Shown: piece by piece, positions 1 to 64,000 of the stretch
Layout: every line of letters begins with the position of its first letter
How positions within the stretch are numbered: the first letter of the stretch is position 1
Origin: Methanothrix sp.
GTDB taxonomy: Archaea; Halobacteriota; Methanosarcinia; Methanotrichales; Methanotrichaceae
Assembly: GCA_037128175.1 (NCBI GenBank)
Contig: JBAXWY010000004.1
Coordinates: 1 to 64,000, forward strand
Direction of reading: 5' to 3'
DNA: 64,000 bases
The notes under the pieces: model-generated
The model's database searches: none
The model's input: the letters and a program-made list of their open reading frames with translations, nothing else
Told to the model about the DNA's origin: nothing
Made by a program: the position numbers and the translations under genes

Positions 1-733
1 TTACCCTCTTTGCGATCCGGGCCAACTTTGTCTGGGCTTTCTTCCGGTTATTGGATCCAAGCTTCTTGCGGTGCAACGATTTATTGGCAGCTCGATTCTT
101 CTTCTCAGCTTGGACATGGTACTTTGGATAGTCGAAGTACTGACCGTCCGTTGTTACGGCTGCATGAGTGATGCCAAGGTCTACTCCGATCGCGGTCTTG
201 GGCTTCAGCTTGGTTGGATTCTCAAGCTCGGTCGTAAATATGACATACCATGCATTTGTCTTATCTCGCTTGATGGAACAGGTTTTGATCCTGCCAACAA
301 TAGGCCTATGCACAAAGGTTCTAATGCCGCCGGAAATTTTTGACAGTATCAGCCTGGTGCCGTTCAGCTTGAACCCTGACTGAGGATAGGTAATCGAGCT
401 ATAACGGTTAATGGACTTGAACCGAGGGTAGCCTTTTTTTTGAGCCCCTTCGCGAACTCTTCGAAAGAAGTTATCAAAGGATTTCTGAAGCCTCCTTAAG
501 ACATCCTGTTCGACCTGAGAATGGACGGCATTGAGGTATGGATTTGACTGTTTCTCAAAAACCAGCAAAGCTGCCTGATCTTCGTAAGATCTGGTTATGC
601 CTTCGCGTTCCCAGGCATTTTTGCGATCAGCAAGTGCTTTATTCCAAAGATGCCTGCAGGTATCCAGCGTTAAGGCCAATTGTGCTTCTTGTTGCCTGTT
701 TGGGTATAGCCGGAACTTGTAGGCCGTTTTCAT
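1..733 (-). CDS. tnpB: IS200/IS605-family TnpB (RNA-guided endonuclease), partial, runs off the window start
   Basis: Not in the ORF track (no stop inside the window). Manual translation from ATG at 733: MKTAYKFRLYPNRQQEAQL...CRHLWNKAL...HSQVEQDVLRRLQKSFDNFF...GYPRFK...WYVIF...AIGVDLGITHAAV...GSNNRKKAQTKLARI. This shows the OrfB N-terminal HTH, the GYPRFK motif and the RuvC-I GVDLG motif. Confidence 0.9.
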   Translation of the reverse strand, partial: MKTAYKFRLYPNRQQEAQLALTLDTCRHLWNKALADRKNAWEREGITRSYEDQAALLVFEKQSNPYLNAVHSQVEQDVLRRLQKSFDNFFRRVREGAQKKGYPRFKSINRYSSITYPQSGFKLNGTRLILSKISGGIRTFVHRPIVGRIKTCSIKRDKTNAWYVIFTTELENPTKLKPKTAIGVDLGITHAAVTTDGQYFDYPKYHVQAEKKNRAANKSLHRKKLGSNNRKKAQTKLARIAKRV

Positions 734-797
734 ATTAACTTAATGTGGTCGTTCCATGCTATATTAAGTCAATTAGTGCGCAGCGAAAGTAATCATG

Positions 798-850
798 ACA
801 GGGGTACGATTCATCCCCAGCCTGAAGTCTGGGGTCTTCTCTACCCCTGT
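798..850. mobile_element. Subterminal hairpin (element end) of the IS200/IS605-type element
   Basis: Nested inverted repeat: ACAGGGGTA (798-806) pairs with TACCCCTGT (842-850), enclosing CCCCAGCCTGAAGTCTGGGG (815-834). It lies just upstream of tnpB; no tnpA is seen between them. Confidence 0.6.
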
Positions 851-978
851 ACCCCAACGAGATAAAAGATTGGGCCCTTTATTTTTTCCTAACCACGCTT
901 CATATTTTTTAGGAATTGCTGACCGAAAAGATCTAAAGCCAGGCTGAGCTTTATGCACCAGTCCTAGATATCCGGGCT

Positions 979-2187
979 GTGATAGATTTGAAGGGTGTAA
1001 TATTGGCGGCCGGAGAAGGCCGCAGATGCAGGCCACTTACCCAGACCAGATCCAAGGTCATGCTTCCCGTGGGAAACCGCCCTTTCATGGAGCATGTCAT
1101 TTCGGCTCTGGCTGCTAACGGCATTCGAGATCTCTACATTGTAGTGGGCTATCAGAAAGAAAGGGTCATGGACTATTTCGAGGATGGACTTGATTTTGGC
1201 GTAAAGATCACTTACATCGAGCAAAATGAGCTTTTGGGGACGGCCCATGCCCTGCGCAAAGCTGAAAGCTATGTGAATGAGGAATTTCTCGTGGTCAACG
1301 GAGACAATCTCATAGATGCAAGGGCGGTCAAGGAGCTGATCTCAGCCATTGGAGAGAACGTGATATTGGCTGCTCTTCGCCGGCATTCCGGCGACTATGG
1401 GGTCTTAATGGTAGAACAGGAGAGGGTAAAGGCAATAATCGAGAAGCCAGAACGGCCATGTTCCGGAATTCTCAATACGGGAGCCTACAAATTCAGTCCT
1501 GCTATCTTTGAAGACCTCCGCCATACTCCCATATCGGAGAGGGGATCTTACGAGCTGACACAGACCCTATCTCAGATGATCGCAGACGGAAAAGAGATCG
1601 TACCCCAGATATGCAAGGGCATATGGGCAGATGCCATTTTCGCCTGGGATCTTCTCAATGCCAACAACCTAGCCCTCGGCATGAAGGATACAAAAATTTC
1701 CGGAGAATTGGAGGAGGGCGTCAGAATCAAAGGCCCGGTAGAGGTGGGTAAGGGCAGTATTATCCGCTCCGGATCTTATCTGGTGGGCCCGGTCTGTATC
1801 GGCGAAGACTGCGATATCGGCCCTTGTGCCACCATCCTGCCGTCCACTTCCGTTGGTGACTCGGCGAGGATCGGCTCACATTCTGAGGTAAGAAACAGCA
1901 TAATCATGAATGATACCAGGATAGGCTCAGCTGCTATTATTTCCGACTCGGTTGTGGGCGCAAGCTGCACTTTAGGGGACCAACTGGTCATCGAGACGGG
2001 ACCGTGTGTAGTAGAGGTGGAGGAGGCCTTTTTGAGGGCAGAGTTCGGGGCGATATTTGCCGATGATGTGACCGCAGGAAGCAGAGTTCTGGCCAGTCCG
2101 GGAACGGTTGTGGGCACGGGTGCGCGCATAGGCTCGGGAGCCTCAATTCGCGGCTGGATTGAGAGAGAGAGCAGGGTGATTAGCTGA
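979..2187 (+). CDS. Bifunctional sugar-1-phosphate nucleotidylyltransferase/acetyltransferase (archaeal GlmU-like)
   Basis: VILAAGEGRRCRPLT...K..LPV nucleotidyltransferase signature, EKP motif, C-terminal hexapeptide repeats; coupled to glmS. Confidence 0.85.
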   Translation: MIDLKGVILAAGEGRRCRPLTQTRSKVMLPVGNRPFMEHVISALAANGIRDLYIVVGYQKERVMDYFEDGLDFGVKITYIEQNELLGTAHALRKAESYVNEEFLVVNGDNLIDARAVKELISAIGENVILAALRRHSGDYGVLMVEQERVKAIIEKPERPCSGILNTGAYKFSPAIFEDLRHTPISERGSYELTQTLSQMIADGKEIVPQICKGIWADAIFAWDLLNANNLALGMKDTKISGELEEGVRIKGPVEVGKGSIIRSGSYLVGPVCIGEDCDIGPCATILPSTSVGDSARIGSHSEVRNSIIMNDTRIGSAAIISDSVVGASCTLGDQLVIETGPCVVEVEEAFLRAEFGAIFADDVTAGSRVLASPGTVVGTGARIGSGASIRGWIERESRVIS

Positions 2188-3992
2188 TGTGCGGAATTGT
2201 GGCTTATGTCGGCGACCAGTTGGCAGGGCCGATTCTCTTTGATACTCTGAAAAGGCTGGAGTATAGAGGTTATGACTCGGCGGGTGTGGCCATCAAATCT
2301 GAAGGATCGATTGTGGTCTTGAAGTCTGCCGGGCGAATCGCAGATCTGGAAAAGGTCTACCAATCGCGGGGCTGTCCTGGAGAGGGCATGGGCATTGGCC
2401 ATACCCGCTGGGCAACGCACGGGCGACCGAATGACCGGAATGCGCATCCTCACACCTCCGGGGAGATAGCCATAGTCCATAACGGCATCATTGAAAACTA
2501 CCTGGATCTAAGAGAGTTGCTGACTGAAATGGGCTATGTGTTTTCATCCGAGACGGACAGCGAGGTCCTGGCGCATCTCATTCACTTTTATTTTAAAGGC
2601 GATCTTTACACAGCGGTTTGCAGGGCTTTAGTGCATGTGGAAGGCTCCTATGCCGTGGCCGTGCTCGCTGCCAGTTCGCCCTATTTGGTCTGTGCCAGAA
2701 AGGACAGCCCCATGGTGTTGGGCAAAGGCAAAACTGCAATCTATGTGGCATCCGATGTTCCCGCGCTTCTTCCCTATACCAAAGACGTCATCCGCATGAA
2801 AGACGGCGAGATAGCCCGTGTCTTTGCGGACCGGGTTGAGATAATGGATCGAGAGGGTCAGCCCCGCCAGGCTCAGGTCGAGCGCATCACCTGGGATGCC
2901 GATGCCGCAGAGAAGGGCGGATATACGCATTTCATGCTAAAAGAGATCCATGAGCAGCCGCGGGCCATTCGCGAGACCATTGCCGGGAGAATCTCGGAGA
3001 TAGACGGGGATGTGCGGCTCAAACTGGGCATGAGCGAGGAAGAGATAAAATGCCTGGAAAGGGTGACCATCATTGCCTGCGGCACATCCTACCATGCCGG
3101 AATGCTGGCCAAGAACCTGTTTGCTCGTGTGGCCGGTCTGCCGGTGGATGTAGAGGTGGCATCCGAGTTTTTGAATCTTCAGGTGCGGCAAAGGACACTC
3201 CTTTTGGGCATCACCCAGTCAGGAGAGACGGCGGATACTCTGCTGGCCCTGAAGAAGGCCAAGACCTGTGGTGGAAGGAGCCTGGCCATAACCAATGTCG
3301 TGGGATCAACGGTGACCGAACTGGTGGACGGCACCATATACACTCGCTGCGGCCCGGAGATCGGCGTGGCTGCCACCAAGACCTTCACCTCTCAGCTGGT
3401 GGCCATCATTCTGCTGGCCATACGCCTGGGCAGAGCCCGCGCCCATCTGACGCCCGATCAGGCCAGAAAGATGCTCATTGAGCTGACCAAACTCCCCGGC
3501 CTGGTGCAAAGGGTTTTGGAGAAGAGGGAAGAGATCCGAAAGATCGCCGAGCGTTATGCAGGCGCAAGCTGCTACTTCTTCATAGGCAGGGACTATCTCT
3601 ATCCCATATCTCTTGAAGGCGCTTTGAAGATGAAGGAGATCGCCTACATCCCATCCGAGGGCTACGCAGGAGGCGAGCTAAAGCACGGGCCGCTGGCATT
3701 GATTACGGAAAAGACGCCAGTAGTGGCGCTGGCCACTTGCGGCAAGAAGATTCAGTCCAATATCAAAGAGGTCAGAGCACGCGGGGCAGAAGTGATAGCC
3801 TTGGCCTCGGAAGGAGATCCGGATATCGCCAAGGTGGCCAGCCATGTGATTGAGCTGCCACAGACGCAGCCCATCTACTCCGCCGTGCTTTGTACGGTGG
3901 CCGTGCAGCTTCTCTCCTATTATACGGCAAACAAGCTCGGCCTGCCCATTGATAAGCCTCGTAACCTTGCCAAGTGCGTGACTGTGGAGTGA
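2187..3992 (+). CDS. glmS: Glutamine--fructose-6-phosphate aminotransferase
   Basis: MCGIV start, LEYRGYDSAG, GHTRWATHG, HNGIIENY, SIS domains, C-terminal PRNLAKCVTVE. Confidence 0.97.
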   Translation: MCGIVAYVGDQLAGPILFDTLKRLEYRGYDSAGVAIKSEGSIVVLKSAGRIADLEKVYQSRGCPGEGMGIGHTRWATHGRPNDRNAHPHTSGEIAIVHNGIIENYLDLRELLTEMGYVFSSETDSEVLAHLIHFYFKGDLYTAVCRALVHVEGSYAVAVLAASSPYLVCARKDSPMVLGKGKTAIYVASDVPALLPYTKDVIRMKDGEIARVFADRVEIMDREGQPRQAQVERITWDADAAEKGGYTHFMLKEIHEQPRAIRETIAGRISEIDGDVRLKLGMSEEEIKCLERVTIIACGTSYHAGMLAKNLFARVAGLPVDVEVASEFLNLQVRQRTLLLGITQSGETADTLLALKKAKTCGGRSLAITNVVGSTVTELVDGTIYTRCGPEIGVAATKTFTSQLVAIILLAIRLGRARAHLTPDQARKMLIELTKLPGLVQRVLEKREEIRKIAERYAGASCYFFIGRDYLYPISLEGALKMKEIAYIPSEGYAGGELKHGPLALITEKTPVVALATCGKKIQSNIKEVRARGAEVIALASEGDPDIAKVASHVIELPQTQPIYSAVLCTVAVQLLSYYTANKLGLPIDKPRNLAKCVTVE

Positions 3993-4146
3993 GGTCTCCT
4001 TTTCACATGAAAAACAGGATGGGATGATTACCCACATCCATATATCCATTATGCATAAAGGCGAGACGCAACTGGGCATTTTTGGCTTGGCATTCTTAAC
4101 CTCTGGCTCTTGATAGTCCTCGCGTTTCATAAGCAGGTGATAGATA

Positions 4147-4989
4147 ATGCACAGCACTTTTCTGGCAAGTGCGATGGCAGCAACATTCTTTCCGCTTCAG
4201 CAAGTATTTATACATATAGATGAAACATTAATCATGCGAAGTGGAGGGTACTCAGAATTAGAGCTGACACCTCATATAAAAAAGATGTTTCTGATTATTT
4301 CAATAATGCTAATTAGTTCCATCGTATGCTCACATGGGGCCACTTTAATTGTTGGGAATAGCCCAAAATGTTACGAAAGCATTCAAGAGGCGATAAATTC
4401 GGCTAGCGTAGGGGATGAAATATTGGTTTATCCCGGAACTTACTACGAAAATATCGTTGTAGATAAGCGCTTGGATCTTATTGGGTTGAAAAATCCAGTT
4501 ATTGATGCAGGGGGCGATTATGTCAACGGCCCGGGAGTAACTATACTCACTGACGGTGTACTGATGGAAGGGTTTACCATTAGGAATTCCACAAATACCG
4601 CGGGAGATCCGCTATCAGGTGCGGGGGTATTGGTAAGATCAAACAACAATACCATTAAAGGAAATATATTAGAAAATAACTATCGCAGCGGAATCAAAGT
4701 TCTGAGGGGATATAATAATTCAATTACTAATAATAGTGTTTATGGTAATTTTGAAGGTATATTAGTGTCAGATTCGCATCGTAATAAGATAGAAAGTAAC
4801 CACATAAATAGCAACAATGATGCGGGAATTTTTATTACGGGTCTTTCAGAACAGAATTTGGTAAAATATAACATTATAAATAATAACTCACGAGGTGTAT
4901 TATTGGTCGATGCAGGCTTTAATGATATTACTAAAAACTCCGTTTTTGAGAATAAAGTGAATAATTTTGATACATTCTATGCTTACTGA
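4147..4989 (+). CDS. Secreted right-handed beta-helix (NosD/CASH-type) protein
   Basis: Signal-like hydrophobic stretch (MFLIISIMLISSIV), then SIQEAINSA..GD.I.V.PGTYYENIVVDK and Asn-rich repeats. The true start is probably downstream of 4147. AT-rich. Confidence 0.75.
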   Translation: MHSTFLASAMAATFFPLQQVFIHIDETLIMRSGGYSELELTPHIKKMFLIISIMLISSIVCSHGATLIVGNSPKCYESIQEAINSASVGDEILVYPGTYYENIVVDKRLDLIGLKNPVIDAGGDYVNGPGVTILTDGVLMEGFTIRNSTNTAGDPLSGAGVLVRSNNNTIKGNILENNYRSGIKVLRGYNNSITNNSVYGNFEGILVSDSHRNKIESNHINSNNDAGIFITGLSEQNLVKYNIINNNSRGVLLVDAGFNDITKNSVFENKVNNFDTFYAY

Positions 4990-5190
4990 TATAGGCGGTC
5001 AATCTCTTAAATCTTTGTAGTCATTCATTTGATTAATTTGTGAGAAATGAAATTAAAGACGAAAGGTACATCATAAAGATGAGAAGAAGGATTTTCGCTA
5101 GTAATTCCTCAATTTGATCCAGGATTAGTCGATAATCCTAAATCTAGGAAAGAATATGGAGTTTGTTCGGAAAGGAGAGATATACCGGAT

Positions 5191-6762
5191 ATGATAATGA
5201 AGAGACTATATCAAATAAGTTCAGGGATAATTTTTCTGGTGCTCATTTTAGCCTTTATATCAGCTCTTTCTTCACCAATCGTATTTGCATCCATGGCACA
5301 ACAAGAAAAATCCGTATCAAAGGAAGCTCATACTACAGAAATAATCATAGATCAAAACGGTAATAAAAAGAATAATTATGATACTGTATATAAATATTTT
5401 GAATTGAGCAGAAATTTGACGGAGAATCATCCGAAGCAATTACAAATTGAGTCGAGTTGGATGGATATTGGTTTGCCTGAAGATCCATATAAATCATCAG
5501 GTCCTCTACCAGCAAATTCCAATAACCAACCAGCCGAATTGACCACAATAAAGCAGGGTTTTATAGGGTTATATCATCCTTTCAAAGGAAAAGTTTATGC
5601 AGGGACAGACGTATATGATGATGAAGATCTTTATCATGCTTACCGTTTTGGAGTGAACGGCATAATAAATGACCCGATTTATGGTAATTACCTATTTAAA
5701 GAAAATATCGAAAGGCATTGTCAGGAATTTGACACTAACCTGGTTTATGGAATAATTCGACCACCTTCCGAAAGGGGGGTAGTTAATAATCCCAATGATA
5801 CTAAGCTATCGGAACCATCTTCTCCACCAGGAATGATCCAAGCAGCAGCGAGGTTCTCCAAGCTATCGTCAATTTTTCCCCAAATAAGAGGGGTGATAAT
5901 TGATGATTTTTGGGCTAACTATTACGGAAACGCCATAACACTGGAAGATATGAAAAATATAAAAGGTGCTCTGTCAGGGAAAAAAATGAGGCCTGATGGT
6001 ACTGTGGATCTTGAATCGCTCCCAAAAACACCGGATTTGCAACTGTTCATTGTGACATATGGAGGCGAGTTGAGGATTTCCCCCGATAAAGATATAATAG
6101 ATATGATCGATGGTGTTAACTTCTGGCTTTATGACCAGGAGGATTCCTATAACAACTTCGACAAATATTTAAGTGCCCTAGAGGCCCATTATCCAAATAA
6201 AGAACTGATCACAGGCGTGTATATCCATAATGGCGATTATGGAGATATGTCCAATCAATCCATATCCTATTTGGTTGATAAGGGCATACAGCTTTATGAA
6301 AAAGGTTTATCATCCGGAATACTTTTATTTTCTGGTTATTGGCTGGTTAAGGACTATATATCAGAAGAGAGAAGCCAGAAGATTGGGCTTTCTGATATTC
6401 TTTATAGCAAATATTATCCTTCACTCGGTGAGATTAATTGTCAAGTGGTGGATGATGAAACTTCGCGGCCGCTGCAAGGAGTTAAAATCAAGATCTACCT
6501 CAATATGGCTAGAAAGATTACTGCAGCGGGAAAGACAACCAATGAACAGGGGATGTTCCGCTTTTCAGGATATGCAGGTAGATCCGGAAGCGTTTCATAT
6601 AGCTTCACAGCCGAGAAAGACGGATATAATCCTTACGATGGATCGTTCACCATGGAGGCAAATAAAGCCATAAATATACCTTCAGTAAAGCTCAAACGAT
6701 TAGAACTGGATATTGAGAGTTCTGTTGAATCTCATAGTGGTTGCGTGCCAGTTTTGATGTAA
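5191..6762 (+). CDS. Secreted protein, putative glycoside-hydrolase-like barrel plus C-terminal carboxypeptidase-regulatory-like domain
   Basis: N-terminal signal/TM; RGVIIDDFW motif; C-terminal VVDDETSRPLQGVKI...TTNEQGMFRF...EKDGY beta-sandwich pattern. Confidence 0.5.
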   Translation: MIMKRLYQISSGIIFLVLILAFISALSSPIVFASMAQQEKSVSKEAHTTEIIIDQNGNKKNNYDTVYKYFELSRNLTENHPKQLQIESSWMDIGLPEDPYKSSGPLPANSNNQPAELTTIKQGFIGLYHPFKGKVYAGTDVYDDEDLYHAYRFGVNGIINDPIYGNYLFKENIERHCQEFDTNLVYGIIRPPSERGVVNNPNDTKLSEPSSPPGMIQAAARFSKLSSIFPQIRGVIIDDFWANYYGNAITLEDMKNIKGALSGKKMRPDGTVDLESLPKTPDLQLFIVTYGGELRISPDKDIIDMIDGVNFWLYDQEDSYNNFDKYLSALEAHYPNKELITGVYIHNGDYGDMSNQSISYLVDKGIQLYEKGLSSGILLFSGYWLVKDYISEERSQKIGLSDILYSKYYPSLGEINCQVVDDETSRPLQGVKIKIYLNMARKITAAGKTTNEQGMFRFSGYAGRSGSVSYSFTAEKDGYNPYDGSFTMEANKAINIPSVKLKRLELDIESSVESHSGCVPVLM

Positions 6763-6875
6763 AATAGCCGCAGTATTCAGCATCAAGAACCGACTTGCTG
6801 TGTCCCAAAAAGGTTACAGCCTTCACTGCTCATATCAGCATTGCCTATGACTCGCCGGGTTTTTCATCCTTTGGG

Positions 6876-6909
6876 CATGATCCCTGCCAGAGGATCATGA
6901 TGGTTTTTT
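6876..6909 (+). terminator. Possible terminator hairpin between convergent genes
   Basis: CATGATCC (6876-6883) / GGATCATG (6892-6899) stem followed by a T-run. Confidence 0.3.
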
Positions 6910-6928
6910 GGGAGAGCCTCTAATTGTT

Positions 6929-7921
6929 CTAAAGGCTCTCGTAAACCTCTTTGATAATCCGGTCGTTGCTCTCCCAGAACCTGTAATCTTCTGCCAAAAG
7001 CTTCTCAGGCACTCGCAGGAGATTCTCCAGCACCGCTTCTTCCAGCTGTTCTGCCTTCACAACCACCAGGTTTTTCCTCTTCTCCTCCTCCGTCACTCCG
7101 GATGCCACTACAGTTTTTCCCAGCAGCAGGTACTCATTTAGCTTCCAGACGCTTTTGTCCGTGGCATAGGGCGTGAGCAAGCTCTCGCTGTGGGGTATGA
7201 GGCAGATCCTGGCCAGGCTGATCAGCCCTGCAACCTTATCGTGTGGTTGCCAGCCAAAGAATCGAGCGTTTTTAGGAAGCTTTCTCAGATACCAGCGAGA
7301 GAACGGCCCGTCGCCTATGATCCAGAAGGTCTGCTCTGGAATCTTCTCGATGAGATGGAGCAGATTGCCTATGCCCTCCTGGCGGCTGATTCTTCCCATG
7401 AAGACGATGGGTCTCTCATTGGCGAGATCTGACAGGGCAGCAGCCCGGCTCTTTTCCAGGAAGCTATTTGCCGGGTAATTGTTCACAATAAAAAGGGGCT
7501 TGTCCATTCCATGAACGTAAGACCTCACCTTTTCCGCCAGCGGCCGGTTGACGGCTGTGATCACATCGGCAGCACCTGCCAGCTCTCGCTCAAAGTACTC
7601 GCCTGCGGGCCTGGCTAGCGGCCCGAAGCTCATCTGCAGCTCCACTCCCCAGGGGGAGCGGTAGTCATAAATGAGCTTCTTGTAGCAGGAGCCCTTCAGC
7701 TTGCCGAGACCATGAAAAATAATATCCGGCACATTGAAGAGGTGTACGGCATCCGGCCTCTCCTTTTGCAGAACTTGCCTGGCCTCTCTTGCTATTTGCA
7801 GCCAGCCTCTGGAGCTGAATTGGGGCACGATGACATCCTGGCCCTGGCTCTCCAGGGTTGCTTTGAACATCAAGAGCCTTGTCGTCCTCTCCGGCTGATT
7901 GGAGAGAAGAAGTATCCTCAT
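6929..7921 (-). CDS. Glycosyltransferase (GT-B, GT4-like)
   Basis: IVFMGRISRQEG, FWIIGDGP, WKLNEYLLLGKTVV motifs; last gene of the wbp-like operon. Confidence 0.75.
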   Translation of the reverse strand: MRILLLSNQPERTTRLLMFKATLESQGQDVIVPQFSSRGWLQIAREARQVLQKERPDAVHLFNVPDIIFHGLGKLKGSCYKKLIYDYRSPWGVELQMSFGPLARPAGEYFERELAGAADVITAVNRPLAEKVRSYVHGMDKPLFIVNNYPANSFLEKSRAAALSDLANERPIVFMGRISRQEGIGNLLHLIEKIPEQTFWIIGDGPFSRWYLRKLPKNARFFGWQPHDKVAGLISLARICLIPHSESLLTPYATDKSVWKLNEYLLLGKTVVASGVTEEEKRKNLVVVKAEQLEEAVLENLLRVPEKLLAEDYRFWESNDRIIKEVYESL

Positions 7922-9099
7922 GGATACTCGAACTTCAGCAGGAAGGGGTCAAAAAGCAGATCCGCCTTCTGAGGCTCAATGTAGCGCAGGCCCTTTGTCT
8001 GCACATCGTGTTCGCTTAGCAGTGGATCATAAACGTAAGCGTCAAGTCCTTTTTCCATAAGGAGCCTGGCCAGGGCCAGGTTTCTGCTATGATAGAACTC
8101 TTTTACACCTGCTCGGAAAGTTATGCCCTTGATACAGATCTTAATGCTGAAAAGCGGCTTGTTGATTTTCATGCACTCCAGCAATATTCTTTCCGCCCAG
8201 TAGCGGATCATCTCATCGTTGACCTCTCGCGAGACACAGAGCAAACGGCAATTGCTGAAATGTTCTCTTTTTTCCATCTCTTTTATGAGAAACCAGGGGT
8301 ATACAGGAATGCAGTGGCCGCCAACCCCAGTGGAGGGCAGATGGATGTGGCAAAACTGGTGGTTGGCGTTGTCTCTGGCCTCGAAAAAGTCGACCCCCAA
8401 ATCCTGGCAAATCTTGAAGAGTTCATTGGCTAAAGCGATATTTACGTCGCGATAGCAGCCCTCCATGACCTTGATCATCTCCGCCACTTTGGCCGAGGAG
8501 ACCAGATGAAGATTGCAGATGAATTTTTTGTAGACCTGATAGGCAATTATGCCGCTCTCTTCGTCCCTGCCGCCGATTACTTTGGGAAATTCCCGGAGTC
8601 GCGAGAGGCTAACGCCGGTCATTATCCTCTCCGGAGAATAGGCCAGGAAAAAGTCGTTCTGCAATAGGCAGCTTGACTCGCATAGCCTTTTTTGCACCAG
8701 CCCCTCCGTAGTTCCCGGCGGAAAGGTTGTCTCTAAAACGACCAGATCTCCCTTCTTCAGGATCTTGCCCAGAGAATGGAGTGCTTTCTCCATAATTGAG
8801 AAGTCGGGATTATTGCCGGCGTCCACAAAGACGGGCACAATCACTATGAAGGTTTGGCAGCCTTTCGCGTCCTCGAAATGCGGCGTAGCTACGAGCCTTT
8901 TTCCGCCGTGCTGTTTTATTAGCTCTTCTAAGCCCGCTTCCTCGGGTATGGGATTTTCCCCACGGTTTATCTGACGACAGCGCTCGTCATTGATATCCAC
9001 GCCCATGACCATAATGCCATTGTCCGCCACAACCGCAGCTAAAGGCAGTCCGGCATTGCCTAGACCAATAACTGCGATCTTTGCACCTTCTTCAGACAT
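7918..9099 (-). CDS. UDP-N-acetylhexosamine 6-dehydrogenase (WbpA/WecC family)
   Basis: IAVIGLGNAGLPLA Rossmann motif, LETTFPPGTT, YSPERI, GVGGHCIPVYP. Start placed at MSEEG (9099); the ORF track starts at 9165. Confidence 0.9.
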   Translation of the reverse strand: MSEEGAKIAVIGLGNAGLPLAAVVADNGIMVMGVDINDERCRQINRGENPIPEEAGLEELIKQHGGKRLVATPHFEDAKGCQTFIVIVPVFVDAGNNPDFSIMEKALHSLGKILKKGDLVVLETTFPPGTTEGLVQKRLCESSCLLQNDFFLAYSPERIMTGVSLSRLREFPKVIGGRDEESGIIAYQVYKKFICNLHLVSSAKVAEMIKVMEGCYRDVNIALANELFKICQDLGVDFFEARDNANHQFCHIHLPSTGVGGHCIPVYPWFLIKEMEKREHFSNCRLLCVSREVNDEMIRYWAERILLECMKINKPLFSIKICIKGITFRAGVKEFYHSRNLALARLLMEKGLDAYVYDPLLSEHDVQTKGLRYIEPQKADLLFDPFLLKFEYP

Positions 9100-9679
9100 A
9101 GATTTCAACCTTCTTTCCACAGGCAGGGCATATATAAATCGACTTGTTGCTGCATTGCACGGCATCCTCTTTCAGCCGGTGACCGCAATAGCAGACATAA
9201 CCCCTTTGCCGTCCGGGATTGCCTAGCATTAGAGCAAAAGGAGGCACGTCCTTCGCCACTACGCTTCCCGCGCCAATCATGGCATACTCGCCTACGGTTA
9301 TGCCGCAGACCAGTGTGGCATTGGCCCCGATGCTCGCGCCCCGGCAGATGCGCGTGGCAGAAATGTGCTCTTCATTCCAGATAAATGCACGCGGATACAG
9401 ATCGTTGGTGAAGGTGGCAGAGGGGCCCACAAAGACATCGTCCTCGATGATCACGCCCTTATAAACGGAGACGAAGTTCTGGATCTTCACATTGTTGCCA
9501 ATCTCGGCGTCAATGTCGATGTAAACGCTCTTTCCTATGTTGCAGTTCTTGCCTATCTTCGAGCCGCTACGAACGTGGGCGAAATGCCAGATCTTTGTGC
9601 CCTCACCAATCACCCTGCTCTCGACTATGGCCGTGGGATGGACATAGTAGCTATTGCTTTCCCCTTGCATATTTGCCAT
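9092..9679 (-). CDS. Hexapeptide N-acetyltransferase (WbpD/WlbB-like)
   Basis: VHPTAIV..IGEGTKIWHF, VKIQN.VSVY.GV, FTNDLYPR, GNP, C-terminal CxCG...CPxCG. Confidence 0.9.
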   Translation of the reverse strand: MANMQGESNSYYVHPTAIVESRVIGEGTKIWHFAHVRSGSKIGKNCNIGKSVYIDIDAEIGNNVKIQNFVSVYKGVIIEDDVFVGPSATFTNDLYPRAFIWNEEHISATRICRGASIGANATLVCGITVGEYAMIGAGSVVAKDVPPFALMLGNPGRQRGYVCYCGHRLKEDAVQCSNKSIYICPACGKKVEIYV

Positions 9680-9689
9680 TCTTCCCGTC

Positions 9690-10631
9690 CTATGGCTTCT
9701 TGATCTCTAATCCCTGCTTGATCTCTAATCCCTGCTTGATTTGCTCGCATATTTGCAGGTTCTTCAGGGCCTCTTGTGGCGTGACAGGGAAGCTCTTCTT
9801 GGTCTTGACACAGTCCAAAAAGGTCTTCAGCTCTACCTTTAAGGGCTCGACCTTGTTTACCAGGACCTTTTCGATGATGTTCTCCTGCATATACCGCTCA
9901 TTTTCCACGCCGTACTTGCCGGGCTTTCGGTATATGTAAACCTCCTGGGTCATGAAGTCGCCTTCAGCCGTAAAGTCCTCGGACTCGACATAAAATGTAC
10001 GAAACTTCTTGGAGGATAGACGGCTGGCGGAGATGGAGACCACACAGCCCGGGAAGACAGCCAGAGCCTCGCAGACGTTTGCGCTCCCGGCGCTGAATAT
10101 CTTGTAGTCGCATTCGCCCTTGAAAAGCACATTGAAAGCTATGTCGATGTCGTGGATCATGAGGTCCTCTACCACGGAAGCATCGGTGATGCGGCTTGAG
10201 GTGGGATTATGTCTCTTGATGGATACATAATCGGGCCGCTGTGCGATCTTTGTCATCTCTGCCACGATGGGGTTGAACCTCTCGATGTGGCCCACACCTA
10301 CGACCAGCTCTTTGCCCTCGATGATTTTTGCGAGCTGTACTCCTTCCTCCACGGTCAAAGTGATGGGCTTTTCAATCAGGCTGTTTATGCCGGCTTCGAT
10401 TACTTTTTTGGCCGTCTCGAAGTGGTAGCGGGTGGGAACGCAGATGCTGACTGCATCCACCTGGCCCAGTAACTCCGGCAATGATTTGCATATTGCAGCA
10501 AACTCCCGAGAACGCTCTGCGTTTTCGGTGACTGGATCATAGACATAAACGTTGCTTACTCCTTTCATTTCCGAGTAGACGCGCACATGATTTCGGCCCA
10601 TGGCCCCCACGCCGATGACTCCTACGTCCAT
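9690..10631 (-). CDS. Gfo/Idh/MocA oxidoreductase (WbpB-like UDP-sugar 3-dehydrogenase)
   Basis: VGVIGVGAMGRNH, EKP, VGHIERFNP, DLMIHDID motifs; operon context. Confidence 0.85.
   Translation of the reverse strand: MDVGVIGVGAMGRNHVRVYSEMKGVSNVYVYDPVTENAERSREFAAICKSLPELLGQVDAVSICVPTRYHFETAKKVIEAGINSLIEKPITLTVEEGVQLAKIIEGKELVVGVGHIERFNPIVAEMTKIAQRPDYVSIKRHNPTSSRITDASVVEDLMIHDIDIAFNVLFKGECDYKIFSAGSANVCEALAVFPGCVVSISASRLSSKKFRTFYVESEDFTAEGDFMTQEVYIYRKPGKYGVENERYMQENIIEKVLVNKVEPLKVELKTFLDCVKTKKSFPVTPQEALKNLQICEQIKQGLEIKQGLEIKKP
9699..9740. repeat. 18-bp tandem repeat in the 3' end of the oxidoreductase gene
   Basis: CTTGATCTCTAATCCCTG x2 plus a partial CTTGAT; encodes IKQGLE-IKQGLE-IK on the minus strand. 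Confidence 0.85.
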
Positions 10632-10634
10632 ACT

Positions 10635-11759
10635 TTAGGCCTCGAAGGAATTTATGGTTTGGGAGATGTACGCCAGGTCCTCTTCGCTGAGAGAGGGGTG
10701 CACAGGCAGGCTCAACACCTTGCGAGAGACGTCTTCGGATACAGGGCAGCTCTCATTAGTATAGCCCAGCTCCCGGTAGAGGGGCTGCTCATAAACCGCT
10801 TTGGGATAGTGAACGGCAGAGCCGATTCCCTTCGCCAGAAGATATTCCATCAGCTTCTCCCGGGAAGAAGCAAAGCTGTCCTCCACCCGCACCACATATT
10901 GATGATAAACGTGCCGAACGTTTTTCGCCTGGTAAGGGGTGCTGATGCCCTTGATATTGATGTTGTCGTTCAAAAACGCAGCATTAAAAATCCGCTTGGC
11001 CGTGAACTCCTCCAGCCGCCCTAGCTGCACGAGACCAATGGCCCCCTGCAAATTCATCATCCTGTAGTTGTAACCTAATGTGGCGTGGTTGTACTTGCCC
11101 GTGTCACCGTGGCTTCTCAGCAGGCGCAGACGGGCTGCCAAAGCATCATCGTTGGTGGTGATCATGCCCCCCTCGCCCGTGGTCATGTTCTTGGTGGGAT
11201 AGAAGGAGAAGCAGCCTGTGGCAAATGAGCCCACCTTCTTGCCCAGGTATTCTGCTCCATGGGCCTGAGCGCAGTCTTCTACCAGGGCTATTTTCCCATC
11301 CTGGCAGATCTCCAATATCGCCGACAGGTCGAAGGGCTGACCGTAGAGGTGAACGCCGATCACAGCTTTGGTGCGGGGAGTTATTCTTTTTTGCAGATCC
11401 TCGGGATCGATATTGAAAGTCCTCGCGTCCACATCCGCGAAGACGGGGCGTAGACCCTGATAGAGGGCGCAGTTGGCAGTAGCAATGAAGGTGAAGGCGG
11501 GTGTTATGACTTCGTCTCCCGGTTTTAGTCCCAGGGCCTTGATGGCCAGATCCAGGGCGACGGTGCCGTTGTTTACGGCTATGGCATTTTTCACGCCCAG
11601 ATAGCCGGCGAATTCATCTTCAAACTGCTTGACACTCTCGCCCTGGGCGAGCATGCCGCTTTTCAGCACATCACCTACAGCTTTAATCTCTTCGTCGCCA
11701 ATGATTGGCTTGGCTATGGGAATAAAGTCTCTCATCATCATTACCATTACTATGCTCAA
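10635..11759 (-). CDS. DegT/DnrJ/EryC1/StrS aminotransferase (WbpE-like)
   Basis: VHLYGQ, EDCAQAHGA, FSFYPTKNMTTGEGG, GYNYRM. The exact start among several Met codons is uncertain. Confidence 0.92.
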   Translation of the reverse strand: MSIVMVMMMRDFIPIAKPIIGDEEIKAVGDVLKSGMLAQGESVKQFEDEFAGYLGVKNAIAVNNGTVALDLAIKALGLKPGDEVITPAFTFIATANCALYQGLRPVFADVDARTFNIDPEDLQKRITPRTKAVIGVHLYGQPFDLSAILEICQDGKIALVEDCAQAHGAEYLGKKVGSFATGCFSFYPTKNMTTGEGGMITTNDDALAARLRLLRSHGDTGKYNHATLGYNYRMMNLQGAIGLVQLGRLEEFTAKRIFNAAFLNDNINIKGISTPYQAKNVRHVYHQYVVRVEDSFASSREKLMEYLLAKGIGSAVHYPKAVYEQPLYRELGYTNESCPVSEDVSRKVLSLPVHPSLSEEDLAYISQTINSFEA

Positions 11760-11786
11760 CCTTTGCCTTGAAAAGGTTTGTTATAT

Positions 11787-12992
11787 TCAGCCTTCTTTTT
11801 TAAGAAAGACCAGGCCCTTGTGAATGGCAGCCGGCAGCCCCCTAAAACCTGGCTCAATGACCGTGCCGGGATAGATCGAAGTATTGATCCCGGTCATCAC
11901 CCCTTCGCCCATGATAACGCCCAATTTGCGCCTGCCGCTATCTACCTTTTCCCCTTTGACGAACGATTTTATGGCCCCCTTGTCATGGCGCAGATTAGAG
12001 CAGACGGTTCCTGCCCCGAAGTTGCAGTTCTCTCCGATAACGCTGTCTCCCACGTAGGAGAGGTGCCCGATCTTGCTGCCGTTCATGATGGCGCTGTTTT
12101 TGACCTCCACGGCATTTCCTATGCGAACTATGTCGCCGATGCAGGTCGTGGGCCTAATGTAGCAGTTGGGTCCGATGTCACAGTCCTCTCCTATTATTAC
12201 CGGGCCCACGATGTAGGCTCCACAGCGCACGATGGTGCCCCGGCCCACGGCTACATTGCCCTTGATGGTCGCGCCGCTCTCAACCTCGCCCTCCATTTGG
12301 GGCTCGAGGTCTTTAAGCAAAAATTCATTGGCGGCCAGAATATCCCAGGGCCTGCCGATCTCCAGCCAGCTCTTGAGAGTGACGATTTTGATTATCTCCT
12401 GGGAAGCGAGCCTGTTCAGGCCGTCGGTCAGCTCGTACTCGCCCCGCTCTGATAGCGGCATAGATCGCATCGTCTCGAAGATGCTTCTCTCGAAAAGGTA
12501 GATTCCGGCATTGGCCAAATTGGAGGGCGGATTGGCACTCTTCTCGACCACGCATTTGAAGTAACCGTTCTCCTCCGTGAAAACCCCATATCTTTTGGGA
12601 TCATCGACCTTTATGGCCGAGACGGCAACGCCGCCTCGGGCCATCTCTCGCAGGGACGCCTCATCCGGCAGCACATCTCCGTTTAATACCAGGAAGCGAT
12701 CCTCCGCCTGGCTCGCGGCGGCCATCAGGGCGTGGCCGGTGCCAAGCTGTTTATCCTGTACGACGTAGTCGATCTGTAGATCCAGGCGGCTGCCGTCCCC
12801 AAAGTATGAGCGAACGCTATCGGCCCCGTATCCTACCACCAGCACGAAACGATTCGCGCCTGCACCGTGAGCCCGCAGGATGATATGCTCTAAAAGGGGC
12901 TTGCCGGCTACGGGCAGCATGACCTTTGGCATCTTTGCGGTCAAGGGACGCATGCGGCTTCCTTCGCCCGCGGCGAGGATTATGGCTTGCAT
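11787..12992 (-). CDS. glmU: Second bifunctional GlmU-like nucleotidylyltransferase/acetyltransferase
   Basis: AIILAAGEGSRMRPLT..PKVMLP, hexapeptide domain with HLSYVGDSVIG..NFGAGT..NLRHD. Confidence 0.88.
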   Translation of the reverse strand: MQAIILAAGEGSRMRPLTAKMPKVMLPVAGKPLLEHIILRAHGAGANRFVLVVGYGADSVRSYFGDGSRLDLQIDYVVQDKQLGTGHALMAAASQAEDRFLVLNGDVLPDEASLREMARGGVAVSAIKVDDPKRYGVFTEENGYFKCVVEKSANPPSNLANAGIYLFERSIFETMRSMPLSERGEYELTDGLNRLASQEIIKIVTLKSWLEIGRPWDILAANEFLLKDLEPQMEGEVESGATIKGNVAVGRGTIVRCGAYIVGPVIIGEDCDIGPNCYIRPTTCIGDIVRIGNAVEVKNSAIMNGSKIGHLSYVGDSVIGENCNFGAGTVCSNLRHDKGAIKSFVKGEKVDSGRRKLGVIMGEGVMTGINTSIYPGTVIEPGFRGLPAAIHKGLVFLKKEG

Positions 12993-13073
12993 GGATGTAT
13001 GGAAATATCTAGGTGGGTTAAAAATGCTTTGAGCATGATAATGTAGCTTGACTTATTGTCAACTCGAAAGCAG

Positions 13074-15668
13074 TCACTCCCTGGTTATATTTAGGTTCTG
13101 GACGGCCACACTGAGACATCTGCAATCGCTGCTGTTAAGCTCTGGCATATCACATGGCTTCTCGCAGCCTTCTGGCGAGCGGAATCCTATTAGATTTTGG
13201 CCCCTGGTCAGGCGGATCGGTTGAGTCTGATTTGCAAACTTTGTGGTAACGTTGAGCATGACTTCGGGAGTTGCTTCCAGGGAGAGCTCTAGAGATCTGG
13301 GCCTAGCAAAACTTAGGGCCTGGAAGCTTAAATTAGCGCTGCGGTTCTCGTCTGAATATACGATGATTTTTGCATCGGCATCCATCCAATGGGCAATGAT
13401 TCCGTTCCAGTTCTCTGGACCATGCCAGCCGGAGATAAACTCAATGACACTGCTTTCCTGTAAACTCGAATTATCTTTCCTTTCGCGTATCGCTAGATTC
13501 GAGATGCCCACGCTGAGACACCGGCCGTCGATGTTGTTAAGCTCTGGGATGTCGAGAGGCCTGTTGCAGCCTTCCGGCACATCGAAACGTATCTGGTTTG
13601 TTCCGCGCTTGAGATCAATGGGTATTTGCACAGCGATGGAGCTGGTGGGCACGATTGCCTTAGCCATGAGAGTATCCTGGTAGAATACCTGAAGGGTTCT
13701 CTTTGTATAGAAGCTCCGCACGCTGAAGCTTAGAATAGCCTGCATGTCCCGATCCGAATATATGGTTAGAGTTGCATTGCTCTTCATCCAGTTCGCAGGC
13801 AAGCCATTCCACAGTTCCATCTGATGCCAGCCTTCCGTCTTATCAAAGCCGTAGAAGGATGCGTTTTCCTTGATTATCGTCGGTTTGTATAACAGATAAC
13901 CCTTCGTAGAGAATGCTAGAGACGGATAAGGCAGTATCTTTGAGGATATTATGTAGCTGACATTCCTGGCATAATCTGAGTATACACCGGAGGGGTCTTC
14001 AGCAGTGTAATGGGTAACTACCTTTCCTACGGCCCAAAATTTAGTGAACGGCAACATAACCCGGTCTCTCATGTCGTCTTCCAGATCCATGAGTATCAGC
14101 GAGCCATCATTTGAGAACTGCTCCAGGTACGATCCGATCTGATTCTGGTCTTGGAATCCCTTAGAGGCAGCTAGCTCTAGGGGAATCGTATGTGCCGATA
14201 TAATTATTGATGATAATATAATAATTAATAAAAGGATTGGGCGGTATTTTCGATCATAGAGTGATAAATATAATCCTACTAAGAAAAGGGGCATGATAAC
14301 AGGAACTATCACCCAGGTGGGCATCAGCGATTCCAAATATCTCAAATAGAATATTGGAAATACTTCTTTATTTTTAGCAAACGGAAAAGTTAAGGAAAAT
14401 AGGATGCTTGTGGCTAGATACACCATTATGAGTGCAGAAAATGCCTTAGATCTGTCCACAATTTTTTGCTCGCATATCCGATTCAAACCGATGAGACCAA
14501 ACAAAAATATTGCGGGAACTAGTGGATCGATGTATCGCCCCATGAGCTGAAAATCGTCTCGGTTGCATAAATAAAGAAGCGAATAACCATCCGGAAGTTT
14601 TTGCATCATCTGGTACATGAAGACGACCACGGCAATGACCAACGCTATGCTGGTGAATAAAAAATAAATAACTGATGATTTCAGAGCTTTGTTTCTTCTT
14701 AGCTCTGTCAAATTCTCATAATCGATGACATTCAGGGAAAAACCTCTAGCGATATTCAATACAAAAATTATAAATATTGTAGCAATGAGAAATATAACAA
14801 AATAAGAGGATATAATTAGGTACTCCAGTTCATGCAGGAGAAGCAAGAGGAAATCATTCAAAGAGCTAATATTAGTGAATATGTTGACAAAATCAATTGA
14901 ATAAGTCATGAGCTTATAAAGTTCATTCCCGATATAACCCCCAAAAATAGGATTATCGAGGACTGTTTTATAGATCAGTAAAGATGCAATGGCAAGAAAG
15001 AATGCCAAAAAAAGTTGAAATTTAGATAAAACCGTCAAATGCAGCCGATCATATTTAATATCAGAGAAAATGTAGTAGATAACTGATGCCGCCAAACCGA
15101 ATAGCATGGCGAAGCCGCTATGCTTGGTAAAAAAAAGCAAGATAACAGATAATACGGCTGCGGCAATCCAGAATCTGGTTTTGGTCCGGTAAGCTTCATG
15201 CACAAACCAGATGCTAAAGATGAATAAGGGCATGAGCAGATTTTCGCACATCAGAGTGAAGTTGTAGAGAACCAGGCACGGCAATATTGCAATGGCAATG
15301 GAACTTGCGAGGGCATAATCCAAGGTGGCGTACTGCCTTATAATCAAATACGAAGGAAATAATATTGATGAATTTATAATAGTAGTAATTACCAACATAA
15401 TATGATAAATCACAACTTTATCCGTTGAAAAAAGGTAAGCGAAAGATAACGAAAATGGATATAATATTGGAGAGCCAATGTAGTTGGAGCTCAATATATT
15501 TTCTGCCATCTTGGCATATAGCGTCTCGTCCTGAAAGATCCAGGGAGACTGGAACTTCAGAGATATGAATGACTTAATTAATACAATGAAGAGGAAAGCG
15601 AGAAGTAACCATAAATTTGGCCTGGCAGATGCAAAGATATCAATTATTCGAGATCTTAGACGATACAT
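13074..15668 (-). CDS. Polytopic membrane protein, GT-C (PMT/ArnT-like) glycosyltransferase candidate with duplicated C-terminal beta domain
   Basis: QDETLY acidic motif after the first TM, many TMs, two C-terminal repeats (GWH..E.WNG....WM...A...YSD...C..P.D.PELN..D.RCLSV...NL). Confidence 0.6.
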   Translation of the reverse strand: MYRLRSRIIDIFASARPNLWLLLAFLFIVLIKSFISLKFQSPWIFQDETLYAKMAENILSSNYIGSPILYPFSLSFAYLFSTDKVVIYHIMLVITTIINSSILFPSYLIIRQYATLDYALASSIAIAILPCLVLYNFTLMCENLLMPLFIFSIWFVHEAYRTKTRFWIAAAVLSVILLFFTKHSGFAMLFGLAASVIYYIFSDIKYDRLHLTVLSKFQLFLAFFLAIASLLIYKTVLDNPIFGGYIGNELYKLMTYSIDFVNIFTNISSLNDFLLLLLHELEYLIISSYFVIFLIATIFIIFVLNIARGFSLNVIDYENLTELRRNKALKSSVIYFLFTSIALVIAVVVFMYQMMQKLPDGYSLLYLCNRDDFQLMGRYIDPLVPAIFLFGLIGLNRICEQKIVDRSKAFSALIMVYLATSILFSLTFPFAKNKEVFPIFYLRYLESLMPTWVIVPVIMPLFLVGLYLSLYDRKYRPILLLIIILSSIIISAHTIPLELAASKGFQDQNQIGSYLEQFSNDGSLILMDLEDDMRDRVMLPFTKFWAVGKVVTHYTAEDPSGVYSDYARNVSYIISSKILPYPSLAFSTKGYLLYKPTIIKENASFYGFDKTEGWHQMELWNGLPANWMKSNATLTIYSDRDMQAILSFSVRSFYTKRTLQVFYQDTLMAKAIVPTSSIAVQIPIDLKRGTNQIRFDVPEGCNRPLDIPELNNIDGRCLSVGISNLAIRERKDNSSLQESSVIEFISGWHGPENWNGIIAHWMDADAKIIVYSDENRSANLSFQALSFARPRSLELSLEATPEVMLNVTTKFANQTQPIRLTRGQNLIGFRSPEGCEKPCDMPELNSSDCRCLSVAVQNLNITRE

Positions 15669-15746
15669 CTTGCATCAGCTCCTTTCTAATGACGCTTATG
15701 AGGATCAATCTATATATATTGTGGCACCAATCGATGCCATGATACC

Positions 15747-16736
15747 ATGGAACTTTTGATTTCTTTGAGCCTGCTGGTTAGCTTCCTGACGACCGGGATA
15801 ATTGTCAAGAAGTGGATTCGCAAAGCTCCTGAAATCGGCCTGGTGGGTCTGGACATGAACAAGCCGGGAAAACCTAAGGTCCCCGAGATGGGTGGGATCT
15901 GTGTCGTCTTCGGCTTTGTGCTGGGGGTACTGGCCTATACCGGCATTATGACTTTTTATTTCGGCTCATCTAAACATGTGTCTATTCTGGCAGTGCTCTG
16001 CACGGTGCTCATGACCTGCATTATCGGCATAATTGACGACATATCGGGATGGAAGATTGGGCTGGCGCAATGGCAAAAGTTCGTCCTCACCTTTTTTGCC
16101 GCCCTGCCCCTGATGGTGATCAATGCCGGCAATTCCACCATGAGTCTGCCGATCTTGGGCTCCTTCGATTGGGGTGTTATCTATCCTCTGCTGATAGTAC
16201 CCATCGGAATAATTGTAGCCTCGAATGCCTTTAACATGGTGGCAGGGTTCAATGGCCTGGAAGCCGGGATGGGTGTAATAATATTATCAGCACTATCTTA
16301 CTTTGCCTTTATTGGCGGAAAGCTGGATGCAATGATGCTGGCCTTTTGTATGATGGGGGCGCTGCTGGCGTTCCTTTGCTTCAACCGGTATCCTGCCAAG
16401 GTATTTCCCGGCGATACGATGACATACTCAGTAGGAGCCCTGGCGGCATGTGTAGCGATTCTGGGTGATATGGAGAAGATTGCCGTGATACTCTTCGTGC
16501 CGTATGCGGTGGACTTTTTCCTCCAGCTTCGCTGCGGATTTCATTTCGAGGCGTTCGCTAAAGTGAATGAGGATGGGAGCTTGGAGGTGCCGGATCATGG
16601 CATATATCACCTGACCCATCTAGCGGTGGCTGTGCTGAAAAGGGTGAAGCGGAAGGTTTACGAGAGAGATGTGGTGCTGTTCCTATATGGAATTGAGACA
16701 GCTTTCGTAGGATATGTTATTATTATATATTCGTAA
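15747..16736 (+). CDS. Polyprenyl-phosphate GlcNAc-1-P transferase (MraY/GPT/AglH-like)
   Basis: DMNKP...VPEMGG, GIIDD, NAFNMVAGFNGLE, FNRYPAKVFPGDT motifs. Confidence 0.9.
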   Translation: MELLISLSLLVSFLTTGIIVKKWIRKAPEIGLVGLDMNKPGKPKVPEMGGICVVFGFVLGVLAYTGIMTFYFGSSKHVSILAVLCTVLMTCIIGIIDDISGWKIGLAQWQKFVLTFFAALPLMVINAGNSTMSLPILGSFDWGVIYPLLIVPIGIIVASNAFNMVAGFNGLEAGMGVIILSALSYFAFIGGKLDAMMLAFCMMGALLAFLCFNRYPAKVFPGDTMTYSVGALAACVAILGDMEKIAVILFVPYAVDFFLQLRCGFHFEAFAKVNEDGSLEVPDHGIYHLTHLAVAVLKRVKRKVYERDVVLFLYGIETAFVGYVIIIYS

Positions 16737-16778
16737 TATTATTATAGATATGATTCATATCTGTTAACGAGGGATATT

Positions 16779-17945
16779 TTGGCTAAAAAGTTAGAGTCAC
16801 GTCTTTGCATTTCAATAATCGGCAACCAGGCCTTCTCGCTCCAAAACTTTCGCGGCCCGCTAATCGCGTATTTGGCTAGCAGAGGCCATGAGGTCTCAGC
16901 TCTGGCGCCAGACTACGATGAGACCATGCGCGCGGAGGTACGCGCTCTGGGCGCGATTCATGTGGACTATTCGCTCTCAAGAACTGGCATGAACCCCCTG
17001 CGAGACTTTGCTGATGTGCTTCGTCTGGCCATGCTTTTGCGCAAACGAAAGCCCGATATAACCCTGGCCTACGCCTTCAAGCCTGTGATCTACGGGACGC
17101 TAGCGGCCTGGCTGGCGAAGGTGCCGCTCCGGTTTGCTACAATTGAAGGGTTAGGCTATGTGTTTACGCCATCTGAGAATGCAGAGCCGTTCAGGCGCAA
17201 AATGCTGAGGGCCGTGGTCGTGCTGCTCTCGACTTTGGCACTCAGTCGAGCGGATCGCGTGTTCTTCCTGAATAAAGATGATATCGCAGAGTTTTCGGAT
17301 CGCCACATCATCTCCACCAATAAGGCCATCCTCCTGGGCGCAATTGGATTGGATCTCGATGAGTGGACGGCAGCTCCGTCCGTCACAAATCCTGTGACGT
17401 TCCTTCTGGCGGCGCGCCTCTTGCGAGAAAAGGGCATAGCGGAATATGCAAAAGCCGCTAAGTTGATAACGCAAAGGCATCCAGACACACGATTTATTCT
17501 GCTGGGCAGTTTGGACACCAATCCCGGTGCGCTCTCCCGGTGCGAGATTGAAGAGTGGACTGCGGAGAAAATCATCGAATGGCAGGGACACGTCCCAGAC
17601 GTGCGTCCCTGGCTGGCGCAGACAAGCGTCTTCGTATTTCCTTCTTACCGGGAGGGAGTGCCCCGCATCACACAGGAGGCGATGGCCATGGCACGCCCCG
17701 TCATCACCACAGACGCGCCCGGCTGCCGCGAGACTGTGATCGATGGCGAGAATGGTTTCCTTGTCCCGGTGCGTAATCCAGAAGCTCTGGCAGATGCGAT
17801 GGAACGGTTCATACTGCAGCCCGAGCTGATCGAGAGAATGGGCCGGGCCAGCCGACGAATAGCAGAAGAGCGTTTCGACGTTCACAAGGTAGTGGGTCGT
17901 GTATATGAAGTGCTGAAAAGCGCCAACAACAAACTGGGAAGGTAA
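16779..17945 (+). CDS. GT4 glycosyltransferase
   Basis: KPVIYG, ARLLREKGI.EY, PSYREGVPR..QEAMAMARPVITTDAPGCRE motifs. Confidence 0.92.
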   Translation: MAKKLESRLCISIIGNQAFSLQNFRGPLIAYLASRGHEVSALAPDYDETMRAEVRALGAIHVDYSLSRTGMNPLRDFADVLRLAMLLRKRKPDITLAYAFKPVIYGTLAAWLAKVPLRFATIEGLGYVFTPSENAEPFRRKMLRAVVVLLSTLALSRADRVFFLNKDDIAEFSDRHIISTNKAILLGAIGLDLDEWTAAPSVTNPVTFLLAARLLREKGIAEYAKAAKLITQRHPDTRFILLGSLDTNPGALSRCEIEEWTAEKIIEWQGHVPDVRPWLAQTSVFVFPSYREGVPRITQEAMAMARPVITTDAPGCRETVIDGENGFLVPVRNPEALADAMERFILQPELIERMGRASRRIAEERFDVHKVVGRVYEVLKSANNKLGR

Positions 17946-18043
17946 TATATAAGAATTTATATCAATTTAAATAATATAATAAAAAGTTAATATGGGCCTC
18001 AGAACCTTCTCCGCATTCAGCCTGGGAGCTAAAGGATCGTAGG

Positions 18044-18226
18044 CTAGCTTTGGCCGATGCTGGCACATGCCGCTTCACATGCCTCGCTGAAACTTCCCAG
18101 ACAGGAATCGTCAAATGTCGCCGCACCTTCATCGGTAATGAATGATTTGCATGCACCCAATACTCTTTCCTCAGCGGAGCCCCGCACCACAACAACCAGT
18201 TGTGGTTTCTTCCATTCTTTCTTCAT
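18044..18226 (-). CDS. RiPP precursor, family A (A1)
   Basis: MKKEWKKPQLVVVVRGSAEERVLGA-CKSFITDEGAATFDDSCLGSFSEACEAACASIGQS; leader shared with five paralogs. Confidence 0.85.
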   Translation of the reverse strand: MKKEWKKPQLVVVVRGSAEERVLGACKSFITDEGAATFDDSCLGSFSEACEAACASIGQS

Positions 18227-18287
18227 GAAAATCTCTCCCTTGAAATGATCTCAGTTACATAAGGCTACATTAGTCGCATGCCACTTT

Positions 18288-18306
18288 CTTATATATCTAT
18301 TTTATC
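18288..18306 (-). promoter_or_regulatory. Putative archaeal BRE/TATA promoter of A1
   Basis: Minus strand GATAAAATAGATATATAAG about 60-80 nt upstream of the start; a related motif sits at a similar distance before A2, A4, A5 and A6. Confidence 0.45.
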
Positions 18307-18532
18307 TACACGGGCCGGAGTATGTCTAAATCTCTTAAGCACAGTAATTCCTGGCATTCCACTGTGATGTAAGCCGATCGGAAGAGTACCCCCCTTTATC
18401 CACTCTTTTTGAGCATCAGATGAGGAACATAGCTCGGATTAACTCCGCGCCGAGGTCCTTTGCTTCTGTTCTATCTCACGGGCATTACAAAGAGCCTAAA
18501 GCCAAATGCCGCATGGCTAACTAAGGACCTGA

Positions 18533-19167
18533 GGGATAACGGGGATCAAACGGACGCTTGTAAACGTCCAGCACCAGTTCCATGTTCGCAACAAAGCTAC
18601 CATTTTGATCTGGCGGAATTATCCACTCCTCGCGTTGCCATGGTTTGATTTCGTTTTTTTTAAAACGCCACGCACCGTTTCGTGAGAAATGCTCTCGATA
18701 TAGTTGAGCTCGACAACCTTATCGGCTAATAACCTCAAAGACCAACGTGCGAATCCCTCGGGCGGATCACTGCAGCTTAATGCAATCAAATGGGCTTCGA
18801 AATCCCCATCTGTCTTTTTGGCATAAGTGCGACTGCTCTTTTTGTTGTCGAGTGCGACATCAATTCCATCCTCGACAAATCGCTTCTTGACACGGTCAAT
18901 TTTTCTCATGCTTATTTGCAGAACGCGAGAGATCTCTTCATTAGTCGAACGTCCTTTCTGATACTCGCCTTCATCGCACCCAAGCAGAATCAGCGCGTTG
19001 AGAATTTTTTGCGATTTTTGGTTGCCCTTGGATGTAAGTTCTCCCAGGGTTTTCCGCTCGTCTTCAGAAAGCGTCACAACGTACTTCTTCATATTCAATT
19101 CTCCCAGATTGATTATGAAGATAATATATTATATATACTTTGCGACATTATAATCTTGACGAGACAC
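18533..19167 (-). mobile_element. Truncated IS630-family element
   Basis: End sequence TA|GTGTCTCGTCAAG at 19167. OrfA 18619-19098 (HTH; RWSLRLLA...ISHETVR.VLKK). A8C slippery run at 18653-18661; the -1 frame reads KNEIKPWQREEWIIPP...FVANMELVLDVYKRPFDPRYP, then homology stops near 18533 before the DDE domain. Confidence 0.8.
18619..19098 (-). pseudogene. IS630 transposase N-terminal (HTH) part; catalytic part deleted
   Basis: KYVVTLSEDER..L, ILLGCD, CSDPPEGFARWSLRLLADK motifs typical of IS630 OrfA. Confidence 0.8.
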
Positions 19168-19349
19168 TAGCTTTCGCCGATCATGGCACATGCGTTGAAA
19201 CAACCTTCCTCGACATTTCCAACACAGGAAGAATGATATACGTTTGCGCTTGTACCGCTATCGCTTCTTTTGCATACAATCAACACACTTTCTTCAACAG
19301 AGCCCCGTTGCACGACAACCAGTCGTGGTTTCTTCCATTCTTTCTTCAC
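19167..19349 (-). CDS. RiPP precursor, family A (A2)
   Basis: GTG start; MKKEWKKPRLVVVQRGSVEESVLIV-CKRSDSGTSANVYHSSCVGNVEEGCFNACAMIGES. Confidence 0.85.
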   Translation of the reverse strand: MKKEWKKPRLVVVQRGSVEESVLIVCKRSDSGTSANVYHSSCVGNVEEGCFNACAMIGES

Positions 19350-19408
19350 GAAGATCTCTCCTTTGAATCTGATCTAATTTTTTCACTTACTCCGTTTGCA
19401 GCTTTCAT

Positions 19409-19424
19409 CTATATTTAAATTATC
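19409..19424 (-). promoter_or_regulatory. Putative BRE/TATA promoter of A2
   Basis: Minus strand GATAATTTAAATATAG, 60-75 nt upstream of the start. Confidence 0.5.
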
Positions 19425-19575
19425 CACGATGTTCGGTTGATTGATTGCAGGATATGCAAGATCTGATGAATATCACAACGGAAACTAACGCAAAGGAGAT
19501 AGGACTAGTACAGCCGGGCCTAATTAAAGCCATGATTGTGAGAGGATAATGTGCCTTTGTGAACTGCTGATCGTT

Positions 19576-19647
19576 CTTCGCGCCAATCAAGGCTTCGCGT
19601 GAGATTAAACCGGGTTCGTTTTCACGCGAAGGCGCGAAGCCGCGAAG
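19576..19647. repeat. REP-like palindromic element
   Basis: CTTCGCGCC / CTTCGCGTGA arms pair with TCACGCGAAG-GCGCGAAG-CCGCGAAG; lies just downstream of A3. Confidence 0.6.
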
Positions 19648-19679
19648 TCAAAACATTGGTTTATTTCGACCTCGCTTTA

Positions 19680-19853
19680 CTAGGAAGATAAAACACTCTC
19701 ACAGAATCCTGTACAGATTTCGACGGTGTAGCAGCCAGTCCAATTGTAACCAGCGCCACCAATGCCTTCATTCTTGCAAGCTGATAATACTTTTTCCTCC
19801 ATTGATCCTCTAACAAGTACTACCAGTTCAGGTCTTGTCCAGGTTTTCCTCAT
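19680..19853 (-). CDS. RiPP precursor, family A (A3), 57 aa, absent from the ORF track
   Basis: Manual translation: MRKTWTRPELVVLVRGSMEEKVLSA-CKNEGIGGAGYNWTGCYTVEICTGFCESVLSS*. A GAGGT SD-like sequence is upstream; the gene directly follows the rSAM gene. Confidence 0.85.
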   Translation of the reverse strand: MRKTWTRPELVVLVRGSMEEKVLSACKNEGIGGAGYNWTGCYTVEICTGFCESVLSS

Positions 19854-19898
19854 ACTCTTACCTCTTGATTACCTTTGGCCTAATAAACAAACCATCTA

Positions 19899-21101
19899 TT
19901 AATTACTTTTCTCTGAGCTTTTCCTTTCTCCAAAGGCCTTAACTCTCTCCCTCCAGTCCTCTACTTCCCAGGCCCATTCGCCTTCCTTCAGCAGTCCCAG
20001 GTACAGAGCCTGGGCATGGGCTACCTGGCACAGATAATCCACCGGAGTATCAAGGGTCCCGTGTTCCATCCAGGACTTGGCCGGGCATTGCTCACATAAC
20101 CCTTTCAGGAAACACCGGGCACAGCGGGTCAGGTAGTCGGGATTGGTGGCCTTCATCTCCCGCAGTTTGGGGAAGAAATTGGTCATAGCGTCCTTGAGAG
20201 ATCCGTTTCCAAGATCGTATACTGCATCGGGATGTCTGAGCATCATGCATGGTTGAAGAACGCCATAGGCGTCCACGCAGGCCCCGTGCCCGGCTCCGCA
20301 GGAGAAGAGCAGCTCGCCGGGCGGCCTCATGAACTTGGAGCAGAATTCACTCATATCTTTAAGGTACTTATCCCGGTCTCTGGAGAGGATGGATACGCCC
20401 TCCTCAGGAGAGAGCCTCAGCCTTTCGATGAGTCTGTTCCTGGCCAGAGAGTCCCGGCGGCAGCGCAGGTCGAAGAACATGGAATATGTGGGAGGATGAT
20501 GCAAGGCAGGAAGCGTTATGGCCCACTGCTCGAATTGATCAATTTCGCCCTTGTTGGGCGGCAGCAGCGCTCCCTTGACCACGAAAGGTATCTTCCTCTC
20601 CAGCAGGAGGTCGAGGCCGCGCCGAAATTGGTCGTAGGAGCCTTTTGACCGGGAGACCGCCTCGTAGGACTCACAGGCCATGCCGTAGACCGTGACCTCC
20701 ACTAACTCCCGGGGCGGCACCCTTGCTAAGAGGTCGGCGATCTGGGGGGTGATGAGACGGGCATTGGTGAAGAGCAATACCTTCAACCCCAGCCTGCGGG
20801 CGAAGAGGTACAATTCCTGGAAATCCTCCCGGAGGAGCGGTTCGCCTCCCGTGAAACGAACCGAGATACAGCCAAGATCTGCCGCCTCGCTCAGGATTGC
20901 TTTAATCCTCTCGGTCGTCATCTCACGGCTTTTGGCCGGATCATCTTCAGGCAGGTTGATGCAGCAGTGGATGCAGTCATTGTTGCACCTCTCAGTCAGC
21001 TCCATGTCCAGACGGCCGAGCAATGGGCCTTTGCCTTTCCAGATGGAGTGCTTCGATGCAGTTCTTTTTGCCAAATATGTGGATTGGAGAATCTCTGTCA
21101 T
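19899..21101 (-). CDS. Radical SAM/SPASM peptide maturase
   Basis: CNNDCIHC (CxxxCxxC), FTGGEPLL, SPASM Cys pattern CGAG...QPC...CARC.....CEQCP...YLC. Confidence 0.92.
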   Translation of the reverse strand: MTEILQSTYLAKRTASKHSIWKGKGPLLGRLDMELTERCNNDCIHCCINLPEDDPAKSREMTTERIKAILSEAADLGCISVRFTGGEPLLREDFQELYLFARRLGLKVLLFTNARLITPQIADLLARVPPRELVEVTVYGMACESYEAVSRSKGSYDQFRRGLDLLLERKIPFVVKGALLPPNKGEIDQFEQWAITLPALHHPPTYSMFFDLRCRRDSLARNRLIERLRLSPEEGVSILSRDRDKYLKDMSEFCSKFMRPPGELLFSCGAGHGACVDAYGVLQPCMMLRHPDAVYDLGNGSLKDAMTNFFPKLREMKATNPDYLTRCARCFLKGLCEQCPAKSWMEHGTLDTPVDYLCQVAHAQALYLGLLKEGEWAWEVEDWRERVKAFGERKSSEKSN

Positions 21102-23089
21102 CGCGCCACCGCTTTATCATCAGGGCGGCTTTCCAGATGCAGCAATCCCTCGATCTCAGGAACGATTCTGCCGCTTTTGTCAAACTCCATCTCATAGCAG
21201 GGCACCTCTCCGGCTATCTCTTCCAGGAGCGTTATCATCTTCTGCCACCATTCGGCGGTTACAAAGGGTTTGATGATACAGGCCATCAGCCTCTTGATGA
21301 TCTCCAAACGCTCTGTAATGGGAGTTATGCGGTTTTGCTCCGATTTCTTCAGGAACAATATGGCATGAAGCGGTGCCGAGGCTGCTGAAACCAGTGGCAC
21401 CTCGCCATGCGACCAGCTGCCGTGCACTCTGAAGCCCTCCGGCCATCTTCGAACTATATTCCGATCATCGCACAATATCTCCGCCCGGTCCATCATCATC
21501 TTCACAGTGGTCGATTTCCCTGCCTCGGAATGGCCCACAAAGAGCAGGCCTTTTCCCTTCAGGATCATGCCTGCCGAGTGGAGGAAGCATGCCTTTCGCT
21601 CGGCCAGGACCCGGGAGAGCAGAATCTGGTCGGTAGGAAAGAGCGTCAGGGAATGCAGCCCGCCTTTGAGAAAGATGTCTTCTCTATCATTGTATATCCT
21701 GGCATGGGAATGATCATCGGAAAAGGTCGCCACACGGTGCAGGCTGGAGTCGCCGGCATTGGGGGAAATGCCCAGGTAGATCCAGGAATGACCCTTGCGG
21801 TAGACGGCCCAGGGGGGCTTGCGGTAGACCTCCCGTCCCAGGTCTTTTCCTTTCAAGTCGGGCAGGCTGAAGTGGTGATGTATGAAGATGGTATCTCCCT
21901 CCGGGCTTGGGCCATCTGCCTGGAACTGCCTGAACTTGGGGTCGAATGTCTGGTCCGTGATGGGCAGGTCCGAATCCACCTGCACGGTAATTCCTCCGAT
22001 CTCATAGTAACGGCGGTGGTTATGTATCCAGTCATCCTTGAAGGCCCGGCCTTCTCTGGCTACCTGGCAGAGGTAATCTATCTTCGCACCATAGCGGCCG
22101 TGCTCCAGATAGGCATAGACCGCGCACCAGCGGCAGTCCGACCGGTTGGGGCAGGAGCCGCAGTCTTCCCAATATTCACTTCCACCCAGGACCCTGTCGG
22201 CCAGAGAGGGTATGAACTGATCCCAGGCTTCCTGAAAGCTGCCTTTTCGGAGGTCGTATCTGAGCGCCGGATCCTTGATGAAGCAGCAGAAGGTCATCTG
22301 GCCGTAAGCATCGACATGAAAGCTGCGTCTGCCCTCTATGCATCTGGCGAAGAGCCGGTCATCTGCGGCAGCAGCGTGGCAGGGATTATCTGTCTGCTGC
22401 TCTTCAAAGGAGACATCCGGCTTGTCCAGATCAATGACCTCGCAGGGAGGAAGTCTCTGGGATGCGATCTCTCTGTTCTTCTGGGGCGAGCCGCAGGCAG
22501 ACATGTACAGCCAGGCTGCTCCTACTCTCCAGTGGGGGCTCAGGGATTTTGCCAGTTCTACCATCTGGGGAAACTGGTGGTAATTGTCCTTCATGGGTAT
22601 GAGCTGGACGGTAAATCCGGCGCCTGCCTCCTTAAGGAGTTCGAATCCTTTCATGGTGGCCTGGAAGGAGCCGGGGTTGCGGGTGACGTGGTCGTGAACT
22701 TCAGCGGTTGCGCCGTAGAGAGCGACCATCTTGCTCCCTTTCCTTTTCAAAAGCTGGGCGATCTCGGGAGTGATCAATGTGCCGTTAGTGTTTAGGGAAT
22801 ATGAGACCGACCGGCTGGTGATGTAGTCAAAGATCTCCGCAAAGTCGTTTCTGAGCATGGGCTCACCGCCTGAGATATGCCAGGTACGGCAGCCCATTCT
22901 TCTGGCCTGGTCAACTATCGACTTGATCTCCTCAGTGGATAGCTCCTCCTGTTGCTCCGGCGCGCCGGGCGCAATTCTCAGCCAGCAATGACAGCAGTTG
23001 TTATTACAGCGGTAGGTAAGGTCGAGGCCCCCCTCTAAAGGCAGGCGAGGAGTCCTGGTTGATTTTTCGATACTCATGTATTCGTTCAT
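21098..23089 (-). CDS. Radical SAM/SPASM maturase fused to a C-terminal HPr-kinase-like (ScmC-like) P-loop domain
   Basis: CNNNCCHC, SGGEPML, CGSC.....CRWC...YLC, then LHSAG...FVGHSEAGKSTT...LCDDRN. Confidence 0.88.
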   Translation of the reverse strand: MNEYMSIEKSTRTPRLPLEGGLDLTYRCNNNCCHCWLRIAPGAPEQQEELSTEEIKSIVDQARRMGCRTWHISGGEPMLRNDFAEIFDYITSRSVSYSLNTNGTLITPEIAQLLKRKGSKMVALYGATAEVHDHVTRNPGSFQATMKGFELLKEAGAGFTVQLIPMKDNYHQFPQMVELAKSLSPHWRVGAAWLYMSACGSPQKNREIASQRLPPCEVIDLDKPDVSFEEQQTDNPCHAAAADDRLFARCIEGRRSFHVDAYGQMTFCCFIKDPALRYDLRKGSFQEAWDQFIPSLADRVLGGSEYWEDCGSCPNRSDCRWCAVYAYLEHGRYGAKIDYLCQVAREGRAFKDDWIHNHRRYYEIGGITVQVDSDLPITDQTFDPKFRQFQADGPSPEGDTIFIHHHFSLPDLKGKDLGREVYRKPPWAVYRKGHSWIYLGISPNAGDSSLHRVATFSDDHSHARIYNDREDIFLKGGLHSLTLFPTDQILLSRVLAERKACFLHSAGMILKGKGLLFVGHSEAGKSTTVKMMMDRAEILCDDRNIVRRWPEGFRVHGSWSHGEVPLVSAASAPLHAILFLKKSEQNRITPITERLEIIKRLMACIIKPFVTAEWWQKMITLLEEIAGEVPCYEMEFDKSGRIVPEIEGLLHLESRPDDKAVAR

Positions 23090-23099
23090 GGAGCAACCC

Positions 23100-24266
23100 C
23101 TAAAAATGATCTATTGTTGGTTGTATTGGTATTTCTTCAGAGCCGGGAAATTCTTTGTACCCAAGGCTCCTGGCCCGTTCATGTGCCACTTTGCAGAAAT
23201 ATTCTATCCAGGAATCCATCTTTCCCACCTCGAGATAGGCATGGGCCGGGCACCATAGACAGAGATTGATTATAGAGCATTTTCTGCATTTGCTCAAAAA
23301 TTCTTCATTATCGGATCGCATATCCCGCACAGCAGGAACGAATTTCTGCCAGGCTTCTCTGAGGCTGCCCGCTCGCAGGTCGTAAATGCACTCCGGATGC
23401 CAGAGGGATGAGCAGAGCCTGAATAATCCGTCGTAGCTAACCGAGAAGCTGCCGTTTCCAGCGCCGCAGTGAAACAGGTGATTGCAGTTAACATGTGCTG
23501 CACCTGGCAATATGAGTTTGTCGCAGCCCTTCTGAAGGGCGCGAAATCGCTCTCCATCCGCATGCTCTATGGCAGCGATCTCTTCCGGGGAGAGGCGCTG
23601 TGCCCTGATCACCTCATTTCGATTTGCATCCCCGTCAAAGCGCAGGTGCAGCAATGGATCAAAACGGAAATAATCCTTGGTATGCTCCCGGCAGAATCTG
23701 GCCATCTCCTCCATCTCATGTGCATTTGCTTGCAGAGCCATGGCTTTGAGCCGCACCTTCACCCCGCTCTGGAGCAGGAGGTTCAGACCGTGGCGAAAGG
23801 CGGCAAATGAGCCGGGTTTCCTGGTCACGGCTTCATAGGTCTCCTTAGTTGCGCCGTAAACTGTTACCTCTATGTCCCTGGGCGGATATTTGCGAAATAG
23901 CTGCACATGCTCCTCTCTGATCAGGCAGGCGTTGGTGAAGACGGATACAAGCAGGCCCAGTCTCTTCAAGGCCATGTAAACCTCCTCGAAGTCGTCTCTG
24001 AGCAGGGGTTCTCCTCCTGTGATCAGGCACCAGACTGCCCCCATTTCTGCGGCCTGGGATGCGATTCTCTTTATCTCATCAATATCCAGTTCCCTGCCCC
24101 TGGCAGCAGCATCTCCGGCGGGAAGGCAGATGTAGCAATGCCGGCAATCGTTGTTGCAGCGGGCCGTGATCTCCAGGTCGAAAGAGAACGGAGTGTGTCT
24201 CTCTTTCATCGTATCCCAAAGCGGTAGGTCCGGCAGTGACTGTTGGGCGATAAATTCTTCGGTCAT
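23100..24266 (-). CDS. Radical SAM/SPASM peptide maturase
   Basis: CNNDCRHC, ITGGEPLL, CGAG...RLC...CRKC.....CLWCP...YFC; paralog of 19899-21101. Confidence 0.92.
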   Translation of the reverse strand: MTEEFIAQQSLPDLPLWDTMKERHTPFSFDLEITARCNNDCRHCYICLPAGDAAARGRELDIDEIKRIASQAAEMGAVWCLITGGEPLLRDDFEEVYMALKRLGLLVSVFTNACLIREEHVQLFRKYPPRDIEVTVYGATKETYEAVTRKPGSFAAFRHGLNLLLQSGVKVRLKAMALQANAHEMEEMARFCREHTKDYFRFDPLLHLRFDGDANRNEVIRAQRLSPEEIAAIEHADGERFRALQKGCDKLILPGAAHVNCNHLFHCGAGNGSFSVSYDGLFRLCSSLWHPECIYDLRAGSLREAWQKFVPAVRDMRSDNEEFLSKCRKCSIINLCLWCPAHAYLEVGKMDSWIEYFCKVAHERARSLGYKEFPGSEEIPIQPTIDHF

Positions 24267-24278
24267 ATCTGAATTCTC

Positions 24279-25277
24279 TTAATCCGTCGGCAGGTTCCGG
24301 CGCATGACAACTCTGCGTCTGCCTGTTTTTTCGAAATCTTCATCAAGCTGGGGCTGCAAAGCCGGCAATCTCGTCCGCTCAAAATCGAGCTTGCGGTAAA
24401 GATTGATTGCAGGGGGATTGTCATCGTATACCAGCAGGAACAATTCCTTGACACCATCAGACCTAGCCCTGTCAATCACCTGCTGACAGAGCGCCTCGCC
24501 GATCCCCATACCGCGAACCTTCACCCTTACCATGAGGGCAAAGATCCAGTGGCCGACATAAGGATAGTGCTCTGCGGGGTGAGTGACAAGCTGGACAAAT
24601 CCCACGATCTCGGTGCCGATTTTGGCGACATAATTTTTCACCAGCGGATTGGGCCGGTATGAATTAAGCCTGCAGCCGGGACTCCAGATGTTGTTGACCT
24701 TTGCCATATCCTCTCCATCAGCTTCATAGATGGAATATTCCGTCCCCAGCTTTCCGGCAATTTCCCTGTAGAGAGTCGTGCCCTGCATCTTTATCAGAAT
24801 CCGGGCGAACAGCTTTCGCGTGAGACTTTTCACCCGTATACACTTTAAAAGATCATGTCTGGCGAGAAGGGCGATCAACTGTCGCTCTGTCCCCAGACCC
24901 AGCAATACTCTATGGCCGTTTCTTTCTACCTTCGTCACCAGGCCGATCACATTCTGGGAAGGTATCAGGCCGTCCGGCTCCGGTACATTATCGCCCTTTA
25001 TAATGTAGCTGTCGTTCCTTTTGTCTATAATCCTGTGGACGGCCAGCTTTTCTGTTTCCGGCAGGAGAAAGGCCACAACGTCACCGACCACCGGGCGGCC
25101 AGAGGGCATAGGAGAAACGGTGATGACATCCATGTTTTTAATAAAAGGGATCATGCTGATTCCGGCTGCCCTGAACCGGAACGATTTTCCCTTTTCGGTG
25201 ACGGCACTGAGAAGTTCTACCAGGGCCTTCATGGAGAGGTTGTCCTCTCCTCCATCTATGACAAAATCCGTGGCCAT
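24279..25277 (-). CDS. S24/S26-family peptidase fused to a GNAT acetyltransferase
   Basis: N-terminal GISMIPFI...GDVVAF...VHRII...KGDN; C-terminal LMVRVKVRGMGIGEAL...LLVYDDNPPAINLYRKLDF. Confidence 0.8.
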   Translation of the reverse strand: MATDFVIDGGEDNLSMKALVELLSAVTEKGKSFRFRAAGISMIPFIKNMDVITVSPMPSGRPVVGDVVAFLLPETEKLAVHRIIDKRNDSYIIKGDNVPEPDGLIPSQNVIGLVTKVERNGHRVLLGLGTERQLIALLARHDLLKCIRVKSLTRKLFARILIKMQGTTLYREIAGKLGTEYSIYEADGEDMAKVNNIWSPGCRLNSYRPNPLVKNYVAKIGTEIVGFVQLVTHPAEHYPYVGHWIFALMVRVKVRGMGIGEALCQQVIDRARSDGVKELFLLVYDDNPPAINLYRKLDFERTRLPALQPQLDEDFEKTGRRRVVMRRNLPTD

Positions 25278-25279
25278 CC

Positions 25280-25612
25280 TCAGGCCTGAACAACCATCTT
25301 CCTCTCGAAGAGTACGTTCACCAATCCGGCAATGTCTTGCTCGATCTCACCAGGCTGGGCCTGGAAATCTGCATTCAGAGCCTTCGCCACCTCTCGCAGG
25401 CTCCTTTTGCCGTCAAGCCTCTCCCAGATGGCCCGGCCGGTCTCATTGAGGGTGTAGATCTCGTCCTCCATGTCTCCAATTCCTGATGTTAGGGGCACCA
25501 GGATGAACTCGCCTTCGATCTCCCTGGCCACAACGTCCTCGGATGCAATGTAGGCAGAATCAATTTCAACTTCGTGCACCATATATTCACCTTTTACGCA
25601 ATTGATATCCAC
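25280..25612 (-). CDS. PqqD-family RiPP recognition element (RRE)
   Basis: VVAREIEGEFILVP...YTLNETGRAIWERLDGKRSL...IEQDI pattern. The start may be at 25582. Confidence 0.9.
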   Translation of the reverse strand: MDINCVKGEYMVHEVEIDSAYIASEDVVAREIEGEFILVPLTSGIGDMEDEIYTLNETGRAIWERLDGKRSLREVAKALNADFQAQPGEIEQDIAGLVNVLFERKMVVQA

Positions 25613-25752
25613 ACAGAATTTTAAAGCTTTCCTTCAACCAGGATTATAAAGAGCCCTTTTTCAGGCGGTTGAAAGTGCATACGGAAGTCAAAAATTTAAG
25701 GGTTTGATGAAGACGGACACGCCGCCGTGGGCCAAAGGCCCGGAGATTTAAT

Positions 25753-25926
25753 CTATGATTGCCCAGTAGTGCTGCATCTGGAACATGGGGGAACTCCCTG
25801 CATGCAGGTCGTATATGTATTTGCAGGGAAACCGGCCGTGCCGCCTTTACAGAATGATAATACATCCTCCGGATCTGAACTTCTTGCCAAAACCAGCAAT
25901 TCAGGCTTAGCCCATAATTTCTTCAT
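25753..25926 (-). CDS. RiPP precursor, family A (A4)
   Basis: MKKLWAKPELLVLARSSDPEDVLSF-CKGGTAGFPANTYTTCMQGVPPCSRCSTTGQS; start trimmed to match the paralogs; GGAGG upstream. Confidence 0.82.
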   Translation of the reverse strand: MKKLWAKPELLVLARSSDPEDVLSFCKGGTAGFPANTYTTCMQGVPPCSRCSTTGQS

Positions 25927-26059
25927 GACATCCCTCCGATTAGACACTTATTCTTTTGCACTCGGGCTAAACTATATCAAATTATTCCTATGATCTATTT
26001 CTAAGCAATATAAAACAGACAGTAGGTTTAAAGCAGGGAATTGCAGATACGAAATCCAT

Positions 26060-26278
26060 ATGTCCACTAAATCTGCTTTGCTGTTTATCCAGCACGTCGG
26101 CAGAGACGAGTCCATCAAAGATAAGATCCGGGCACATGGTCTTGAATCTAACCTGGAGACCCTGGTAAGCATTGGCCTGGAAGCAGGATATTCATTCACG
26201 GCAAAGGAACTTATGGTCGCCTACAGACTGGACTGGAATGCACGCTGGATCTTCAATAGCTCCAGATCTTCAAGATGA
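26060..26278 (+). CDS. Nif11-like domain small protein
   Basis: MS..SA..F...V..D......I......LETLVSIGLEAGYSFTAKEL Nif11-type pattern, followed by the tail AYRLDWNARWIFNSSRSSR. Confidence 0.65.
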   Translation: MSTKSALLFIQHVGRDESIKDKIRAHGLESNLETLVSIGLEAGYSFTAKELMVAYRLDWNARWIFNSSRSSR

Positions 26279-26283
26279 ATGAA

Positions 26284-27429
26284 TCAAACATCAATGTCGT
26301 CAAAGTGCCCGGCCAGGCGCTGAGCCAGACCCGCGTAGCTTTGACCGCTCTGAATGAACTTGCGATAGAAGAACTCGGGATTGTCCAGAAATATCGGCTG
26401 AATGTAGCGGCGTAAGCTATCCAGATGTTTACCAATCCCCTGATGAATGAGGTGCTGATAAACCCTGCAACATTCACGATCAGAGGACGGTATATCGTAG
26501 CCGGCTAAATCCAACGGTTTCATGTCGAGCAAAGAGCTAACCACGTCGGCTGCTAAACTTCCGCTCTGCATGGCATAGCGAACTCCTTCGCCGCTGATGG
26601 GATCTACCAGGCGGGCAGCATCCCCAATCAGGCAGACCCGGCGCGTAGCAATCTGCTCATGTCCCGAATAAAATGGAATGGGGTGGCTGTACATTTGCAA
26701 AGATCGTATGCTTTTGGCAGGAAGGCTTTTGACCAAGAGGCTATTCATATCGCCCAAAATTCCCTTTTTTCTGTCCCAGGACACCACTCCACAGCTTAGT
26801 CTCCCCTCCCTCTTAGGAAAGATCCAGCCGTACCCCCTGGGAAGGCAGAAGTAATTGAATGTCGCTGTATCTTTATGGGATTCGTGCACCTCCGCCGTTA
26901 CATCAACCTCGGCGTCAATGGCAATTCCTGGATGCGAATCACTCTTAAGTCCCAGACAGCGGGCAGTCTTGCTCATAGCTCCGTCTGCTGCTATCAGAAA
27001 CTTAGACCGTACGACCTCTCCGCCCTTTCCCTGGACTGTAACCCCGTCAGCTTCCTCCTTGACAGCAGAGAGATCGAATCCCCCCCATAACTCTACATTG
27101 CCTCCTGCGGATGTTATGGCCAGGTCTACCAGGAAAGCATCAAGCCGGGAACGGTCCACCATATTAATTGGCGCATGTATGCAGAGATTGGGCTTTTCAT
27201 AATCGTAAAGTGATCTGGTCTGAGCTACTCTATTCTCCGTTATAGGGCTCAGGTCCAGGCCGAAGGATTCACCTGTATTTTCGGGAAGGGCCCCTCCGCA
27301 GGCTTTGTGGCGCGGCAGCTTCTCTTTCTCCAATATCGCCACGCTTATCCCGGTCCTGGCTAATCTGCATGCGGCCATCGCGCCCCCGGGACCGGCACCA
27401 ATGATGGCTACATCAACCTTAGCGGACAT
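26284..27429 (-). CDS. Geranylgeranyl-reductase-family FAD-dependent oxidoreductase
   Basis: DVAIIGAGPGG, EKEKLPRHKACGG, LIAADGA, GYGWIFPK, IGDAARLVDPISGEGVRYA. Start placed at MSAKV. Confidence 0.88.
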   Translation of the reverse strand: MSAKVDVAIIGAGPGGAMAACRLARTGISVAILEKEKLPRHKACGGALPENTGESFGLDLSPITENRVAQTRSLYDYEKPNLCIHAPINMVDRSRLDAFLVDLAITSAGGNVELWGGFDLSAVKEEADGVTVQGKGGEVVRSKFLIAADGAMSKTARCLGLKSDSHPGIAIDAEVDVTAEVHESHKDTATFNYFCLPRGYGWIFPKREGRLSCGVVSWDRKKGILGDMNSLLVKSLPAKSIRSLQMYSHPIPFYSGHEQIATRRVCLIGDAARLVDPISGEGVRYAMQSGSLAADVVSSLLDMKPLDLAGYDIPSSDRECCRVYQHLIHQGIGKHLDSLRRYIQPIFLDNPEFFYRKFIQSGQSYAGLAQRLAGHFDDIDV

Positions 27430-28504
27430 TATTTGCCACCGAGAAGCACTCCTCTGGCTTAAGCCATCTGTGGTTGAACCGAAGGTAAGCTTTTGCCTCC
27501 AGCGGCATTTCCGGTCGATAAATAAACTTAACGTGGCTGATGTCGCGTTCAAATATGCTTAACAGATCCGGTTGAAGGAGCGATTGTGAAATTATATAGG
27601 ACGGCCATGGAACTGGGCACGAGGTAGGTTCTGTAAATCCCTCCCAGGCAAGCACACCATCACGCTTATCCGGCGAACACAGCCCTGCCTCAACCAGATG
27701 GTCGAGGAGAAATGGCCAGTTGGGTCTTCTGTCTGGCCCTTCTCTACTAAGGCACGACAGCCCGATCTTTGGGCGAATGACCGATCCGATATCTACATGC
27801 ACCAAATTAATGTAGACGCCTAAATGGTCCAACTGCTCAATCAAAGCCTTAAGTTTGCCTTCATCCCAGGACCAGCCAATGTGCTTGAGCAGGGGAATTA
27901 TGCACCCTGAAGACTGAGGGATGAATTCGACGCGAAGGGTCTCAGTTTTGCGTGCCAGCATGGCACCAATATAGATCAGCCTGGCCTCATCAAAGGTGAA
28001 ACAACGGTGTAAGACATCCTGCCAGGGAAATGGCCCAGGCGCGCCGAACTGAATCTGCAATCCTTCGTCCAGAGCTGATTGCTTTTCGGCAGTCAGTCCA
28101 TCTATTTTCAATCTCAAAAAGACGGATGGAAGGCGCGGCCGGCAAGCCGGAGCATCTGCATCGATCTCAAAAAGAATGCTATCCACGGCATCATGGATGG
28201 AAGATGACTGTTCTTGCCATTGAGAGCATAACTTGTGAATCCCAGCCCATTTGGGACTGCCGGATAATCCTGACCCTATAATATGATTCATAAGGATATC
28301 CGGCTCTTCGTTGTCGGTGAGGATTTGCTGGGATAGATCCGCTTGCAAGGTGTTGTCACTTAGGCGGCACTCGATGAGGCCATTGACTATGGGCGGGAGG
28401 GCTCTGGCCATCTCGATCAGCTTCTGGGCGGATGATTCTGATACAAGCACGGGAGAAAGATTAGGGATTAGGACTTGAAGGGAGTCTGCCAGGGTGGGCC
28501 GCAT
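27419..28504 (-). CDS. Conserved hypothetical protein (possible prenyltransferase-barrel-like tailoring enzyme)
   Basis: 361-aa ORF overlapping the start of the reductase gene; motifs IECRL...ADL, LFEID, SHVKFIY...EAKAYL. The function is inference only. Confidence 0.45.
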   Translation of the reverse strand: MRPTLADSLQVLIPNLSPVLVSESSAQKLIEMARALPPIVNGLIECRLSDNTLQADLSQQILTDNEEPDILMNHIIGSGLSGSPKWAGIHKLCSQWQEQSSSIHDAVDSILFEIDADAPACRPRLPSVFLRLKIDGLTAEKQSALDEGLQIQFGAPGPFPWQDVLHRCFTFDEARLIYIGAMLARKTETLRVEFIPQSSGCIIPLLKHIGWSWDEGKLKALIEQLDHLGVYINLVHVDIGSVIRPKIGLSCLSREGPDRRPNWPFLLDHLVEAGLCSPDKRDGVLAWEGFTEPTSCPVPWPSYIISQSLLQPDLLSIFERDISHVKFIYRPEMPLEAKAYLRFNHRWLKPEECFSVANNVR

Positions 28505-28560
28505 AGATCAATTCACCAGAAACTGATATTCTCAAAAGCCTAATGCCAAAAAATAATGGA

Positions 28561-28740
28561 CTAGCTATTCGTGGATGTGGCACAAGCGGTGCAATGCCCA
28601 TCACTATCCTGCGCCAGGCACCCTCCATCAGTGGCAGACGCCCCAGAATTTCCGGCCACCCTGCATCCTGTGAGCACGTTTTCTTGAGCCAAACCTCTGG
28701 CCACGACAATTAATTTTGGTTTCTTCCATTCGTTCTGCAT
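28561..28740 (-). CDS. RiPP precursor, family A (A5)
   Basis: MQNEWKKPKLIVVARGLAQENVLTG-CRVAGNSGASATDGGCLAQDSDGHCTACATSTNS; AGGAG upstream. Confidence 0.85.
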   Translation of the reverse strand: MQNEWKKPKLIVVARGLAQENVLTGCRVAGNSGASATDGGCLAQDSDGHCTACATSTNS

Positions 28741-28757
28741 GCAATATCTCCTCTGAT

Positions 28758-28822
28758 TGATCCCGTTAAGAGCTACTCCAATCTCATGCAACTTCTGCTA
28801 TATTGAATTATCTCCGAGAGAC
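28758..28822. repeat. Duplicated 5' upstream/promoter region shared by A5 and A6 (second copy ~29148-29213)
   Basis: TGATCCC..TAAG.GCTA.TCCAATCT.ATGCAACTTCTGCTATAT.GAATTATCT is near-identical in both; it contains minus-strand GATAATTC[A/G]ATATAG. Confidence 0.8.
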
Positions 28823-28965
28823 CTGATCTTTTCCCTCCAATCCTCCTATTCAAGAAACTTGAGAAAAAACGATCCAGGGCATAGAATAGAAGCCGGGGAT
28901 GAGGCACTTAAATACTGCCCTACCACACGGATAATCCCAAGTGCCAAAGGCCAAGGGATATAGAG

Positions 28966-29130
28966 CTAGCTGTTGGAAACATTATCACATTGATTGGTAT
29001 CGTAAAAACAAGCATACCAAACACTATACGCTCCCTCCACACTCTCTGTCTTACACCCTGTTAACACGTTTTCCTCAGCTAAACCTCGTACCACGACAGT
29101 AAGTAGCGGTTTCTTCCATTCTTTCTTCAT
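28966..29130 (-). CDS. RiPP precursor, family A (A6), 54 aa, absent from the ORF track
   Basis: Manual translation: MKKEWKKPLLTVVVRGLAEENVLTG-CKTESVEGAYSVWYACFYDTNQCDNVSNS*. Confidence 0.85.
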   Translation of the reverse strand: MKKEWKKPLLTVVVRGLAEENVLTGCKTESVEGAYSVWYACFYDTNQCDNVSNS

Positions 29131-29310
29131 GTAATATATCCTTTGAATGATCCCAGGTAAGTGCTATTCCAATCTTATGCAACTTCTGCTATATCGAATT
29201 ATCTGCGAAAGATGCTATCTGTATTTTCCCCGGGCTTGAATTATGCTTCGCAAATGGCAAGCCTGTGGGGATGAGGCAACTCTGCCTGCCAATCAGATAA
29301 TATATATTCA

Positions 29311-31152
29311 GTGCTGGTTCAGAACTCAGTGTGGCGAGGTAAATCATTGGATCTCTCATCTGCAAAGACCATAGGGAAAACTGCATCTGACAATGCTCTC
29401 CGTCTCAAACAGGCCGTAGACCTGGTCTGGAAGAGCGCACCAGGCTGGACCCTGGCAGGCATCGTCCTGATCGTCCTGCAGGGCAGCCTGCCCCTGGCCG
29501 CGCTTTATCTGATGAAGCTGATCGTAGACGGTGTCACCTCCGGGGCCGGCTTTGAGGCGGTCCTGCTCTGGATCGGCCTGGCGGGTGGTGTAGCCCTGTT
29601 GGTGGCTATCTGCAACTCGGCATCGAGTGTTGTCGGTGAAGCCCAATCGATCCTGGTCTCGGACAGCATCCAGGAGATCCTGCACGCCAAATCTGTGGAG
29701 GTCGATCTGGAGTACTACGAGAACCCAAAATACTACGAAATGCTGCATCGTGCCCAACAGGAGGGGCCCAGCAGGCCGACCCAGATCGTGAACGGCCTGC
29801 TTCAGGCGGGACGAAACGGCATATCCCTGGTTGCAGTCTTCGCTCTGATGGTTTCTGTTAACTGGCTGGTGGCCCTGCTCCTCTGTGTTGCCGCCCTGCC
29901 CAGCGCTCTGATCCAGGCCAGATATGCCAGGAAGCTCTACCTCTGGCAGCGCAGTTGCACCAGGAAGGAGAGAGCTGCCTGGTACCGACACTGGCTGCTC
30001 ACCAGCGATGGTTACGCTAAGGAGATCAGGCTCTTCAACCTGGGATCGCTATTTATGCGCCAGTACCGGGAAATTCGCGAGGTGGTGCGAAAGGAACGGC
30101 TGGCCATTATCTACCGCAGATCCGCCCTGGATCTTGCATCCCAGGCCGTCGCCCTGATCGCGGTCTTTGCCTCCCTGGCCTTTGTCGCCAACCAGGCACT
30201 ACTGGGAAGCATTACTCTGGGATCAATGGTGATGTACTTTGGTGCAGTGCAGCAGAGCCAGTCCTTCCTCTCCAGCTTTCTGAACAATCTGGCTAAGCTT
30301 TATGAGAGCAATCTTTTCCTGACCAATCTGCACGAATTCCTGCAACTGGAGCCCAAGGTCAGAGAACCGTCCCATCCTAAAAAAGTTCCCCACCCCATTA
30401 GGCAAGGCATCAGCTTCGAAAACGTCAGCTTCGGCTTTCCTGGCACTGGCCCCCTGGTCTTGAAGAACATAAACCTCCAGATCGGTCCCGGTCAGACGGT
30501 GGCCCTGGTGGGCGAGAACGGATCCGGCAAGAGCACTCTGATCAAACTCCTCTGTCGGCTCTATGATCCGCAGGAAGGCAGAATCGCCTTGGATGGGATC
30601 GACCTGCGAGACTTCAATACTGTGGACCTGCGGCGAGAGATGAGCATCATCTTCCAGGATTATGCCCGCTATAACCTGACAGCTTCTGAGAACATAAGGC
30701 TAGGCAACGCCCATGCGCCTCCAGCAAAAGAGAAGATCATGGCGGCGGCAGAGTGCTCCGGAGCGCATGAGTTTATATTTGGTCTGGATAAAAAATATGA
30801 AACCGTTTTGGGCAAATGGTTCGATGAAGGTACTGAGCTATCCGTGGGTCAGTGGCAGAAGGTTGCCCTAGCCAGAGCATTTCTGCGCGACTCCCAGATA
30901 ATAGTATTGGACGAGCCCACCAGCTCGCTCGACCCCAGGGCCGAGGACGGGGTCATCAGGAGGTTTCGCCGGCTGGCCGAAGGGAAGAATGCGATCATCA
31001 TAAGCCACCGCCTCTCCACGGTGACTTTAGCGGACTGCATTTACTTCTTGAAAGACGGCAGGATCGTCGAGAGCGGAACTCACCAGAAGCTGATGGAACA
31101 ATGCGGTGAATATGCCAGACTATTTGAGATCCAGGCCAGACATTATCGATGA
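29311..31152 (+). CDS. ABC exporter, fused permease/ATPase (no C39 peptidase domain)
   Basis: N-terminal TMs, GENGSGKST Walker A, LSVGQWQK signature, IIVLDEP Walker B, SHRL. Confidence 0.92.
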   Translation: MLVQNSVWRGKSLDLSSAKTIGKTASDNALRLKQAVDLVWKSAPGWTLAGIVLIVLQGSLPLAALYLMKLIVDGVTSGAGFEAVLLWIGLAGGVALLVAICNSASSVVGEAQSILVSDSIQEILHAKSVEVDLEYYENPKYYEMLHRAQQEGPSRPTQIVNGLLQAGRNGISLVAVFALMVSVNWLVALLLCVAALPSALIQARYARKLYLWQRSCTRKERAAWYRHWLLTSDGYAKEIRLFNLGSLFMRQYREIREVVRKERLAIIYRRSALDLASQAVALIAVFASLAFVANQALLGSITLGSMVMYFGAVQQSQSFLSSFLNNLAKLYESNLFLTNLHEFLQLEPKVREPSHPKKVPHPIRQGISFENVSFGFPGTGPLVLKNINLQIGPGQTVALVGENGSGKSTLIKLLCRLYDPQEGRIALDGIDLRDFNTVDLRREMSIIFQDYARYNLTASENIRLGNAHAPPAKEKIMAAAECSGAHEFIFGLDKKYETVLGKWFDEGTELSVGQWQKVALARAFLRDSQIIVLDEPTSSLDPRAEDGVIRRFRRLAEGKNAIIISHRLSTVTLADCIYFLKDGRIVESGTHQKLMEQCGEYARLFEIQARHYR

Positions 31153-32354
31153 ATTGGGGTAGCTATATGATCAGGACGGATAAAGAGGTCGAGCTGCTTT
31201 TGGCATGTTCAAGGCCACAGGTGGACAGCGAGAACGCAAAGAGAATCTGCGCTCTTCTCAAGGAGGAGATGGACTGGGCATGGATCATCAAGGCAGCTCG
31301 AACTCATGGCGTCATGCCTCTCTTGTACCGCCACCTCAAGGCAGCGTGTCCTGGGGCAGTTCCCCCTGAAATCTACCTCGATTTACAGAAGGTCTATCTC
31401 CTCAACACCAAGAGGAACTTGATATTTGCCAAAGAGCTGCTTGGCATCATAAAGGCCCTCTCGGAGCATGGGATTGAGGCAGTACCCTTTAAGGGACCGG
31501 CACTCTCCCTGATGGCTTACGGAGATATCACTTACAGGTCATTCTCAGATCTGGATATCATGGTTCATAAGGATGATGTACTTCCGGCCAAAGACATACT
31601 TATTTCCCTTGGTTATAAGCCTCAGGTCTGTTTTACTCCCCGGCAAGAAAGGAATATCATGGAGAACGTATGCGAATATAATTTTGTTCGTGAAAATCCT
31701 TCCATCCTGGTTGAGATTCATTGGCGGTTTCATACGGATTTTTACTCAGTTCCGGCTAGCCAAGGAATTTGGTCTCGCCTGGAGAGCATAAACCTGGAAG
31801 GAAAGCAGATCCCCAGTTTCTCGGCAAATGATCTGGTCTTGGTTCTCAGTTCTCATGCGGCCAGGCATGAATGGACCCAAATAAAATATGTAAGCGACTT
31901 TGCAGGATTAATTTCACACAGGCAAATAGATTGGGATAAAGTGGTGGACAGTGCTGATAGGATGGGCCTGTTGAGAATACTTCATATAAATCTCTTGCTT
32001 GCAAAGGACCTTCTGGATGCCAAACTTCCTCTGCAGATGATTGACGAAATAGGTAGAGACCGCTCCGCTAAAGAAATAGCTCTAAAAATGTCAGAAAAAC
32101 TATTTTCAGACACGAATGCGAATGGAGGATCTATTGAGAAGTATCTATTCTGGCCGAGAACTAGAGAACGTCTGAGAGATCGGGTGAAATATCTATTCCT
32201 GGTAGGCTTCAAACCCACACAAGTCGACTACGATGCCTTCCCATTGCCGGATTTTTTATATCCATTTTACTGGATCATCAGGCCCGTTCGCCTGCTCTGC
32301 AAATATCGGGTCAAAAAAAAGAATGTGACTCATCAGGAGGGAAAAACTTTATGA
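31149..32354 (+). CDS. Nucleotidyltransferase family protein (NTP_transf_5-like, as in lasso-peptide clusters)
   Basis: W......A..HGV.PL, PFKGPALS...YGD...RSFSDLDIMV, VEIHW motifs. Confidence 0.85.
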   Translation: MNWGSYMIRTDKEVELLLACSRPQVDSENAKRICALLKEEMDWAWIIKAARTHGVMPLLYRHLKAACPGAVPPEIYLDLQKVYLLNTKRNLIFAKELLGIIKALSEHGIEAVPFKGPALSLMAYGDITYRSFSDLDIMVHKDDVLPAKDILISLGYKPQVCFTPRQERNIMENVCEYNFVRENPSILVEIHWRFHTDFYSVPASQGIWSRLESINLEGKQIPSFSANDLVLVLSSHAARHEWTQIKYVSDFAGLISHRQIDWDKVVDSADRMGLLRILHINLLLAKDLLDAKLPLQMIDEIGRDRSAKEIALKMSEKLFSDTNANGGSIEKYLFWPRTRERLRDRVKYLFLVGFKPTQVDYDAFPLPDFLYPFYWIIRPVRLLCKYRVKKKNVTHQEGKTL

Positions 32355-32644
32355 GTGATGATGACAATTTAGCAATACCAATCCCTAACCCAGCCTCTTT
32401 CTTTAAGGAGGACCACGCAGGTTGGGGGGTGCTGGTCAACATGGATACTGCTGCCTCAGTAGCCTTGAACCCCACAGGCACGATGATCTGGAAGCTGATC
32501 GATGGGAAGCGTAGCTCAAGGGACATCGCACTAGCATTTATGAAAGGCTTTCAAGATGCACCGCATTCGGTATATGAGGACGTAATGGCCTTATTGGATT
32601 CTTTGGCAGAAGATGGTCTGATAGGCTATGAGGTTAGAATATGA
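32351..32644 (+). CDS. PqqD-family RRE (ScmD-like)
   Basis: PIPNP...E....GVLVNMDT....LNPTGTMIWKLIDGK...EDV..LL..L...GLIG. Confidence 0.88.
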   Translation: MSDDDNLAIPIPNPASFFKEDHAGWGVLVNMDTAASVALNPTGTMIWKLIDGKRSSRDIALAFMKGFQDAPHSVYEDVMALLDSLAEDGLIGYEVRI

Positions 32645-32913
32645 CTCGCTATCTTGCCAACTCAGTGGTTTCTTGTCGTGACGAAGGTGAGGATGGGGCT
32701 CTGCTCTTTAATCCGGACCTGGACGGGGCGGCTCTCATAAATCCTACCGGCCGCTTGATCTGGGATATTCTGGTTTTGCCCCATACGGTGGAGGAGATCT
32801 CCAACCTCCTGGCTGAAAAGCTGAATATCACGGATGCATCGGTTGTCGAAAATGATGTGGATTCGTTTTTAAAGACGCTCCAGCCTGATTATATTCTGGT
32901 GGATGAAGATTGA
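32641..32913 (+). CDS. Second PqqD-family RRE (ScmD-like)
   Basis: ANSVVSCRDE..DGALLFNPD....INPTGRLIW...VENDVDSFL. Confidence 0.85.
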   Translation: MTRYLANSVVSCRDEGEDGALLFNPDLDGAALINPTGRLIWDILVLPHTVEEISNLLAEKLNITDASVVENDVDSFLKTLQPDYILVDED

Positions 32914-34052
32914 AACCTGTTCTTCGCTTCGAAGACGATCTGACGGTCCCTCCGCCCGGCCTGATGAGGGTGCCGAATACCGTTGAGATCTGCATCACGG
33001 GGAGGTGCAACCTCTCCTGTCGCTATTGCTTTTATGCCGATGAGATGTCTGCCCTCAAAGACCTGCCAAAGGAACGCTGGCTATCATTTTTCGAAGAGAT
33101 GGGCTCGCTTGGAGTGCAGAGAGTCACACTCAGTGGAGGCGAAGCCTTCACAAGGCCCGATATCTTCGAGCTGATCGACGGCCTGATCGATAATAAGATG
33201 CGCTACAGCCTGCTTACCAACGGAACGCTGATCACCGAAGAGACGGTAGAAGCCTTTGGTGTGGGCAAGCGCCGTCTGCGCCTGGATTCGATACAGTTTT
33301 CCATTGACGGCTCATGCGCTGAAGTTCATGACGCCAGCCGCCCGCCTAAGAGCTTCGATCGAGCGCTGCGCGCCCTTCGGCTCATGAAAGAGCGCGCGTT
33401 TCCCCTGGCCGTTCGAGTGACTGTCAACCGCTACAATTTGCATGATCTGGAGAATATCGCCCGGCTGCTGCTGGAGGATGTAGGGCTGGCGTCCTTTGGC
33501 ACCAATGAGGCGGATCGCTTCGGATCGGCTAAATGCTATGGCCAGGATGTAGTGCTCACGCCCGCGGAGCGGTTAATAGCCATGCGGACACTGAAAGCTC
33601 TGGCGATGCGCTATCCCGGCCGGATCGCTGCTGCTGCCGGGCCGCTGGCCATGGCCAACATGATTGAAGATATCGAGAAGAGGCAAAGCCGCGGCGAGAC
33701 GGGAATGCCGGGCAGGGGAACGCTCTGCTCCTGCGGCGGAGCCTTCCAGAAGCTGGCAGTACTTCATGACGGGACAATAGTGCCCTGCAACCTTTTGCCG
33801 GACTTCAAAATGGGGGAGATCGGCAAGACGCCTCTCCTGGAAGCATGGCTGCACGGCCAGGCTATCAATGCTCTGCGCAAGAGAAGATCGATTCCATTGT
33901 CGTCTCTTCCTGAGTGTCGGGACTGCAAGTACACGGGCTTTTGCGCAGGGGGCTGTCCGGCTGTGATCTACGCAAAGTTGGGTAGGCTGGATACAATCGA
34001 TCCAGGTGTCTGCTACCGTCAATTCAAGGAGGCAGATCATGTCGCTTTGTGA
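32910..34052 (+). CDS. Radical SAM/SPASM protein, SynChlorMet ScmE-like
   Basis: ITGRCNLSCRYC, SGGE, CSCGG...DGTIVPC...CRDC.....CAGGCP; it sits between the PqqD genes and a second rSAM. Confidence 0.85.
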   Translation: MKPVLRFEDDLTVPPPGLMRVPNTVEICITGRCNLSCRYCFYADEMSALKDLPKERWLSFFEEMGSLGVQRVTLSGGEAFTRPDIFELIDGLIDNKMRYSLLTNGTLITEETVEAFGVGKRRLRLDSIQFSIDGSCAEVHDASRPPKSFDRALRALRLMKERAFPLAVRVTVNRYNLHDLENIARLLLEDVGLASFGTNEADRFGSAKCYGQDVVLTPAERLIAMRTLKALAMRYPGRIAAAAGPLAMANMIEDIEKRQSRGETGMPGRGTLCSCGGAFQKLAVLHDGTIVPCNLLPDFKMGEIGKTPLLEAWLHGQAINALRKRRSIPLSSLPECRDCKYTGFCAGGCPAVIYAKLGRLDTIDPGVCYRQFKEADHVAL

Positions 34053-35193
34053 TCTGCAAGTTGAGGAGCCTTTGACACCCCCGGCGAGCCTCCCTGTGGG
34101 TGTCCCGCCGCTCCGGGCCTTTTACCTGTACATGACCACCGGCTGCAACCTGCGCTGCCGCCACTGCTGGGTGGTTCCCAGATACGTAAAAGGCAGGCCT
34201 GATCCAGGTGAGGTGATCGACGCAAAGCTTTTGCAGCGAGCTGTCGAGGAGGCAAAGCCCCTGGGCCTATGCAGCGCCAAGATCACAGGCGGAGAGCCTT
34301 TGCTCCATCCCCAATTTAAAGAGATTGTGAAGATGCTCTCCGACCAGGGTCTGGGCCTGAACATGGAGACCAATGGGACGCTGATGACACCACAAATCGC
34401 CCGCTGGCTGAAGGAAGAGACCCGTGTGGGTTTCATATCCGTGAGCCTGGATGGCGCAGATGCCGCGGCGCATGACAGCTTCCGGGGCGTGCCCGGTGCC
34501 TTCGATTCAGCGCTCTTGGGATTGGATGCACTGTTCGGGGCGGGTTATCGGAATGTTCAGGTGATCATGAGCGTCTATCGAGGCAACGCCCTGCAAATCG
34601 ATGATGTTGTGGCCCTGGCCAGAGCGCACGGCGCGAATTCGGTCAAGTTTACACCGGTCACCAATACCGGTCGCGGCGCAGCTCTGCATGAAGGGGGAGA
34701 GGCCCTTGATCTGCCGGAGCGTATGGCTCTGGCAAAATACGTCCAGGATGATCTGGCCGGACGGGCGGGCATCAGTCTGGTGATCAACCTGCCGCCGGCT
34801 CTTCGAACATTTGACAGGTTGTGGCAAAGCCGTGGGCGCACGGGTGATTGCGGCGTGGACCGCATACTGGGCATCCTGGGGAGCGGCGAGATCGCCATGT
34901 GCGGCATTGGCCAGACCATTCCTGAGCTGGTGTACGGACGACTGGGCGCAGACAGCATCCGGGATATCTGGCTGGGCCACCCCAAGTTACTGGAGCTGCG
35001 CCGGGAGATGGAGGATGTGGCGGCCTATCCGGGCATCTGCGGGTCTTGCCTTCATGCTAAATCCTGCCGGACGGGGTGCGTGGCCAACAACTACCAGCAA
35101 GCAGGCCGCATGGTCTGCCCTTCGGCTTCCTGCACTGAGGCGGAGAAGCGCGGTCTCTTCCCGAAGGCACGGCAAAGGTCATATTCGAGATAA
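34039..35193 (+). CDS. Radical SAM/SPASM protein, SynChlorMet ScmF-like (copy 1)
   Basis: YMTTGCNLRCRHCW, KITGGEPLLHP, CG...ILGIL..G.IAMCGIG, CGSC.....CRTGCVA; AGGAGG before the ATG at 34039. Confidence 0.87.
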   Translation: MSLCDLQVEEPLTPPASLPVGVPPLRAFYLYMTTGCNLRCRHCWVVPRYVKGRPDPGEVIDAKLLQRAVEEAKPLGLCSAKITGGEPLLHPQFKEIVKMLSDQGLGLNMETNGTLMTPQIARWLKEETRVGFISVSLDGADAAAHDSFRGVPGAFDSALLGLDALFGAGYRNVQVIMSVYRGNALQIDDVVALARAHGANSVKFTPVTNTGRGAALHEGGEALDLPERMALAKYVQDDLAGRAGISLVINLPPALRTFDRLWQSRGRTGDCGVDRILGILGSGEIAMCGIGQTIPELVYGRLGADSIRDIWLGHPKLLELRREMEDVAAYPGICGSCLHAKSCRTGCVANNYQQAGRMVCPSASCTEAEKRGLFPKARQRSYSR

Positions 35194-35229
35194 TCATTTA
35201 GCATAAAATTAGTAAGAGGTGTGTGAGAT

Positions 35230-35436
35230 ATGGACTGCATAAAGAATGGATCCAGTAGCGAAGGTTCAAGCGAGAAAAAGGATTACGAGCCTCCCAAGGC
35301 CATGCGCCTGGGCGATATGCGTAACGGGGCAGGCGTTTGTTCTAATACAGGCAGCGGCGATGGTGAATCATGTTCTGGCGATGGCAATTCGGCCGCAGGG
35401 GGATGTTTTGGCGACGGCAATAATGTGAGTTTGTGA
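35230..35436 (+). CDS. RiPP precursor, family B (B1)
   Basis: MDCIKNGSSSEGSSEKKDYEPPKAMRLGDMRNGAG-VCSNTGSGDGESCSGDGNSAAGGCFGDGNNVSL; GAGGTG SD. Confidence 0.85.
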   Translation: MDCIKNGSSSEGSSEKKDYEPPKAMRLGDMRNGAGVCSNTGSGDGESCSGDGNSAAGGCFGDGNNVSL

Positions 35437-35466
35437 AAAGAATTTTTGCAGTGGCTTTATAACAAA

Positions 35467-35604
35467 GCGCTTGACCCTGGCCGATGACATAAGCCTTAGG
35501 ACCGCGGCAGAAAATGGCCCCCCAGGCTGGCCGTCGATCGGTCGGGCTATGTCAGCTTTGGCTGAAAAAAGGCAGAGGGCGGCTGATTGTGGCCGCAGTA
35601 GACG
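35467..35604 (+). pseudogene. Degenerate copy of the 5' end of the ScmC-like gene
   Basis: GCGCTTGACCCTGGCCGATGACATAAGCCTT...GCCGTCGATC...GGGCTATG...TGATTGTGGCCGCAGT aligns by eye to ~38260-38400. Confidence 0.7.
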
Positions 35605-35670
35605 TGCCTCAATTCGAAGATATTTCCAGGAATCGAGAAAAGGGGGTAAATTTGGAAGGGATGATGGTCT

Positions 35671-36855
35671 TTGAAGTCTGAACACCAGGTAGAGCATTTG
35701 GCATCAGCCTGTGATGAGCCCAGGCCTTTGGCAGAGGCAGCCCTTGACCTTCCCAAAGGCGTCCCGCCGCTGCGCTCGCTTCAGCTCTATCTCTCAAATG
35801 GCTGCAACCTCAAGTGCCGTCACTGCTGGGTGAACTCAAAATACATAAGCTGTGAGCCGGAATCATGCGACCTGATCGATGTGGATCTCCTGCGCATAGC
35901 CGTGGCCGAGGCCAGGACGCTGGGGCTTTACAGAGCGGTTCTCACCGGTGGAGAGCCCCTGCTTCATCCACGATTTCGCGAGGTGGTGGAGATGCTCTCC
36001 GCAGAGGGCCTCTTCCTCTGTCTGGTCACAAACGGCACGCTTCTTACCGGGGAGATGGCCGGCTGGCTGAAGAACTGCCCCACATTAACCTCGATCTGCC
36101 TCAGCCTTGATGGAGCGGATGCAAAGACGCATGACGAATTTCGCGGCGTCTCCGGTGCCTTTGAGGCGGCTTTGCGGGGACTTGATCATCTGGCGGATGC
36201 CGGTCACAAAAATCTGCAGGTGATATGCTGCATCAACCGCCTAAATCTTCATCAGGCCGATGATCTGGTGGCCCTGGCAGAAGATCATGGTGCAACCTCC
36301 GTCAAGTTCACCCCCCTTGGAAACAAGGGACGAGGGGCGGCATTACATGCTCAGCAGGTGGGCCTCAGCCTGGAGGAGCTCATTGCTTTTGAGAGGCACG
36401 TGCGCACAGAGCTTGCCAAAGAGACCAAGCTGCCTCTCTTTGTCAGCCTCTTTCCTCCTGCCTTTCTTCCCCAAAAGGAGCTGTGGCAGAGCAATGGAGT
36501 TATCGGCACCTGTGGTGTCATCACCAATCTGGGAATCCTGGGAAGTGGCGAGATCTCCCTGTGCGGCATTGGGAGGAGCGTTCCGGATATGGTCTTTGGA
36601 CGGCTGGGCGCGGACAGCATCCGGGATATCTGGCTTTGCCACCCCAGGGTACTGGAGCTTCGCCGGGAGCTCACGGATGTGGCGGCCTATCCGGGCATAT
36701 GCGGGGACTGCATCCATGCCGGAGCATGCCGTACGGGATGCGTGGCCAACAACTACGTGGACCAGAGCCGCCTGGTCTGGCCCTCGGCTTTTTGCGCCGA
36801 GGCCGAGGAGCGCGGTATCTTTCCGGAGGCACGGCGAAAGTCATCTTCAAGATAA
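35671..36855 (+). CDS. Radical SAM/SPASM protein, ScmF-like (copy 2)
   Basis: SNGCNLKCRHCW; close paralog of 34039-35193, with a near-identical C-terminal part (GRLGADSIRDIWL...AYPGICG.C.HA..CRTGCVANNY). Confidence 0.87.
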   Translation: MKSEHQVEHLASACDEPRPLAEAALDLPKGVPPLRSLQLYLSNGCNLKCRHCWVNSKYISCEPESCDLIDVDLLRIAVAEARTLGLYRAVLTGGEPLLHPRFREVVEMLSAEGLFLCLVTNGTLLTGEMAGWLKNCPTLTSICLSLDGADAKTHDEFRGVSGAFEAALRGLDHLADAGHKNLQVICCINRLNLHQADDLVALAEDHGATSVKFTPLGNKGRGAALHAQQVGLSLEELIAFERHVRTELAKETKLPLFVSLFPPAFLPQKELWQSNGVIGTCGVITNLGILGSGEISLCGIGRSVPDMVFGRLGADSIRDIWLCHPRVLELRRELTDVAAYPGICGDCIHAGACRTGCVANNYVDQSRLVWPSAFCAEAEERGIFPEARRKSSSR

Positions 36856-36881
36856 TCATTTTGCAAAGAGGTGCGAAAGGG

Positions 36882-37091
36882 ATGAACAACATAAAAAAAG
36901 GAGCTGGTAGTGAAGGTTTGAACGAGAAGAAGGCTTATGAACCTCCAAAGGCAATTCGCCTGGGAGATATGTGTGATGGAGAAGGCAGGATGTGTACTTC
37001 GTCTGGCAGCGGCGATTCAAACTGTGACACAACCGGCAATTCGGCAAGCCTCCTTTGCAGAACCGGCAATAGTGGCCCGAACGACGGGTGA
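36882..37091 (+). CDS. RiPP precursor, family B (B2)
   Basis: MNNIKKGAGSEGLNEKKAYEPPKAIRLGDMCDGEG-RMCTSSGSGDSNCDTTGNSASLLCRTGNSGPNDG; hidden at the end of track ORF 36483-37091; GAGGTG SD. Confidence 0.85.
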   Translation: MNNIKKGAGSEGLNEKKAYEPPKAIRLGDMCDGEGRMCTSSGSGDSNCDTTGNSASLLCRTGNSGPNDG

Positions 37092-37190
37092 TTGTGGCCG
37101 CAGTGAACTGGCCGAGAAGTGTGGTCTCTTCCCGGCGGCGCGGTGAAAGTCATCTTCACAATAATCATTTTGCAAAGAGGTGTGAAAGAT

Positions 37191-37406
37191 ATGAACAACA
37201 TAAAAAAAGGATCAAGCAGCGAAGGTTTGAACGGGAAGTTGGCCTACGAGCCACCCATGGCGTTGCGGCTGGACGATATGCGTGAGGGAGAAGGCACTTC
37301 TTGTTCATCATCAGGCAGTGGCAATGCCACCTGTCAAACAAACGGCAATTTAGCAAGCTCCCGCTGCAGCACATCCGGCAATAGTGGCCCGAGTGGCCCG
37401 TCATGA
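37191..37406 (+). CDS. RiPP precursor, family B (B3)
   Basis: MNNIKKGSSSEGLNGKLAYEPPMALRLDDMREGEG-TSCSSSGSGNATCQTNGNLASSRCSTSGNSGPSGPS; GAGGTG SD. Confidence 0.85.
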   Translation: MNNIKKGSSSEGLNGKLAYEPPMALRLDDMREGEGTSCSSSGSGNATCQTNGNLASSRCSTSGNSGPSGPS

Positions 37407-37618
37407 ACGGATCTACAAAGCGTCTTGCTCTGTCCGACGGCACCAGCCATCGGATTGCTGCAGGAGATGACCTCTCCCGGCCGGCCGTCGATCACCAGGG
37501 CCGGACTTATGTAGCTTCATTCGGCCAAAGGTCGCAGGCGGATGGTTATGGCCGCAGTGAACAGGCCGAGAAGTGCGGTCTCTTCCTGAAGTCACGGCAA
37601 AGGTCATATTCAAGATAA
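37403..37618 (+). pseudogene. Chimeric remnant ORF: ScmC-like N-terminus fused to ScmF-like C-terminus
   Basis: MNGSTKRLALSDGTSHRIAAGDDLSRPAVD matches ScmC MNRAAMRLTLADGTSLRIAAGDDLSRPAVD; AEKCGLFLKSRQRSYSR matches ScmF1 AEKRGLFPKARQRSYSR. Confidence 0.8.
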
Positions 37619-37654
37619 TCATTCAGCATAAAATAGAAAAGAGGTGCGAAAGAG

Positions 37655-37864
37655 ATGGACAGCATAAAGAAAGGATCCGGTAGCGAAGGTTTGAACGGGA
37701 AGTTGGCCTACGAGCCTCCCAAGGCTATGCGCCTGGACGATATGCGTGAGGGAGAAGGCGTTTCTTGTTTATCATCCGGCAGTGGCAATGCCTCCTGTCA
37801 AGCAAACGGCAATTCGGCAACCTTCACCTGCGCATCATCAGGCAATGGTGTCCTGGATGGATGA
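37655..37864 (+). CDS. RiPP precursor, family B (B4)
   Basis: MDSIKKGSGSEGLNGKLAYEPPKAMRLDDMREGEG-VSCLSSGSGNASCQANGNSATFTCASSGNGVLDG; GAGGTG SD. Confidence 0.85.
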   Translation: MDSIKKGSGSEGLNGKLAYEPPKAMRLDDMREGEGVSCLSSGSGNASCQANGNSATFTCASSGNGVLDG

Positions 37865-37963
37865 TTGTGGCCGCAGTGCACAGTCCGAGGAGCGCGGTCT
37901 CTTCCCGGCGGCGCGGCGAAAGTCATCTTCAAGATAATCATTGAGCAAAGAGGTGCGAAAGGG

Positions 37964-38173
37964 ATGAACAACATAAAAAAAGGATCTTGTAGCGAAAGTT
38001 TGAACGGGAAGTTGGCCTACGACCCCCCCAAGGCTATGCGCCTGAACGATATGCGTAGCGGGGCAGGCGGGCCGGGTTGCTTCAATACTGGCAGCAGTAA
38101 TAGTTCCAGTTGTTCTACAGGCAGTAGTGCTAGTGGTCTGGGATGCATTTCATCAGGCAATAGCCCCAGATAA
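37964..38173 (+). CDS. RiPP precursor, family B (B5)
   Basis: MNNIKKGSCSESLNGKLAYDPPKAMRLNDMRSGAG-GPGCFNTGSSNSSSCSTGSSASGLGCISSGNSPR; GAGGTG SD. Confidence 0.85.
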   Translation: MNNIKKGSCSESLNGKLAYDPPKAMRLNDMRSGAGGPGCFNTGSSNSSSCSTGSSASGLGCISSGNSPR

Positions 38174-38242
38174 CGGGGCAGGCTCTTGTTATGGAGGCAG
38201 TGGCGATGTTGACTATTGCGAAGTTGGCAATGGCGTGCTGAC

Positions 38243-39784
38243 ATGAATCGAGCTGCAATGCGCTTGACTCTAGCCGATGGCACAAGCCTTCGGATTGCTG
38301 CAGGAGATGACCTCTCCCGGCCAGCCGTCGATCTGTTGGGACGGGCTATGCAGCTATGCCCAGCCGAGGGCGATGAGCGGTTGATTGTGGCCGCGGTGGA
38401 TGAAGCAGGGGAGCCACAGCCATCCGGCAGCCCACAGGTTTGCATTCTCAGACCGTCTAATAGCGACGGCGATGTTACCGGTCAGGCTGTGGAGCTCTCG
38501 CTGGCCATAGCCAGGGATGTCCAATCTCGGGGAGGCGTTCTGCTGCATGGCGCTCTGGCGAAACGCGGTGGCTATGGCGTGATCATGGCCGCGCCGGGAT
38601 GCACCGGCAAGAGTACAGCCTCCAGGCGTCTGCCTTTGCCCTGGGAATCGCTTTCCGATGATGCCACGCTCGTGGTGCAGGACGGCATGGGCCGCTACTT
38701 TGCTCACCCCTGGCCCACCTGGAGCCTCTTCTGGGAAGGATCCGGCGGCACCTGGCCCACGGAGAAGGCTGTGCCCTTAAAGGCGATCTTCTTCCTCGCT
38801 CAGGCCCCTCTGGAGAAAGTCGAGCCGATTAACCAGACTGTGGCCGCTGCCATGCTCATGCTGTCTGTGGAGCAGGTCTCCAGGTCCATGACTTATCGCC
38901 TTTCGCCAGAAGAGGTGCATCAGGTCCACAGCCGGCAGCTTACAAATGTCTCGGCCCTGGCAAAAGCCGTGCCCGCATTCATTCTGCAACTGAGCCTGAC
39001 CGGTCAATTCTGGGTGGAGATGGAGCGCGCCCTGCAAGGCCTGCAGGGCCTCGATAAGCAGGTGGTTTTGCATCCATCTCCCGCGCCTCCTATCTCGGCA
39101 GGTTCATTTTTCGGGGGCTCGCTTCCCATTGTCCTCACCGGCAATAGCATGAATCCCTTCCTGCGCTCGGGCGACCTATTGGAGGTCATGCTTCTGAGCC
39201 GTGAGCTTTCGCGTGGCGACGTGATCTACTTCCAGTCTCCCGACGAAGAAGGAATGGTTGTGCATAGAGTCGTGCGCCTCAATGCTACTGGGGCCCAAAC
39301 CCGCGGAGACAACAACCCTACCGATGATCCAAAACAGGTGCCATTCGATGCGATCGTGGGACGGGTAGTCGCGGCCCACCGTGGCCAAAGACGCTTTTGT
39401 GTCCCAGGAGGACGGCAGGGCCTGGCCAGATCTTGCCTGGGAAAAGCCCGGCGTCAGATTCGATCGAGCTTGGCGAGGCTCTTTGGCAGCGCCTACCGCG
39501 GCCTGGCCCGGACGGGATTGGGAAATCGCCTCCTTCCGGTGCCTTTGAGGCCGCGCATGGTGGCATTCGGCTCAACTCCTCGCCAACATTTGAAGCTCGT
39601 CTGTGGCCAAAGCGAGATAGGGCATTATGACGACCGGGCAGGGCAGTGGAAAATCCGGCTACCCTTCCGGCTGATCGTGGATGAATCGGCTCTGGGGCGG
39701 GCAGCCGCTCAGGTGGACGAGGCAAGGACGCAGGCCAGAGACAAGACCCTGGAGAGACTGCGCATGCGTGCCGGCAATGCATAG
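38243..39784 (+). CDS. ScmC-like HPr-kinase-related P-loop protein fused to an S24/S26 peptidase domain
   Basis: LLHGAL...IMAAPGCTGKST...LSDD...AHPWPTWS; then LTGNSMNPFL..GD...RGDVIYF...VVHRVV...TRGDNN..DD. Confidence 0.8.
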   Translation: MNRAAMRLTLADGTSLRIAAGDDLSRPAVDLLGRAMQLCPAEGDERLIVAAVDEAGEPQPSGSPQVCILRPSNSDGDVTGQAVELSLAIARDVQSRGGVLLHGALAKRGGYGVIMAAPGCTGKSTASRRLPLPWESLSDDATLVVQDGMGRYFAHPWPTWSLFWEGSGGTWPTEKAVPLKAIFFLAQAPLEKVEPINQTVAAAMLMLSVEQVSRSMTYRLSPEEVHQVHSRQLTNVSALAKAVPAFILQLSLTGQFWVEMERALQGLQGLDKQVVLHPSPAPPISAGSFFGGSLPIVLTGNSMNPFLRSGDLLEVMLLSRELSRGDVIYFQSPDEEGMVVHRVVRLNATGAQTRGDNNPTDDPKQVPFDAIVGRVVAAHRGQRRFCVPGGRQGLARSCLGKARRQIRSSLARLFGSAYRGLARTGLGNRLLPVPLRPRMVAFGSTPRQHLKLVCGQSEIGHYDDRAGQWKIRLPFRLIVDESALGRAAAQVDEARTQARDKTLERLRMRAGNA

Positions 39785-39796
39785 GCCGAAAAGAAT

Positions 39797-40495
39797 ATGC
39801 AGTTATTCGCCCTACCTACGTGCATGTTGGATGAGTTCATCCGTTACACTGCCCTGCAGCGCGATCAAGCTCCTTTGGCCTCTCTATTGATTTACCTGAA
39901 GCGAAAAGGAGGCTATGTTCAGCTCAATCAGATCTGGCGGGAGAATGGACCCACCGGGGGCGGCCCCTTCTGGAACCAGACCACCCTTTTAAACAAGCTG
40001 GACAAGCTGGAGCGCCTGGGGATTGTCAGCATGGAGCGGCGAATTCTGCCCTCGCCCCGCGATGAGGCCAAAAAAAAGACCAACACCTTCTACCGGATAA
40101 GTCCCGAAACACCCCTTTATCCTTACATCTTCGGCATGCTCAAGATCTACCGGGAGGAGCCGGATAAATATTCCTCGGAACTGGTGGAAAAGCCCCTCGA
40201 TCATCTAAGCGATCTGGCAGGCCGCTGTGCCTCCGGCGACCCGCTGGTGGGCCGGGAGCTGGATGTGGCCATGGAGCTGATCGGCGAGGTCTTCTCTGTG
40301 GGAGGCGACGAGGTCAAGAGGATGATCAAGGAGAGGATGGCCAGAAGGGGCATGATCAGGGATCGCAGGAATGAGCTGCCGGAAAATGCCCCCGCAGAAA
40401 TAAAAATAAAGCCGAAGAGGGCCGGGGCAGAGGCAAAAAAATCCACGAAGAAAGAAAAGACGAAACCCATGTCCGAAGAAGAGGATTCAGAGTAG
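39797..40495 (+). CDS. Hypothetical protein with a winged-helix-like N-terminus
   Basis: LLIYLKR...LNQIW...QTTLLNKLDKLERLGIV..ERR...TFYRI pattern; low-complexity Lys/Glu tail. Confidence 0.45.
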   Translation: MQLFALPTCMLDEFIRYTALQRDQAPLASLLIYLKRKGGYVQLNQIWRENGPTGGGPFWNQTTLLNKLDKLERLGIVSMERRILPSPRDEAKKKTNTFYRISPETPLYPYIFGMLKIYREEPDKYSSELVEKPLDHLSDLAGRCASGDPLVGRELDVAMELIGEVFSVGGDEVKRMIKERMARRGMIRDRRNELPENAPAEIKIKPKRAGAEAKKSTKKEKTKPMSEEEDSE

Positions 40496-42232
40496 ATCGC
40501 TCCACCCTCTCTTTTTCCGATAGATCCTGAGCATCTCCTCCACCGTTTCAGGTGTCACCAATCCTGCGGCAGAGACTGTCTCGTAGAAACGGCGCGGCAC
40601 GCGCACGTTTGAGAGGTCGAATCCCTCCTGTACCTTGAATTTGTACTTTTCCTCAAAGATCCTTTTGCCCAGCTCCATTAGATCATCCTTTGTCTTGACA
40701 ATGCCAACCGTTTCCAAAGAGTCGATGATATTCTCCTCTGTGTAAACGCCGCGAGCAAACAAACAGCCTACCAGGGAGTTGAAAACGCCGCGGGAATTGT
40801 CCTCTTTGATGAGCTCATCAACCATCATCTCTATCTCCATGGGCTTTTTGACGGCCTTCTGGTCGACGGCGTATCCTGCGTTGTCCAGATGAGAGTGGCG
40901 CACACCCACCAGTTGGCCCACGATGGAGGCAGGACCGGTATGGTAGCCGGAGACCTCGTTTCCTCCTAACGCCATGGCGTAATCCAATCCGCCGTACTTT
41001 TTCGCGGCATAGTCCACCCCCCGAGCCAGAGCCCCATAAAATTCATTGGGCGCTTTGACGATATTCTCTAAGGCCCGCGTGTAGCCGTCTACGCCGTTCC
41101 ACTGTAGCGGGACATCCAGGGTCTCTTTGCTGGTGATCAGCCCCTTTTCCAGAGCCTCGGTGGCCCAGGAGAGGACCACTCCCGCCGACATTACATCCAG
41201 GCCCAGCCTCTCGCAGACGTCGATCAGTTGCAGGACTCCTTTCGCTGAGCCCACGCCCAGGTTCGAACCCAGGGAATAGATGGGCTCGTAGTCGTAGGAG
41301 ACCTTTCTTACCTCGAATTCGTGATGACTGGAAAAGGCCGTCTTCAGAGCGGCGATATGCACACAGCCGATGGGGCATCCGGCGCAGGAGAGCCTGCGGA
41401 AGAGGTGGTTTTCTGCAAACATCTCGCCGCTGATATTTTCGCTTTGTGTAAAGCTGGAGAGAAGGAAGTTTTTGGTAGGCAGACCTTTGAGCCAATTCAG
41501 GGCGCTGATGTTCACAGAGGTGCCTATATCATGGTACTTCTCCATGACATCCGTCTGCACCGCGGTCTTGTAGAGCCGATTGTAGACCTCTTTGTAACGC
41601 TTGGCATCCGGAACATCGATCGTCTCCGTTCCTGAGATCACCAGGGCCTTGAGTTTCTTGGAACCGAAAACTGCGCCAAGGCCCAGCCGCCCAAAGTGCC
41701 GGTAGGTGTCCACCACCACGCCCGCGTACCTCACCTTGGCTTCCCCGGCCTGACCGATGCGGATAATGGAGCGCCGACCGACACCGGGCTCGCGATCGCG
41801 CAGGATCACGCCCGTAGTCTGGGCATCGATGCCCCAGATCGATGTGGCGTCCTTGATCTTTACCTCGCCGTCATTTATGGAGATGTAAGAAGGCTGCTCT
41901 GCCTGGCCGCGGATGACCACTGCCTCATGCCCGGCAAACCGCAAGGCCAGAGAGAGCCTGCCTCCAGCATAGGACTCGCCCAATTCTCCAGTAAGCGGCG
42001 ATTTGAAGGTGGCTACGGTCTTGGTGGCCACGGGAAAGATGCCGTTGAGGGGACCGATGGAGAAAATTATTGGTGCAGCGGCAGAAAGTGGATCGGTGCC
42101 TGCGGGGCACTCCTCCTGGAGGAGTCGAATTCCTACGCCGGTCCCGCCCATCCACTTCTCGAAGAGTTCCTGCCTCTCTTCAACCCATGATTCTTCTTTA
42201 GAAAGATCGATGTAGAGAACTTTTCGCAGCAT
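40487..42232 (-). CDS. Aldehyde:ferredoxin oxidoreductase family (W/Mo-pterin)
   Basis: LYIDLS, FKSPLTG..GES.AGG, GRLGLGAVFGSKKLKA, C..CPIGC, YEP, CERLGLD. Start placed at MLRKV. Confidence 0.9.
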   Translation of the reverse strand: MLRKVLYIDLSKEESWVEERQELFEKWMGGTGVGIRLLQEECPAGTDPLSAAAPIIFSIGPLNGIFPVATKTVATFKSPLTGELGESYAGGRLSLALRFAGHEAVVIRGQAEQPSYISINDGEVKIKDATSIWGIDAQTTGVILRDREPGVGRRSIIRIGQAGEAKVRYAGVVVDTYRHFGRLGLGAVFGSKKLKALVISGTETIDVPDAKRYKEVYNRLYKTAVQTDVMEKYHDIGTSVNISALNWLKGLPTKNFLLSSFTQSENISGEMFAENHLFRRLSCAGCPIGCVHIAALKTAFSSHHEFEVRKVSYDYEPIYSLGSNLGVGSAKGVLQLIDVCERLGLDVMSAGVVLSWATEALEKGLITSKETLDVPLQWNGVDGYTRALENIVKAPNEFYGALARGVDYAAKKYGGLDYAMALGGNEVSGYHTGPASIVGQLVGVRHSHLDNAGYAVDQKAVKKPMEIEMMVDELIKEDNSRGVFNSLVGCLFARGVYTEENIIDSLETVGIVKTKDDLMELGKRIFEEKYKFKVQEGFDLSNVRVPRRFYETVSAAGLVTPETVEEMLRIYRKKRGWSDLL

Positions 42233-42233
42233 T

Positions 42234-42761
42234 TCATCCTCCTGAGGCCGGAATCTCCTCCAGCATAAGAACGCCATGCGGGCAGAAGTCCACGCAGGCT
42301 CCGCAGTGAATGCATTTTATGGGCTTTTTCTCTTTACCAAGGGTTACCGCGCCCACCAAGCAAGCCTTCTCGCAGCTGCCGCAACCAATGCAGCGGTCCT
42401 TGTGAAAGACCACACTGCCGTTTTGCCTCTTCTCCATGGCGCCCGTGGGGCAGGCGCGGGCACAGGGAGGATCCTGGCAGCCGCGGCAGACCACAACGCG
42501 AAAATCGCCCTCAATGCCGCCCTGCGTCTGCACCTTGATGGCGCTGTTTTGCAGGGAGACGGTGCCCGTGCGCGTGCGGCTGCAAGCGAACATGCAGCTA
42601 AGGCAGCCTATGCAGCGCTCGGGATGGGCCACCTTGAGGCGGCGGCGCATCCTGGGCGTGGCTGCCTCTTTCTCGGCGGGCTCAAGGACCGGCTTGGCCT
42701 CTGTTTCTTTAATCACTTCTACAGCCTGGCTCTCTATCATTTCATGATCCACCCCCAGCAA
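42234..42761 (-). CDS. 4Fe-4S ferredoxin-type subunit
   Basis: Four cluster motifs: CIGCLSCMFAC, CRGC..PPC...CP, CIGCGSC...C, CIHCGAC...CP. Confidence 0.9.
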   Translation of the reverse strand: MLGVDHEMIESQAVEVIKETEAKPVLEPAEKEAATPRMRRRLKVAHPERCIGCLSCMFACSRTRTGTVSLQNSAIKVQTQGGIEGDFRVVVCRGCQDPPCARACPTGAMEKRQNGSVVFHKDRCIGCGSCEKACLVGAVTLGKEKKPIKCIHCGACVDFCPHGVLMLEEIPASGG

Positions 42762-42867
42762 GAATCACTTTTTAATCATATTTGTGTCCAAAACATAAAG
42801 TGGCAGGCTTGCTCTATTCAAACCTTATGCGACATTGTGATGTGCTCTATTAATATTAGTATATAAT

Positions 42868-43407
42868 TTACAACTTGATTTTGGATTCACATAAGGATCC
42901 TGCGCGCATGAAAGAACCGAGTTCATCTTTTCCGCTAGTTTTTTGAATTTTACAGCAAATATGATAATTCCAATTTTTAATGCCACATTCTCTGTTGATA
43001 TGATCTTCCAGCTCTTGGTTCCTTATCTTTACATGAACACTTCCAGGTACACTAATGAATGCCATCCATTTTATGTCTTGATTCTCTAAGCGGTTGCATC
43101 TGGTTATTAGAGATTTATATACACATGCAATTTGTTCTATGGCGTCCTTGATTTTATGTCCTTTGAGCTCAACTAGGCAAAGTATCTTAGTACTCATATT
43201 ATCATAAGCAAGAGTTACAATTAAGTCGCAAATTCTATCAATATTTAAATCACTTTTCAAAGGACATTTCTTGTTATTGGTATCATCTATTAAGAAGAAT
43301 TTGACATCCTCATGTTTTCTAGGGATTACATTTACTCGATTTCCCATCTTGGGCTCTTTCCAAGAGGTTCCCTCAATTAGGCAAGGTTTTAGAGTATCAC
43401 ATAGCAT
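42868..43407 (-). CDS. Hypothetical protein, PD-(D/E)XK-like motif
   Basis: ICDLIV...LVELKG....AIEQI; AT-rich; directly downstream of the ATPase. Confidence 0.5.
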   Translation of the reverse strand: MLCDTLKPCLIEGTSWKEPKMGNRVNVIPRKHEDVKFFLIDDTNNKKCPLKSDLNIDRICDLIVTLAYDNMSTKILCLVELKGHKIKDAIEQIACVYKSLITRCNRLENQDIKWMAFISVPGSVHVKIRNQELEDHINRECGIKNWNYHICCKIQKTSGKDELGSFMRAGSLCESKIKL

Positions 43408-43419
43408 CCAAATATCTCC

Positions 43420-44892
43420 TTATAACTCCATCCTTAAATCTAGAATTCTTTGTGATACCTGATTAAACGTTTCCCATTCTATGAATCCGTCCTCTTCTAG
43501 AATGCTTTTCGCTGTACCATCTGCAAATAGGTATACGGAAACATTATCTTTTGAGATAAATGCCTTCGAATTTTTTAAATAAAATTTGTCTTTTATTGTT
43601 TCTAAATTCTCCAAGGACGCTGCTTTCATTAAATTAATGAGATGATCTACGATATAGGGACTGTGCGTGGTAATTATTACATGGATACCAGAATTTACTA
43701 GCATTACTATAAACTCGATAAGCTTTGCTTGTGCTTCAGGATGCAGATTCATTTCTGGCTCATCAATAACTAAGAGATTTCTTTTATCTGCAAGATATCT
43801 TAAATATAATACCAGTGGGGAGAGTTCCTTTACCATTGAAGAGGCCACAGGTATATCTACAGATATTCCTTTTGGATCTAACGGCTTAAAAAGAAGTTCT
43901 CTCGCCGGATTTGGCTCTGGATCTGAGTAGTCAACATTCCCTTGAAGTATTTCTTTCTGCAGGATTTCAGCTAACTGCAAATAGGTTTCTACATTTCCAT
44001 TTTCTTTTATCTCTCGTTGGCGCTTTGAATAGCTCCCTTCATGCATGGTCTTACCAAGTAGGCTTATCAATCCATATATTGGGTCAGAGATTATTAGACT
44101 TACATTTCGCTCTTCATCGATATTTGTACCGATTTCTGAATCATTTTCCATTTTATTCGACCTCATATTTTCTATTTTGCTAGGTCTCATAAATAACTGA
44201 ATTAGATCCGTAAATGCGATCCGCTCAGACGGGAAAAAATATATATTAAAATAAACAGATCTTGAGATTATTCTAAATACATTAGAAATTATAATATCCT
44301 CTATTGCTCTCTTGGGGACTCGTTTTTTAAAATCAACATCTTCGGAGGAATTATCCGAAATATCGCTATTAGATGTGTAAAATGAGATGTCTGGATTATT
44401 CTTTTCTTTGAGCAAATTTAATAATGCTTTGCCGTCTTTACTTATAAAAAAACTGGCTTTCATGCCGTATGATGTAATGTTCTGTACAATTTGATCATTG
44501 CTCTCTTTGAGATTCACACTCATTTCCATATCCTTGAAATTAGCATTTGAACTTCCCAGGAAATCCTGAATCCATTCCTTCTCAAGAAGCCCTAGATCAT
44601 TGAAATAATATTCGCCAAATTCATTATAGAAGTCAATTAAGTTAATTTTAGTACTGCCAAAATCAAGAAGTTGTATTATTGCATTATCCAAAGACGGATA
44701 TATTCCACGAGTTTCATTACTTAAATAGGATTTTACATATTCACTCCAGGAGCGTGATCCAAAGAGGGCTGAAAGTGTATAAGCTGTCCAAGTTTTTCCA
44801 GCATTATTGGGGCCAACAAAAACCGTTAATGGTTTTACTTCAATTGATGTCTCCTTCTTAATGGGTCCTAGGTTATTAATATTAACGTCCAT
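43420..44892 (-). CDS. ABC-type ATPase (AAA_15/AAA_21, AbiEii-like)
   Basis: INNLGPI, VGPNNAGKT Walker A, PSER, ASSMVKEL, LVIDEPEMNLHP, ITTHSPY. Confidence 0.85.
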   Translation of the reverse strand: MDVNINNLGPIKKETSIEVKPLTVFVGPNNAGKTWTAYTLSALFGSRSWSEYVKSYLSNETRGIYPSLDNAIIQLLDFGSTKINLIDFYNEFGEYYFNDLGLLEKEWIQDFLGSSNANFKDMEMSVNLKESNDQIVQNITSYGMKASFFISKDGKALLNLLKEKNNPDISFYTSNSDISDNSSEDVDFKKRVPKRAIEDIIISNVFRIISRSVYFNIYFFPSERIAFTDLIQLFMRPSKIENMRSNKMENDSEIGTNIDEERNVSLIISDPIYGLISLLGKTMHEGSYSKRQREIKENGNVETYLQLAEILQKEILQGNVDYSDPEPNPARELLFKPLDPKGISVDIPVASSMVKELSPLVLYLRYLADKRNLLVIDEPEMNLHPEAQAKLIEFIVMLVNSGIHVIITTHSPYIVDHLINLMKAASLENLETIKDKFYLKNSKAFISKDNVSVYLFADGTAKSILEEDGFIEWETFNQVSQRILDLRMEL

Positions 44893-44994
44893 GTTAGTTC
44901 TCCTTTAATGTATGGTCCATTTAAGATAAGTTGGTATCCTATTTGAATGCTTAGAATGGTTGAAAAAAGAAATGAAATATGATTCGCGAAGCGG

Positions 44995-46110
44995 TTACTC
45001 CGCATTCACGAACCTTTTCTCCAGCACCTTCATGACATGGGGGAGTGTGGTGTACTCCATGTCCTCCATGGGGAGACGCGCCGGCTCGAAGGGCCCGTGC
45101 GCCCTCATGTAATCAGTGATCTCCAGGCATCTCTTGCGGGTCAGGTCGAAGGCCACATCTTTGAAGAGATCCACGGGACCTACGAAGTTTCCGTAGGCCA
45201 TCTGGAAGCCGGCGGCTATGACGCGAGGCGGACCGTCAAACCTTGTGGGGTGCGCGGTCTCAAAGGAGCAGGGCATGAGGGGACCGTTGTGGCTGCCTCG
45301 CATCCATCCGCTTACCAGGTGCCCGAGAGCAAAGGGCTCCAGCACCTCTCCCAAAGCGGGCAGGCCGGACTGGCAGCGCACCAGGGCCACAGGGTCATCC
45401 TTGCCTACGTAAGTTCCAGCCGTCTGGAAGAGCTTCTCCGTGCTTACCACAGCCACGGCCTCCTGCTCGGAGATCTTGCTATTCGGCTTGCAAAAGACCC
45501 TCTTGATCACATAGCGGCTCTTGGCGCCGATAAGCGCCAGCAGGTCGTACATCTCGCCCGGGCAGTACATGAAGACCCGTCTGTGCTCCATGATATCCCA
45601 GACCTCGAAGGTGAAGCCATGATGGCAGGCCGGATCTATGACCAGGCCGGCTGTGTTGAAGGGGTCGGCGAACATCTTGAAGATGGGCAGATTGAAGGCC
45701 CCCGGTTCGGTCTTGTCCATCATGAAGGCGACGACGGGCTCAGAGGTGCGCTCCTCAATCTCCATCTCCGCCACGCCCGGTCCCATGCCGCGAATGTTGC
45801 CGGAGAAGGCGTCCGCCAAAAGATCCTGCCCGGCTCCGTAGAGCTTGAGCTTCTTGGCAACAACGGTTGCCTCCTCGAAGGTCTCCCAGGCCAGGGCATG
45901 CACCTCGCCGTTGTCGCAGCCTTTCTTGTGGCTCATAAGAAGCTCCAGGTCGTCGCCGCAGGCAAGCACCCTAAAGTCTATCAGTGCGCCGGACTTCTTG
46001 GCCTGGGCAAGCTTCGACTCCGCAGTCTCGATCAATGCTGGATGGACCGAGGAGTGGCCGGGATAGCCGCCAACATCGGCTTTTATCAGGCTGATTGTGA
46101 TCTTTGTCAT
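44995..46110 (-). CDS. fbp: Bifunctional fructose-1,6-bisphosphate aldolase/phosphatase (class V FBPase)
   Basis: SLIKADVGG.PGH, CGDD, LYGAGQDLL, GMGPG.AE, DKTEPGAFN, YVGKDDP, GWMRGSH, MEYTTLP. Confidence 0.95.
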   Translation of the reverse strand: MTKITISLIKADVGGYPGHSSVHPALIETAESKLAQAKKSGALIDFRVLACGDDLELLMSHKKGCDNGEVHALAWETFEEATVVAKKLKLYGAGQDLLADAFSGNIRGMGPGVAEMEIEERTSEPVVAFMMDKTEPGAFNLPIFKMFADPFNTAGLVIDPACHHGFTFEVWDIMEHRRVFMYCPGEMYDLLALIGAKSRYVIKRVFCKPNSKISEQEAVAVVSTEKLFQTAGTYVGKDDPVALVRCQSGLPALGEVLEPFALGHLVSGWMRGSHNGPLMPCSFETAHPTRFDGPPRVIAAGFQMAYGNFVGPVDLFKDVAFDLTRKRCLEITDYMRAHGPFEPARLPMEDMEYTTLPHVMKVLEKRFVNAE

Positions 46111-46134
46111 CTTAGCGTCCCTCTGCTATTGCTT

Positions 46135-47529
46135 TCAGTCTTTCAGCGCTGTGGGCCATTTCAGCGGCACATCAACCGGTTTGATGAATTGATCCAGGAC
46201 AGGTCGTGTGCCGTTGACTTTGAGCTTATCAAATAAAAAGGCGAATTGCCTCTCCAGCTCGGCGCAGATTTCGTCGCGGACGTCAGAGGGCAGGTGCCAC
46301 AGCTCCATTTTGAACGGTCCGAAGCCTTTCTTGCGGGTTTTGTAGATGAACTGCTCTTCGGTGTCCTTTTCTTTCCATTCGTCTTTCAAGCCGTCTTTCA
46401 GATAATCATATATTTTTGCCCGCAGCTTCGCCGGGAAAGCTTTGCTGTCATAGATCATGTTATGGAAACCGGTCGCAAGGTGAATCTCGGCCGTTCCGGT
46501 GGCTGGAAAGCGGTCAAACGCTTCATCGGGCAGCGTTGAAGCGCCGTGCTGAACTGCACCGGACAAACCGTATTGCGAGCGGGAGGTTTCCGACAGTTTC
46601 GCCAGCACGTCAAAATCAATTTTGACTTTCGCAACCGTACCGTCGGCCAGCGGCACACCGCCATGCGTAGTCCCGGTCTGCACGCTGATCTTGCTGATTC
46701 CTTTGAAAGCCTCGCCCCGCTTTTTAAGTTCTTCCAGATAACCAGCCATGAAAACCTGCAATTCATCGACAGTGCTGTTCTTGCCGCCAACCTCGCCGAT
46801 TTCGCCGCCCACAGACACAGTGATGCCTTCTGGCTCCAGATCGCGAATCAGAGTGGTTAACTCCGCCGCAAGCGTAAAGTTTGTTCTTTGCTGATCTTTG
46901 ACTGTGGGCTGCGACAGATCAACCAGTGTAGAAGTATCGATATCGATATTGTAAAAACCGGCAACAATTGCTTCCCTGATTAAATTCTTAACCGCCAGAG
47001 TTTCCTTTTCTGCGTCCGCAGCGAACTTTTTGGCGTTTATCTGAAAATGGTCACCCTGCAAGAATACCGGGGCGCGCCAGCCGGATTTAACAGCCGCCGC
47101 CATAACTGCACAGGTGTATTCCAGTGGCCTTTGCTTTGTATAGCCTATTTCCGAACGGGCGATTTCAAAGATAACAGGCCCTACATTCCCTTTGATCGCG
47201 GCACGGAATACAGCCTGCGCCACATCGTAGGTAATGCCGCGGATATTGATTGCCGGAACGGTAAATACACCGAGTTCCTTACGTCCCATGGCTTCGTAAA
47301 GGGATTGGATCGACGCAGAAATGATTCCTAGCCTAGCCGCTCCCCGGCGAATCAGAAAACCCGCTGCTTGTGAAGTTGCAGGGTCGGGACTGAAAACGGC
47401 CGTAGAGATTAAATCATCGATCAACTTTTCCTGAAACCTGGATTCATTCAAGACACGAACATCTCTGCCGTCATAAGCTAGTATGAATTCGCATCCTTTC
47501 TTTAGCTGATCCCTATTCTCGTAAATCAT
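46135..47529 (-). CDS. Class II (metal-dependent) fructose/tagatose-bisphosphate aldolase family
   Basis: VPAINIR, FEIARSE, QGDH, DID, GGEIGEVGG, QTGTTHGG, VQHGASTLP motifs. Confidence 0.85.
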   Translation of the reverse strand: MIYENRDQLKKGCEFILAYDGRDVRVLNESRFQEKLIDDLISTAVFSPDPATSQAAGFLIRRGAARLGIISASIQSLYEAMGRKELGVFTVPAINIRGITYDVAQAVFRAAIKGNVGPVIFEIARSEIGYTKQRPLEYTCAVMAAAVKSGWRAPVFLQGDHFQINAKKFAADAEKETLAVKNLIREAIVAGFYNIDIDTSTLVDLSQPTVKDQQRTNFTLAAELTTLIRDLEPEGITVSVGGEIGEVGGKNSTVDELQVFMAGYLEELKKRGEAFKGISKISVQTGTTHGGVPLADGTVAKVKIDFDVLAKLSETSRSQYGLSGAVQHGASTLPDEAFDRFPATGTAEIHLATGFHNMIYDSKAFPAKLRAKIYDYLKDGLKDEWKEKDTEEQFIYKTRKKGFGPFKMELWHLPSDVRDEICAELERQFAFLFDKLKVNGTRPVLDQFIKPVDVPLKWPTALKD

Positions 47530-47549
47530 TGCTGATCCTCTGAATGTAT

Positions 47550-48488
47550 TTATTGCGAGAGGAATTGCTCCGCCATTGTCACTTCCGCAGACGAGCCGAT
47601 GTATATGGGCGACCGTTGGTTGACGGACGTCACTTTGAGAGAAAGAATATCCTCTTTTCCGTCCGTAGCCCTGCCGCCGGCCTGCTCCATGATAAATGCC
47701 ATGGGCTGAAGTTCAAACAGCAACCGCAGCTTCCCTTGGGGCGATCTCTTCAGTGCAGGATAGGTGAATACGCCTCCCCTCTTGATGATCAACTGATTTA
47801 TGTCGGGAACAAAACCTCCGCTGTAGCGCAGCTTGTAGCCGTCTGCCTCCAGCTTATCGATATACTTGCGATGGCTGTCCATCCAGTCCTTGCGCAGACC
47901 GCCAGGTGAAAAGATCGCACCTTTCTCATTAAGCCGGATGTTTTCCTCAGATAGGACATACTCTCCTTCGCGATCCAATACGAACTCATGCACGCCCTTT
48001 CCGGCCGAGTAAATCATAGTGATGAGCGGGCCGTAAGTAATATAAAGAGCGGCAACCATCGAATTCCTTCCGCAGTCAAATATTGAATTTTTGTGGATGC
48101 CTATGATCGTTCCGATGGCCAGATTGGTATCCACCAGGGAAGAACCGTCTAATGGGTCGGCGGTAACAATATATTTTTCCTGCCCTTCACCGATGGTGAC
48201 GATATCTTTGAGCTCCTCTGAGGCATACTCGCGAACAAATCCTGAGTTGTGCAGCATATTTTTTAATATGTCATCAGAAATACGGTCCAGCGCCAACTGA
48301 TCCTCGCCGTAAGCATTCTTGAAGCCAGCCAGCTTGCGGTTGGATTCGTGGATCTTTGCGGAAATATATTTGCCGACCACGGCAATCTGCCAGATGAGCC
48401 GCCGCAATTCCACCTCGATGCCAACCATCCACATATGGCGCCTCAGATCTATGATGTATCGAGTCTGATCATTTATGCCTTCACCCAT
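47550..48488 (-). CDS. fbp: Class I fructose-1,6-bisphosphatase
   Basis: GEDQLALD, ASEE, DPLDGSS..D.N..IGTI, LRYSGGFVPD, GKLRLLFE.QPMA...EQAGG. Start placed at MGEG. Confidence 0.92.
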   Translation of the reverse strand: MGEGINDQTRYIIDLRRHMWMVGIEVELRRLIWQIAVVGKYISAKIHESNRKLAGFKNAYGEDQLALDRISDDILKNMLHNSGFVREYASEELKDIVTIGEGQEKYIVTADPLDGSSLVDTNLAIGTIIGIHKNSIFDCGRNSMVAALYITYGPLITMIYSAGKGVHEFVLDREGEYVLSEENIRLNEKGAIFSPGGLRKDWMDSHRKYIDKLEADGYKLRYSGGFVPDINQLIIKRGGVFTYPALKRSPQGKLRLLFELQPMAFIMEQAGGRATDGKEDILSLKVTSVNQRSPIYIGSSAEVTMAEQFLSQ

Positions 48489-48795
48489 TGATTCTCCTGA
48501 TATTTTTTTGTCAGTCTGTAGGTTTTTCTCTAATAATAAATATGTTGCCCCCGTACCGAAAAAAATCTGTTTCAATCCTCTAATTGCTGTTTGCCAGAAT
48601 TTTCCCCAATTTTTTGCCCGCAGCTCAGCAGGGAAACCTCTGCTGTCATAGTCTCTCCGGCAGAAGTTCTTATATCTGCCAGAGACTCATCTATGCACGG
48701 AATTGGCCAATGAAGACTCGATGTCATTTTGAGAAGGAATTATCCCGAAGGCGGAAGGGTCCAGCTGGCTAAGAATAGACATCAGGAGCAGTAGT

Positions 48796-49956
48796 ATGGA
48801 ACTTATAGCAAAATATCATGTAGAAACAGACCTTCCCATCCAGAAAGCGGCGGAGGCTATCGCGGCAGAGCAGTCCACCGGCACCTGGACTGCGGTGCGG
48901 GGAGCGGACAACCCCCTCGCGGCCCGCGTCATCTCCGCGGAAGGAAACAATGTTGAGATCGGCTTTCCCGAGGAGCTCTTTGAGCCGGGAAATATCCCCC
49001 AGTACCTTTCGGTGGTGGCAGGAAACCTCTTCGGTCTTGGTGATCTAAAAAAGGTACGGCTGCAGGATATCATCTTCCCGGAGAGCCTGCTCTCGGCGCA
49101 TAAGGGTCCAAGCTTTGGTATCGAAGATGCGCGAAAAATCCTGGGTGTTTATGGCCGTCCGTTGGTCGGCACCATCGTCAAGCCCAAGGTGGGCCTGGAC
49201 CCGGCCGGCACAGCCGCCGTGGCCGCAGCCGCCGTTCGCGGCGGACTGGATCTGGTCAAAGACGACGAGACCCTGACCGATCAGAGCTTCTGTCCACTCA
49301 TCCCTCGTTTGGAAGCGGTCATGAGCGCCTTGGACAGAGTTGAGACAGAGACGGGCAAGAAGGCCTTTTATGCAGTGAACGTTACCGTCGGCGCCGATGA
49401 GATCCTGGAGCGCGCTGAAGCGGCTGTGGATCACGGCGCCAACATGGTCATGATCGATGTCCTGACGGTCGGCTTCTCCGCGTTGGAGGAACTCTCCCGG
49501 CATCTGAAGGTGCCCGTGCATGTACACAGGACCATGCACGGAGCCTTTACCAGAGACAAAGGGCACGGCATTGCCATGCTGGTCATTTCCAAGCTGGTGC
49601 GCATGACGGGGGGCACCAACCTGCATACGGGAAGCTACATGGGCAAGATGGCGCGCGAGACCCAGGAAAACGACCTCTCCCGTGATGCTCTGCGAGGGGA
49701 TTGGCACGGCTACAAGAGAGTCTTCCCGGTGGCCTCGGGCGGGGTCTATCCGGCCAAGGTCCATGGAAATTTGGACGGCTACGGCATTGATTGTATCATT
49801 CAGGCCGGCGGAGGAGTGCACGGTCATCCCGATGGAACCACCGCCGGGGCAAGGGCCATGGTGCAGGCGGTAGATGCCTGGCGAATGCAAATTCCCCTAA
49901 AAGAATACGCAAAAGACCACAAAGAGCTGGAAACAGCCATGAAATTTTGGGGGTAG
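48796..49956 (+). CDS. rbcL: RuBisCO large subunit, archaeal form III-like
   Basis: AAEQSTGTW, GNLFG, GTIVKPKVG, DLVKDDE, HVHRTMHG, loop-6 HTGSYMGKM, PVASGG, AGGGVHGHP. Confidence 0.85.
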   Translation: MELIAKYHVETDLPIQKAAEAIAAEQSTGTWTAVRGADNPLAARVISAEGNNVEIGFPEELFEPGNIPQYLSVVAGNLFGLGDLKKVRLQDIIFPESLLSAHKGPSFGIEDARKILGVYGRPLVGTIVKPKVGLDPAGTAAVAAAAVRGGLDLVKDDETLTDQSFCPLIPRLEAVMSALDRVETETGKKAFYAVNVTVGADEILERAEAAVDHGANMVMIDVLTVGFSALEELSRHLKVPVHVHRTMHGAFTRDKGHGIAMLVISKLVRMTGGTNLHTGSYMGKMARETQENDLSRDALRGDWHGYKRVFPVASGGVYPAKVHGNLDGYGIDCIIQAGGGVHGHPDGTTAGARAMVQAVDAWRMQIPLKEYAKDHKELETAMKFWG

Positions 49957-50115
49957 TAAGAAGAATGATCATACTTAGCCCTCTCCTCAAATCAAAACCG
50001 AAGAGTTTATATTGGTAGATGAGGATGGATCTGAACGTTTATCACGAGCCAAACGTGATGTAGCGCTGTTTGAAAAATGGAAGAGGTGTAGTGAGGGAAG
50101 AAGTAGAGGGATCAG

Positions 50116-50442
50116 ATGGCTAGAGACGATATCTTATCGAAAATTAAATCGGCAGAGGCTGAAGCCAAGGCAGCAGTCCAGCGGGCCTTGGATGAGAAAG
50201 GAAAAAAGATAGCCGCTGCCACTACTGAAGCTGCAAACCTCGTCAAATCCGCCGAGACTGATGCACAGGACTACTATGACAAGAGCGTTGCCAAAGCTGA
50301 TAGCGGTGTGAAAGCCAAGAAGGCATCGATCGTTAGCAGCGGTGAGAAGAACGTAAGCTCAATGAGCGGCAGCGCCAGCGCAAAGCTGGACAAAGCAGTT
50401 GAATATTTGATAAAGGAGTTTATGGGGTTGTTGCATGCTTAG
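50116..50442 (+). CDS. atpH: A1Ao ATP synthase subunit H
   Basis: Coiled-coil ILSKIKSAEAEA...; first gene of the operon. Confidence 0.85.
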   Translation: MARDDILSKIKSAEAEAKAAVQRALDEKGKKIAAATTEAANLVKSAETDAQDYYDKSVAKADSGVKAKKASIVSSGEKNVSSMSGSASAKLDKAVEYLIKEFMGLLHA

Positions 50443-52477
50443 ACCCGTGAAGATGAGTCGTGTAGTCGTCGCCGGGTCAAAGAACGTAATATCTCCAGTT
50501 GTAGAAAAGCTGCATGAGTTGCGCTTGCTCCACATTGTTAACTATAATGGCAGCCAACCACAGTTTGAGATGGGCAAGCCCATCGGCAAAGCCAAAGAAT
50601 ACTCCGAGAATCTCATTAAGCTCAGATCTGTCACCAGGTACCTTGAACTAAATAAGAAGTTTCCTGATAAGGCATATCCCGAGAGCCAGGTTCTATCGGA
50701 GATGGATAATCTTCTCAATAACGTCGGTGCAGATGTTACTGCTACATACGAGCGCATCGTTGCCATCGACGCAGAAGTAAAGTCCAAACAGGATCAGATC
50801 AAGTCTCTGACTCCGTTAGCTGTTTTGCCGCTGCCTTTAGAAGCTTACTATGGTTATGATTCTCTGGCGACCTTTGTCGGCACAGCAACAACACCAGTTG
50901 ATGCCGATGTAGCAAGGGTATCTCCGGTAAATGAGGTATATTCCGGAAGCGCCAAGAATGCAACTTTTGTAGCGGTATTTGTGCCTGCGGAAAAAGCCGG
51001 CGAAGTATCTTCAGTCCTTTCAGAGCATGGGTTTTCCGAGACGTCTGTACCCAGGCTGGAAGGCAATGTAGATTCGGCTATTGCTACCCTTGAAGGCAGC
51101 ATCAAATCCTTGGAAGGCGAAAAAGCGCCACTCCAAAAGAAGCTGGCCGACATGAAGAAGCAGTACGAAGATCTGATGCTGGCAACGGACGAGTATCTAT
51201 CCATGCAGACCCAGAAGACAGAGGTCCCACTCAGGTTTGCTGAGACGGCCAACGCCTTCGTTATAGATGGGTATGTTCCAGCAGATCAGTTCAGCAGGCT
51301 CAAGAGCGAGCTGGAGAGCGCTGCCGGCGGCAGGCTTGAAGTTTCGTTGATTGCAGATAAAGAGACAGACGAACTTGTCGAGACGGGCGAAGACATACCG
51401 ACCCTGATGGATAATCCCAGCTTGGTCAAGCCTTACGAACTGATAACAAGGATGTTCGCCATTCCCGAGTATAAGGAGTTCGATCCGTCATTGCTGATAT
51501 TCATATTCTTCCCAATCATGTTCGGCATGATTCTGGGGGATATCGGCTATGGCGTCATGTCGCTTCTGGCTATGGTGCTTCTGAAGAGGAAGTTCAAAAC
51601 ACCCGGCTGGCAGCAGTTGATCAATGTCGTTCTGATTTCCAGCGTGTGGGCGGTCATATTCGGCATATTCTTCGGCGAGATCTTTGGCCCGCTCGGTTTG
51701 TGGGGCCGGATCATGGGACAATTGCCTGAGCATGAACTCGAGGCTGTAAAAGTGGCAGGTCTCTATTTCGGTGAAGGTGTTTTTGGCTCGCTGGGAAGAA
51801 TCGGATTTTGGCCGGGAATTGATATTTTCCCCATGGACCGGCTGGCAAGTAACGCGGTTTTGTTGTTGATCGGTACTAGTGTCATCATAGGCATTATTCA
51901 CTGCAGCGTTGGTTCTATCTTGGGTATCAAGACGGAGCTGGCCTACGGCGAGAAGAAGCATGCCTATTTCGAGAGACTTCCTGTGATGCTCGTCCAAATA
52001 TTCTTTGGATTGCTTGTGCTTGGACTTGTCATAGGTCAGATGATGTTGGTAATTCTTAGTGCTGTCGTAATTTTAGCTGCCGTAGTGATGCTGGTAATGG
52101 GACCGGAAGGGCCTATGAGCATTGCCCACATGCCATTCTATGTGAGCAACCTGATATCCTATCTTAGGTTATTAGCCATCGGCCTCGCTTCGGTGGGTCT
52201 GGCGTATGCTGCTAACCAGCTGGCCTTCTACGTCATAATGCCCATGCTGAGCGGCGGAGCGACCAACAGTGCTGAGTTCACGATACCGGCCATCATCGTT
52301 GGTATCTTGGTACTGGTCGTAGTGCACTTCATCAACTTCCTGCTGGGAATTCTCTCTCCCTTCATGCACCCCCTCAGGTTGCATTATGTGGAGATGTTCA
52401 CGAAGTTCTACAGCAATCATGGCGGTGGAGTGGAGTACAGTCCCTTCGGACATGTCCGGAGGTTCCTGAAAGCATGA
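50435..52477 (+). CDS. atpI: A1Ao ATP synthase subunit I (a)
   Basis: MLRPVKM, P.Y.E.DP, FGMILGDIGYG, ISYLRLLAIG, LRLHYVEMFTKFY. Confidence 0.95.
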   Translation: MLRPVKMSRVVVAGSKNVISPVVEKLHELRLLHIVNYNGSQPQFEMGKPIGKAKEYSENLIKLRSVTRYLELNKKFPDKAYPESQVLSEMDNLLNNVGADVTATYERIVAIDAEVKSKQDQIKSLTPLAVLPLPLEAYYGYDSLATFVGTATTPVDADVARVSPVNEVYSGSAKNATFVAVFVPAEKAGEVSSVLSEHGFSETSVPRLEGNVDSAIATLEGSIKSLEGEKAPLQKKLADMKKQYEDLMLATDEYLSMQTQKTEVPLRFAETANAFVIDGYVPADQFSRLKSELESAAGGRLEVSLIADKETDELVETGEDIPTLMDNPSLVKPYELITRMFAIPEYKEFDPSLLIFIFFPIMFGMILGDIGYGVMSLLAMVLLKRKFKTPGWQQLINVVLISSVWAVIFGIFFGEIFGPLGLWGRIMGQLPEHELEAVKVAGLYFGEGVFGSLGRIGFWPGIDIFPMDRLASNAVLLLIGTSVIIGIIHCSVGSILGIKTELAYGEKKHAYFERLPVMLVQIFFGLLVLGLVIGQMMLVILSAVVILAAVVMLVMGPEGPMSIAHMPFYVSNLISYLRLLAIGLASVGLAYAANQLAFYVIMPMLSGGATNSAEFTIPAIIVGILVLVVVHFINFLLGILSPFMHPLRLHYVEMFTKFYSNHGGGVEYSPFGHVRRFLKA

Positions 52478-52535
52478 ATTCGATAGAACGAATTGACAGA
52501 TTGAATAATATTCATATAAAGGAGGATTGAGGAAA

Positions 52536-52799
52536 ATGGTAGTAGCAGATGCAGGAACGTTGTATGGATTGTTGGCTGTCGGCGCAGGCTTGGCTACCGG
52601 ATTAGCAGGCATTGGTGCTGGTATGGGTGAGCAGGGTATTGGCGCAGCAGTGGTTGGCGTCGTTGCAGAGGAACCCGGATTTCTGGGCAAGGGTCTGTTT
52701 CTTATGCTTCTGCCCGAGACACTGATCATCTTCGGTCTCGCCGTATCGCTGATTCTCATGTTCGCCTGGACACCTTTTGCTGGCATCGTGACACCTTAA
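52536..52799 (+). CDS. atpK: A1Ao ATP synthase subunit K (c, proteolipid)
   Basis: Two-helix hairpin GLAGIGAG.GEQGIGAA...LPETLIIFG. Confidence 0.93.
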   Translation: MVVADAGTLYGLLAVGAGLATGLAGIGAGMGEQGIGAAVVGVVAEEPGFLGKGLFLMLLPETLIIFGLAVSLILMFAWTPFAGIVTP

Positions 52800-52829
52800 G
52801 TTAGCCAATTACAAGGAGTGTAAGAGGCA

Positions 52830-53378
52830 ATGGCACTAGATGCGGTGGTTGAGTCAGTCCTGGCAACCAGCAAGGAAAAGGTCGCTCAGATAACCAGTGA
52901 AGCCGACCAAGAGGTTGCAAGGGCACTCAACGAAGCTAGGGAACGTGCCGCCGAGATAAAGTCCAGAAAGGAAGCGGAGGTTGGACACACGGTTGAGGCT
53001 ATCGAGCGCAGGGAGATATCCAGCGCCAATCTCGAAGTCAAGAGAGCGGAGCTGAATGTTCACAAGAATCTCCTTGAGCAGGCTAGGACGAAGCTGCTTG
53101 AGAAGCTGCAGAATCTTCCTAAGAAGGATAATGAAGCCATGCTCAAAAAGCTGCTCGAACCTCACGATCTCAAGGATATGAAGGTCTTCTCCAACAAGAG
53201 AGATGAGGCCTTCATAACCTCTCTCGCCTCAAAATATGGCGGGAACCTGGACATTATAGGCGGCGCTGTGGTTGAGAGCAGTGATGGAGCTCTGCGTTAC
53301 GATTTAACCTACGAAACTCTTGCGCGTGAGGTCTTTAATAACCACATGAAAGAGGTTTCCAGGATCTTATTCGGGTGA
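52830..53378 (+). CDS. atpE: A1Ao ATP synthase subunit E
   Basis: [28 protein letters not shown]...DLTYE; operon position. Confidence 0.92.
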
Positions 53379-53383
53379 GGACG

Positions 53384-54433
53384 ATGCCTGTACTACGTTT
53401 GCCGAAGTTCGGTTCACCGGTGAAGTACGCTTACATCACGGGCAGAGTCCGGGCGATGAAGACTAAGCTCGTCCCGGCGGAGATGTATGCCAGGATGATG
53501 AACATGGATATGTCTGAGATCGCCCGCTACCTGGAAGAGACCCAGTATAAGGATGAGATCGACGCGTTATCCAAGGACTACTCCGGTGTGGATCTCATTG
53601 AACACGCCACCTTTGCCAATCTGGCAAAGACCTTCAGGAAGCTCGAGGAGGTCTCAATAGATGAGCCTTCATTCCTGATTCTGGAGTACCTTCGGCGCTG
53701 GGATGTATGGAACATCAAGACCCTCCTGCGCGGCAAGTTCTACGGGGCCAACGACACTGAGATAGTAAAACATCTCGTGCCTGCTGGTGAGTTATCATCA
53801 GAGCGCCTCAATGAGCTGGCCAAAAAGGATTCCATAACCGACATCATATCGGCCTTTGATGGAACCGACTATTCCAGCGCACTGGCGCAATACGACGGCA
53901 AGAATTTGGCATCGTTGGAGAATGCTCTCGACAAGCTCTATTACTTCAGAATGGAGTTGGCCGTGGGCGGCACTCTATCCGTGGGCGGAGGTCTGCTGCT
54001 CAAGTATGTCCGAAGAGAGGTCGATATAAGAAATTTGATCACCCTCTTCAGGATGAACAAGGCAGGCGTCGATGCAGCCGTGATACTAGAGAACCTCATC
54101 CCCGGAGGCAAGTTGCATGGAGAGCTGAGCCGTATGGCCGGTCAGCCTTTCGGCGAGTTCCTGCGCGGGCTTGAAGGATATCCCTTCTGGTCCTCCATTT
54201 CGGACATCGCATCTGTAGATCTGGATGCGGTCAGCAGAATCGAGGCTAGGTTGAGGGCGTATCTCATCCGGTATGCTTGGGCTCTTTCCAACTATCATCC
54301 GTTATCTATCTTGCCGGTGCTCGGCTATATGGTGAGCAAAGAGACAGAAGTTTCCAACATCAGGAAGATTGTGAGAGGAAAAGAAGCCGGACTTCCTGCC
54401 GAACTCATTGAGGAGCAAGTGGTGGTGGCCTAA
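53384..54433 (+). CDS. atpC: A1Ao ATP synthase subunit C
   Basis: [40 protein letters not shown]. Confidence 0.92.
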
Positions 54434-54435
54434 AA

Positions 54436-54735
54436 ATGGAGATTGCTTTTGTGGGAGGCAGCGAGAGCGTCCTCGGGTTCAATCTGGCAGGAATAAAGAA
54501 ATCTTATGCGGCCAACACGGAAGAGGAGATGGTCTCAAAGATTGGCGTCGTCATGGCTGATTCCAATGTGGGAATTCTGGTCTTGAAACAATCGGATTAC
54601 AATAAGCTGCCCAAGAGGCTTCAGGAGCAGCTCTCCGATTCAATCAAGCCAACCGTTATTGCCATCGGAACCGAGCAGAGCACAGAGATGAGAGAGAAGA
54701 TTAAAAGGGCAATAGGTGTTGATTTATGGAAGTAG
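54436..54735 (+). CDS. atpF: A1Ao ATP synthase subunit F
   Basis: IAFVG...[20 protein letters not shown]. Confidence 0.93.
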   Translation: MEIAFVGGSESVLGFNLAGIKKSYAANTEEEMVSKIGVVMADSNVGILVLKQSDYNKLPKRLQEQLSDSIKPTVIAIGTEQSTEMREKIKRAIGVDLWK

Positions 54736-56456
54736 GTAAAGTAAAGCGAGTCGCCGGACCACTAGTTCAGGCCACGGGCCTGAAGGCTTCCATGTACGAC
54801 CTGGTTCTGGTCGGCGAGGAAGGCCTGATGAGCGAAGTCATCGGCATTTCCGGCAATAAATATATCATTCAGGTATATGAGGATACGGGCGGCGTGCGGC
54901 CCGGCGAGCCCGTCAAGGAGACCGGAGCTCCGCTCGTAGCACAATTGGGTCCAGGCATTCTGACCCAGATTTACGATGGTATTCAAAGGCCGCTGCCCAT
55001 GCTGGCAGCAGCATCAGGGGACTTCATCAGCAGAGGTCTGTTCGTAGATGGCATCGATCACAAAAAGAAGTGGGAGTTCAAGCCTACCGCCAAGAAGGGC
55101 GATGTCCTAAAGCCCGGGCAAGCCTTTGGTGAAGTTCAGGAGCAACTGCTCATCAAGCATAAGATCATGGTCCCACCCAAGCATAAGGGCGGTGCCATCA
55201 AGGAGATCTATGCGGGTAACTTCAACGTTGATGAGACTATTGCAGTCTTAGAGGACGGCAGCAAGCTCACCATGATGCATAAGTGGCCAGTAAGACAGGC
55301 CCGGCCCGTGACTAAAAAGTTGGCACCCACCATTCCCCTAAGAACTGGTCAGAGGGTCGTAGACGGATTCTTCTCCTTGGCCAAGGGCGGAACAGCAGCC
55401 ATTCCCGGTGGATTTGGTACCGGAAAGACGGTTATGCAGCAGACCCTGTCCAAGTGGGCAGATGTCGACATTGTGATTTATGTGGGATGCGGCGAGCGCG
55501 GCAATGAGATGGCCGATGTTCTGCATGAGTTCCCTGAGCTGCAAGACCCCAAGACCGGCAGACCCCTCATGGAGAGGTCCATCGTTTACGCCAATACCTC
55601 CAACATGCCTGTGGCTGCTCGTGAGGCTTCCATCTACACCGGAATGACCACGGCAGAGTACTACAGAGATATGGGCTACGACTGCATGATGACCGCTGAC
55701 TCCACTTCCCGTTGGGCAGAGGCCATGAGAGAGATGGGCTCGCGCCTGGAAGAGATGCCTGGTGAAGAAGGCTATCCCGCATACCTGGGTGCAAGACTCG
55801 CCGACTTCTACGAGCGTGCCGGACGTGCCGAGGTTTTGAACGGCGGTCAGGGTTCCATCAGCGTCGTCGGTGCTGTATCCCCGCCCGGCGGAGACTTCAC
55901 CGAGCCCGTTACTCAGAACACACTGAGAATGGTCAAGGTATTCTGGGCACTGGACTCTAAGCTAACTCAGCGCCGTCACTTCCCGTCCATCAACTGGCTG
56001 GATTCCTATTCTCTATACGACCAGATCCTCGAACCCTGGTTCATTGAGAATGTCAGCCCGGACTGGAACAAGAACAAGAGGCGTGCCATGAATATATTGC
56101 AGGAGAACGCCGAGCTGGAAGAGATAGTGATGCTCGTCGGTTCCGATGCCCTGCCCGAGGACCAGCAGATCACTCTGGAAGTAGCAAGGATGATCATCAA
56201 CTTCTGGCTGGCTCAGAGCGCTTTCCACCCGGTAGATACATTCTGCCCCTACAAGAAGCAGTTCGACCTCTTGGCTGCAATCCTGAAGTACAGGGATTAC
56301 GCCTTCGAGGCAGTTCAGAAGGGCATATCTGTGGCGGAGATAAATTCCGTTCCATCCAAGGATGCTCTGGCCAAGGTGAGACTGGAAGCCGAGTATGAGC
56401 CCATCCTGGCTAAGATTCTGGCTCAGATGGACGTTGAGTTCAAGGCGCTGAAGTGA
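54726..56456 (+). CDS. atpA: A1Ao ATP synthase subunit A
   Basis: PGGFGTGKT Walker [35 protein letters not shown]; no intein. Confidence 0.97.
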
Positions 56457-56468
56457 GGTGGGTTCAAA

Positions 56469-57857
56469 ATGACAAAGGAATACAAAACAATTACTGAGAT
56501 CTCCGGACCACTCATCTTCGTGGAGAAGACTGAGCCAGTGGGCTACATGGAGCTCGTCGAGATTAGGACGGGCGGAGAGATGAAGAGAGGTCAGGTGCTG
56601 GATTCCTCCGATGATATCGTGGTTATTCAGGTATTCGAGGGAACCGGCGGTCTGTCCAAAGATACTGCTGTCAGTTTCACCGGTGACGTCATCAAGATGC
56701 CACTTTCTCCCAGCATCGTGGGACGCGTTCTGTCCGGATCCGGGAAGCCCAGAGACGGCGGCCCGGAAATTGTGCCAGAGGTATTGAGAGATATCGCGGG
56801 AGCTGCCATCAATCCAGCTTCCCGTGGGAAGCCGCGCTCTTTCATTCAGACCGGCATCTCTACCATCGACGGCACAAACACACTGGTGCGCGGCCAGAAG
56901 CTGCCCATCTTCTCGGGTGCAGGTCTGCCCCACAATGACCTTGCTCTGCAGATCGCTCGGCAGGCCAAGGCATTGGGAGAAGCCGAGTCCTTCGCAGTTA
57001 TCTTCTGCGCTATGGGCATCACCAACGAAGAGGCTCAGCACTTCCTGGCTGATTTCGAGAGGACAGGAGCCCTGGAGAGGGCAGTGGTGTTCCTCAATCT
57101 GGCCGACGATCCGGCTGTAGAGAGGATTCTAACACCCAGGCTCGGCCTGACCACTGCGGAGTATCTGGCCTTCGATCTGGACATGCACGTGCTCATCATC
57201 TACACGGACATGACCAACTATTGCGAGTCTCTCCGACAGATGGGAGCCGCTCGTGAAGAGGTGCCAGGACGACGTGGTTATCCCGGTTACATGTATACCG
57301 ACCTGGCCTGTCAATATGAGAGAGCTGGCATCATCAAGGGCAAAAAGGGCTCTATCACCCAGTTCCCCATCCTGACCATGCCCGGCGACGACATCACTCA
57401 CCCCATCCCGGATCTGTCCGGATACATCACCGAGGGTCAGATCATCGTCTCCAGAGAGCTGCACAGAAAGGGCATTTATCCGCCCGTCGACATCAGACCA
57501 AGCTTAAGCCGCCTGATGAACTCTGGAATCGGCAAGGGCCATACTCGCGAGGATCACAGAGCAGTGTCGGATCAGCTCTATGCTTACTATGCAGAGGGCA
57601 ATGATCTGCGCGGTCTCGCGGCCATTGTCGGTAAGGAGGCTCTCTCCGAACGCGACAAATTGGTCCTGGAGTTCGCCGATAAGTTCGAGAAGCGATTCGT
57701 CAATCAGGGCAGAGATGAGGATAGGTCTATCTTCGATACCCTCCAGATCGGATGGGATCTCCTGGCAGACCTGCCTGAAGCAATGCTCACCAGGATTGAC
57801 GACAAATACATCAAGGCCTACCACCCCAAGTACGCAGCAAGCGCAGCGAAGAAGTGA
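56469..57857 (+). CDS. atpB: A1Ao ATP synthase subunit B
   Basis: [45 protein letters not shown]. Confidence 0.97.
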
Positions 57858-57861
57858 GATC

Positions 57862-58563
57862 ATGGCCGTAATTCGAGGAACTAAACCGACCAGGTCAGTG
57901 CTGATCGCTCTCAAGAAAAGGATGAAGGTCGCAAAGACAGGTCACTCGCTCCTCAAAATGAAGCGTGACGGCCTCATGATTGAGTTCTTCGAGGTGCTAA
58001 ACAAGGCCAAGACTGTCAGGAAAGAGCTGGTTGAAGCTCTGATCATAGCCGAGCAGAGACTTCAAATGGCTATGGCCATCGAGGGAACAGTTGCCATCGG
58101 AAGCGTGGCCTATTCCCTGCAAAAAGAGCCGGTCATACAGCTCGAATCCAGAAACATCATGGGTGTAGTGGTTCCCAAGATCGCCTCAGAAGCCGTGCGT
58201 AAGAAGATGTTCGAGCGCGGCTACGGCATCATTGGGACCAGTGCCGCCATCGATGAGGCCGCTGATGCCTATGAGAGCTTGCTGGATAAGGTCATCCTGG
58301 CTGCAGAGGTAGAGACCGCCATGATAAGGCTTGTCGAGGATATCGACAGCACTAAGAGGCGTGTCAATGCTCTGGAGTTCAAGGTGATTCCTGAACTCAA
58401 GGACACCGTCAAGTTCATCGCCATGGCCTTAGAGGAGATGGAAAGGGACAACGTGGTCAAGCTGAAGATGCTCAAGGGCAAGTCCGAGAGGAAAGCAGCA
58501 GTAGAAGAAGCCAAGAAGGAAGCAGAGAAAGCAGCAGAAGCGGCTGCTAAAGCTTCTGCTTGA
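57862..58563 (+). CDS. atpD: A1Ao ATP synthase subunit D
   Basis: KPTRS.L..LK......GHSLLKMKRDGL, NIMGVVVP, TKRRVNALE. The true start is MAVIRG at 57862. Confidence 0.95.
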   Translation: MAVIRGTKPTRSVLIALKKRMKVAKTGHSLLKMKRDGLMIEFFEVLNKAKTVRKELVEALIIAEQRLQMAMAIEGTVAIGSVAYSLQKEPVIQLESRNIMGVVVPKIASEAVRKKMFERGYGIIGTSAAIDEAADAYESLLDKVILAAEVETAMIRLVEDIDSTKRRVNALEFKVIPELKDTVKFIAMALEEMERDNVVKLKMLKGKSERKAAVEEAKKEAEKAAEAAAKASA

Positions 58564-58756
58564 TCGAAAAATATGTCCAACTGGTTTGAGCGAAAAGCGG
58601 ATAACTGGGTTGGGACGGCTGAGAAGAAGATGCGTCTTCTTCAGTGGTTGGTGTACATCACCAACCTCTACATTATTTTTGGAATTTTTGTGCTTATCTG
58701 GATTCTTTATGGGAAATATATTATAAGAGCATGGGAATATTACACACAATAGATTA

Positions 58757-59101
58757 TTAGCAGCATTCATCACAGAAGAAATCACGCATATCCTTTAAAT
58801 CCGAGATCTCCTTCTGAGTCATCTCATTGATGCTATGTGAATTGTAGCTCCCCGTTAAATCAAAATAAACATAGCCGCCTTTGACGAAGACGTCCTTGCC
58901 TTGTAGACTGCTTTTGAGGTCATCCATCAGATAAGCATACTGTCTTTGATTGAGCCCGGAAGCGTCCACATCCGCCAAGGTAACTGTATTATTTCCGATC
59001 ATTAGGCTGGACGGCGAAATAACATTCATTATATTGCCCTGCATATCGAAGTATGAAGCCTGCAGCAGCAAAATGACGGGAATTAGGGCAAGCGCATTCA
59101 T
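58757..59101 (-). CDS. Small exported hypothetical protein
   Basis: 114-aa ORF with an N-terminal hydrophobic segment. Confidence 0.45.
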   Translation of the reverse strand: MNALALIPVILLLQASYFDMQGNIMNVISPSSLMIGNNTVTLADVDASGLNQRQYAYLMDDLKSSLQGKDVFVKGGYVYFDLTGSYNSHSINEMTQKEISDLKDMRDFFCDECC

Positions 59102-59148
59102 GAAGAACTATGCAGTAATCCTGATAATATAAATGTATTGATTTTTGT

Positions 59149-60612
59149 CTAGCATTCATCTCGATTGCGAAGAAAGGCCGCCGCAGCCCCCAGTATGCAT
59201 AATGCCGCCGCAATGATCATCACATTGCTTATGGTAAGACTGAGAAACTGTGGCTTCGCGTCTATTGTCGGGCCGTGATAGCCGGCAAGGTTTAATTGCA
59301 TCGATAAGAGAAGGGTGGAGATAGAGACTCCCAGGGACATGCCCATATTTCTTACTGCAGAGGAGAGACTAGAAGCTGTGCCTAACATCTCTCTTGGCAG
59401 GGCATTCATGATCTCGGTATTGATGGGGCTTTGAAATAGCATGCTTCCCAGCCCCATGATCACAAAGGAGAAGTAAATCGTGGTAAGATCATCTCTAGCA
59501 ATGCCGCTTCCCATGAAAAGGAGGGACGCTGCTACTATTATCATGCCCAGGGCGGAATTGTAGCGAAAGTGATATCTGTCATATATCCAGCCGCCCAGTG
59601 GTGAGCCAAAGGCCATTATGGCCGGCACAATGAGAAATACGCTGCCCACTTGGGAGGGCGAGTAGCCCATGACGCCCTGGAAGTAAAATGGACCCAGGAT
59701 GAAAGCAGAGAAGCTGGAAATGATGAATAAGGTTATGGCGATTATGGGCAGGACGAACTTTTTTACCCGGAAGATGGAAAGGTCCAGAAGAGGTGACTTT
59801 TGATGCGATTCGATCCAGACAAATGCCGGCAGTGATAACGTAGCCAGCAGGAAGAAGGGATCCTCTGCAATAAAAAGAGCGGTGTTGCTGGAAAGATCGC
59901 CAAGAAATAGCATCAAAGATACTATGAAGATAATAAGCACAGTCGCTCCACGCCAGTCCAAGTCCAGTTTTTTCGATATCGTTTCCTCGATTTTCATGTA
60001 CTTGGCGGCAAGGGCTAAGAGCACAATGCCTATGGGCAGATTGATGAGAAAAATGTATTTCCAGCCCATGTAGTCCACCAAATAGCCACCGAGAATTGGT
60101 CCGGCAATGCTGGCCAAAGAAACGGTAGTGCCGATGTAACCCATGGCTCTGCCCTGTTCCCCGCGATGGAAAATCTGGAAGATTATGGCTGTGCTGATGG
60201 AAAAGGACATGGCAGCTCCGGCAGCCTGAACCGCCCGAAAGAAGATGAGCATGCCAAGACTGGTGGAAAGACCGCAGGCGACCGATGCCATAGTGAAGAT
60301 GACAAATCCTGCCAAAAAGAGCCTGACCTTCCCGGTTCGCTCTGCAATCTTGCCAAAAATCATGAGCAGGCTAGTCACAGTGACCAGGTAGGAGGTTATC
60401 ACCCATTGAGACTCTGCTACATCGGCCTGAAAATAGCGGGTGATGGTGGGAAGGGCAATGGATACTACTGAGCCGTCGATGACAAACATGAATATGCCGA
60501 GCAAGATGATAAAGGCCAGAACATTTCTGCCGGCAACAGGCAATTCAGATGAATCGAATGTGTTCCGTCCTTCTCGCCCATTATTTTCAATCACAGCAAG
60601 GCAAGAACGCAT
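59149..60612 (-). CDS. MFS transporter (DHA2, 14-TMS)
   Basis: IDGSVVSIALP, WVITSYL, GKIAERTG, FRAVQAAGAA, GPILGG, WKYIFLINLPIG. Confidence 0.9.
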   Translation of the reverse strand: MRSCLAVIENNGREGRNTFDSSELPVAGRNVLAFIILLGIFMFVIDGSVVSIALPTITRYFQADVAESQWVITSYLVTVTSLLMIFGKIAERTGKVRLFLAGFVIFTMASVACGLSTSLGMLIFFRAVQAAGAAMSFSISTAIIFQIFHRGEQGRAMGYIGTTVSLASIAGPILGGYLVDYMGWKYIFLINLPIGIVLLALAAKYMKIEETISKKLDLDWRGATVLIIFIVSLMLFLGDLSSNTALFIAEDPFFLLATLSLPAFVWIESHQKSPLLDLSIFRVKKFVLPIIAITLFIISSFSAFILGPFYFQGVMGYSPSQVGSVFLIVPAIMAFGSPLGGWIYDRYHFRYNSALGMIIVAASLLFMGSGIARDDLTTIYFSFVIMGLGSMLFQSPINTEIMNALPREMLGTASSLSSAVRNMGMSLGVSISTLLLSMQLNLAGYHGPTIDAKPQFLSLTISNVMIIAAALCILGAAAAFLRNRDEC

Positions 60613-60618
60613 GAAGAG

Positions 60619-61749
60619 CTATATATGTAGCGCTGATGCCGCAGCCGTATCTTTTCTCTGCGCGATGCGATATCCCGTGACCACCATTCTCTTCCCGGCC
60701 AGGATTCGATCCATCTCTAGGTCGCCTGTGTCCACCAATAGTTGCGGCAGCTCCGCCAGCTTATGGGGCGTGGATACTATTATCAAATTCTCCCCTCCTA
60801 TGCGTCGCAGGACAGAAGCGCTGATCTGCTGGCTGCCTCGTCCCAGTATGAAGCCTTGGGCGCCGATAGGGCTGACAATGACCTTAACGCTCTTTTCCCG
60901 TTCCAGCAAAGCCAAAAGGTCTCTCTCTGAGGCGTCCTTCTGCAGTAGCTTTCCCTCCCGAATAACGTCCACGCCAAGCAGGGTCTTCTCCACGCCTAAA
61001 AGCTCGGCAATCCTGGCTGTGGTAGTGCCCGCCCCTAAAATGTAGGCAGAACCGTCTCTCATGAATTCGGAGGCAAAGAGTGCGATCTGATCCTTGAACT
61101 CCTCCTCGCAAGAGGCGCTATAAATTCTCTTTCGCTCCTGCACCAGCACAGGTTGGTAGGGCGTTTTGGCTATGGCATAAAGCCTGGTCTGCAGCTCTCC
61201 GGCCCGGTAGAGCTCCTCGTCCACATCCACAATCTCCGTATCTCTGGCCAAAAGTTCGCCTCGCACAAAGCCCAGAGCCAGCTCTGCCGCTGCCTGGGGG
61301 CTGATGGCAAAGACGCCAGAATGCATTTTCACTCCCGCCGGGATGCCCAGGATGGGGCATATGCCAGCGCTGCTGGCCACATCTCGCGCCGTTCCGTCGC
61401 CTCCGCAAAATAGAATCAAATCGACGCCGTTTTCCAGGAAGGCCTGGCAAGCCAGTTTCGTATCCTCTGAGCTGGACTCATCTCTAGCTACGTAGGCCAC
61501 CGTGTATTGCAGGCCGCATTGCAACAGTACATCTTCGCCCATCTCGCCGCTGGCGGTAAAAAAGAGGAGGTCCGCCTCCCGAGAAAGCAAATGCAGACAC
61601 GCGCGTGCGCGCACGGCTGCCTGGGGCTTTGCGCCCCTGGCCCGCGCTGCCGCCGCCAGGCCGTCCGTGCCTTTCAAGCCCACGGCCCCGCCCATGCCAG
61701 CTATGGGATTGATCAGAAATCCGATCTTTCCCGCTCTTGCAACCATCAA
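60619..61749 (-). CDS. ATP-NAD/AcoX kinase family protein
   Basis: [51 protein letters not shown]. Confidence 0.88.
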
Positions 61750-63107
61750 ACCCGGGGCAGTTTGGCCAGGGACTGCTTGACCAGATCGGCTGGATACTCG
61801 TAGTCCACCAGTTTGCCGTCGTTATAGGCATCATAGGCAGCCATGTCGAAGTGCCCGTGTCCGGTTAGGGAGATGAAGATGGTCTTGGCCTCGCCCGTCT
61901 TCCTGCACCTTCGTGCCTCGTCAATGGCGGGCTTGATGGCGTGAGCCGCTTCCGGAGCTGGAATTATGCCTTCGCTGCGGGCGAAGAGGGTGGCAGCTTC
62001 GAAGACCTCGTTCTGCTGCAGAGCCGTGGCCTCAATCAGGCCGTCATGCACCAGATTGCAGAGCAAGGGGGCATCTCCGTGGTAGCGCAGGCCGCCGGCA
62101 TGGATGCCGGGCGGGATGAAGTCATGCCCCAGAGTGTACATCTTGATTACAGGAGCCATGCCGGCTGTGTCGCCGAAGTCGTAGGCATAAAGCCCTTTGG
62201 TGAGTGTGGGGCAGGCGGAAGGCTCGCAGGCCACCATGCGTAGGTCCTTCTTGTCCTTCATCTTGTCTGGTATGAAGGGGAAGACCATACCTGGGAAGTT
62301 GCTTCCTCCGCCGCAGCAGCCGTACATGATATCCGGATAGTCGTCAGCCAGATCGAACTGCTTCTTCAGCTCCAGACCTTCAATGGTTTGATGGAGAAGA
62401 ACATGGTTGAGCACGGAGCCCAGGGCATAATTGGTATCACTGTGGCTGGCCGCATCCTCCACTGCCTCGGAGATGGCGATGCCCAAAGAGCCCGGGGTGT
62501 CGGGCATCTCGGCCAGGATCTTTCTGCCGAAATTGGTCTTATCGGACGGGCTGGCGAAGCAATCTGCGCCCCAGACGCGCATGGCGCTCTTACGGTAGGG
62601 CTTGCTGTCGAAACTTGACCGGACCATGTAAACGGTGCACTTCAGGCCGAAGAGGCAGGTGGCTAAAGAGAGAGCCGAGCCCCACTGCCCTGCACCCGTC
62701 TCCGTGGCCAGCCGCTCAATGCCCTCTTTCATGTTGTAGTAGGCCTGGGGTACTGCAGTATTGGGCTTGTGGCTGCCGGCCGGGCTTACGCCCTCATATT
62801 TGTAGTAGATCTTGGCCGGAGTCTGCAGAGCCTTCTCCAGGGCGGCGGCCCGGTAGAGGGGCGTCGGCCTCCAGAGCCGGTAGATGTCGCGTACCTCTTC
62901 CGGGATGTCTATCCAGCGATCGGTGCTCATCTCCTGTTGGATGAGGGCTTTGGGAAAGATCATCTCCATATCCGCGGCAGAGAGGGGCTTTAGCGTCCCG
63001 GGATGCAGAGGCGGGTCCAGGGGTGTGGGCATATCGGCGGCTACGTTGTACCACTTCTTGGGGATCTCTTCCTCGTCGAGCAAATACTTGATCTTCATCT
63101 GGGACAC
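61746..63107 (-). CDS. trpB2: Tryptophan synthase beta chain, TrpB2 type
   Basis: [53 protein letters not shown]. Confidence 0.95.
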
Positions 63108-63257
63108 TCCATCTTTAAACTACAATGTAATCTTGTGTACATCGTTGGTATTATCGGATTATTTAAAGGCTTTGAATGGGTCTGAAGAGTTTTCGCCTGA
63201 TACTATTTTTGTCTGCAAGGTAAGGATTTATTTATCATGGATGAGATGCCCTTTGCC

Positions 63258-64000
63258 ATGAGCGGCCAAACCCTGTCTGAGAAGATATTTTCGAGAGCCT
63301 CCCAAAAAGAGGTGCATGCTGGCGAGTTCGTCATGGCGGACATTGACGGCGCCATGATTCACGACATCACCGGCCCGCTGGCGGTCAAAGGATTTTATGA
63401 GATCGCGGGCCGGGATGCCCGGGTATGGGACCCTGCCAGAATCGTCCTTCTCTTTGATCATCAGGTTCCTGCGGACAGCCTGAAGGCGGCTGAGAATCAT
63501 ATCATGCTGCGTAAATTCGCGCAGGAGCAGGGCATCTTAAACTACGACATATTCTGCGGCGTATGCCACCAGGTCATGCCGGAGAAGGGGCATGTGCTGC
63601 CAGGGCAAATCATCCTGGGTACAGACTCGCATACCTGCACCTACGGAGCTTTGGGGGCTTTCGCCACCGGCGTCGGATCTACGGACATGTCATCCGTTTT
63701 TGCCACGGGCAAGCTCTGGTTCATGGTGCCCAAAACCCTGCAGATAATGATAGAAGGAAGGCTGCCCGCCAGAGTTACCTCCAAGGACGCCGTTCTGAAG
63801 ATCATTGGCGATATCGGGGCGGACGGAGCGAACTATCTGGCCTGCGAATTCCTGGGCGAGGCAGCGGCGCAGATGAGCATCCCGGAGAGAATGACGGTAT
63901 CCAACATGGCCATTGAGATGGGGGCCAAGGCCGGCATCTTCGAGACGGATGAGACCACCATAAAGTATCTGGAGGGCCGGGTGCAGGACAGCGCCGTCAT
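63258..64000 (+). CDS. 3-isopropylmalate dehydratase/homoaconitase large subunit (LeuC/AksD family), partial
   Basis: Not in the ORF track (runs off the window). Manual translation: [11 protein letters not shown]...HDITGPLA...FDHQVP...[11 protein letters not shown]...[21 protein letters not shown]. Confidence 0.92.

Follow-up and report, generated by a model that had tools for sequence, protein, structure and literature searches.

What does an HPr-kinase-like (HPrK-like) domain do in an archaeal peptide cluster? Within the 64,000-nt stretch of Methanothrix sp. DNA that was analysed (the window), small Cys-rich peptides, every one of them ending in Ser, are encoded beside a fusion of a radical-SAM enzyme to such a domain. 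The initial annotation had paired the kinase with the invariant C-terminal Ser. The relevant features are as follows.

18044..18226, minus strand: precursor A1, 60 aa, ends GQS, stop TAG
19167..19349, minus strand: precursor A2, 60 aa, GTG start, ends GES
19680..19853, minus strand: precursor A3, 57 aa, ends LSS
19899..21101, minus strand: radical SAM/SPASM-type maturase (Pfam Radical_SAM 1e-20)
21098..23089, minus strand: radical SAM/SPASM (residues 1 to ~360) fused to an HPr-kinase/PEPCK-fold P-loop domain
21101-21979, minus strand: kinase-like domain of this fusion (residues ~370-663), with LHSAG (H504), GHSEAGKST (519-527) and CDDR (D541, D542)
23100..24266, minus strand: radical SAM/SPASM maturase (Pfam Radical_SAM 5e-21, SPASM 0.0037)
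24279..25277, minus strand: archaeal-type signal-peptidase-I-like (S24/S26) domain fused to a GNAT acetyltransferase
25280..25612, minus strand: PqqD-family RiPP recognition element (PQQ_PqqD 2e-10, lasso PqqD 3e-6)
25753..25926, minus strand: precursor A4, 57 aa counted from ATG, ends GQS
26284..27552, minus strand: geranylgeranyl-reductase-family flavoprotein, accessory (TIGR02032 196 bits, cut-off 158.8)
27419..28504, minus strand: ABBA (PT-barrel) prenyltransferase-fold protein, accessory (from fold model and Foldseek; first lead from Atlas)
28561..28740, minus strand: precursor A5, 59 aa counted from ATG, ends TNS
28966..29130, minus strand: precursor A6, 54 aa, ends SNS
29311..31152, plus strand: MsbA-like ABC exporter, divergent from A6 (ABC_tran 2e-32, ABC_membrane)
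31149..32354, plus strand: NTP_transf_5 protein (PsmN/LppN-type), start overlapping the ABC stop
32351..39784, plus strand: SynChlorMet-type system, same operon direction as NTP_transf_5, with the five entries below
32351-32644 and 32641-32913, plus strand: two PqqD genes
32910-34052, plus strand: ScmE
34006-35193 and 35671-36855, plus strand: ScmF
35230-35436, 36885-37091, 37191-37406, 37655-37864 and 37964-38173, plus strand: five family-B precursors with YEPPKA leader, ending L, G, S, G and R
38216-39784, plus strand: ScmC(HPrK-like)-signal-peptidase fusion (ScmC 169.5 bits, cut-off 125)

The six paralogous precursors A1-A6 share the leader MKKEWKKPxLvvvxRG..EE.VL..C[K/R], and their mean identity is 58% in the leaders and 25% in the cores. 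Their termini are exactly those listed in the initial annotation, which had assigned the system to 21098..32354; three of the precursors lie inside that range, and the other three at 18.0-19.9 kb were left out of it. The fusion gene is an uninterrupted 663-aa frame, residues 24-180 of which match Pfam Radical_SAM (2e-23); its stop is overlapped by the start of the 19899..21101 gene, whose enzyme has orthologs in W-type loci. The radical-SAM type of 23100..24266 is retained by all related loci, the acidobacterial ones included. The 24279..25277 protein (sigpep_I_arch 1.5e-12, Peptidase_S24 3e-5, Acetyltransf_1 2e-16) is probably the leader peptidase, by analogy with LppS as described in the accessible text of PMC13381572. 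As to the two accessory proteins, no counterpart of the flavoprotein was found in 32 related loci, and the 27419..28504 protein had no Pfam or NCBIfam family match. The model of the latter (pLDDT 92.6) had only aromatic or peptide prenyltransferases among the best Foldseek matches listed; it has 2100 relatives, and fusions to squalene-cyclase-like and methyltransferase domains occur.

The one ABC exporter found across the window, on the plus strand, matches MsbA models at 3e-89, below cut-off. The neighbouring gene, initially annotated as NTP_transf_5-like, is indeed so (Pfam 1e-60, 205.7 bits, cut-off 31.2), and its DxD motif is present with D134 and D136 conserved. Because it shows translational coupling to the ABC gene and is at the same time the first gene of the plus-strand SynChlorMet-type operon, it may work for family B, for family A or for both. 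Among relatives it is facultative, being present in 2/6 W-type and 0/11 acidobacterial-type loci. The divergent ABC/NTP_transf_5 pair probably belongs to the minus-strand pathway too.

The fused domain has the fold that had been claimed for it. Although every family match fell below its curated cut-off, NCBIfam profiles recognized ScmC (8e-9, 35 bits), HprK-related kinase B (6e-5) and HPr(Ser) kinase (1e-3), and Pfam Hpr_kinase_C gave an E-value of 0.079. An AF2 model (pLDDT 89.5) was submitted to Foldseek, a tool named in the initial annotation, and gave PEP carboxykinases and the HPr kinase/phosphatases 1ko7, 1knx and 1kkl as best matches with probability 1.0. In a PDB profile search HPrK/P (1jb1, 2qmh, E 1.5e-5) covered profile positions 133-197, and the ABC-transporter matches listed spanned only ~24-40 positions at the P-loop. 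By phmmer, LPP-type kinases (3e-12, 2e-10, 4e-9) are closer to the domain than a lasso-type kinase is (6e-6). The His-Lys-Asp-Asp motif is intact: H504, K525, D541 and D542 are invariant in 25/25 aligned fusion proteins and are the counterparts of residues described, in the accessible part of PMC9266682, as essential in lasso-tailoring kinases; likewise, the PsmK mutant D158A/D159A is reported to have no activity (PMC6993621, available sections). The fusion itself recurs in 1476 proteins at E<=1e-3, with PF04055 and PF27840 both found in 106 of the 120 listed.

HprK-like kinases are described as placing phosphate on the C-terminal Ser of the precursor in paeninodin and pseudomycoidin (PMC6993621, PMC9266682, as far as the accessible text goes). 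Is the Ser of family A such a site? Ser makes up 21/179 (12%) of the other A1-A6 core residues, and at that frequency P would be ~ 3e-6 for six Ser ends arising independently; however, the six are paralogs and not independent, so that the real test lies in comparative data. Had Ser been lost from homologous clusters that keep the kinase, the initial proposal was to be given up. It was kept in all 19 homologous precursors (EExVLxxC junction). These come from 16 of 32 fetched loci, each with a kinase homolog, in the bacterial groups Chloroflexota, Clostridia, Desulfobacterota, Actinomycetes, Acidobacteriota and Planctomycetota. Among 2107 database homologs, the best 120 were likewise all Ser-ended, as against 13% Ser elsewhere in their cores, with a slight bias since the search profile itself ended in Ser. 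No second conserved Ser or Thr position was found in the family A homologs. In the acidobacterial-type loci the kinase is a separate gene, and neither the fused radical-SAM part nor the 19899 enzyme has an ortholog there; terminal Ser is nevertheless kept in 10/11, those where a precursor was found. Thus, Ser tracks the kinase and not its fusion partner. Wherever Ser is conserved there is also an enzyme of the 23100-24266 radical-SAM type, which may be an alternative cause of the conservation.

The distance to the last Cys is fixed as well, being C-x5-S in 21/21 W-leader and C-x4-S in 99/99 Y-leader peptides among the same best 120 homologs. Such spacing could place Ser in a cross-link, instead of or besides its being a phospho-site.

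The pairing of kinase and terminal Ser is supported by this conservation, but not as a general rule, since HPrK homologs also accompany precursors without terminal Ser. None of four precursors is Ser-ended at locus L030, nor is either of two at the LPP-type loci L022 and L027, retrieved as distant relatives of the fused kinase; beside ScmC in the window, 1/5 family B precursors is. In linear polyphosphorylated peptides (LPP; Popov et al. 2026, PMC13381572, accessible text), the kinase LppK phosphorylates core Ser3, not the C-terminus, and the C-termini vary. An HPrK homolog alone therefore does not dictate a C-terminal site.

From the observed gene content, folds, catalytic residues and Ser conservation and spacing, we infer the following chemistry. 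The PqqD protein would bind the W-x-x-P leader of the six A precursors, and the three radical-SAM/SPASM enzymes would cross-link the Cys-rich cores, thioether links being the default guess. The fused kinase domain would use ATP to place phosphate, perhaps polyphosphate, on the invariant C-terminal Ser at its side chain; this Ser lies exactly six residues past the last Cys. The NTP_transf_5 enzyme may next add a hexose or nucleotide to this phosphate, as PsmN does; the signal-peptidase-I-like/GNAT fusion would cut off the leader and may acetylate the product, and the MsbA-like pump would carry it out. Taken as a whole, with the minus-strand genes 18044-29130 forming a single RiPP pathway within a large, uncharacterised family, we consider this scheme somewhat more probable than not.

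Alternatively, the kinase might mark another residue, such as, in the manner of LppK, a Ser or Thr close to the leader-core junction, with the terminal Ser conserved for other reasons: it could accept a radical-SAM thioether coming from the Cys that lies five or six residues upstream, or be needed for recognition by a maturase or the exporter. The Ser3 target of LppK, the LPP-type kinases being the closest characterised-type relatives by phmmer, the strict Cys-to-Ser spacing and the constant company of the 23100-type enzyme all point this way. Yet family A has no other conserved Ser or Thr to offer, whereas LPP-type and L030-type precursors instead have a conserved Ser after the leader motif; in every precursor family examined that accompanies an HprK homolog a single Ser is conserved, and in family A it is the last residue. 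We therefore regard this reading as unlikely, if worth keeping in mind.

It is less probable still that a transient phospho-Ser is converted to dehydroalanine and captured by the nearby Cys, closing a lanthionine-like ring at the C-terminus. Such a ring would account for the spacing, fixed in 120/120 (the best of 2107), and kinase-then-elimination logic is that of class III/IV lanthipeptides. However, Pfam/NCBIfam scans found no lyase-type domain among the cluster's proteins, the HprK-type RiPP kinases studied to date yield stable mono- or polyphosphates as far as the accessible reports go, and an NTP_transf_5 partner suggests a lasting phosphate. That the domain is no protein kinase at all, but serves the radical-SAM enzyme as an ATP-binding scaffold or chaperone, or phosphorylates small molecules, would suit its sub-cut-off scores and its matches to PEP carboxykinase, a small-molecule enzyme. 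Against this, the domain keeps without variation the four catalytic residues found in peptide-tailoring HprK homologs, its homologs from lasso and LPP clusters have been proven to act as peptide kinases (PMC6993621, PMC13381572, accessible parts), and it always adjoins a precursor gene; we hold the idea to be very improbable. C-terminal phosphorylation is the preferred reading, and by its sequences the cluster points to a widespread, uncharacterised family of peptides with putative cross-links and putative tail phosphorylation.

How does such a family relate to known systems? Like sactipeptide/ranthipeptide-type RiPPs, family A has a Cys-rich core that goes with SPASM-type maturases and an RRE of PqqD type; for those RiPPs, no kinase or terminal-Ser rule was described in the literature searched. 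The SynChlorMet (SCM) cassette (NCBIfam TIGR04248-TIGR04251), reportedly first described by Haft and Basu in 2011, likewise unites radical-SAM/SPASM enzymes, PqqD and an HPrK-like protein (ScmC), for which the literature searched gave no function. However, the scores of the three radical-SAM enzymes on the minus strand are 66-92 bits where ScmE/F cut-offs are 400, the fused kinase domain reaches just 35 bits against ScmC, and family B peptides, unlike family A, are not Ser-ended as a rule.

The module matches the LPP family (PMC13381572, available text) as much as lasso tailoring. Both the LPP clusters and this one have an SpI-like peptidase, a stand-alone RRE, a kinase of HprK-like type, an uncharacterised NTP transferase, an MsbA-like pump and adjoining polysaccharide genes, and neither has a cyclase. 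The LPP precursor motif YxxPxVLxHQxIxFETxxS, however, does not occur in family A, and the accessible text names a radical-SAM enzyme 0 times and describes LPP as confined to Bacillota. With paeninodin and pseudomycoidin (PadeK/PsmK, PsmN) the cluster shares a kinase of the HPrK superfamily that carries the His-Lys-Asp-Asp motif, a [W/Y]xxP leader for a PqqD-type RRE to bind, a strictly conserved C-terminal Ser, an NTP_transf_5 partner with conserved DxD motif and an MsbA-like exporter. As initially annotated for the cyclase, no Asn-synthase-type (lasso) cyclase or B2 cysteine protease was found among the window's ORFs. Instead, the present system has a Cys-rich core and three radical-SAM/SPASM enzymes, one of them fused to the kinase, together with a signal-peptidase-I-like leader peptidase and an archaeal host.

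The initial annotation had proposed lasso-type tailoring on radical-SAM peptides in this region. That proposal came through the analysis of Ser conservation described below, but it needs reframing. What is present is the module of HprK-like kinase, signal peptidase I (SpI), RRE, NTP transferase and pump known from clusters for paeninodin-type lasso peptides and linear polyphosphorylated peptides (LPP), joined here to predicted radical-SAM cross-linking.

Two RiPP systems lie side by side at 18.0–39.8 kb, in a window that looks like archaeal chromosome (A-type ATP synthase subunits, a form-III-like RuBisCO and an aldehyde:ferredoxin oxidoreductase). The minus-strand system carries the six family A precursors, A1–A6; the five family B precursors, B1–B5, are on the plus strand within a SynChlorMet-type (SCM) system. 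NDP-sugar and glycan genes at 979–17945 abut the cluster.

Features of the two systems and of the adjacent glycan locus, each system in the order of transcription.
Precursors A6 and A5, minus strand, first in the minus-strand system
27419–28504, minus strand, ORF without assigned family, after A5
26284–27552, minus strand, geranylgeranyl-reductase-family flavoprotein, between the 27419–28504 ORF and A4
Precursor A4, minus strand, upstream of the PqqD gene
25280–25612, minus strand, PqqD protein
24279–25277, minus strand, signal-peptidase-I-like/GNAT fusion
23100–24266, minus strand, radical-SAM enzyme
21098–23089, minus strand, radical-SAM/HPrK-like fusion
19899–21101, minus strand, third radical-SAM enzyme, its start overlapping the stop of the fusion gene
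Precursors A3 and A2, minus strand, after the third radical-SAM enzyme
18619–19098, transposase-like HTH fragment (159-aa ORF, HTH_32 and HTH_29), between A2 and A1
Precursor A1, minus strand, last in the minus-strand system
29311–31152, plus strand, MsbA-like ABC exporter, in an operon divergent from A6
31149–32354, plus strand, NTP_transf_5 gene, overlapping the ABC stop
Within 32351–39784, plus strand, in this order: two PqqD genes, ScmE, ScmF, B1, a second ScmF, B2–B5
38216–39784, plus strand, ScmC(HPrK-like)/signal-peptidase-I fusion, after B5
979–17945, two GlmU-like nucleotidyltransferases, a GlmS-like protein, a UDP-sugar dehydrogenase, an oxidoreductase, a DegT aminotransferase, a hexapeptide acetyltransferase, GT4 and GT-family-4 transferases and an 864-aa membrane protein

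The HTH ORF is probably the remnant of a mobile element that cut A1 off from the other cluster genes.

The fusion of an HPrK-like domain to a radical-SAM enzyme, as first annotated, is borne out by an uninterrupted 663-aa ORF (21098–23089), whose closest homologs among the matches listed are from a Euryarchaeota archaeon (88% identity), a Methanothrix sp. (86%) and a Methanotrichaceae archaeon (83%). In the radical-SAM part, which matches Pfam Radical_SAM at 2e-23 and does not reach the Pfam SPASM model, the CxxxCxxC cysteines (C28, C32, C35) and the cysteines of the C-terminal auxiliary clusters (C250, C268, C310, C313, C319, C322, C341) are invariant in 25/25 aligned sequences. In the kinase-like part, the Walker A sequence GHSEAGKST at residues 519–527 fits [AG]xxxxGK[ST], and G519, H520, S521, A523, G524, K525, S526 and T527 are likewise invariant in all 25. 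The same holds for the catalytic His-Lys-Asp-Asp set (H504, K525, D541, D542) and for R543. This motif is essential in the lasso-tailoring kinases, with mutational support (PMC9266682, PMC6993621).

Against curated families the domain scores low: 12.9 bits for Pfam Hpr_kinase_C (cut-off 33.3, E 0.079), 18.1 bits for NCBIfam hpr-ser (cut-off 240) and 35.2 bits for ScmC (TIGR04249, equivalog cut-off 125). The C-terminal region matches ScmC at 8e-9, HprK-related kinase B at 6e-5 and HPr(Ser) kinase at 1e-3, all below cut-off. Judged from its sequence, the fused domain is a remote member of the HPr kinase/phosphorylase–PEPCK P-loop kinase superfamily, not a bona fide HPrK/P. In a profile search of the PDB (21 domains), the HPr kinase/phosphorylases 1jb1 and 2qmh were matched at E 1.5e-5 over positions 133–197, a segment that includes the conserved His and the P-loop; the ABC-transporter matches listed span ~24–40 profile positions at the P-loop. 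The AlphaFold2 model of the domain has a pLDDT of 89.5, and its best PDB matches by Foldseek are PEP carboxykinases and the HPrK/P entries 1ko7, 1knx and 1kkl (probability 1.0, TM 0.3–0.5). PEP carboxykinases and HPr kinase/phosphatases share a fold, and the modeled domain is predicted to adopt this HPrK/PEPCK type. When residues 370–663 were used as query, at least 1476 proteins were retrieved at E≤1e-3; PF04055 and PF27840, a recent Pfam entry, occur together in 106 of the 120 listed.

As the initial annotation observed, all six family A peptides end in Ser (GQS, GES, LSS, GQS, TNS, SNS); the interval it assigned to the system contains three of them, and the other three lie outside. The leaders share a mean identity of 58% and the cores only 25%, and Ser makes up 12% of the other core residues. 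A genome scan with the fusion alignment gave 601 pattern matches and at least 32 confirmed loci, and a profile search found a kinase homolog in 32/32 of the loci listed. In the homologous clusters that keep the kinase, the terminal Ser is conserved in 19/19 precursors from 16 loci, as the initial proposal required. These peptides share the EExVLxxC junction and come from Leptolinea (L002, two), Eubacteriales (L005), Desulfobulbaceae (L008), Actinomycetes (L009, in sequence that looks frameshift-ridden), Clostridia (L010), Pirellulales (L024, three) and ten loci of acidobacterial type (L011–L015, L017–L020, L023). Eleven of the 32 loci yielded no recognisable precursor (L001, L003, L004, L006, L007, L016, L021, L025, L026, L029, L032), five of which are contigs shorter than 7 kb.

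The pattern extends to the databases, where a profile of family-A-type peptides retrieved at least 2107 proteins. Among the best 120 of these, which are related sequences found with a profile that itself ended in Ser, the terminal residue is Ser in 120/120 (13% Ser elsewhere in the cores) and EExVLxxC[K/R] is present in 119. The alignment of homologs contains no other conserved Ser position. The distance from the last Cys is fixed as well: C-x5-S in all 21 W-leader peptides and C-x4-S in all 99 Y-leader peptides of the same 120, and C-x5-S in 6/6 of the window's A peptides. None of the A (six) and B (three) precursors belongs to a curated Pfam or NCBIfam family; their N-terminal leaders weakly match an rSAM RiPP model and the paeninodin leader model (E 0.006–1).

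The stop codons of the A genes were considered separately. All six genes stop at TAG, a codon that ends just 8 of the window's 45 larger ORFs, with varying Ser codons before it (AGC in four, TCC, TCA); the bacterial homologs use TAA, TGA or TAG. Recoding of these stops was rejected, the readthrough extensions being 4, 17, 0, 18, 6 and 29 codons long and none conserved. The shared TAG is likely a matter of common descent or chance.

Which enzyme the terminal Ser accompanies can be judged from the 11 acidobacterial-type loci, where the kinase has a gene of its own. In the ten with a precursor, the precursor gene lies between the kinase gene and the single radical-SAM gene, a gene of the 23100 type. 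No ortholog of either the fused radical-SAM part or the 19899–21101 enzyme was found in the 11. Since Ser is kept where the kinase stands alone and orthologs of the fusion radical-SAM part are missing, it tracks the kinase and not its fusion partner. The 23100-type radical-SAM enzyme is as constant as the kinase across these Ser-keeping loci. After the kinase gene in L011 (12324–21593), L013, L014, L017, L018, L020 and L023 there is a giant ORF of ~1,400–3,100 codons or more, with a weak signal-peptidase-like match; the L018 copy extends to the end of the locus.

Some HPrK-like genes occur with precursors that lack a terminal Ser. An Acutalibacteraceae locus (L030, 8790–12709) encodes four precursors with FEYKDQVVAAS that end in R, A, N and G. 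It had been a candidate kinase-less control, single-sequence phmmer having found no kinase, and was dropped once a profile search found one, with a fused PqqD-like tail and SGD in place of DD. L030 is a distinct radical-SAM/kinase cluster whose precursors belong to a family other than A. The precursors of L022 and L027 contain the published LPP motif (...FETAQS...) and end in K. In both the L030-type and the LPP-type families a Ser after the leader motif is conserved, at a position that differs from that in family A. All four lasso-type precursors, in L027, L028 and L031, end in Ser. Family B, whose kinase homolog is a bona fide ScmC, has L, G, S, G and R as its terminal residues. A complex prediction for the kinase domain with ATP, Mg and the precursor profile scored 0.02 against a mark of 0.32, in a run without controls, and speaks on neither side of the question of binding. 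From the sequences, we infer that the fused domain may phosphorylate family A peptides, with the terminal Ser as its putative site.

The gene at 31149–32354 does encode the NTP_transf_5 protein (PF14907) named in the initial annotation, at 205.7 bits against 31.2 (1e-60), and D134 and D136 of its catalytic DxD are invariant in 10/10 homologs. In PsmN, the NTP transferase of the lasso peptide pseudomycoidin, the D134A/D136A mutant is inactive (PMC6993621). It may serve family A, family B or both. By operon structure it goes with the ABC gene and the SCM-type genes. There is one ABC exporter and one NTP_transf_5 gene, placed between the two systems, so sharing is the simplest reading. A W-type cluster can have this pair itself: in L002 it directly follows the last radical-SAM gene, without SCM genes, and L007 also has both; the pair is missing from L005, L008, L009 and L010 and from all 11 acidobacterial-type loci. 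The nearest homolog (34% identity) belongs to the Pirellulales locus L024. There the peptides end in Ser, the leader is of the YEPPK type, and an HPrK/signal-peptidase fusion resembles the ScmC protein of the window. Any role of NTP_transf_5 in the tailoring of family A is tentative.

Two further genes of the minus-strand system, at 27419–28504 and 26284–27552, had been passed over in the initial annotation and have no counterpart among the 32 loci listed. The 27419–28504 ORF has no Pfam or NCBIfam match and 2100 relatives, some fused to squalene-cyclase-like or lipid-type methyltransferase domains. Its model (pLDDT 92.6) is predicted to have a PT-barrel fold: the best Foldseek matches listed are all ABBA (PT-barrel) aromatic or peptide prenyltransferases, namely Orf2/NphB, AnaPT, PriB, DMATS and the cyanobactin enzyme PagF (TM 0.4–0.55). 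Its position beside the geranylgeranyl-reductase-family gene suggests that the peptide is prenylated and then saturated, an additional step that would be specific to this archaeon.

In the neighbouring family B system, the 38216–39784 protein passes the ScmC cut-off (169.5 bits against 125). An HPrK-like ScmC has long been listed in NCBIfam as part of the SynChlorMet cassette. Given the ends of the B peptides, this ScmC-type kinase homolog cannot target a conserved terminal Ser. In the B precursors the YEPPKA leader is followed by a core that contains three Cys and is rich in Ser, Gly and Asn. Tandem Repeats Finder found no tandem repeats in the family B region; there are dispersed direct repeats at 34867–38347, with four copies of a ~263-nt unit made up of a B precursor and a scmF 3'-end remnant, and extra copies of the scmC 5'-end lie at 35463–35519 and 37402–37507. 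The dispersed repeats point to recent local duplications.

To our knowledge, phosphorylated RiPPs are rare, and the products of HprK-type kinases have so far been only lasso peptides and the LPPs of Bacillota. Here the same kinase, NTP transferase, signal peptidase, RRE and pump are coupled to predicted radical-SAM cross-linking, often with the kinase physically fused to the radical-SAM enzyme, in an archaeon and no fewer than six bacterial phyla. With at least 1476 fusion-type enzymes and at least 2107 precursor clusters, the family is large, and it follows a simple sequence rule that can be put to the test: the precursor ends in Ser, at a set distance from the last Cys. It also offers a candidate function for the ScmC/HprK-related proteins of radical-SAM cassettes, which have long lacked annotation, and points to a large, unexplored natural-product family that includes rare archaeal RiPPs. 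A more far-reaching proposal, which we think improbable as a whole, is that family A, together with over 2000 relatives, constitutes a new class of RiPPs defined by a C-x4/5-Ser-COOH tail. Its members would be radical-SAM-cross-linked peptides in which a glycan, nucleotide or isoprenoid is attached through a phosphodiester to the C-terminal phospho-Ser. With the PT-barrel, geranylgeranyl-reductase-family and NDP-sugar/glycosyltransferase genes found here, the product would be a lipid- or glycan-anchored cell-surface molecule, not a free antibiotic.

With the paeninodin-type lasso systems, family A has in common the conserved Ser at the precursor end. PadeK, ThcoK and PsmK (poly)phosphorylate the C-terminal Ser of the precursor, and PsmN, an uncharacterised NTP transferase, is needed for one or two hexoses on the phosphate (PMC6993621, PMC9266682). 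The initial annotation rightly excluded a lasso cyclase: Pfam searches of the 16 cluster proteins and 30 other window ORFs matched neither an Asn-synthase-like cyclase nor a B2 leader protease. Within the literature searched, no paper ties HprK-type kinases to radical-SAM RiPPs; the one that brings in HPr kinase, RiPPs and radical SAM does so in a lasso context, and nothing turned up on SynChlorMet or on NTP_transf_5 in RiPPs. The main text of PMC13381572, on LPPs, does not mention radical SAM.

The likeness to the LPP systems goes further. In these, LppS removes the leader, LppK attaches polyphosphate to core Ser3 and LppN showed no activity in the heterologous host (PMC13381572). The fused domain is closer to LPP-type kinases (phmmer 3e-12, 2e-10, 4e-9) than to a lasso-type one (6e-6). 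The LPP motif YxxPxVLxHQxIxFETxxS, with its phospho-site at core Ser3, is absent from family A, which instead has WxxPxL...EExVLxxC[K/R] and no conserved junction Ser. LPP clusters are located in capsular polysaccharide loci, as is reported for paeninodin clusters, and the authors regard both as restricted to Bacillota (PMC13381572); the window's cluster, too, adjoins an NDP-sugar/glycosyltransferase locus (979–17945). Family A, with W-x-x-P leaders, is accompanied by one PqqD protein (25280–25612), versus Y-x-x-P leaders and two PqqD proteins (32351–32913) for family B. This split parallels the Trp/Tyr discrimination published for co-resident recognition elements of the lasso and LPP types. 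All of the LPP core set is present: the SpI-like peptidase (24279–25277), the discrete RRE (25280–25612), the HprK-like kinase (21098–23089), here fused and not free, the NTP transferase (31149–32354) and the MsbA-like transporter (29311–31152). The minus-strand system thus amounts to the five-part LPP set plus three radical-SAM enzymes.

Follow-up and report, generated by a model that had tools for sequence, protein, structure and literature searches.

Cysteine-repeat peptides beside a SynChlorMet-like radical SAM cassette of Methanothrix as probable precursors of a divergent ScmA branch

Five short genes, B1 to B5, accompany a set of radical SAM enzymes in the 64,000-nucleotide stretch of Methanothrix sp. 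DNA that we analysed (contig JBAXWY010000004.1, positions 1 to 64,000; hereafter the window). We think it highly probable that they encode ribosomally made RiPP precursors forming a divergent branch of the ScmA family, and that the pathway proposed below is, as a whole, the best explanation of the locus. The peptides are very probably substrates of the adjoining radical SAM enzymes; by analogy with known systems, one Cys cross-link is probably made in each repeat.

The peptide genes and their cassette

The features of the locus are as follows.

28561–28791 and 28966–29130, − strand: family A peptides, divergent from the ABC gene
29311–31152, + strand: ABC transporter, fused permease/ATPase, probable exporter (Pfam ABC_tran, 113 bits; ABC_membrane)
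31149–32354, + strand: NTP_transf_5 protein, uncharacterised nucleotidyltransferase (PF14907, 205.7 bits)
32351–32644, + strand: PqqD-like protein 1, ScmD-like, probable leader-binding RRE (PF05402, 51.3 bits; TIGR04248, 50.7 bits)
32641–32913, + strand: PqqD-like protein 2 (PF05402, 35.8 bits; TIGR04248, 38.6 bits)
32910–34052, + strand: ScmE-like radical SAM/SPASM enzyme (TIGR04250, 373.5 bits; Pfam Radical_SAM, SPASM)
34006–35193, + strand: ScmF-like radical SAM/SPASM enzyme, copy 1 (TIGR04251, 343.2 bits)
35230–35436, + strand: precursor peptide B1, 68 aa (own-family profile, E 2.7e-16)
35471–35620 (limits approximate), + strand: ScmC 5′-end-like remnant, out of frame (translation of ORF 35471–35674)
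35671–36855, + strand: ScmF-like radical SAM/SPASM enzyme, copy 2 (TIGR04251, 307.7 bits)
36882–37091, + strand: precursor peptide B2, 69 aa (ORF, alignment, profile)
37191–37406, + strand: precursor peptide B3, 71 aa (ORF, alignment, profile)
37402–37620, + strand: ScmC 5′-end remnant (37402–37507), then ScmF 3′ end (repeat D5, phmmer)
37655–37864, + strand: precursor peptide B4, 69 aa (ORF, alignment, profile)
37964–38173, + strand: precursor peptide B5, 69 aa (ORF, alignment, profile)
38216–39784, + strand: ScmC-like P-loop (PEPCK/HprK-like) protein fused to an archaeal/ER-type S26 signal peptidase (TIGR04249, TIGR02228)

The initial annotation had described five paralogs of about 70 residues, each with a GAGGTG Shine–Dalgarno sequence, a common leader motif and three Cys spaced 9–10 residues apart, and all of this stands. 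Five intact reading frames of 68–71 residues extend from 35230 to 38173. GAGGTG lies at 35216 (B1), 36868 (B2), 37177 (B3), 37641 (B4) and 37950 (B5), its end always 8 nt ahead of the ATG. In an alignment of the five, B2–B5 are 51–58% identical to B1. The leader of about 35 residues carries Y[ED]PPxAxRLxDMxxG[AE]G in every peptide and the core is variable; Y19, P21, P22, A24, R26, L27, D29, M30, G33, G35 and the three core Cys are invariant. A G-x-G stands 1–3 residues ahead of the first core Cys, and each core Cys follows the last by a step of 10 or 11 (9–10 intervening residues). Read off the alignment, 13 of the 15 core Cys begin a C-x3-G-[SN] and the other two a C-x2-G-[SN]. The leaders of B1, B2 and B5 also contain an additional, non-conserved Cys.

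Pairwise dN/dS among B1–B5 is 0.14–0.59 in the leader, below 1 in all 10 pairs, and 0.25–1.42 in the core, the maximum of 1.42 being that of B3/B4; saturated dS left three core pairs without an estimate. The peptides are paralogs, and five copies are not five independent events; it is the leader-versus-core dN/dS, taken with the genome-wide specificity of the profile described below, that marks the family as more than chance. Exact-letter pieces of B1, B3, B4, B5 and part of B2, with no other letters, occur in metatranscriptome contigs of four runs, from at most two samples of one study. This is a weak hint of expression, since contigs of RNA libraries do not prove transcription.

As annotated, the B genes lie between ScmF-like and ScmC-like genes overall, but a second ScmF paralog, 57% identical to the first, splits B1 from B2. 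Gene remnants lie among the intact genes. The translation of ORF 35471–35674 resembles the N-terminus of ScmC, and a copy of repeat family D4 (35568–35608) falls inside this remnant. Further on, 37402–37507 is 80% identical to 38242–38347 (repeat D5), and ORF 37385–37615 matches ScmC (phmmer, E 2.5e-9). With D1 (4 × 263 nt), D3, D4 and D5 all present in the array, we suggest that tandem duplication of a segment [ScmF 3′ end – SD – peptide – ScmC 5′ end] gave rise to the five genes, which would feed five different cores to a single enzyme set.

How closely do the neighbouring proteins follow the SynChlorMet models? That cassette consists of computational models, TIGR04248 (ScmD; cut-off 100 bits), TIGR04249 (ScmC; 125), TIGR04250 (ScmE; 400), TIGR04251 (ScmF; 400) and TIGR04252 (ScmA; 35), and no paper on it was found in the literature searched. 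The assignment to Scm families held for ScmC, at 169.5 bits (171.3 in a second scan). On the other hand, ScmE (373.5 bits), both ScmF (343.2 and 307.7) and both PqqD proteins (50.7 and 38.6) remain under their cut-offs, so that failure against the Scm HMMs, which the initial annotation had named as refuting its reading, occurred in part. The Scm models are nevertheless the best in NCBIfam for the enzymes, and by a wide margin: the runner-up family reaches 122.5 bits for ScmE and 129.5 for ScmF copy 1. Orthologous ScmE proteins of this type reach 366.3, 384.7 and 336.4 bits. Since ScmC alone exceeds its cut-off, we regard the locus as a sister type and not an equivalog cassette. By Pfam the radical SAM domain begins near residue 28 (ScmE) or 42 (ScmF), leaving no room for an RRE of their own. 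Eight related loci span the PqqD region, and seven of them carry two PqqD genes. Homologs of the ABC transporter, whose MsbA-like and bacteriocin-exporter-like NCBIfam matches are all under cut-off, are present in 8 of 12 related loci, and those of the NTP_transf_5 protein in 7 of 12.

The ScmC-like protein, which likely starts at the ATG at 38243, covers only positions 115–292 of TIGR04249; its N-terminal 95 or so residues differ. Its best Foldseek matches are PEP carboxykinases (E 3.5e-7). The fusion also passes TIGR02228 (sigpep_I_arch) at 55.3 bits against 51.85, and its peptidase domain aligns with SEC11A/C over SM-P, HR and GDNN..DD, placing S, H and D at the SEC11 catalytic positions. 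These three residues and the Walker A motif GxxGKST are invariant in all 10 orthologs.

Homologous peptides and the ScmA model

If the B peptides belong to the cassette, do similar peptides accompany it elsewhere? Short peptides of this type had been suggested as neighbours of other scm genes, and they were found there. Eleven of the 12 related ScmC-containing loci (L001–L012, from archaea and bacteria) contain an ORF matched by an HMM of the five, with E values of 2e-18 to 7e-6, and the four control loci sharing only the peptidase domain contain none (best E 2.8). The related loci examined belong to methanogens and to MAGs that carry the labels Deltaproteobacteria, Elusimicrobia, WOR-3 and Chloroflexota. 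The peptide is flanked by ScmF and ScmC in nine loci; in L008, a contig of just 2771 nt, the 60 nt between these genes hold no peptide. Among ScmC places over cut-off in an archaeal phylum sample, 17 of 20 have a peptide within ±1.5 kb, a figure that includes the window and the second cassette of the same genome. In the bacterial sample the figure is 10 of 20, with one more recovered by Cys-period scan only and nine without a peptide in the 1.5-kb flanks. The genomes are kin, and these co-occurrence counts are not independent. With homologous peptides adjoining ScmC and ScmF in other genomes and the Scm models the best for the enzymes, the claim that the B peptides are substrates of the cassette is very probably correct.

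Across the six-frame ORFs of the 2.96-Mb genome the iterated profile gave six significant matches, B1–B5 and a peptide adjoining a canonical ScmC on contig C57 (E 2.6e-10); the next match is at E 0.044. The genome has a second, canonical Scm cassette, spread over other contigs (C57, C58), whose ScmF (C58) scores 557.9 bits, ScmD (C57) 114.1 bits and ScmE, lying across two contig ends, 189.6 and 357.5 bits. It too has an NTP_transf_5 homolog beside it, on C57.

The wider family comprises at least 860 clusters at 50% identity. Among 166 members, the leader Y is kept in 98%, P(+3) in 100%, R(+7) in 89% and G(+16) in 98%, and the first Cys stands at +18 in 106. Of 158 Cys–Cys steps in 47 unique peptides, 68 are of 10 residues and 51 of 11. 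Cys is the sole invariant residue of every repeat; the Gly, Ser, Asn, Asp and Ala that follow it are as conserved as many leader positions. Homologs carry 2 to 9 repeats at a constant period of 10–11 residues, which makes three iterative modifications per B peptide plausible.

The earlier premise that the SynChlorMet precursor was still to be found was wrong. NCBIfam has TIGR04252, 'SCM_precur_ScmA, SynChlorMet cassette protein ScmA', and the peptide beside a top-scoring ScmC (locus L054) passes it at 63.7 bits against 35. That peptide, the first row of our canonical-type alignment, is also recovered by the iterated B-type profile (E 1.1e-4). B1–B5 themselves have no match to TIGR04252 at E ≤ 0.01, and B4 none at E ≤ 1. 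Since the C57 peptide also fails despite its canonical ScmC, the model is narrow; 5 of the 146 best family representatives match it at E ≤ 0.01. Compared directly, the B-type and canonical-type alignments gave an hhalign probability of 97.3% (E 2.5e-11) over 68 columns that include the leader, a score that Gly/Ser/Cys-rich repetitive composition may inflate. Detectable homology, a YxxP leader and a Cys period of 10–11 are thus common to both types. As part of the overall explanation that we favour strongly, B1–B5 are divergent members of the ScmA precursor family and, judged by sequence, a variant of a predicted system whose precursor class is already modelled. Gly stands mostly at +4 after Cys in the B type and at +3 in 73% of the wider family, and the two may accordingly differ in modification.

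Proposed pathway and competing readings

The locus has what is expected of a RiPP cluster in general: a short gene by maturases, a conserved leader, a variable core, an RRE, a peptidase and an exporter. Core Cys and SPASM enzymes, the prerequisites of sactipeptides and ranthipeptides, are present as well. We propose that the YxxP leader is bound by either or both of the stand-alone PqqD proteins, and that these hand the core on to the pair of radical SAM/SPASM enzymes. ScmE and ScmF would then modify each repeat once, giving three rings per peptide; the likeliest link is a sactionine- or ranthionine-type thioether between the Cys sulfur and a carbon of a nearby residue. The ScmC P-loop domain and the NTP_transf_5 protein may add or activate something with ATP/NTP. 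The fused signal-peptidase domain could cut the leader after G-x-G, with small residues at −3 and −1, and the ABC transporter would export the mature product.

Might the enzymes do something other than form Cys thioethers? Epimerisation, C–C or ether cross-links at conserved Asn/Ser/Asp, conversion of Cys, and free Cys as metal ligands are all conceivable, and we give such chemistry a real though minor chance. The characterised proteins closest in sequence to ScmE and ScmF (WgkB, AhbD, PqqE, MftC, SkfB, BlsE) are chemically diverse, the presence of two radical SAM families and two PqqD proteins points to steps of two kinds, and the residues that follow each Cys (Gly, Ser/Asn, Asp/Ala) are conserved like many leader positions; against this, Cys alone is invariant in every repeat. 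Periodic Cys cores beside SPASM enzymes have repeatedly proved to be thioether substrates (SCIFF/CteB, freyrasin/PapB, QhpC/QhpD), which also counts for the thioether. So does the methanogen pair CrpA/CrpC, reported in the passages available to form ranthionine (PMC13692751). A bolder version, which we hold just as tentatively, would make the B type a large unannotated RiPP class of anaerobes, with at least 860 clusters. In it each C-x3-G-[S/N]-x-[D/A] unit of 10–11 residues would be processed by two different radical SAM/SPASM enzymes, both having a PqqD partner of their own, into an undescribed cross-link or Cys-derived structure. ScmC P-loop and NTP_transf_5 would then phosphorylate or nucleotidylate the product, and only afterwards would a dedicated cytoplasmic signal-peptidase-type domain cut the leader. 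If true, this would mean new modification chemistry and a SEC11-type fold newly used as a RiPP leader peptidase.

Two further readings concern the peptides themselves. In the window as in L002, family A genes stand immediately upstream of the ABC gene and encode peptides with Cys in the C-terminal half; these might be the real substrates, with the B peptides serving another role. This we consider very improbable: family A homologs occur in L002 alone of the 12 related loci, against 11 with B-type peptides, and more copies sit on contig C22 and flank a separate radical SAM/PqqD cluster at 18–26 kb, their more likely partner. It is nearly as hard to accept that a single B gene functions while four decay as by-products of segmental duplication. 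Such a history would suit the duplicated segments, the dead ScmC and ScmF fragments and the core dN/dS of B3/B4, yet all five genes keep an open frame, the 8-nt SD spacing, the full leader motif and three core Cys, with leader dN/dS below 1 throughout. A conserved leader with variable cores is, moreover, the usual pattern of multi-copy RiPP precursors, and this likewise counts for five working genes.

Relation to known systems

With SynChlorMet the locus shares a Cys-repeat precursor built as a YxxP leader and then Cys every 10–11 residues, a PqqD protein, the ScmC P-loop protein and radical SAM/SPASM enzymes of two kinds; the genome's own canonical copy also includes genes for a signal peptidase, an ABC transporter and NTP_transf_5. 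It differs in that ScmE, ScmF and ScmD score below equivalog level, ScmC lacks about the first 114 model positions and is peptidase-fused, and there are two PqqD genes, not one. The precursors come after ScmF instead of ahead of ScmC; their leader reads YEPPxAxRL, not YEKPxLIDL, and Gly follows Cys at +4, not +3. Five precursor genes, a duplicated ScmF and peptides invisible to TIGR04252 complete the differences.

Ranthipeptides and sactipeptides (freyrasin/PapB, SCIFF/CteB, subtilosin/AlbA) likewise combine a radical SAM/SPASM maturase with recognition through the leader and with Cys-containing units repeated in the core. Here, in contrast, the RRE stands alone as its own protein, the maturases belong to two families, and ScmE scores 65.7 (PapB), 73.7 (AlbA) and 92.4 bits (StsB), far under its Scm model. 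Lasso-peptide leaders are recognised with PqqD-like RREs, and HprK-like lasso-peptide kinases have neighbouring nucleotidyltransferases; the YxxP leader with PqqD and the P-loop HprK/PEPCK-like protein with NTP_transf_5 are the counterparts here, whereas Cys repeats make up the cores and radical SAM enzymes serve as maturases. The leader of one B-type homolog weakly touches NF033521 (lasso_leader_L3; 14.4 bits, cut-off 19). A lasso peptide was rejected: NCBIfam and Pfam gave no Asn-synthetase-like lasso cyclase or B2 leader protease among the 17 proteins scanned at 27.4–40.5 kb.

In Methanococcus voltae the SPASM radical SAM enzyme CrpC is reported, in the passages available, to install ranthionine cross-links in CrpA (PMC13692751), so that a methanogen, a SPASM enzyme and a substrate with repeated Cys motifs are common to both systems. 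According to these passages, CrpC differs as a TIGR04463 member with its own predicted RRE, and CrpA in its large size, its 17-residue repeat and its C-x-x-Q/D motif; they do not mention ScmC or PqqD, and 'HPr' is absent from the main text (PMC13692751).

SynChlorMet radical SAM chemistry could be examined on a defined set of components from this locus: five natural substrates whose short cores hold three repeats, three enzymes, a pair of candidate leader-binding proteins and a protein that fuses kinase-like and peptidase parts. In a Methanothrix-like methanogen the product could act in antagonism, metal binding or signalling. Because TIGR04252 misses most of the B/ScmA family, a new profile could name hundreds of small genes that annotation pipelines now leave unnamed or uncalled; among the matches listed, 21 database relatives are unnamed or carry the label 'hypothetical protein'.

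The five peptides and their cassette

Are the five short peptides B1–B5 genes? The initial annotation had described them as paralogs lying between ScmF-like and ScmC-like genes of a SynChlorMet (Scm) cassette, and this observation is confirmed: intact reading frames, Shine–Dalgarno sequences, leader motif and cysteine spacing are all present. In an alignment of the five, the other peptides are 51–58% identical to B1, and the leader motif Y[ED]PPxAxRLxDMxxG[AE]G is found in every one. Each core holds three cysteines in steps of 10–11 positions; as read from the alignment, they are followed by x3-G-[SN] in 13 of 15 cases and by x2-G-[SN] in 2 of 15. GAGGTG stands 8 nt before the ATG of all five genes (44 occurrences in the window versus 30.2 expected). 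With leader dN/dS at 0.14–0.59 in all ten pairs and core dN/dS at 0.25–1.42, B1–B5 look like real coding genes. RiPP precursors typically show such a profile, a conserved leader ahead of a fast-evolving core whose cysteines persist.

Longer overlapping frames (202, 95 and 102 aa) were rejected as the true genes, their N-terminal extras being out-of-frame remnants of the ScmF 3′ end. The short starts agree with homology, with the Shine–Dalgarno sequences and with public gene calls (P0001, P0002 and P0023). Pieces of metatranscriptome contigs without a differing letter cover B1, B3, B4, B5, a portion of B2 and, in places, the remaining cassette, other stretches of which have no cover; they derive from four runs and at most two samples of one study, and such contigs show neither strand nor level. 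This cover is only a weak hint at expression, as DNA may be among the contigs of an RNA library.

The genome carrying the cassette comprises 2.96 Mb and is 99.8% complete. The nearest related loci, labelled Methanotrichaceae and Methanothrix, are 84% and 74% identical, respectively, over ScmC.

Features of the window cassette (position; strand; description).
29311–31152; forward; ABC transporter
31149–32354; forward; NTP_transf_5 protein
32351–32644; forward; PqqD-family protein 1
32641–32913; forward; PqqD-family protein 2
32910–34052; forward; ScmE-like radical SAM/SPASM enzyme
34006–35193; forward; ScmF-like enzyme, copy 1
35230–35436; forward; peptide B1
35671–36855; forward; ScmF-like enzyme, copy 2 (57% identical to copy 1)
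36882–37091; forward; peptide B2
37191–37406; forward; peptide B3
37655–37864; forward; peptide B4
37964–38173; forward; peptide B5
38216–39784; forward; 522-aa ScmC/signal peptidase fusion (likely start, ATG at 38243)

Proteins without a Pfam or NCBIfam family flank the cassette at 39797–40495 (232 aa) and 27419–28504 (361 aa); their position is kept only in the Methanothrix locus L002.

How might the array have arisen? A repeat search returned a 263-nt unit in four copies spanning B2 to B5, a similarity of 84% between the B1 and B4 regions, and a duplicated ScmC 5′ end downstream of B3 (37402–37507 versus 38242–38347, 80%). From these repeat families we conclude that the array grew by tandem duplication, the repeated segment extending from the ScmF 3′ end across a peptide gene into the ScmC 5′ end. 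A short junction sequence (core TGATTGTGGCCGCAGTG) recurs five times, at 35568–35608, 37073–37113, 37527–37567, 37846–37886 and 38366–38406. The copies lie after peptide genes, with one inside ScmC, and the sequence looks like a recombination junction of segmental duplications.

The enzymes and their proposed roles

Do the enzymes pass the Scm models, the check that the initial annotation proposed? ScmC exceeds its NCBIfam cut-off; ScmE, both ScmF and both PqqD proteins fall below theirs.

Scores of the window enzymes against Scm models (protein; model; score; cut-off; outcome).
ScmE-like; TIGR04250; 373.5 bits; 400; below
ScmF-like 1 and 2; TIGR04251; 343.2 and 307.7 bits; 400; below
PqqD 1 and 2; TIGR04248; 50.7 and 38.6 bits; 100; below
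ScmC-like; TIGR04249; 169.5 bits; 125; passes, over model positions 115–292 only

Orthologs at three further loci of this type gave the same pattern. On sequence grounds we conclude that the window enzymes are Scm-like and not equivalogs.

The Pfam radical SAM domain begins at about residue 28 in ScmE and about residue 42 in ScmF. With so little sequence ahead of it, neither enzyme can hold a recognition domain of its own, and leader binding probably falls to the separate PqqD proteins. Two PqqD genes are present in seven of the eight related loci that cover this region. A predicted complex of both PqqD proteins with B4 scored 0.10 against a mark of 0.32, in a run without controls, and does not bear on binding either way.

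In the 522-aa protein the ScmC match occupies the N-terminal half and a match to archaeal-type signal peptidase I the middle. The peptidase domain aligns to human SEC11A/C across the Ser, His and Asp motifs; all 10 of 10 orthologs keep these residues and the Walker A motif GxxGKST unchanged. In a Foldseek search, the fusion as modelled by AlphaFold2 (mean pLDDT 73.4) matched PEP carboxykinases best (E 3.5e-7; TM about 0.3, for a multi-domain query). The PEP carboxykinase fold is shared with the HPr kinase family, and weak HprK-related matches agree with it. Signal-peptidase-type enzymes favour small residues at −1 and −3, a preference that fits the near-invariant G-x-G directly before the first cysteine. 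The signal-peptidase-type domain would then cleave the leader at this G-x-G.

Probable precursors of the ScmA family

If B1–B5 are substrates of this cassette, do similar peptides accompany scm genes elsewhere? An HMM built from the five, run over six-frame ORFs of 16 loci, matched in 11 of 12 loci with a ScmC homolog and in none of four whose only common feature is the peptidase domain; the one miss (L008) is a contig of 2771 nt. The related loci are labelled Methanotrichaceae, Methanoregulaceae, Methanomicrobiales, Deltaproteobacteria, Elusimicrobia, WOR-3 and Chloroflexota; the peptide type occurs in archaea and bacteria alike. Nine loci have the peptide between ScmF and ScmC (in two of these on the opposite strand); it is found after ScmC in one, and 3.6 kb away and apparently broken in another. 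The earlier interpretation of B1–B5 as precursors was thus right in substance: by homology and position they are very probably the substrates of the Scm-like cassette.

At L012:4346–4651 (Methanomicrobiales, minus strand) the B-type peptide is divided between two adjacent ORFs, the one with leader and first repeat, the other with further repeats. ScmC of this locus is likewise in two ORFs, which points to a degenerating copy or to faulty assembly.

In wider sampling of two phyla (401 genomes each), ScmC was present in 21 and 15 genomes. In the archaeal phylum, a three-round profile found the peptide within 1.5-kb flanks at 17 of 20 over-cut-off ScmC places (the present genome supplying two of the 17). 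For the bacterial phylum the profile gave 10 of 20, and a cysteine-period scan alone added one more; these fractions are descriptive, because the sampled genomes are kin and the flanks short.

Is the precursor new? The initial annotation took it to be unidentified. This was wrong, since NCBIfam holds a precursor model, TIGR04252 ‘SCM_precur_ScmA’ (49 positions, cut-off 35), which the peptide beside the top-scoring ScmC of the archaeal sample (525 bits) passes at 63.7 bits. It was this premise that had made the find look highly novel. The model is narrow. It does not match B1–B5, it is passed by only one of 20 ScmC-adjacent peptides, and it reaches five of the best 146 family representatives at E ≤ 0.01. 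Over five genomes with B-type loci it gave sub-threshold matches only, a B-type ORF being top in two (19.7 and 15.2 bits), a weak result given that at E ≤ 1 it also matches in nine of 14 control genomes. The 401 bacterial-phylum genomes yielded two matches at E ≤ 0.001, both under the cut-off.

A profile–profile comparison of 16 B-type with 19 canonical-type peptides gave a probability of 97.3% (E 2.5e-11), a figure possibly inflated by repetitive composition; the 68 aligned columns take in the YxxP leader. We conclude that B1–B5 are probably divergent ScmA-family precursors. Of 1.84 billion cluster representatives scanned in full with HMMER, 860 matched at E ≤ 1e-3, 45 of them at E ≤ 1e-10; a word-indexed database search returned 21 relatives, unnamed or ‘hypothetical protein’. 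Among 166 of 167 retrieved sequences the leader reads Y (98%)-E-P/A-P (100%)-R/K-A/V-M/L-R (89%)-L (79%), followed by G-x-G (86% and 98%). The first cysteine falls exactly 18 residues past the tyrosine in 106 of the 166, and 137 have three to five core cysteines; glycine occupies +4 of the cysteine in 60–72%, then Ser/Asn, Gly/Ser and Asp/Ala. In both types taken together, 119 of 158 cysteine-to-cysteine steps are 10 or 11, and the repeat number varies from two to nine at a constant period, which fits one modification per repeat.

A lasso-peptide reading was rejected, no cyclase being present. At L060:138–491 (minus strand) a seven-cysteine B-type homolog has a leader with a weak match to NF033521, the model for lasso-peptide leaders (14.4 bits, cut-off 19), as fits a lasso-like YxxP recognition motif.

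What, then, is new? It is a distinct, widespread Scm variant unseen by the present ScmA model, in which ScmC is fused to a peptidase, PqqD genes come in a pair, the precursors follow ScmF, and both leader and repeat motif differ; at the window locus there are also five precursor genes in an array and two ScmF copies. In the library searched, no paper names SynChlorMet, TIGR04248–TIGR04252, or ScmA with radical SAM. A broader search (RiPP, archaea, radical SAM and PqqD; HPr kinase with PqqD) found none on the cassette; supplements of the two papers cited next may list Scm-type enzymes in orphan clusters. The main text of a compendium of some 15,000 RiPP radical SAM proteins mentions neither these families nor these organisms (PMC10288494). 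The closest experimental work found concerns CrpA/CrpC of Methanococcus voltae; CrpC differs in belonging to another radical SAM family, TIGR04463, and in acting on a large protein (PMC13692751).

Other clusters in the genome

A true SynChlorMet cassette is present in the same genome, split across the ends of two contigs (C57:16–5933 and C58:29–1926; loci L079 and L078). Its scores are 291.8 for ScmC (full length), 114.1 for ScmD, 557.9 for ScmF, and 189.6 plus 357.5 for ScmE over the contig break. It also has an ABC transporter, NTP_transf_5 and a separate signal-peptidase gene (54.0 bits versus 51.85). Directly upstream of its ScmC lies a 74-aa peptide (C57:2344–2565, minus strand) with five cysteine repeats and a YEKPELLDL leader, which TIGR04252 does not match at E ≤ 1. 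Among all six-frame ORFs of at least 30 aa in the genome, the three-round profile finds six significant, namely B1–B5 and this peptide (E 2.6e-10; the next best, E 0.044). Made up of the same components, the window cassette is thus a second type, paralogous to this one.

A second RiPP-like cluster occupies 18044–29130 of the window, on the minus strand.

Features of the second cluster (position; strand; description).
19899–21101, 21098–23089 and 23100–24266; minus; three radical SAM genes
24279–25277; minus; S24-like peptidase fused to GNAT acetyltransferase
25280–25612; minus; PqqD gene
26284–27552; minus; FAD-dependent oxidoreductase
18044–18226, 19167–19349, 19680–19853, 25753–25947, 28561–28791 and 28966–29130; minus; about six small ORFs (family A)

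The family A ORFs share a WKKPxLxVVxRGLAxENVLTGC-type N-terminus and fall into none of the NCBIfam or Pfam families. Within the cluster's 663-aa radical SAM protein, a segment at 21305–21604 on the minus strand weakly matches the ScmC model (34.9 bits, positions 121–228), so that a P-loop, ScmC-like module may be fused to a maturase there.
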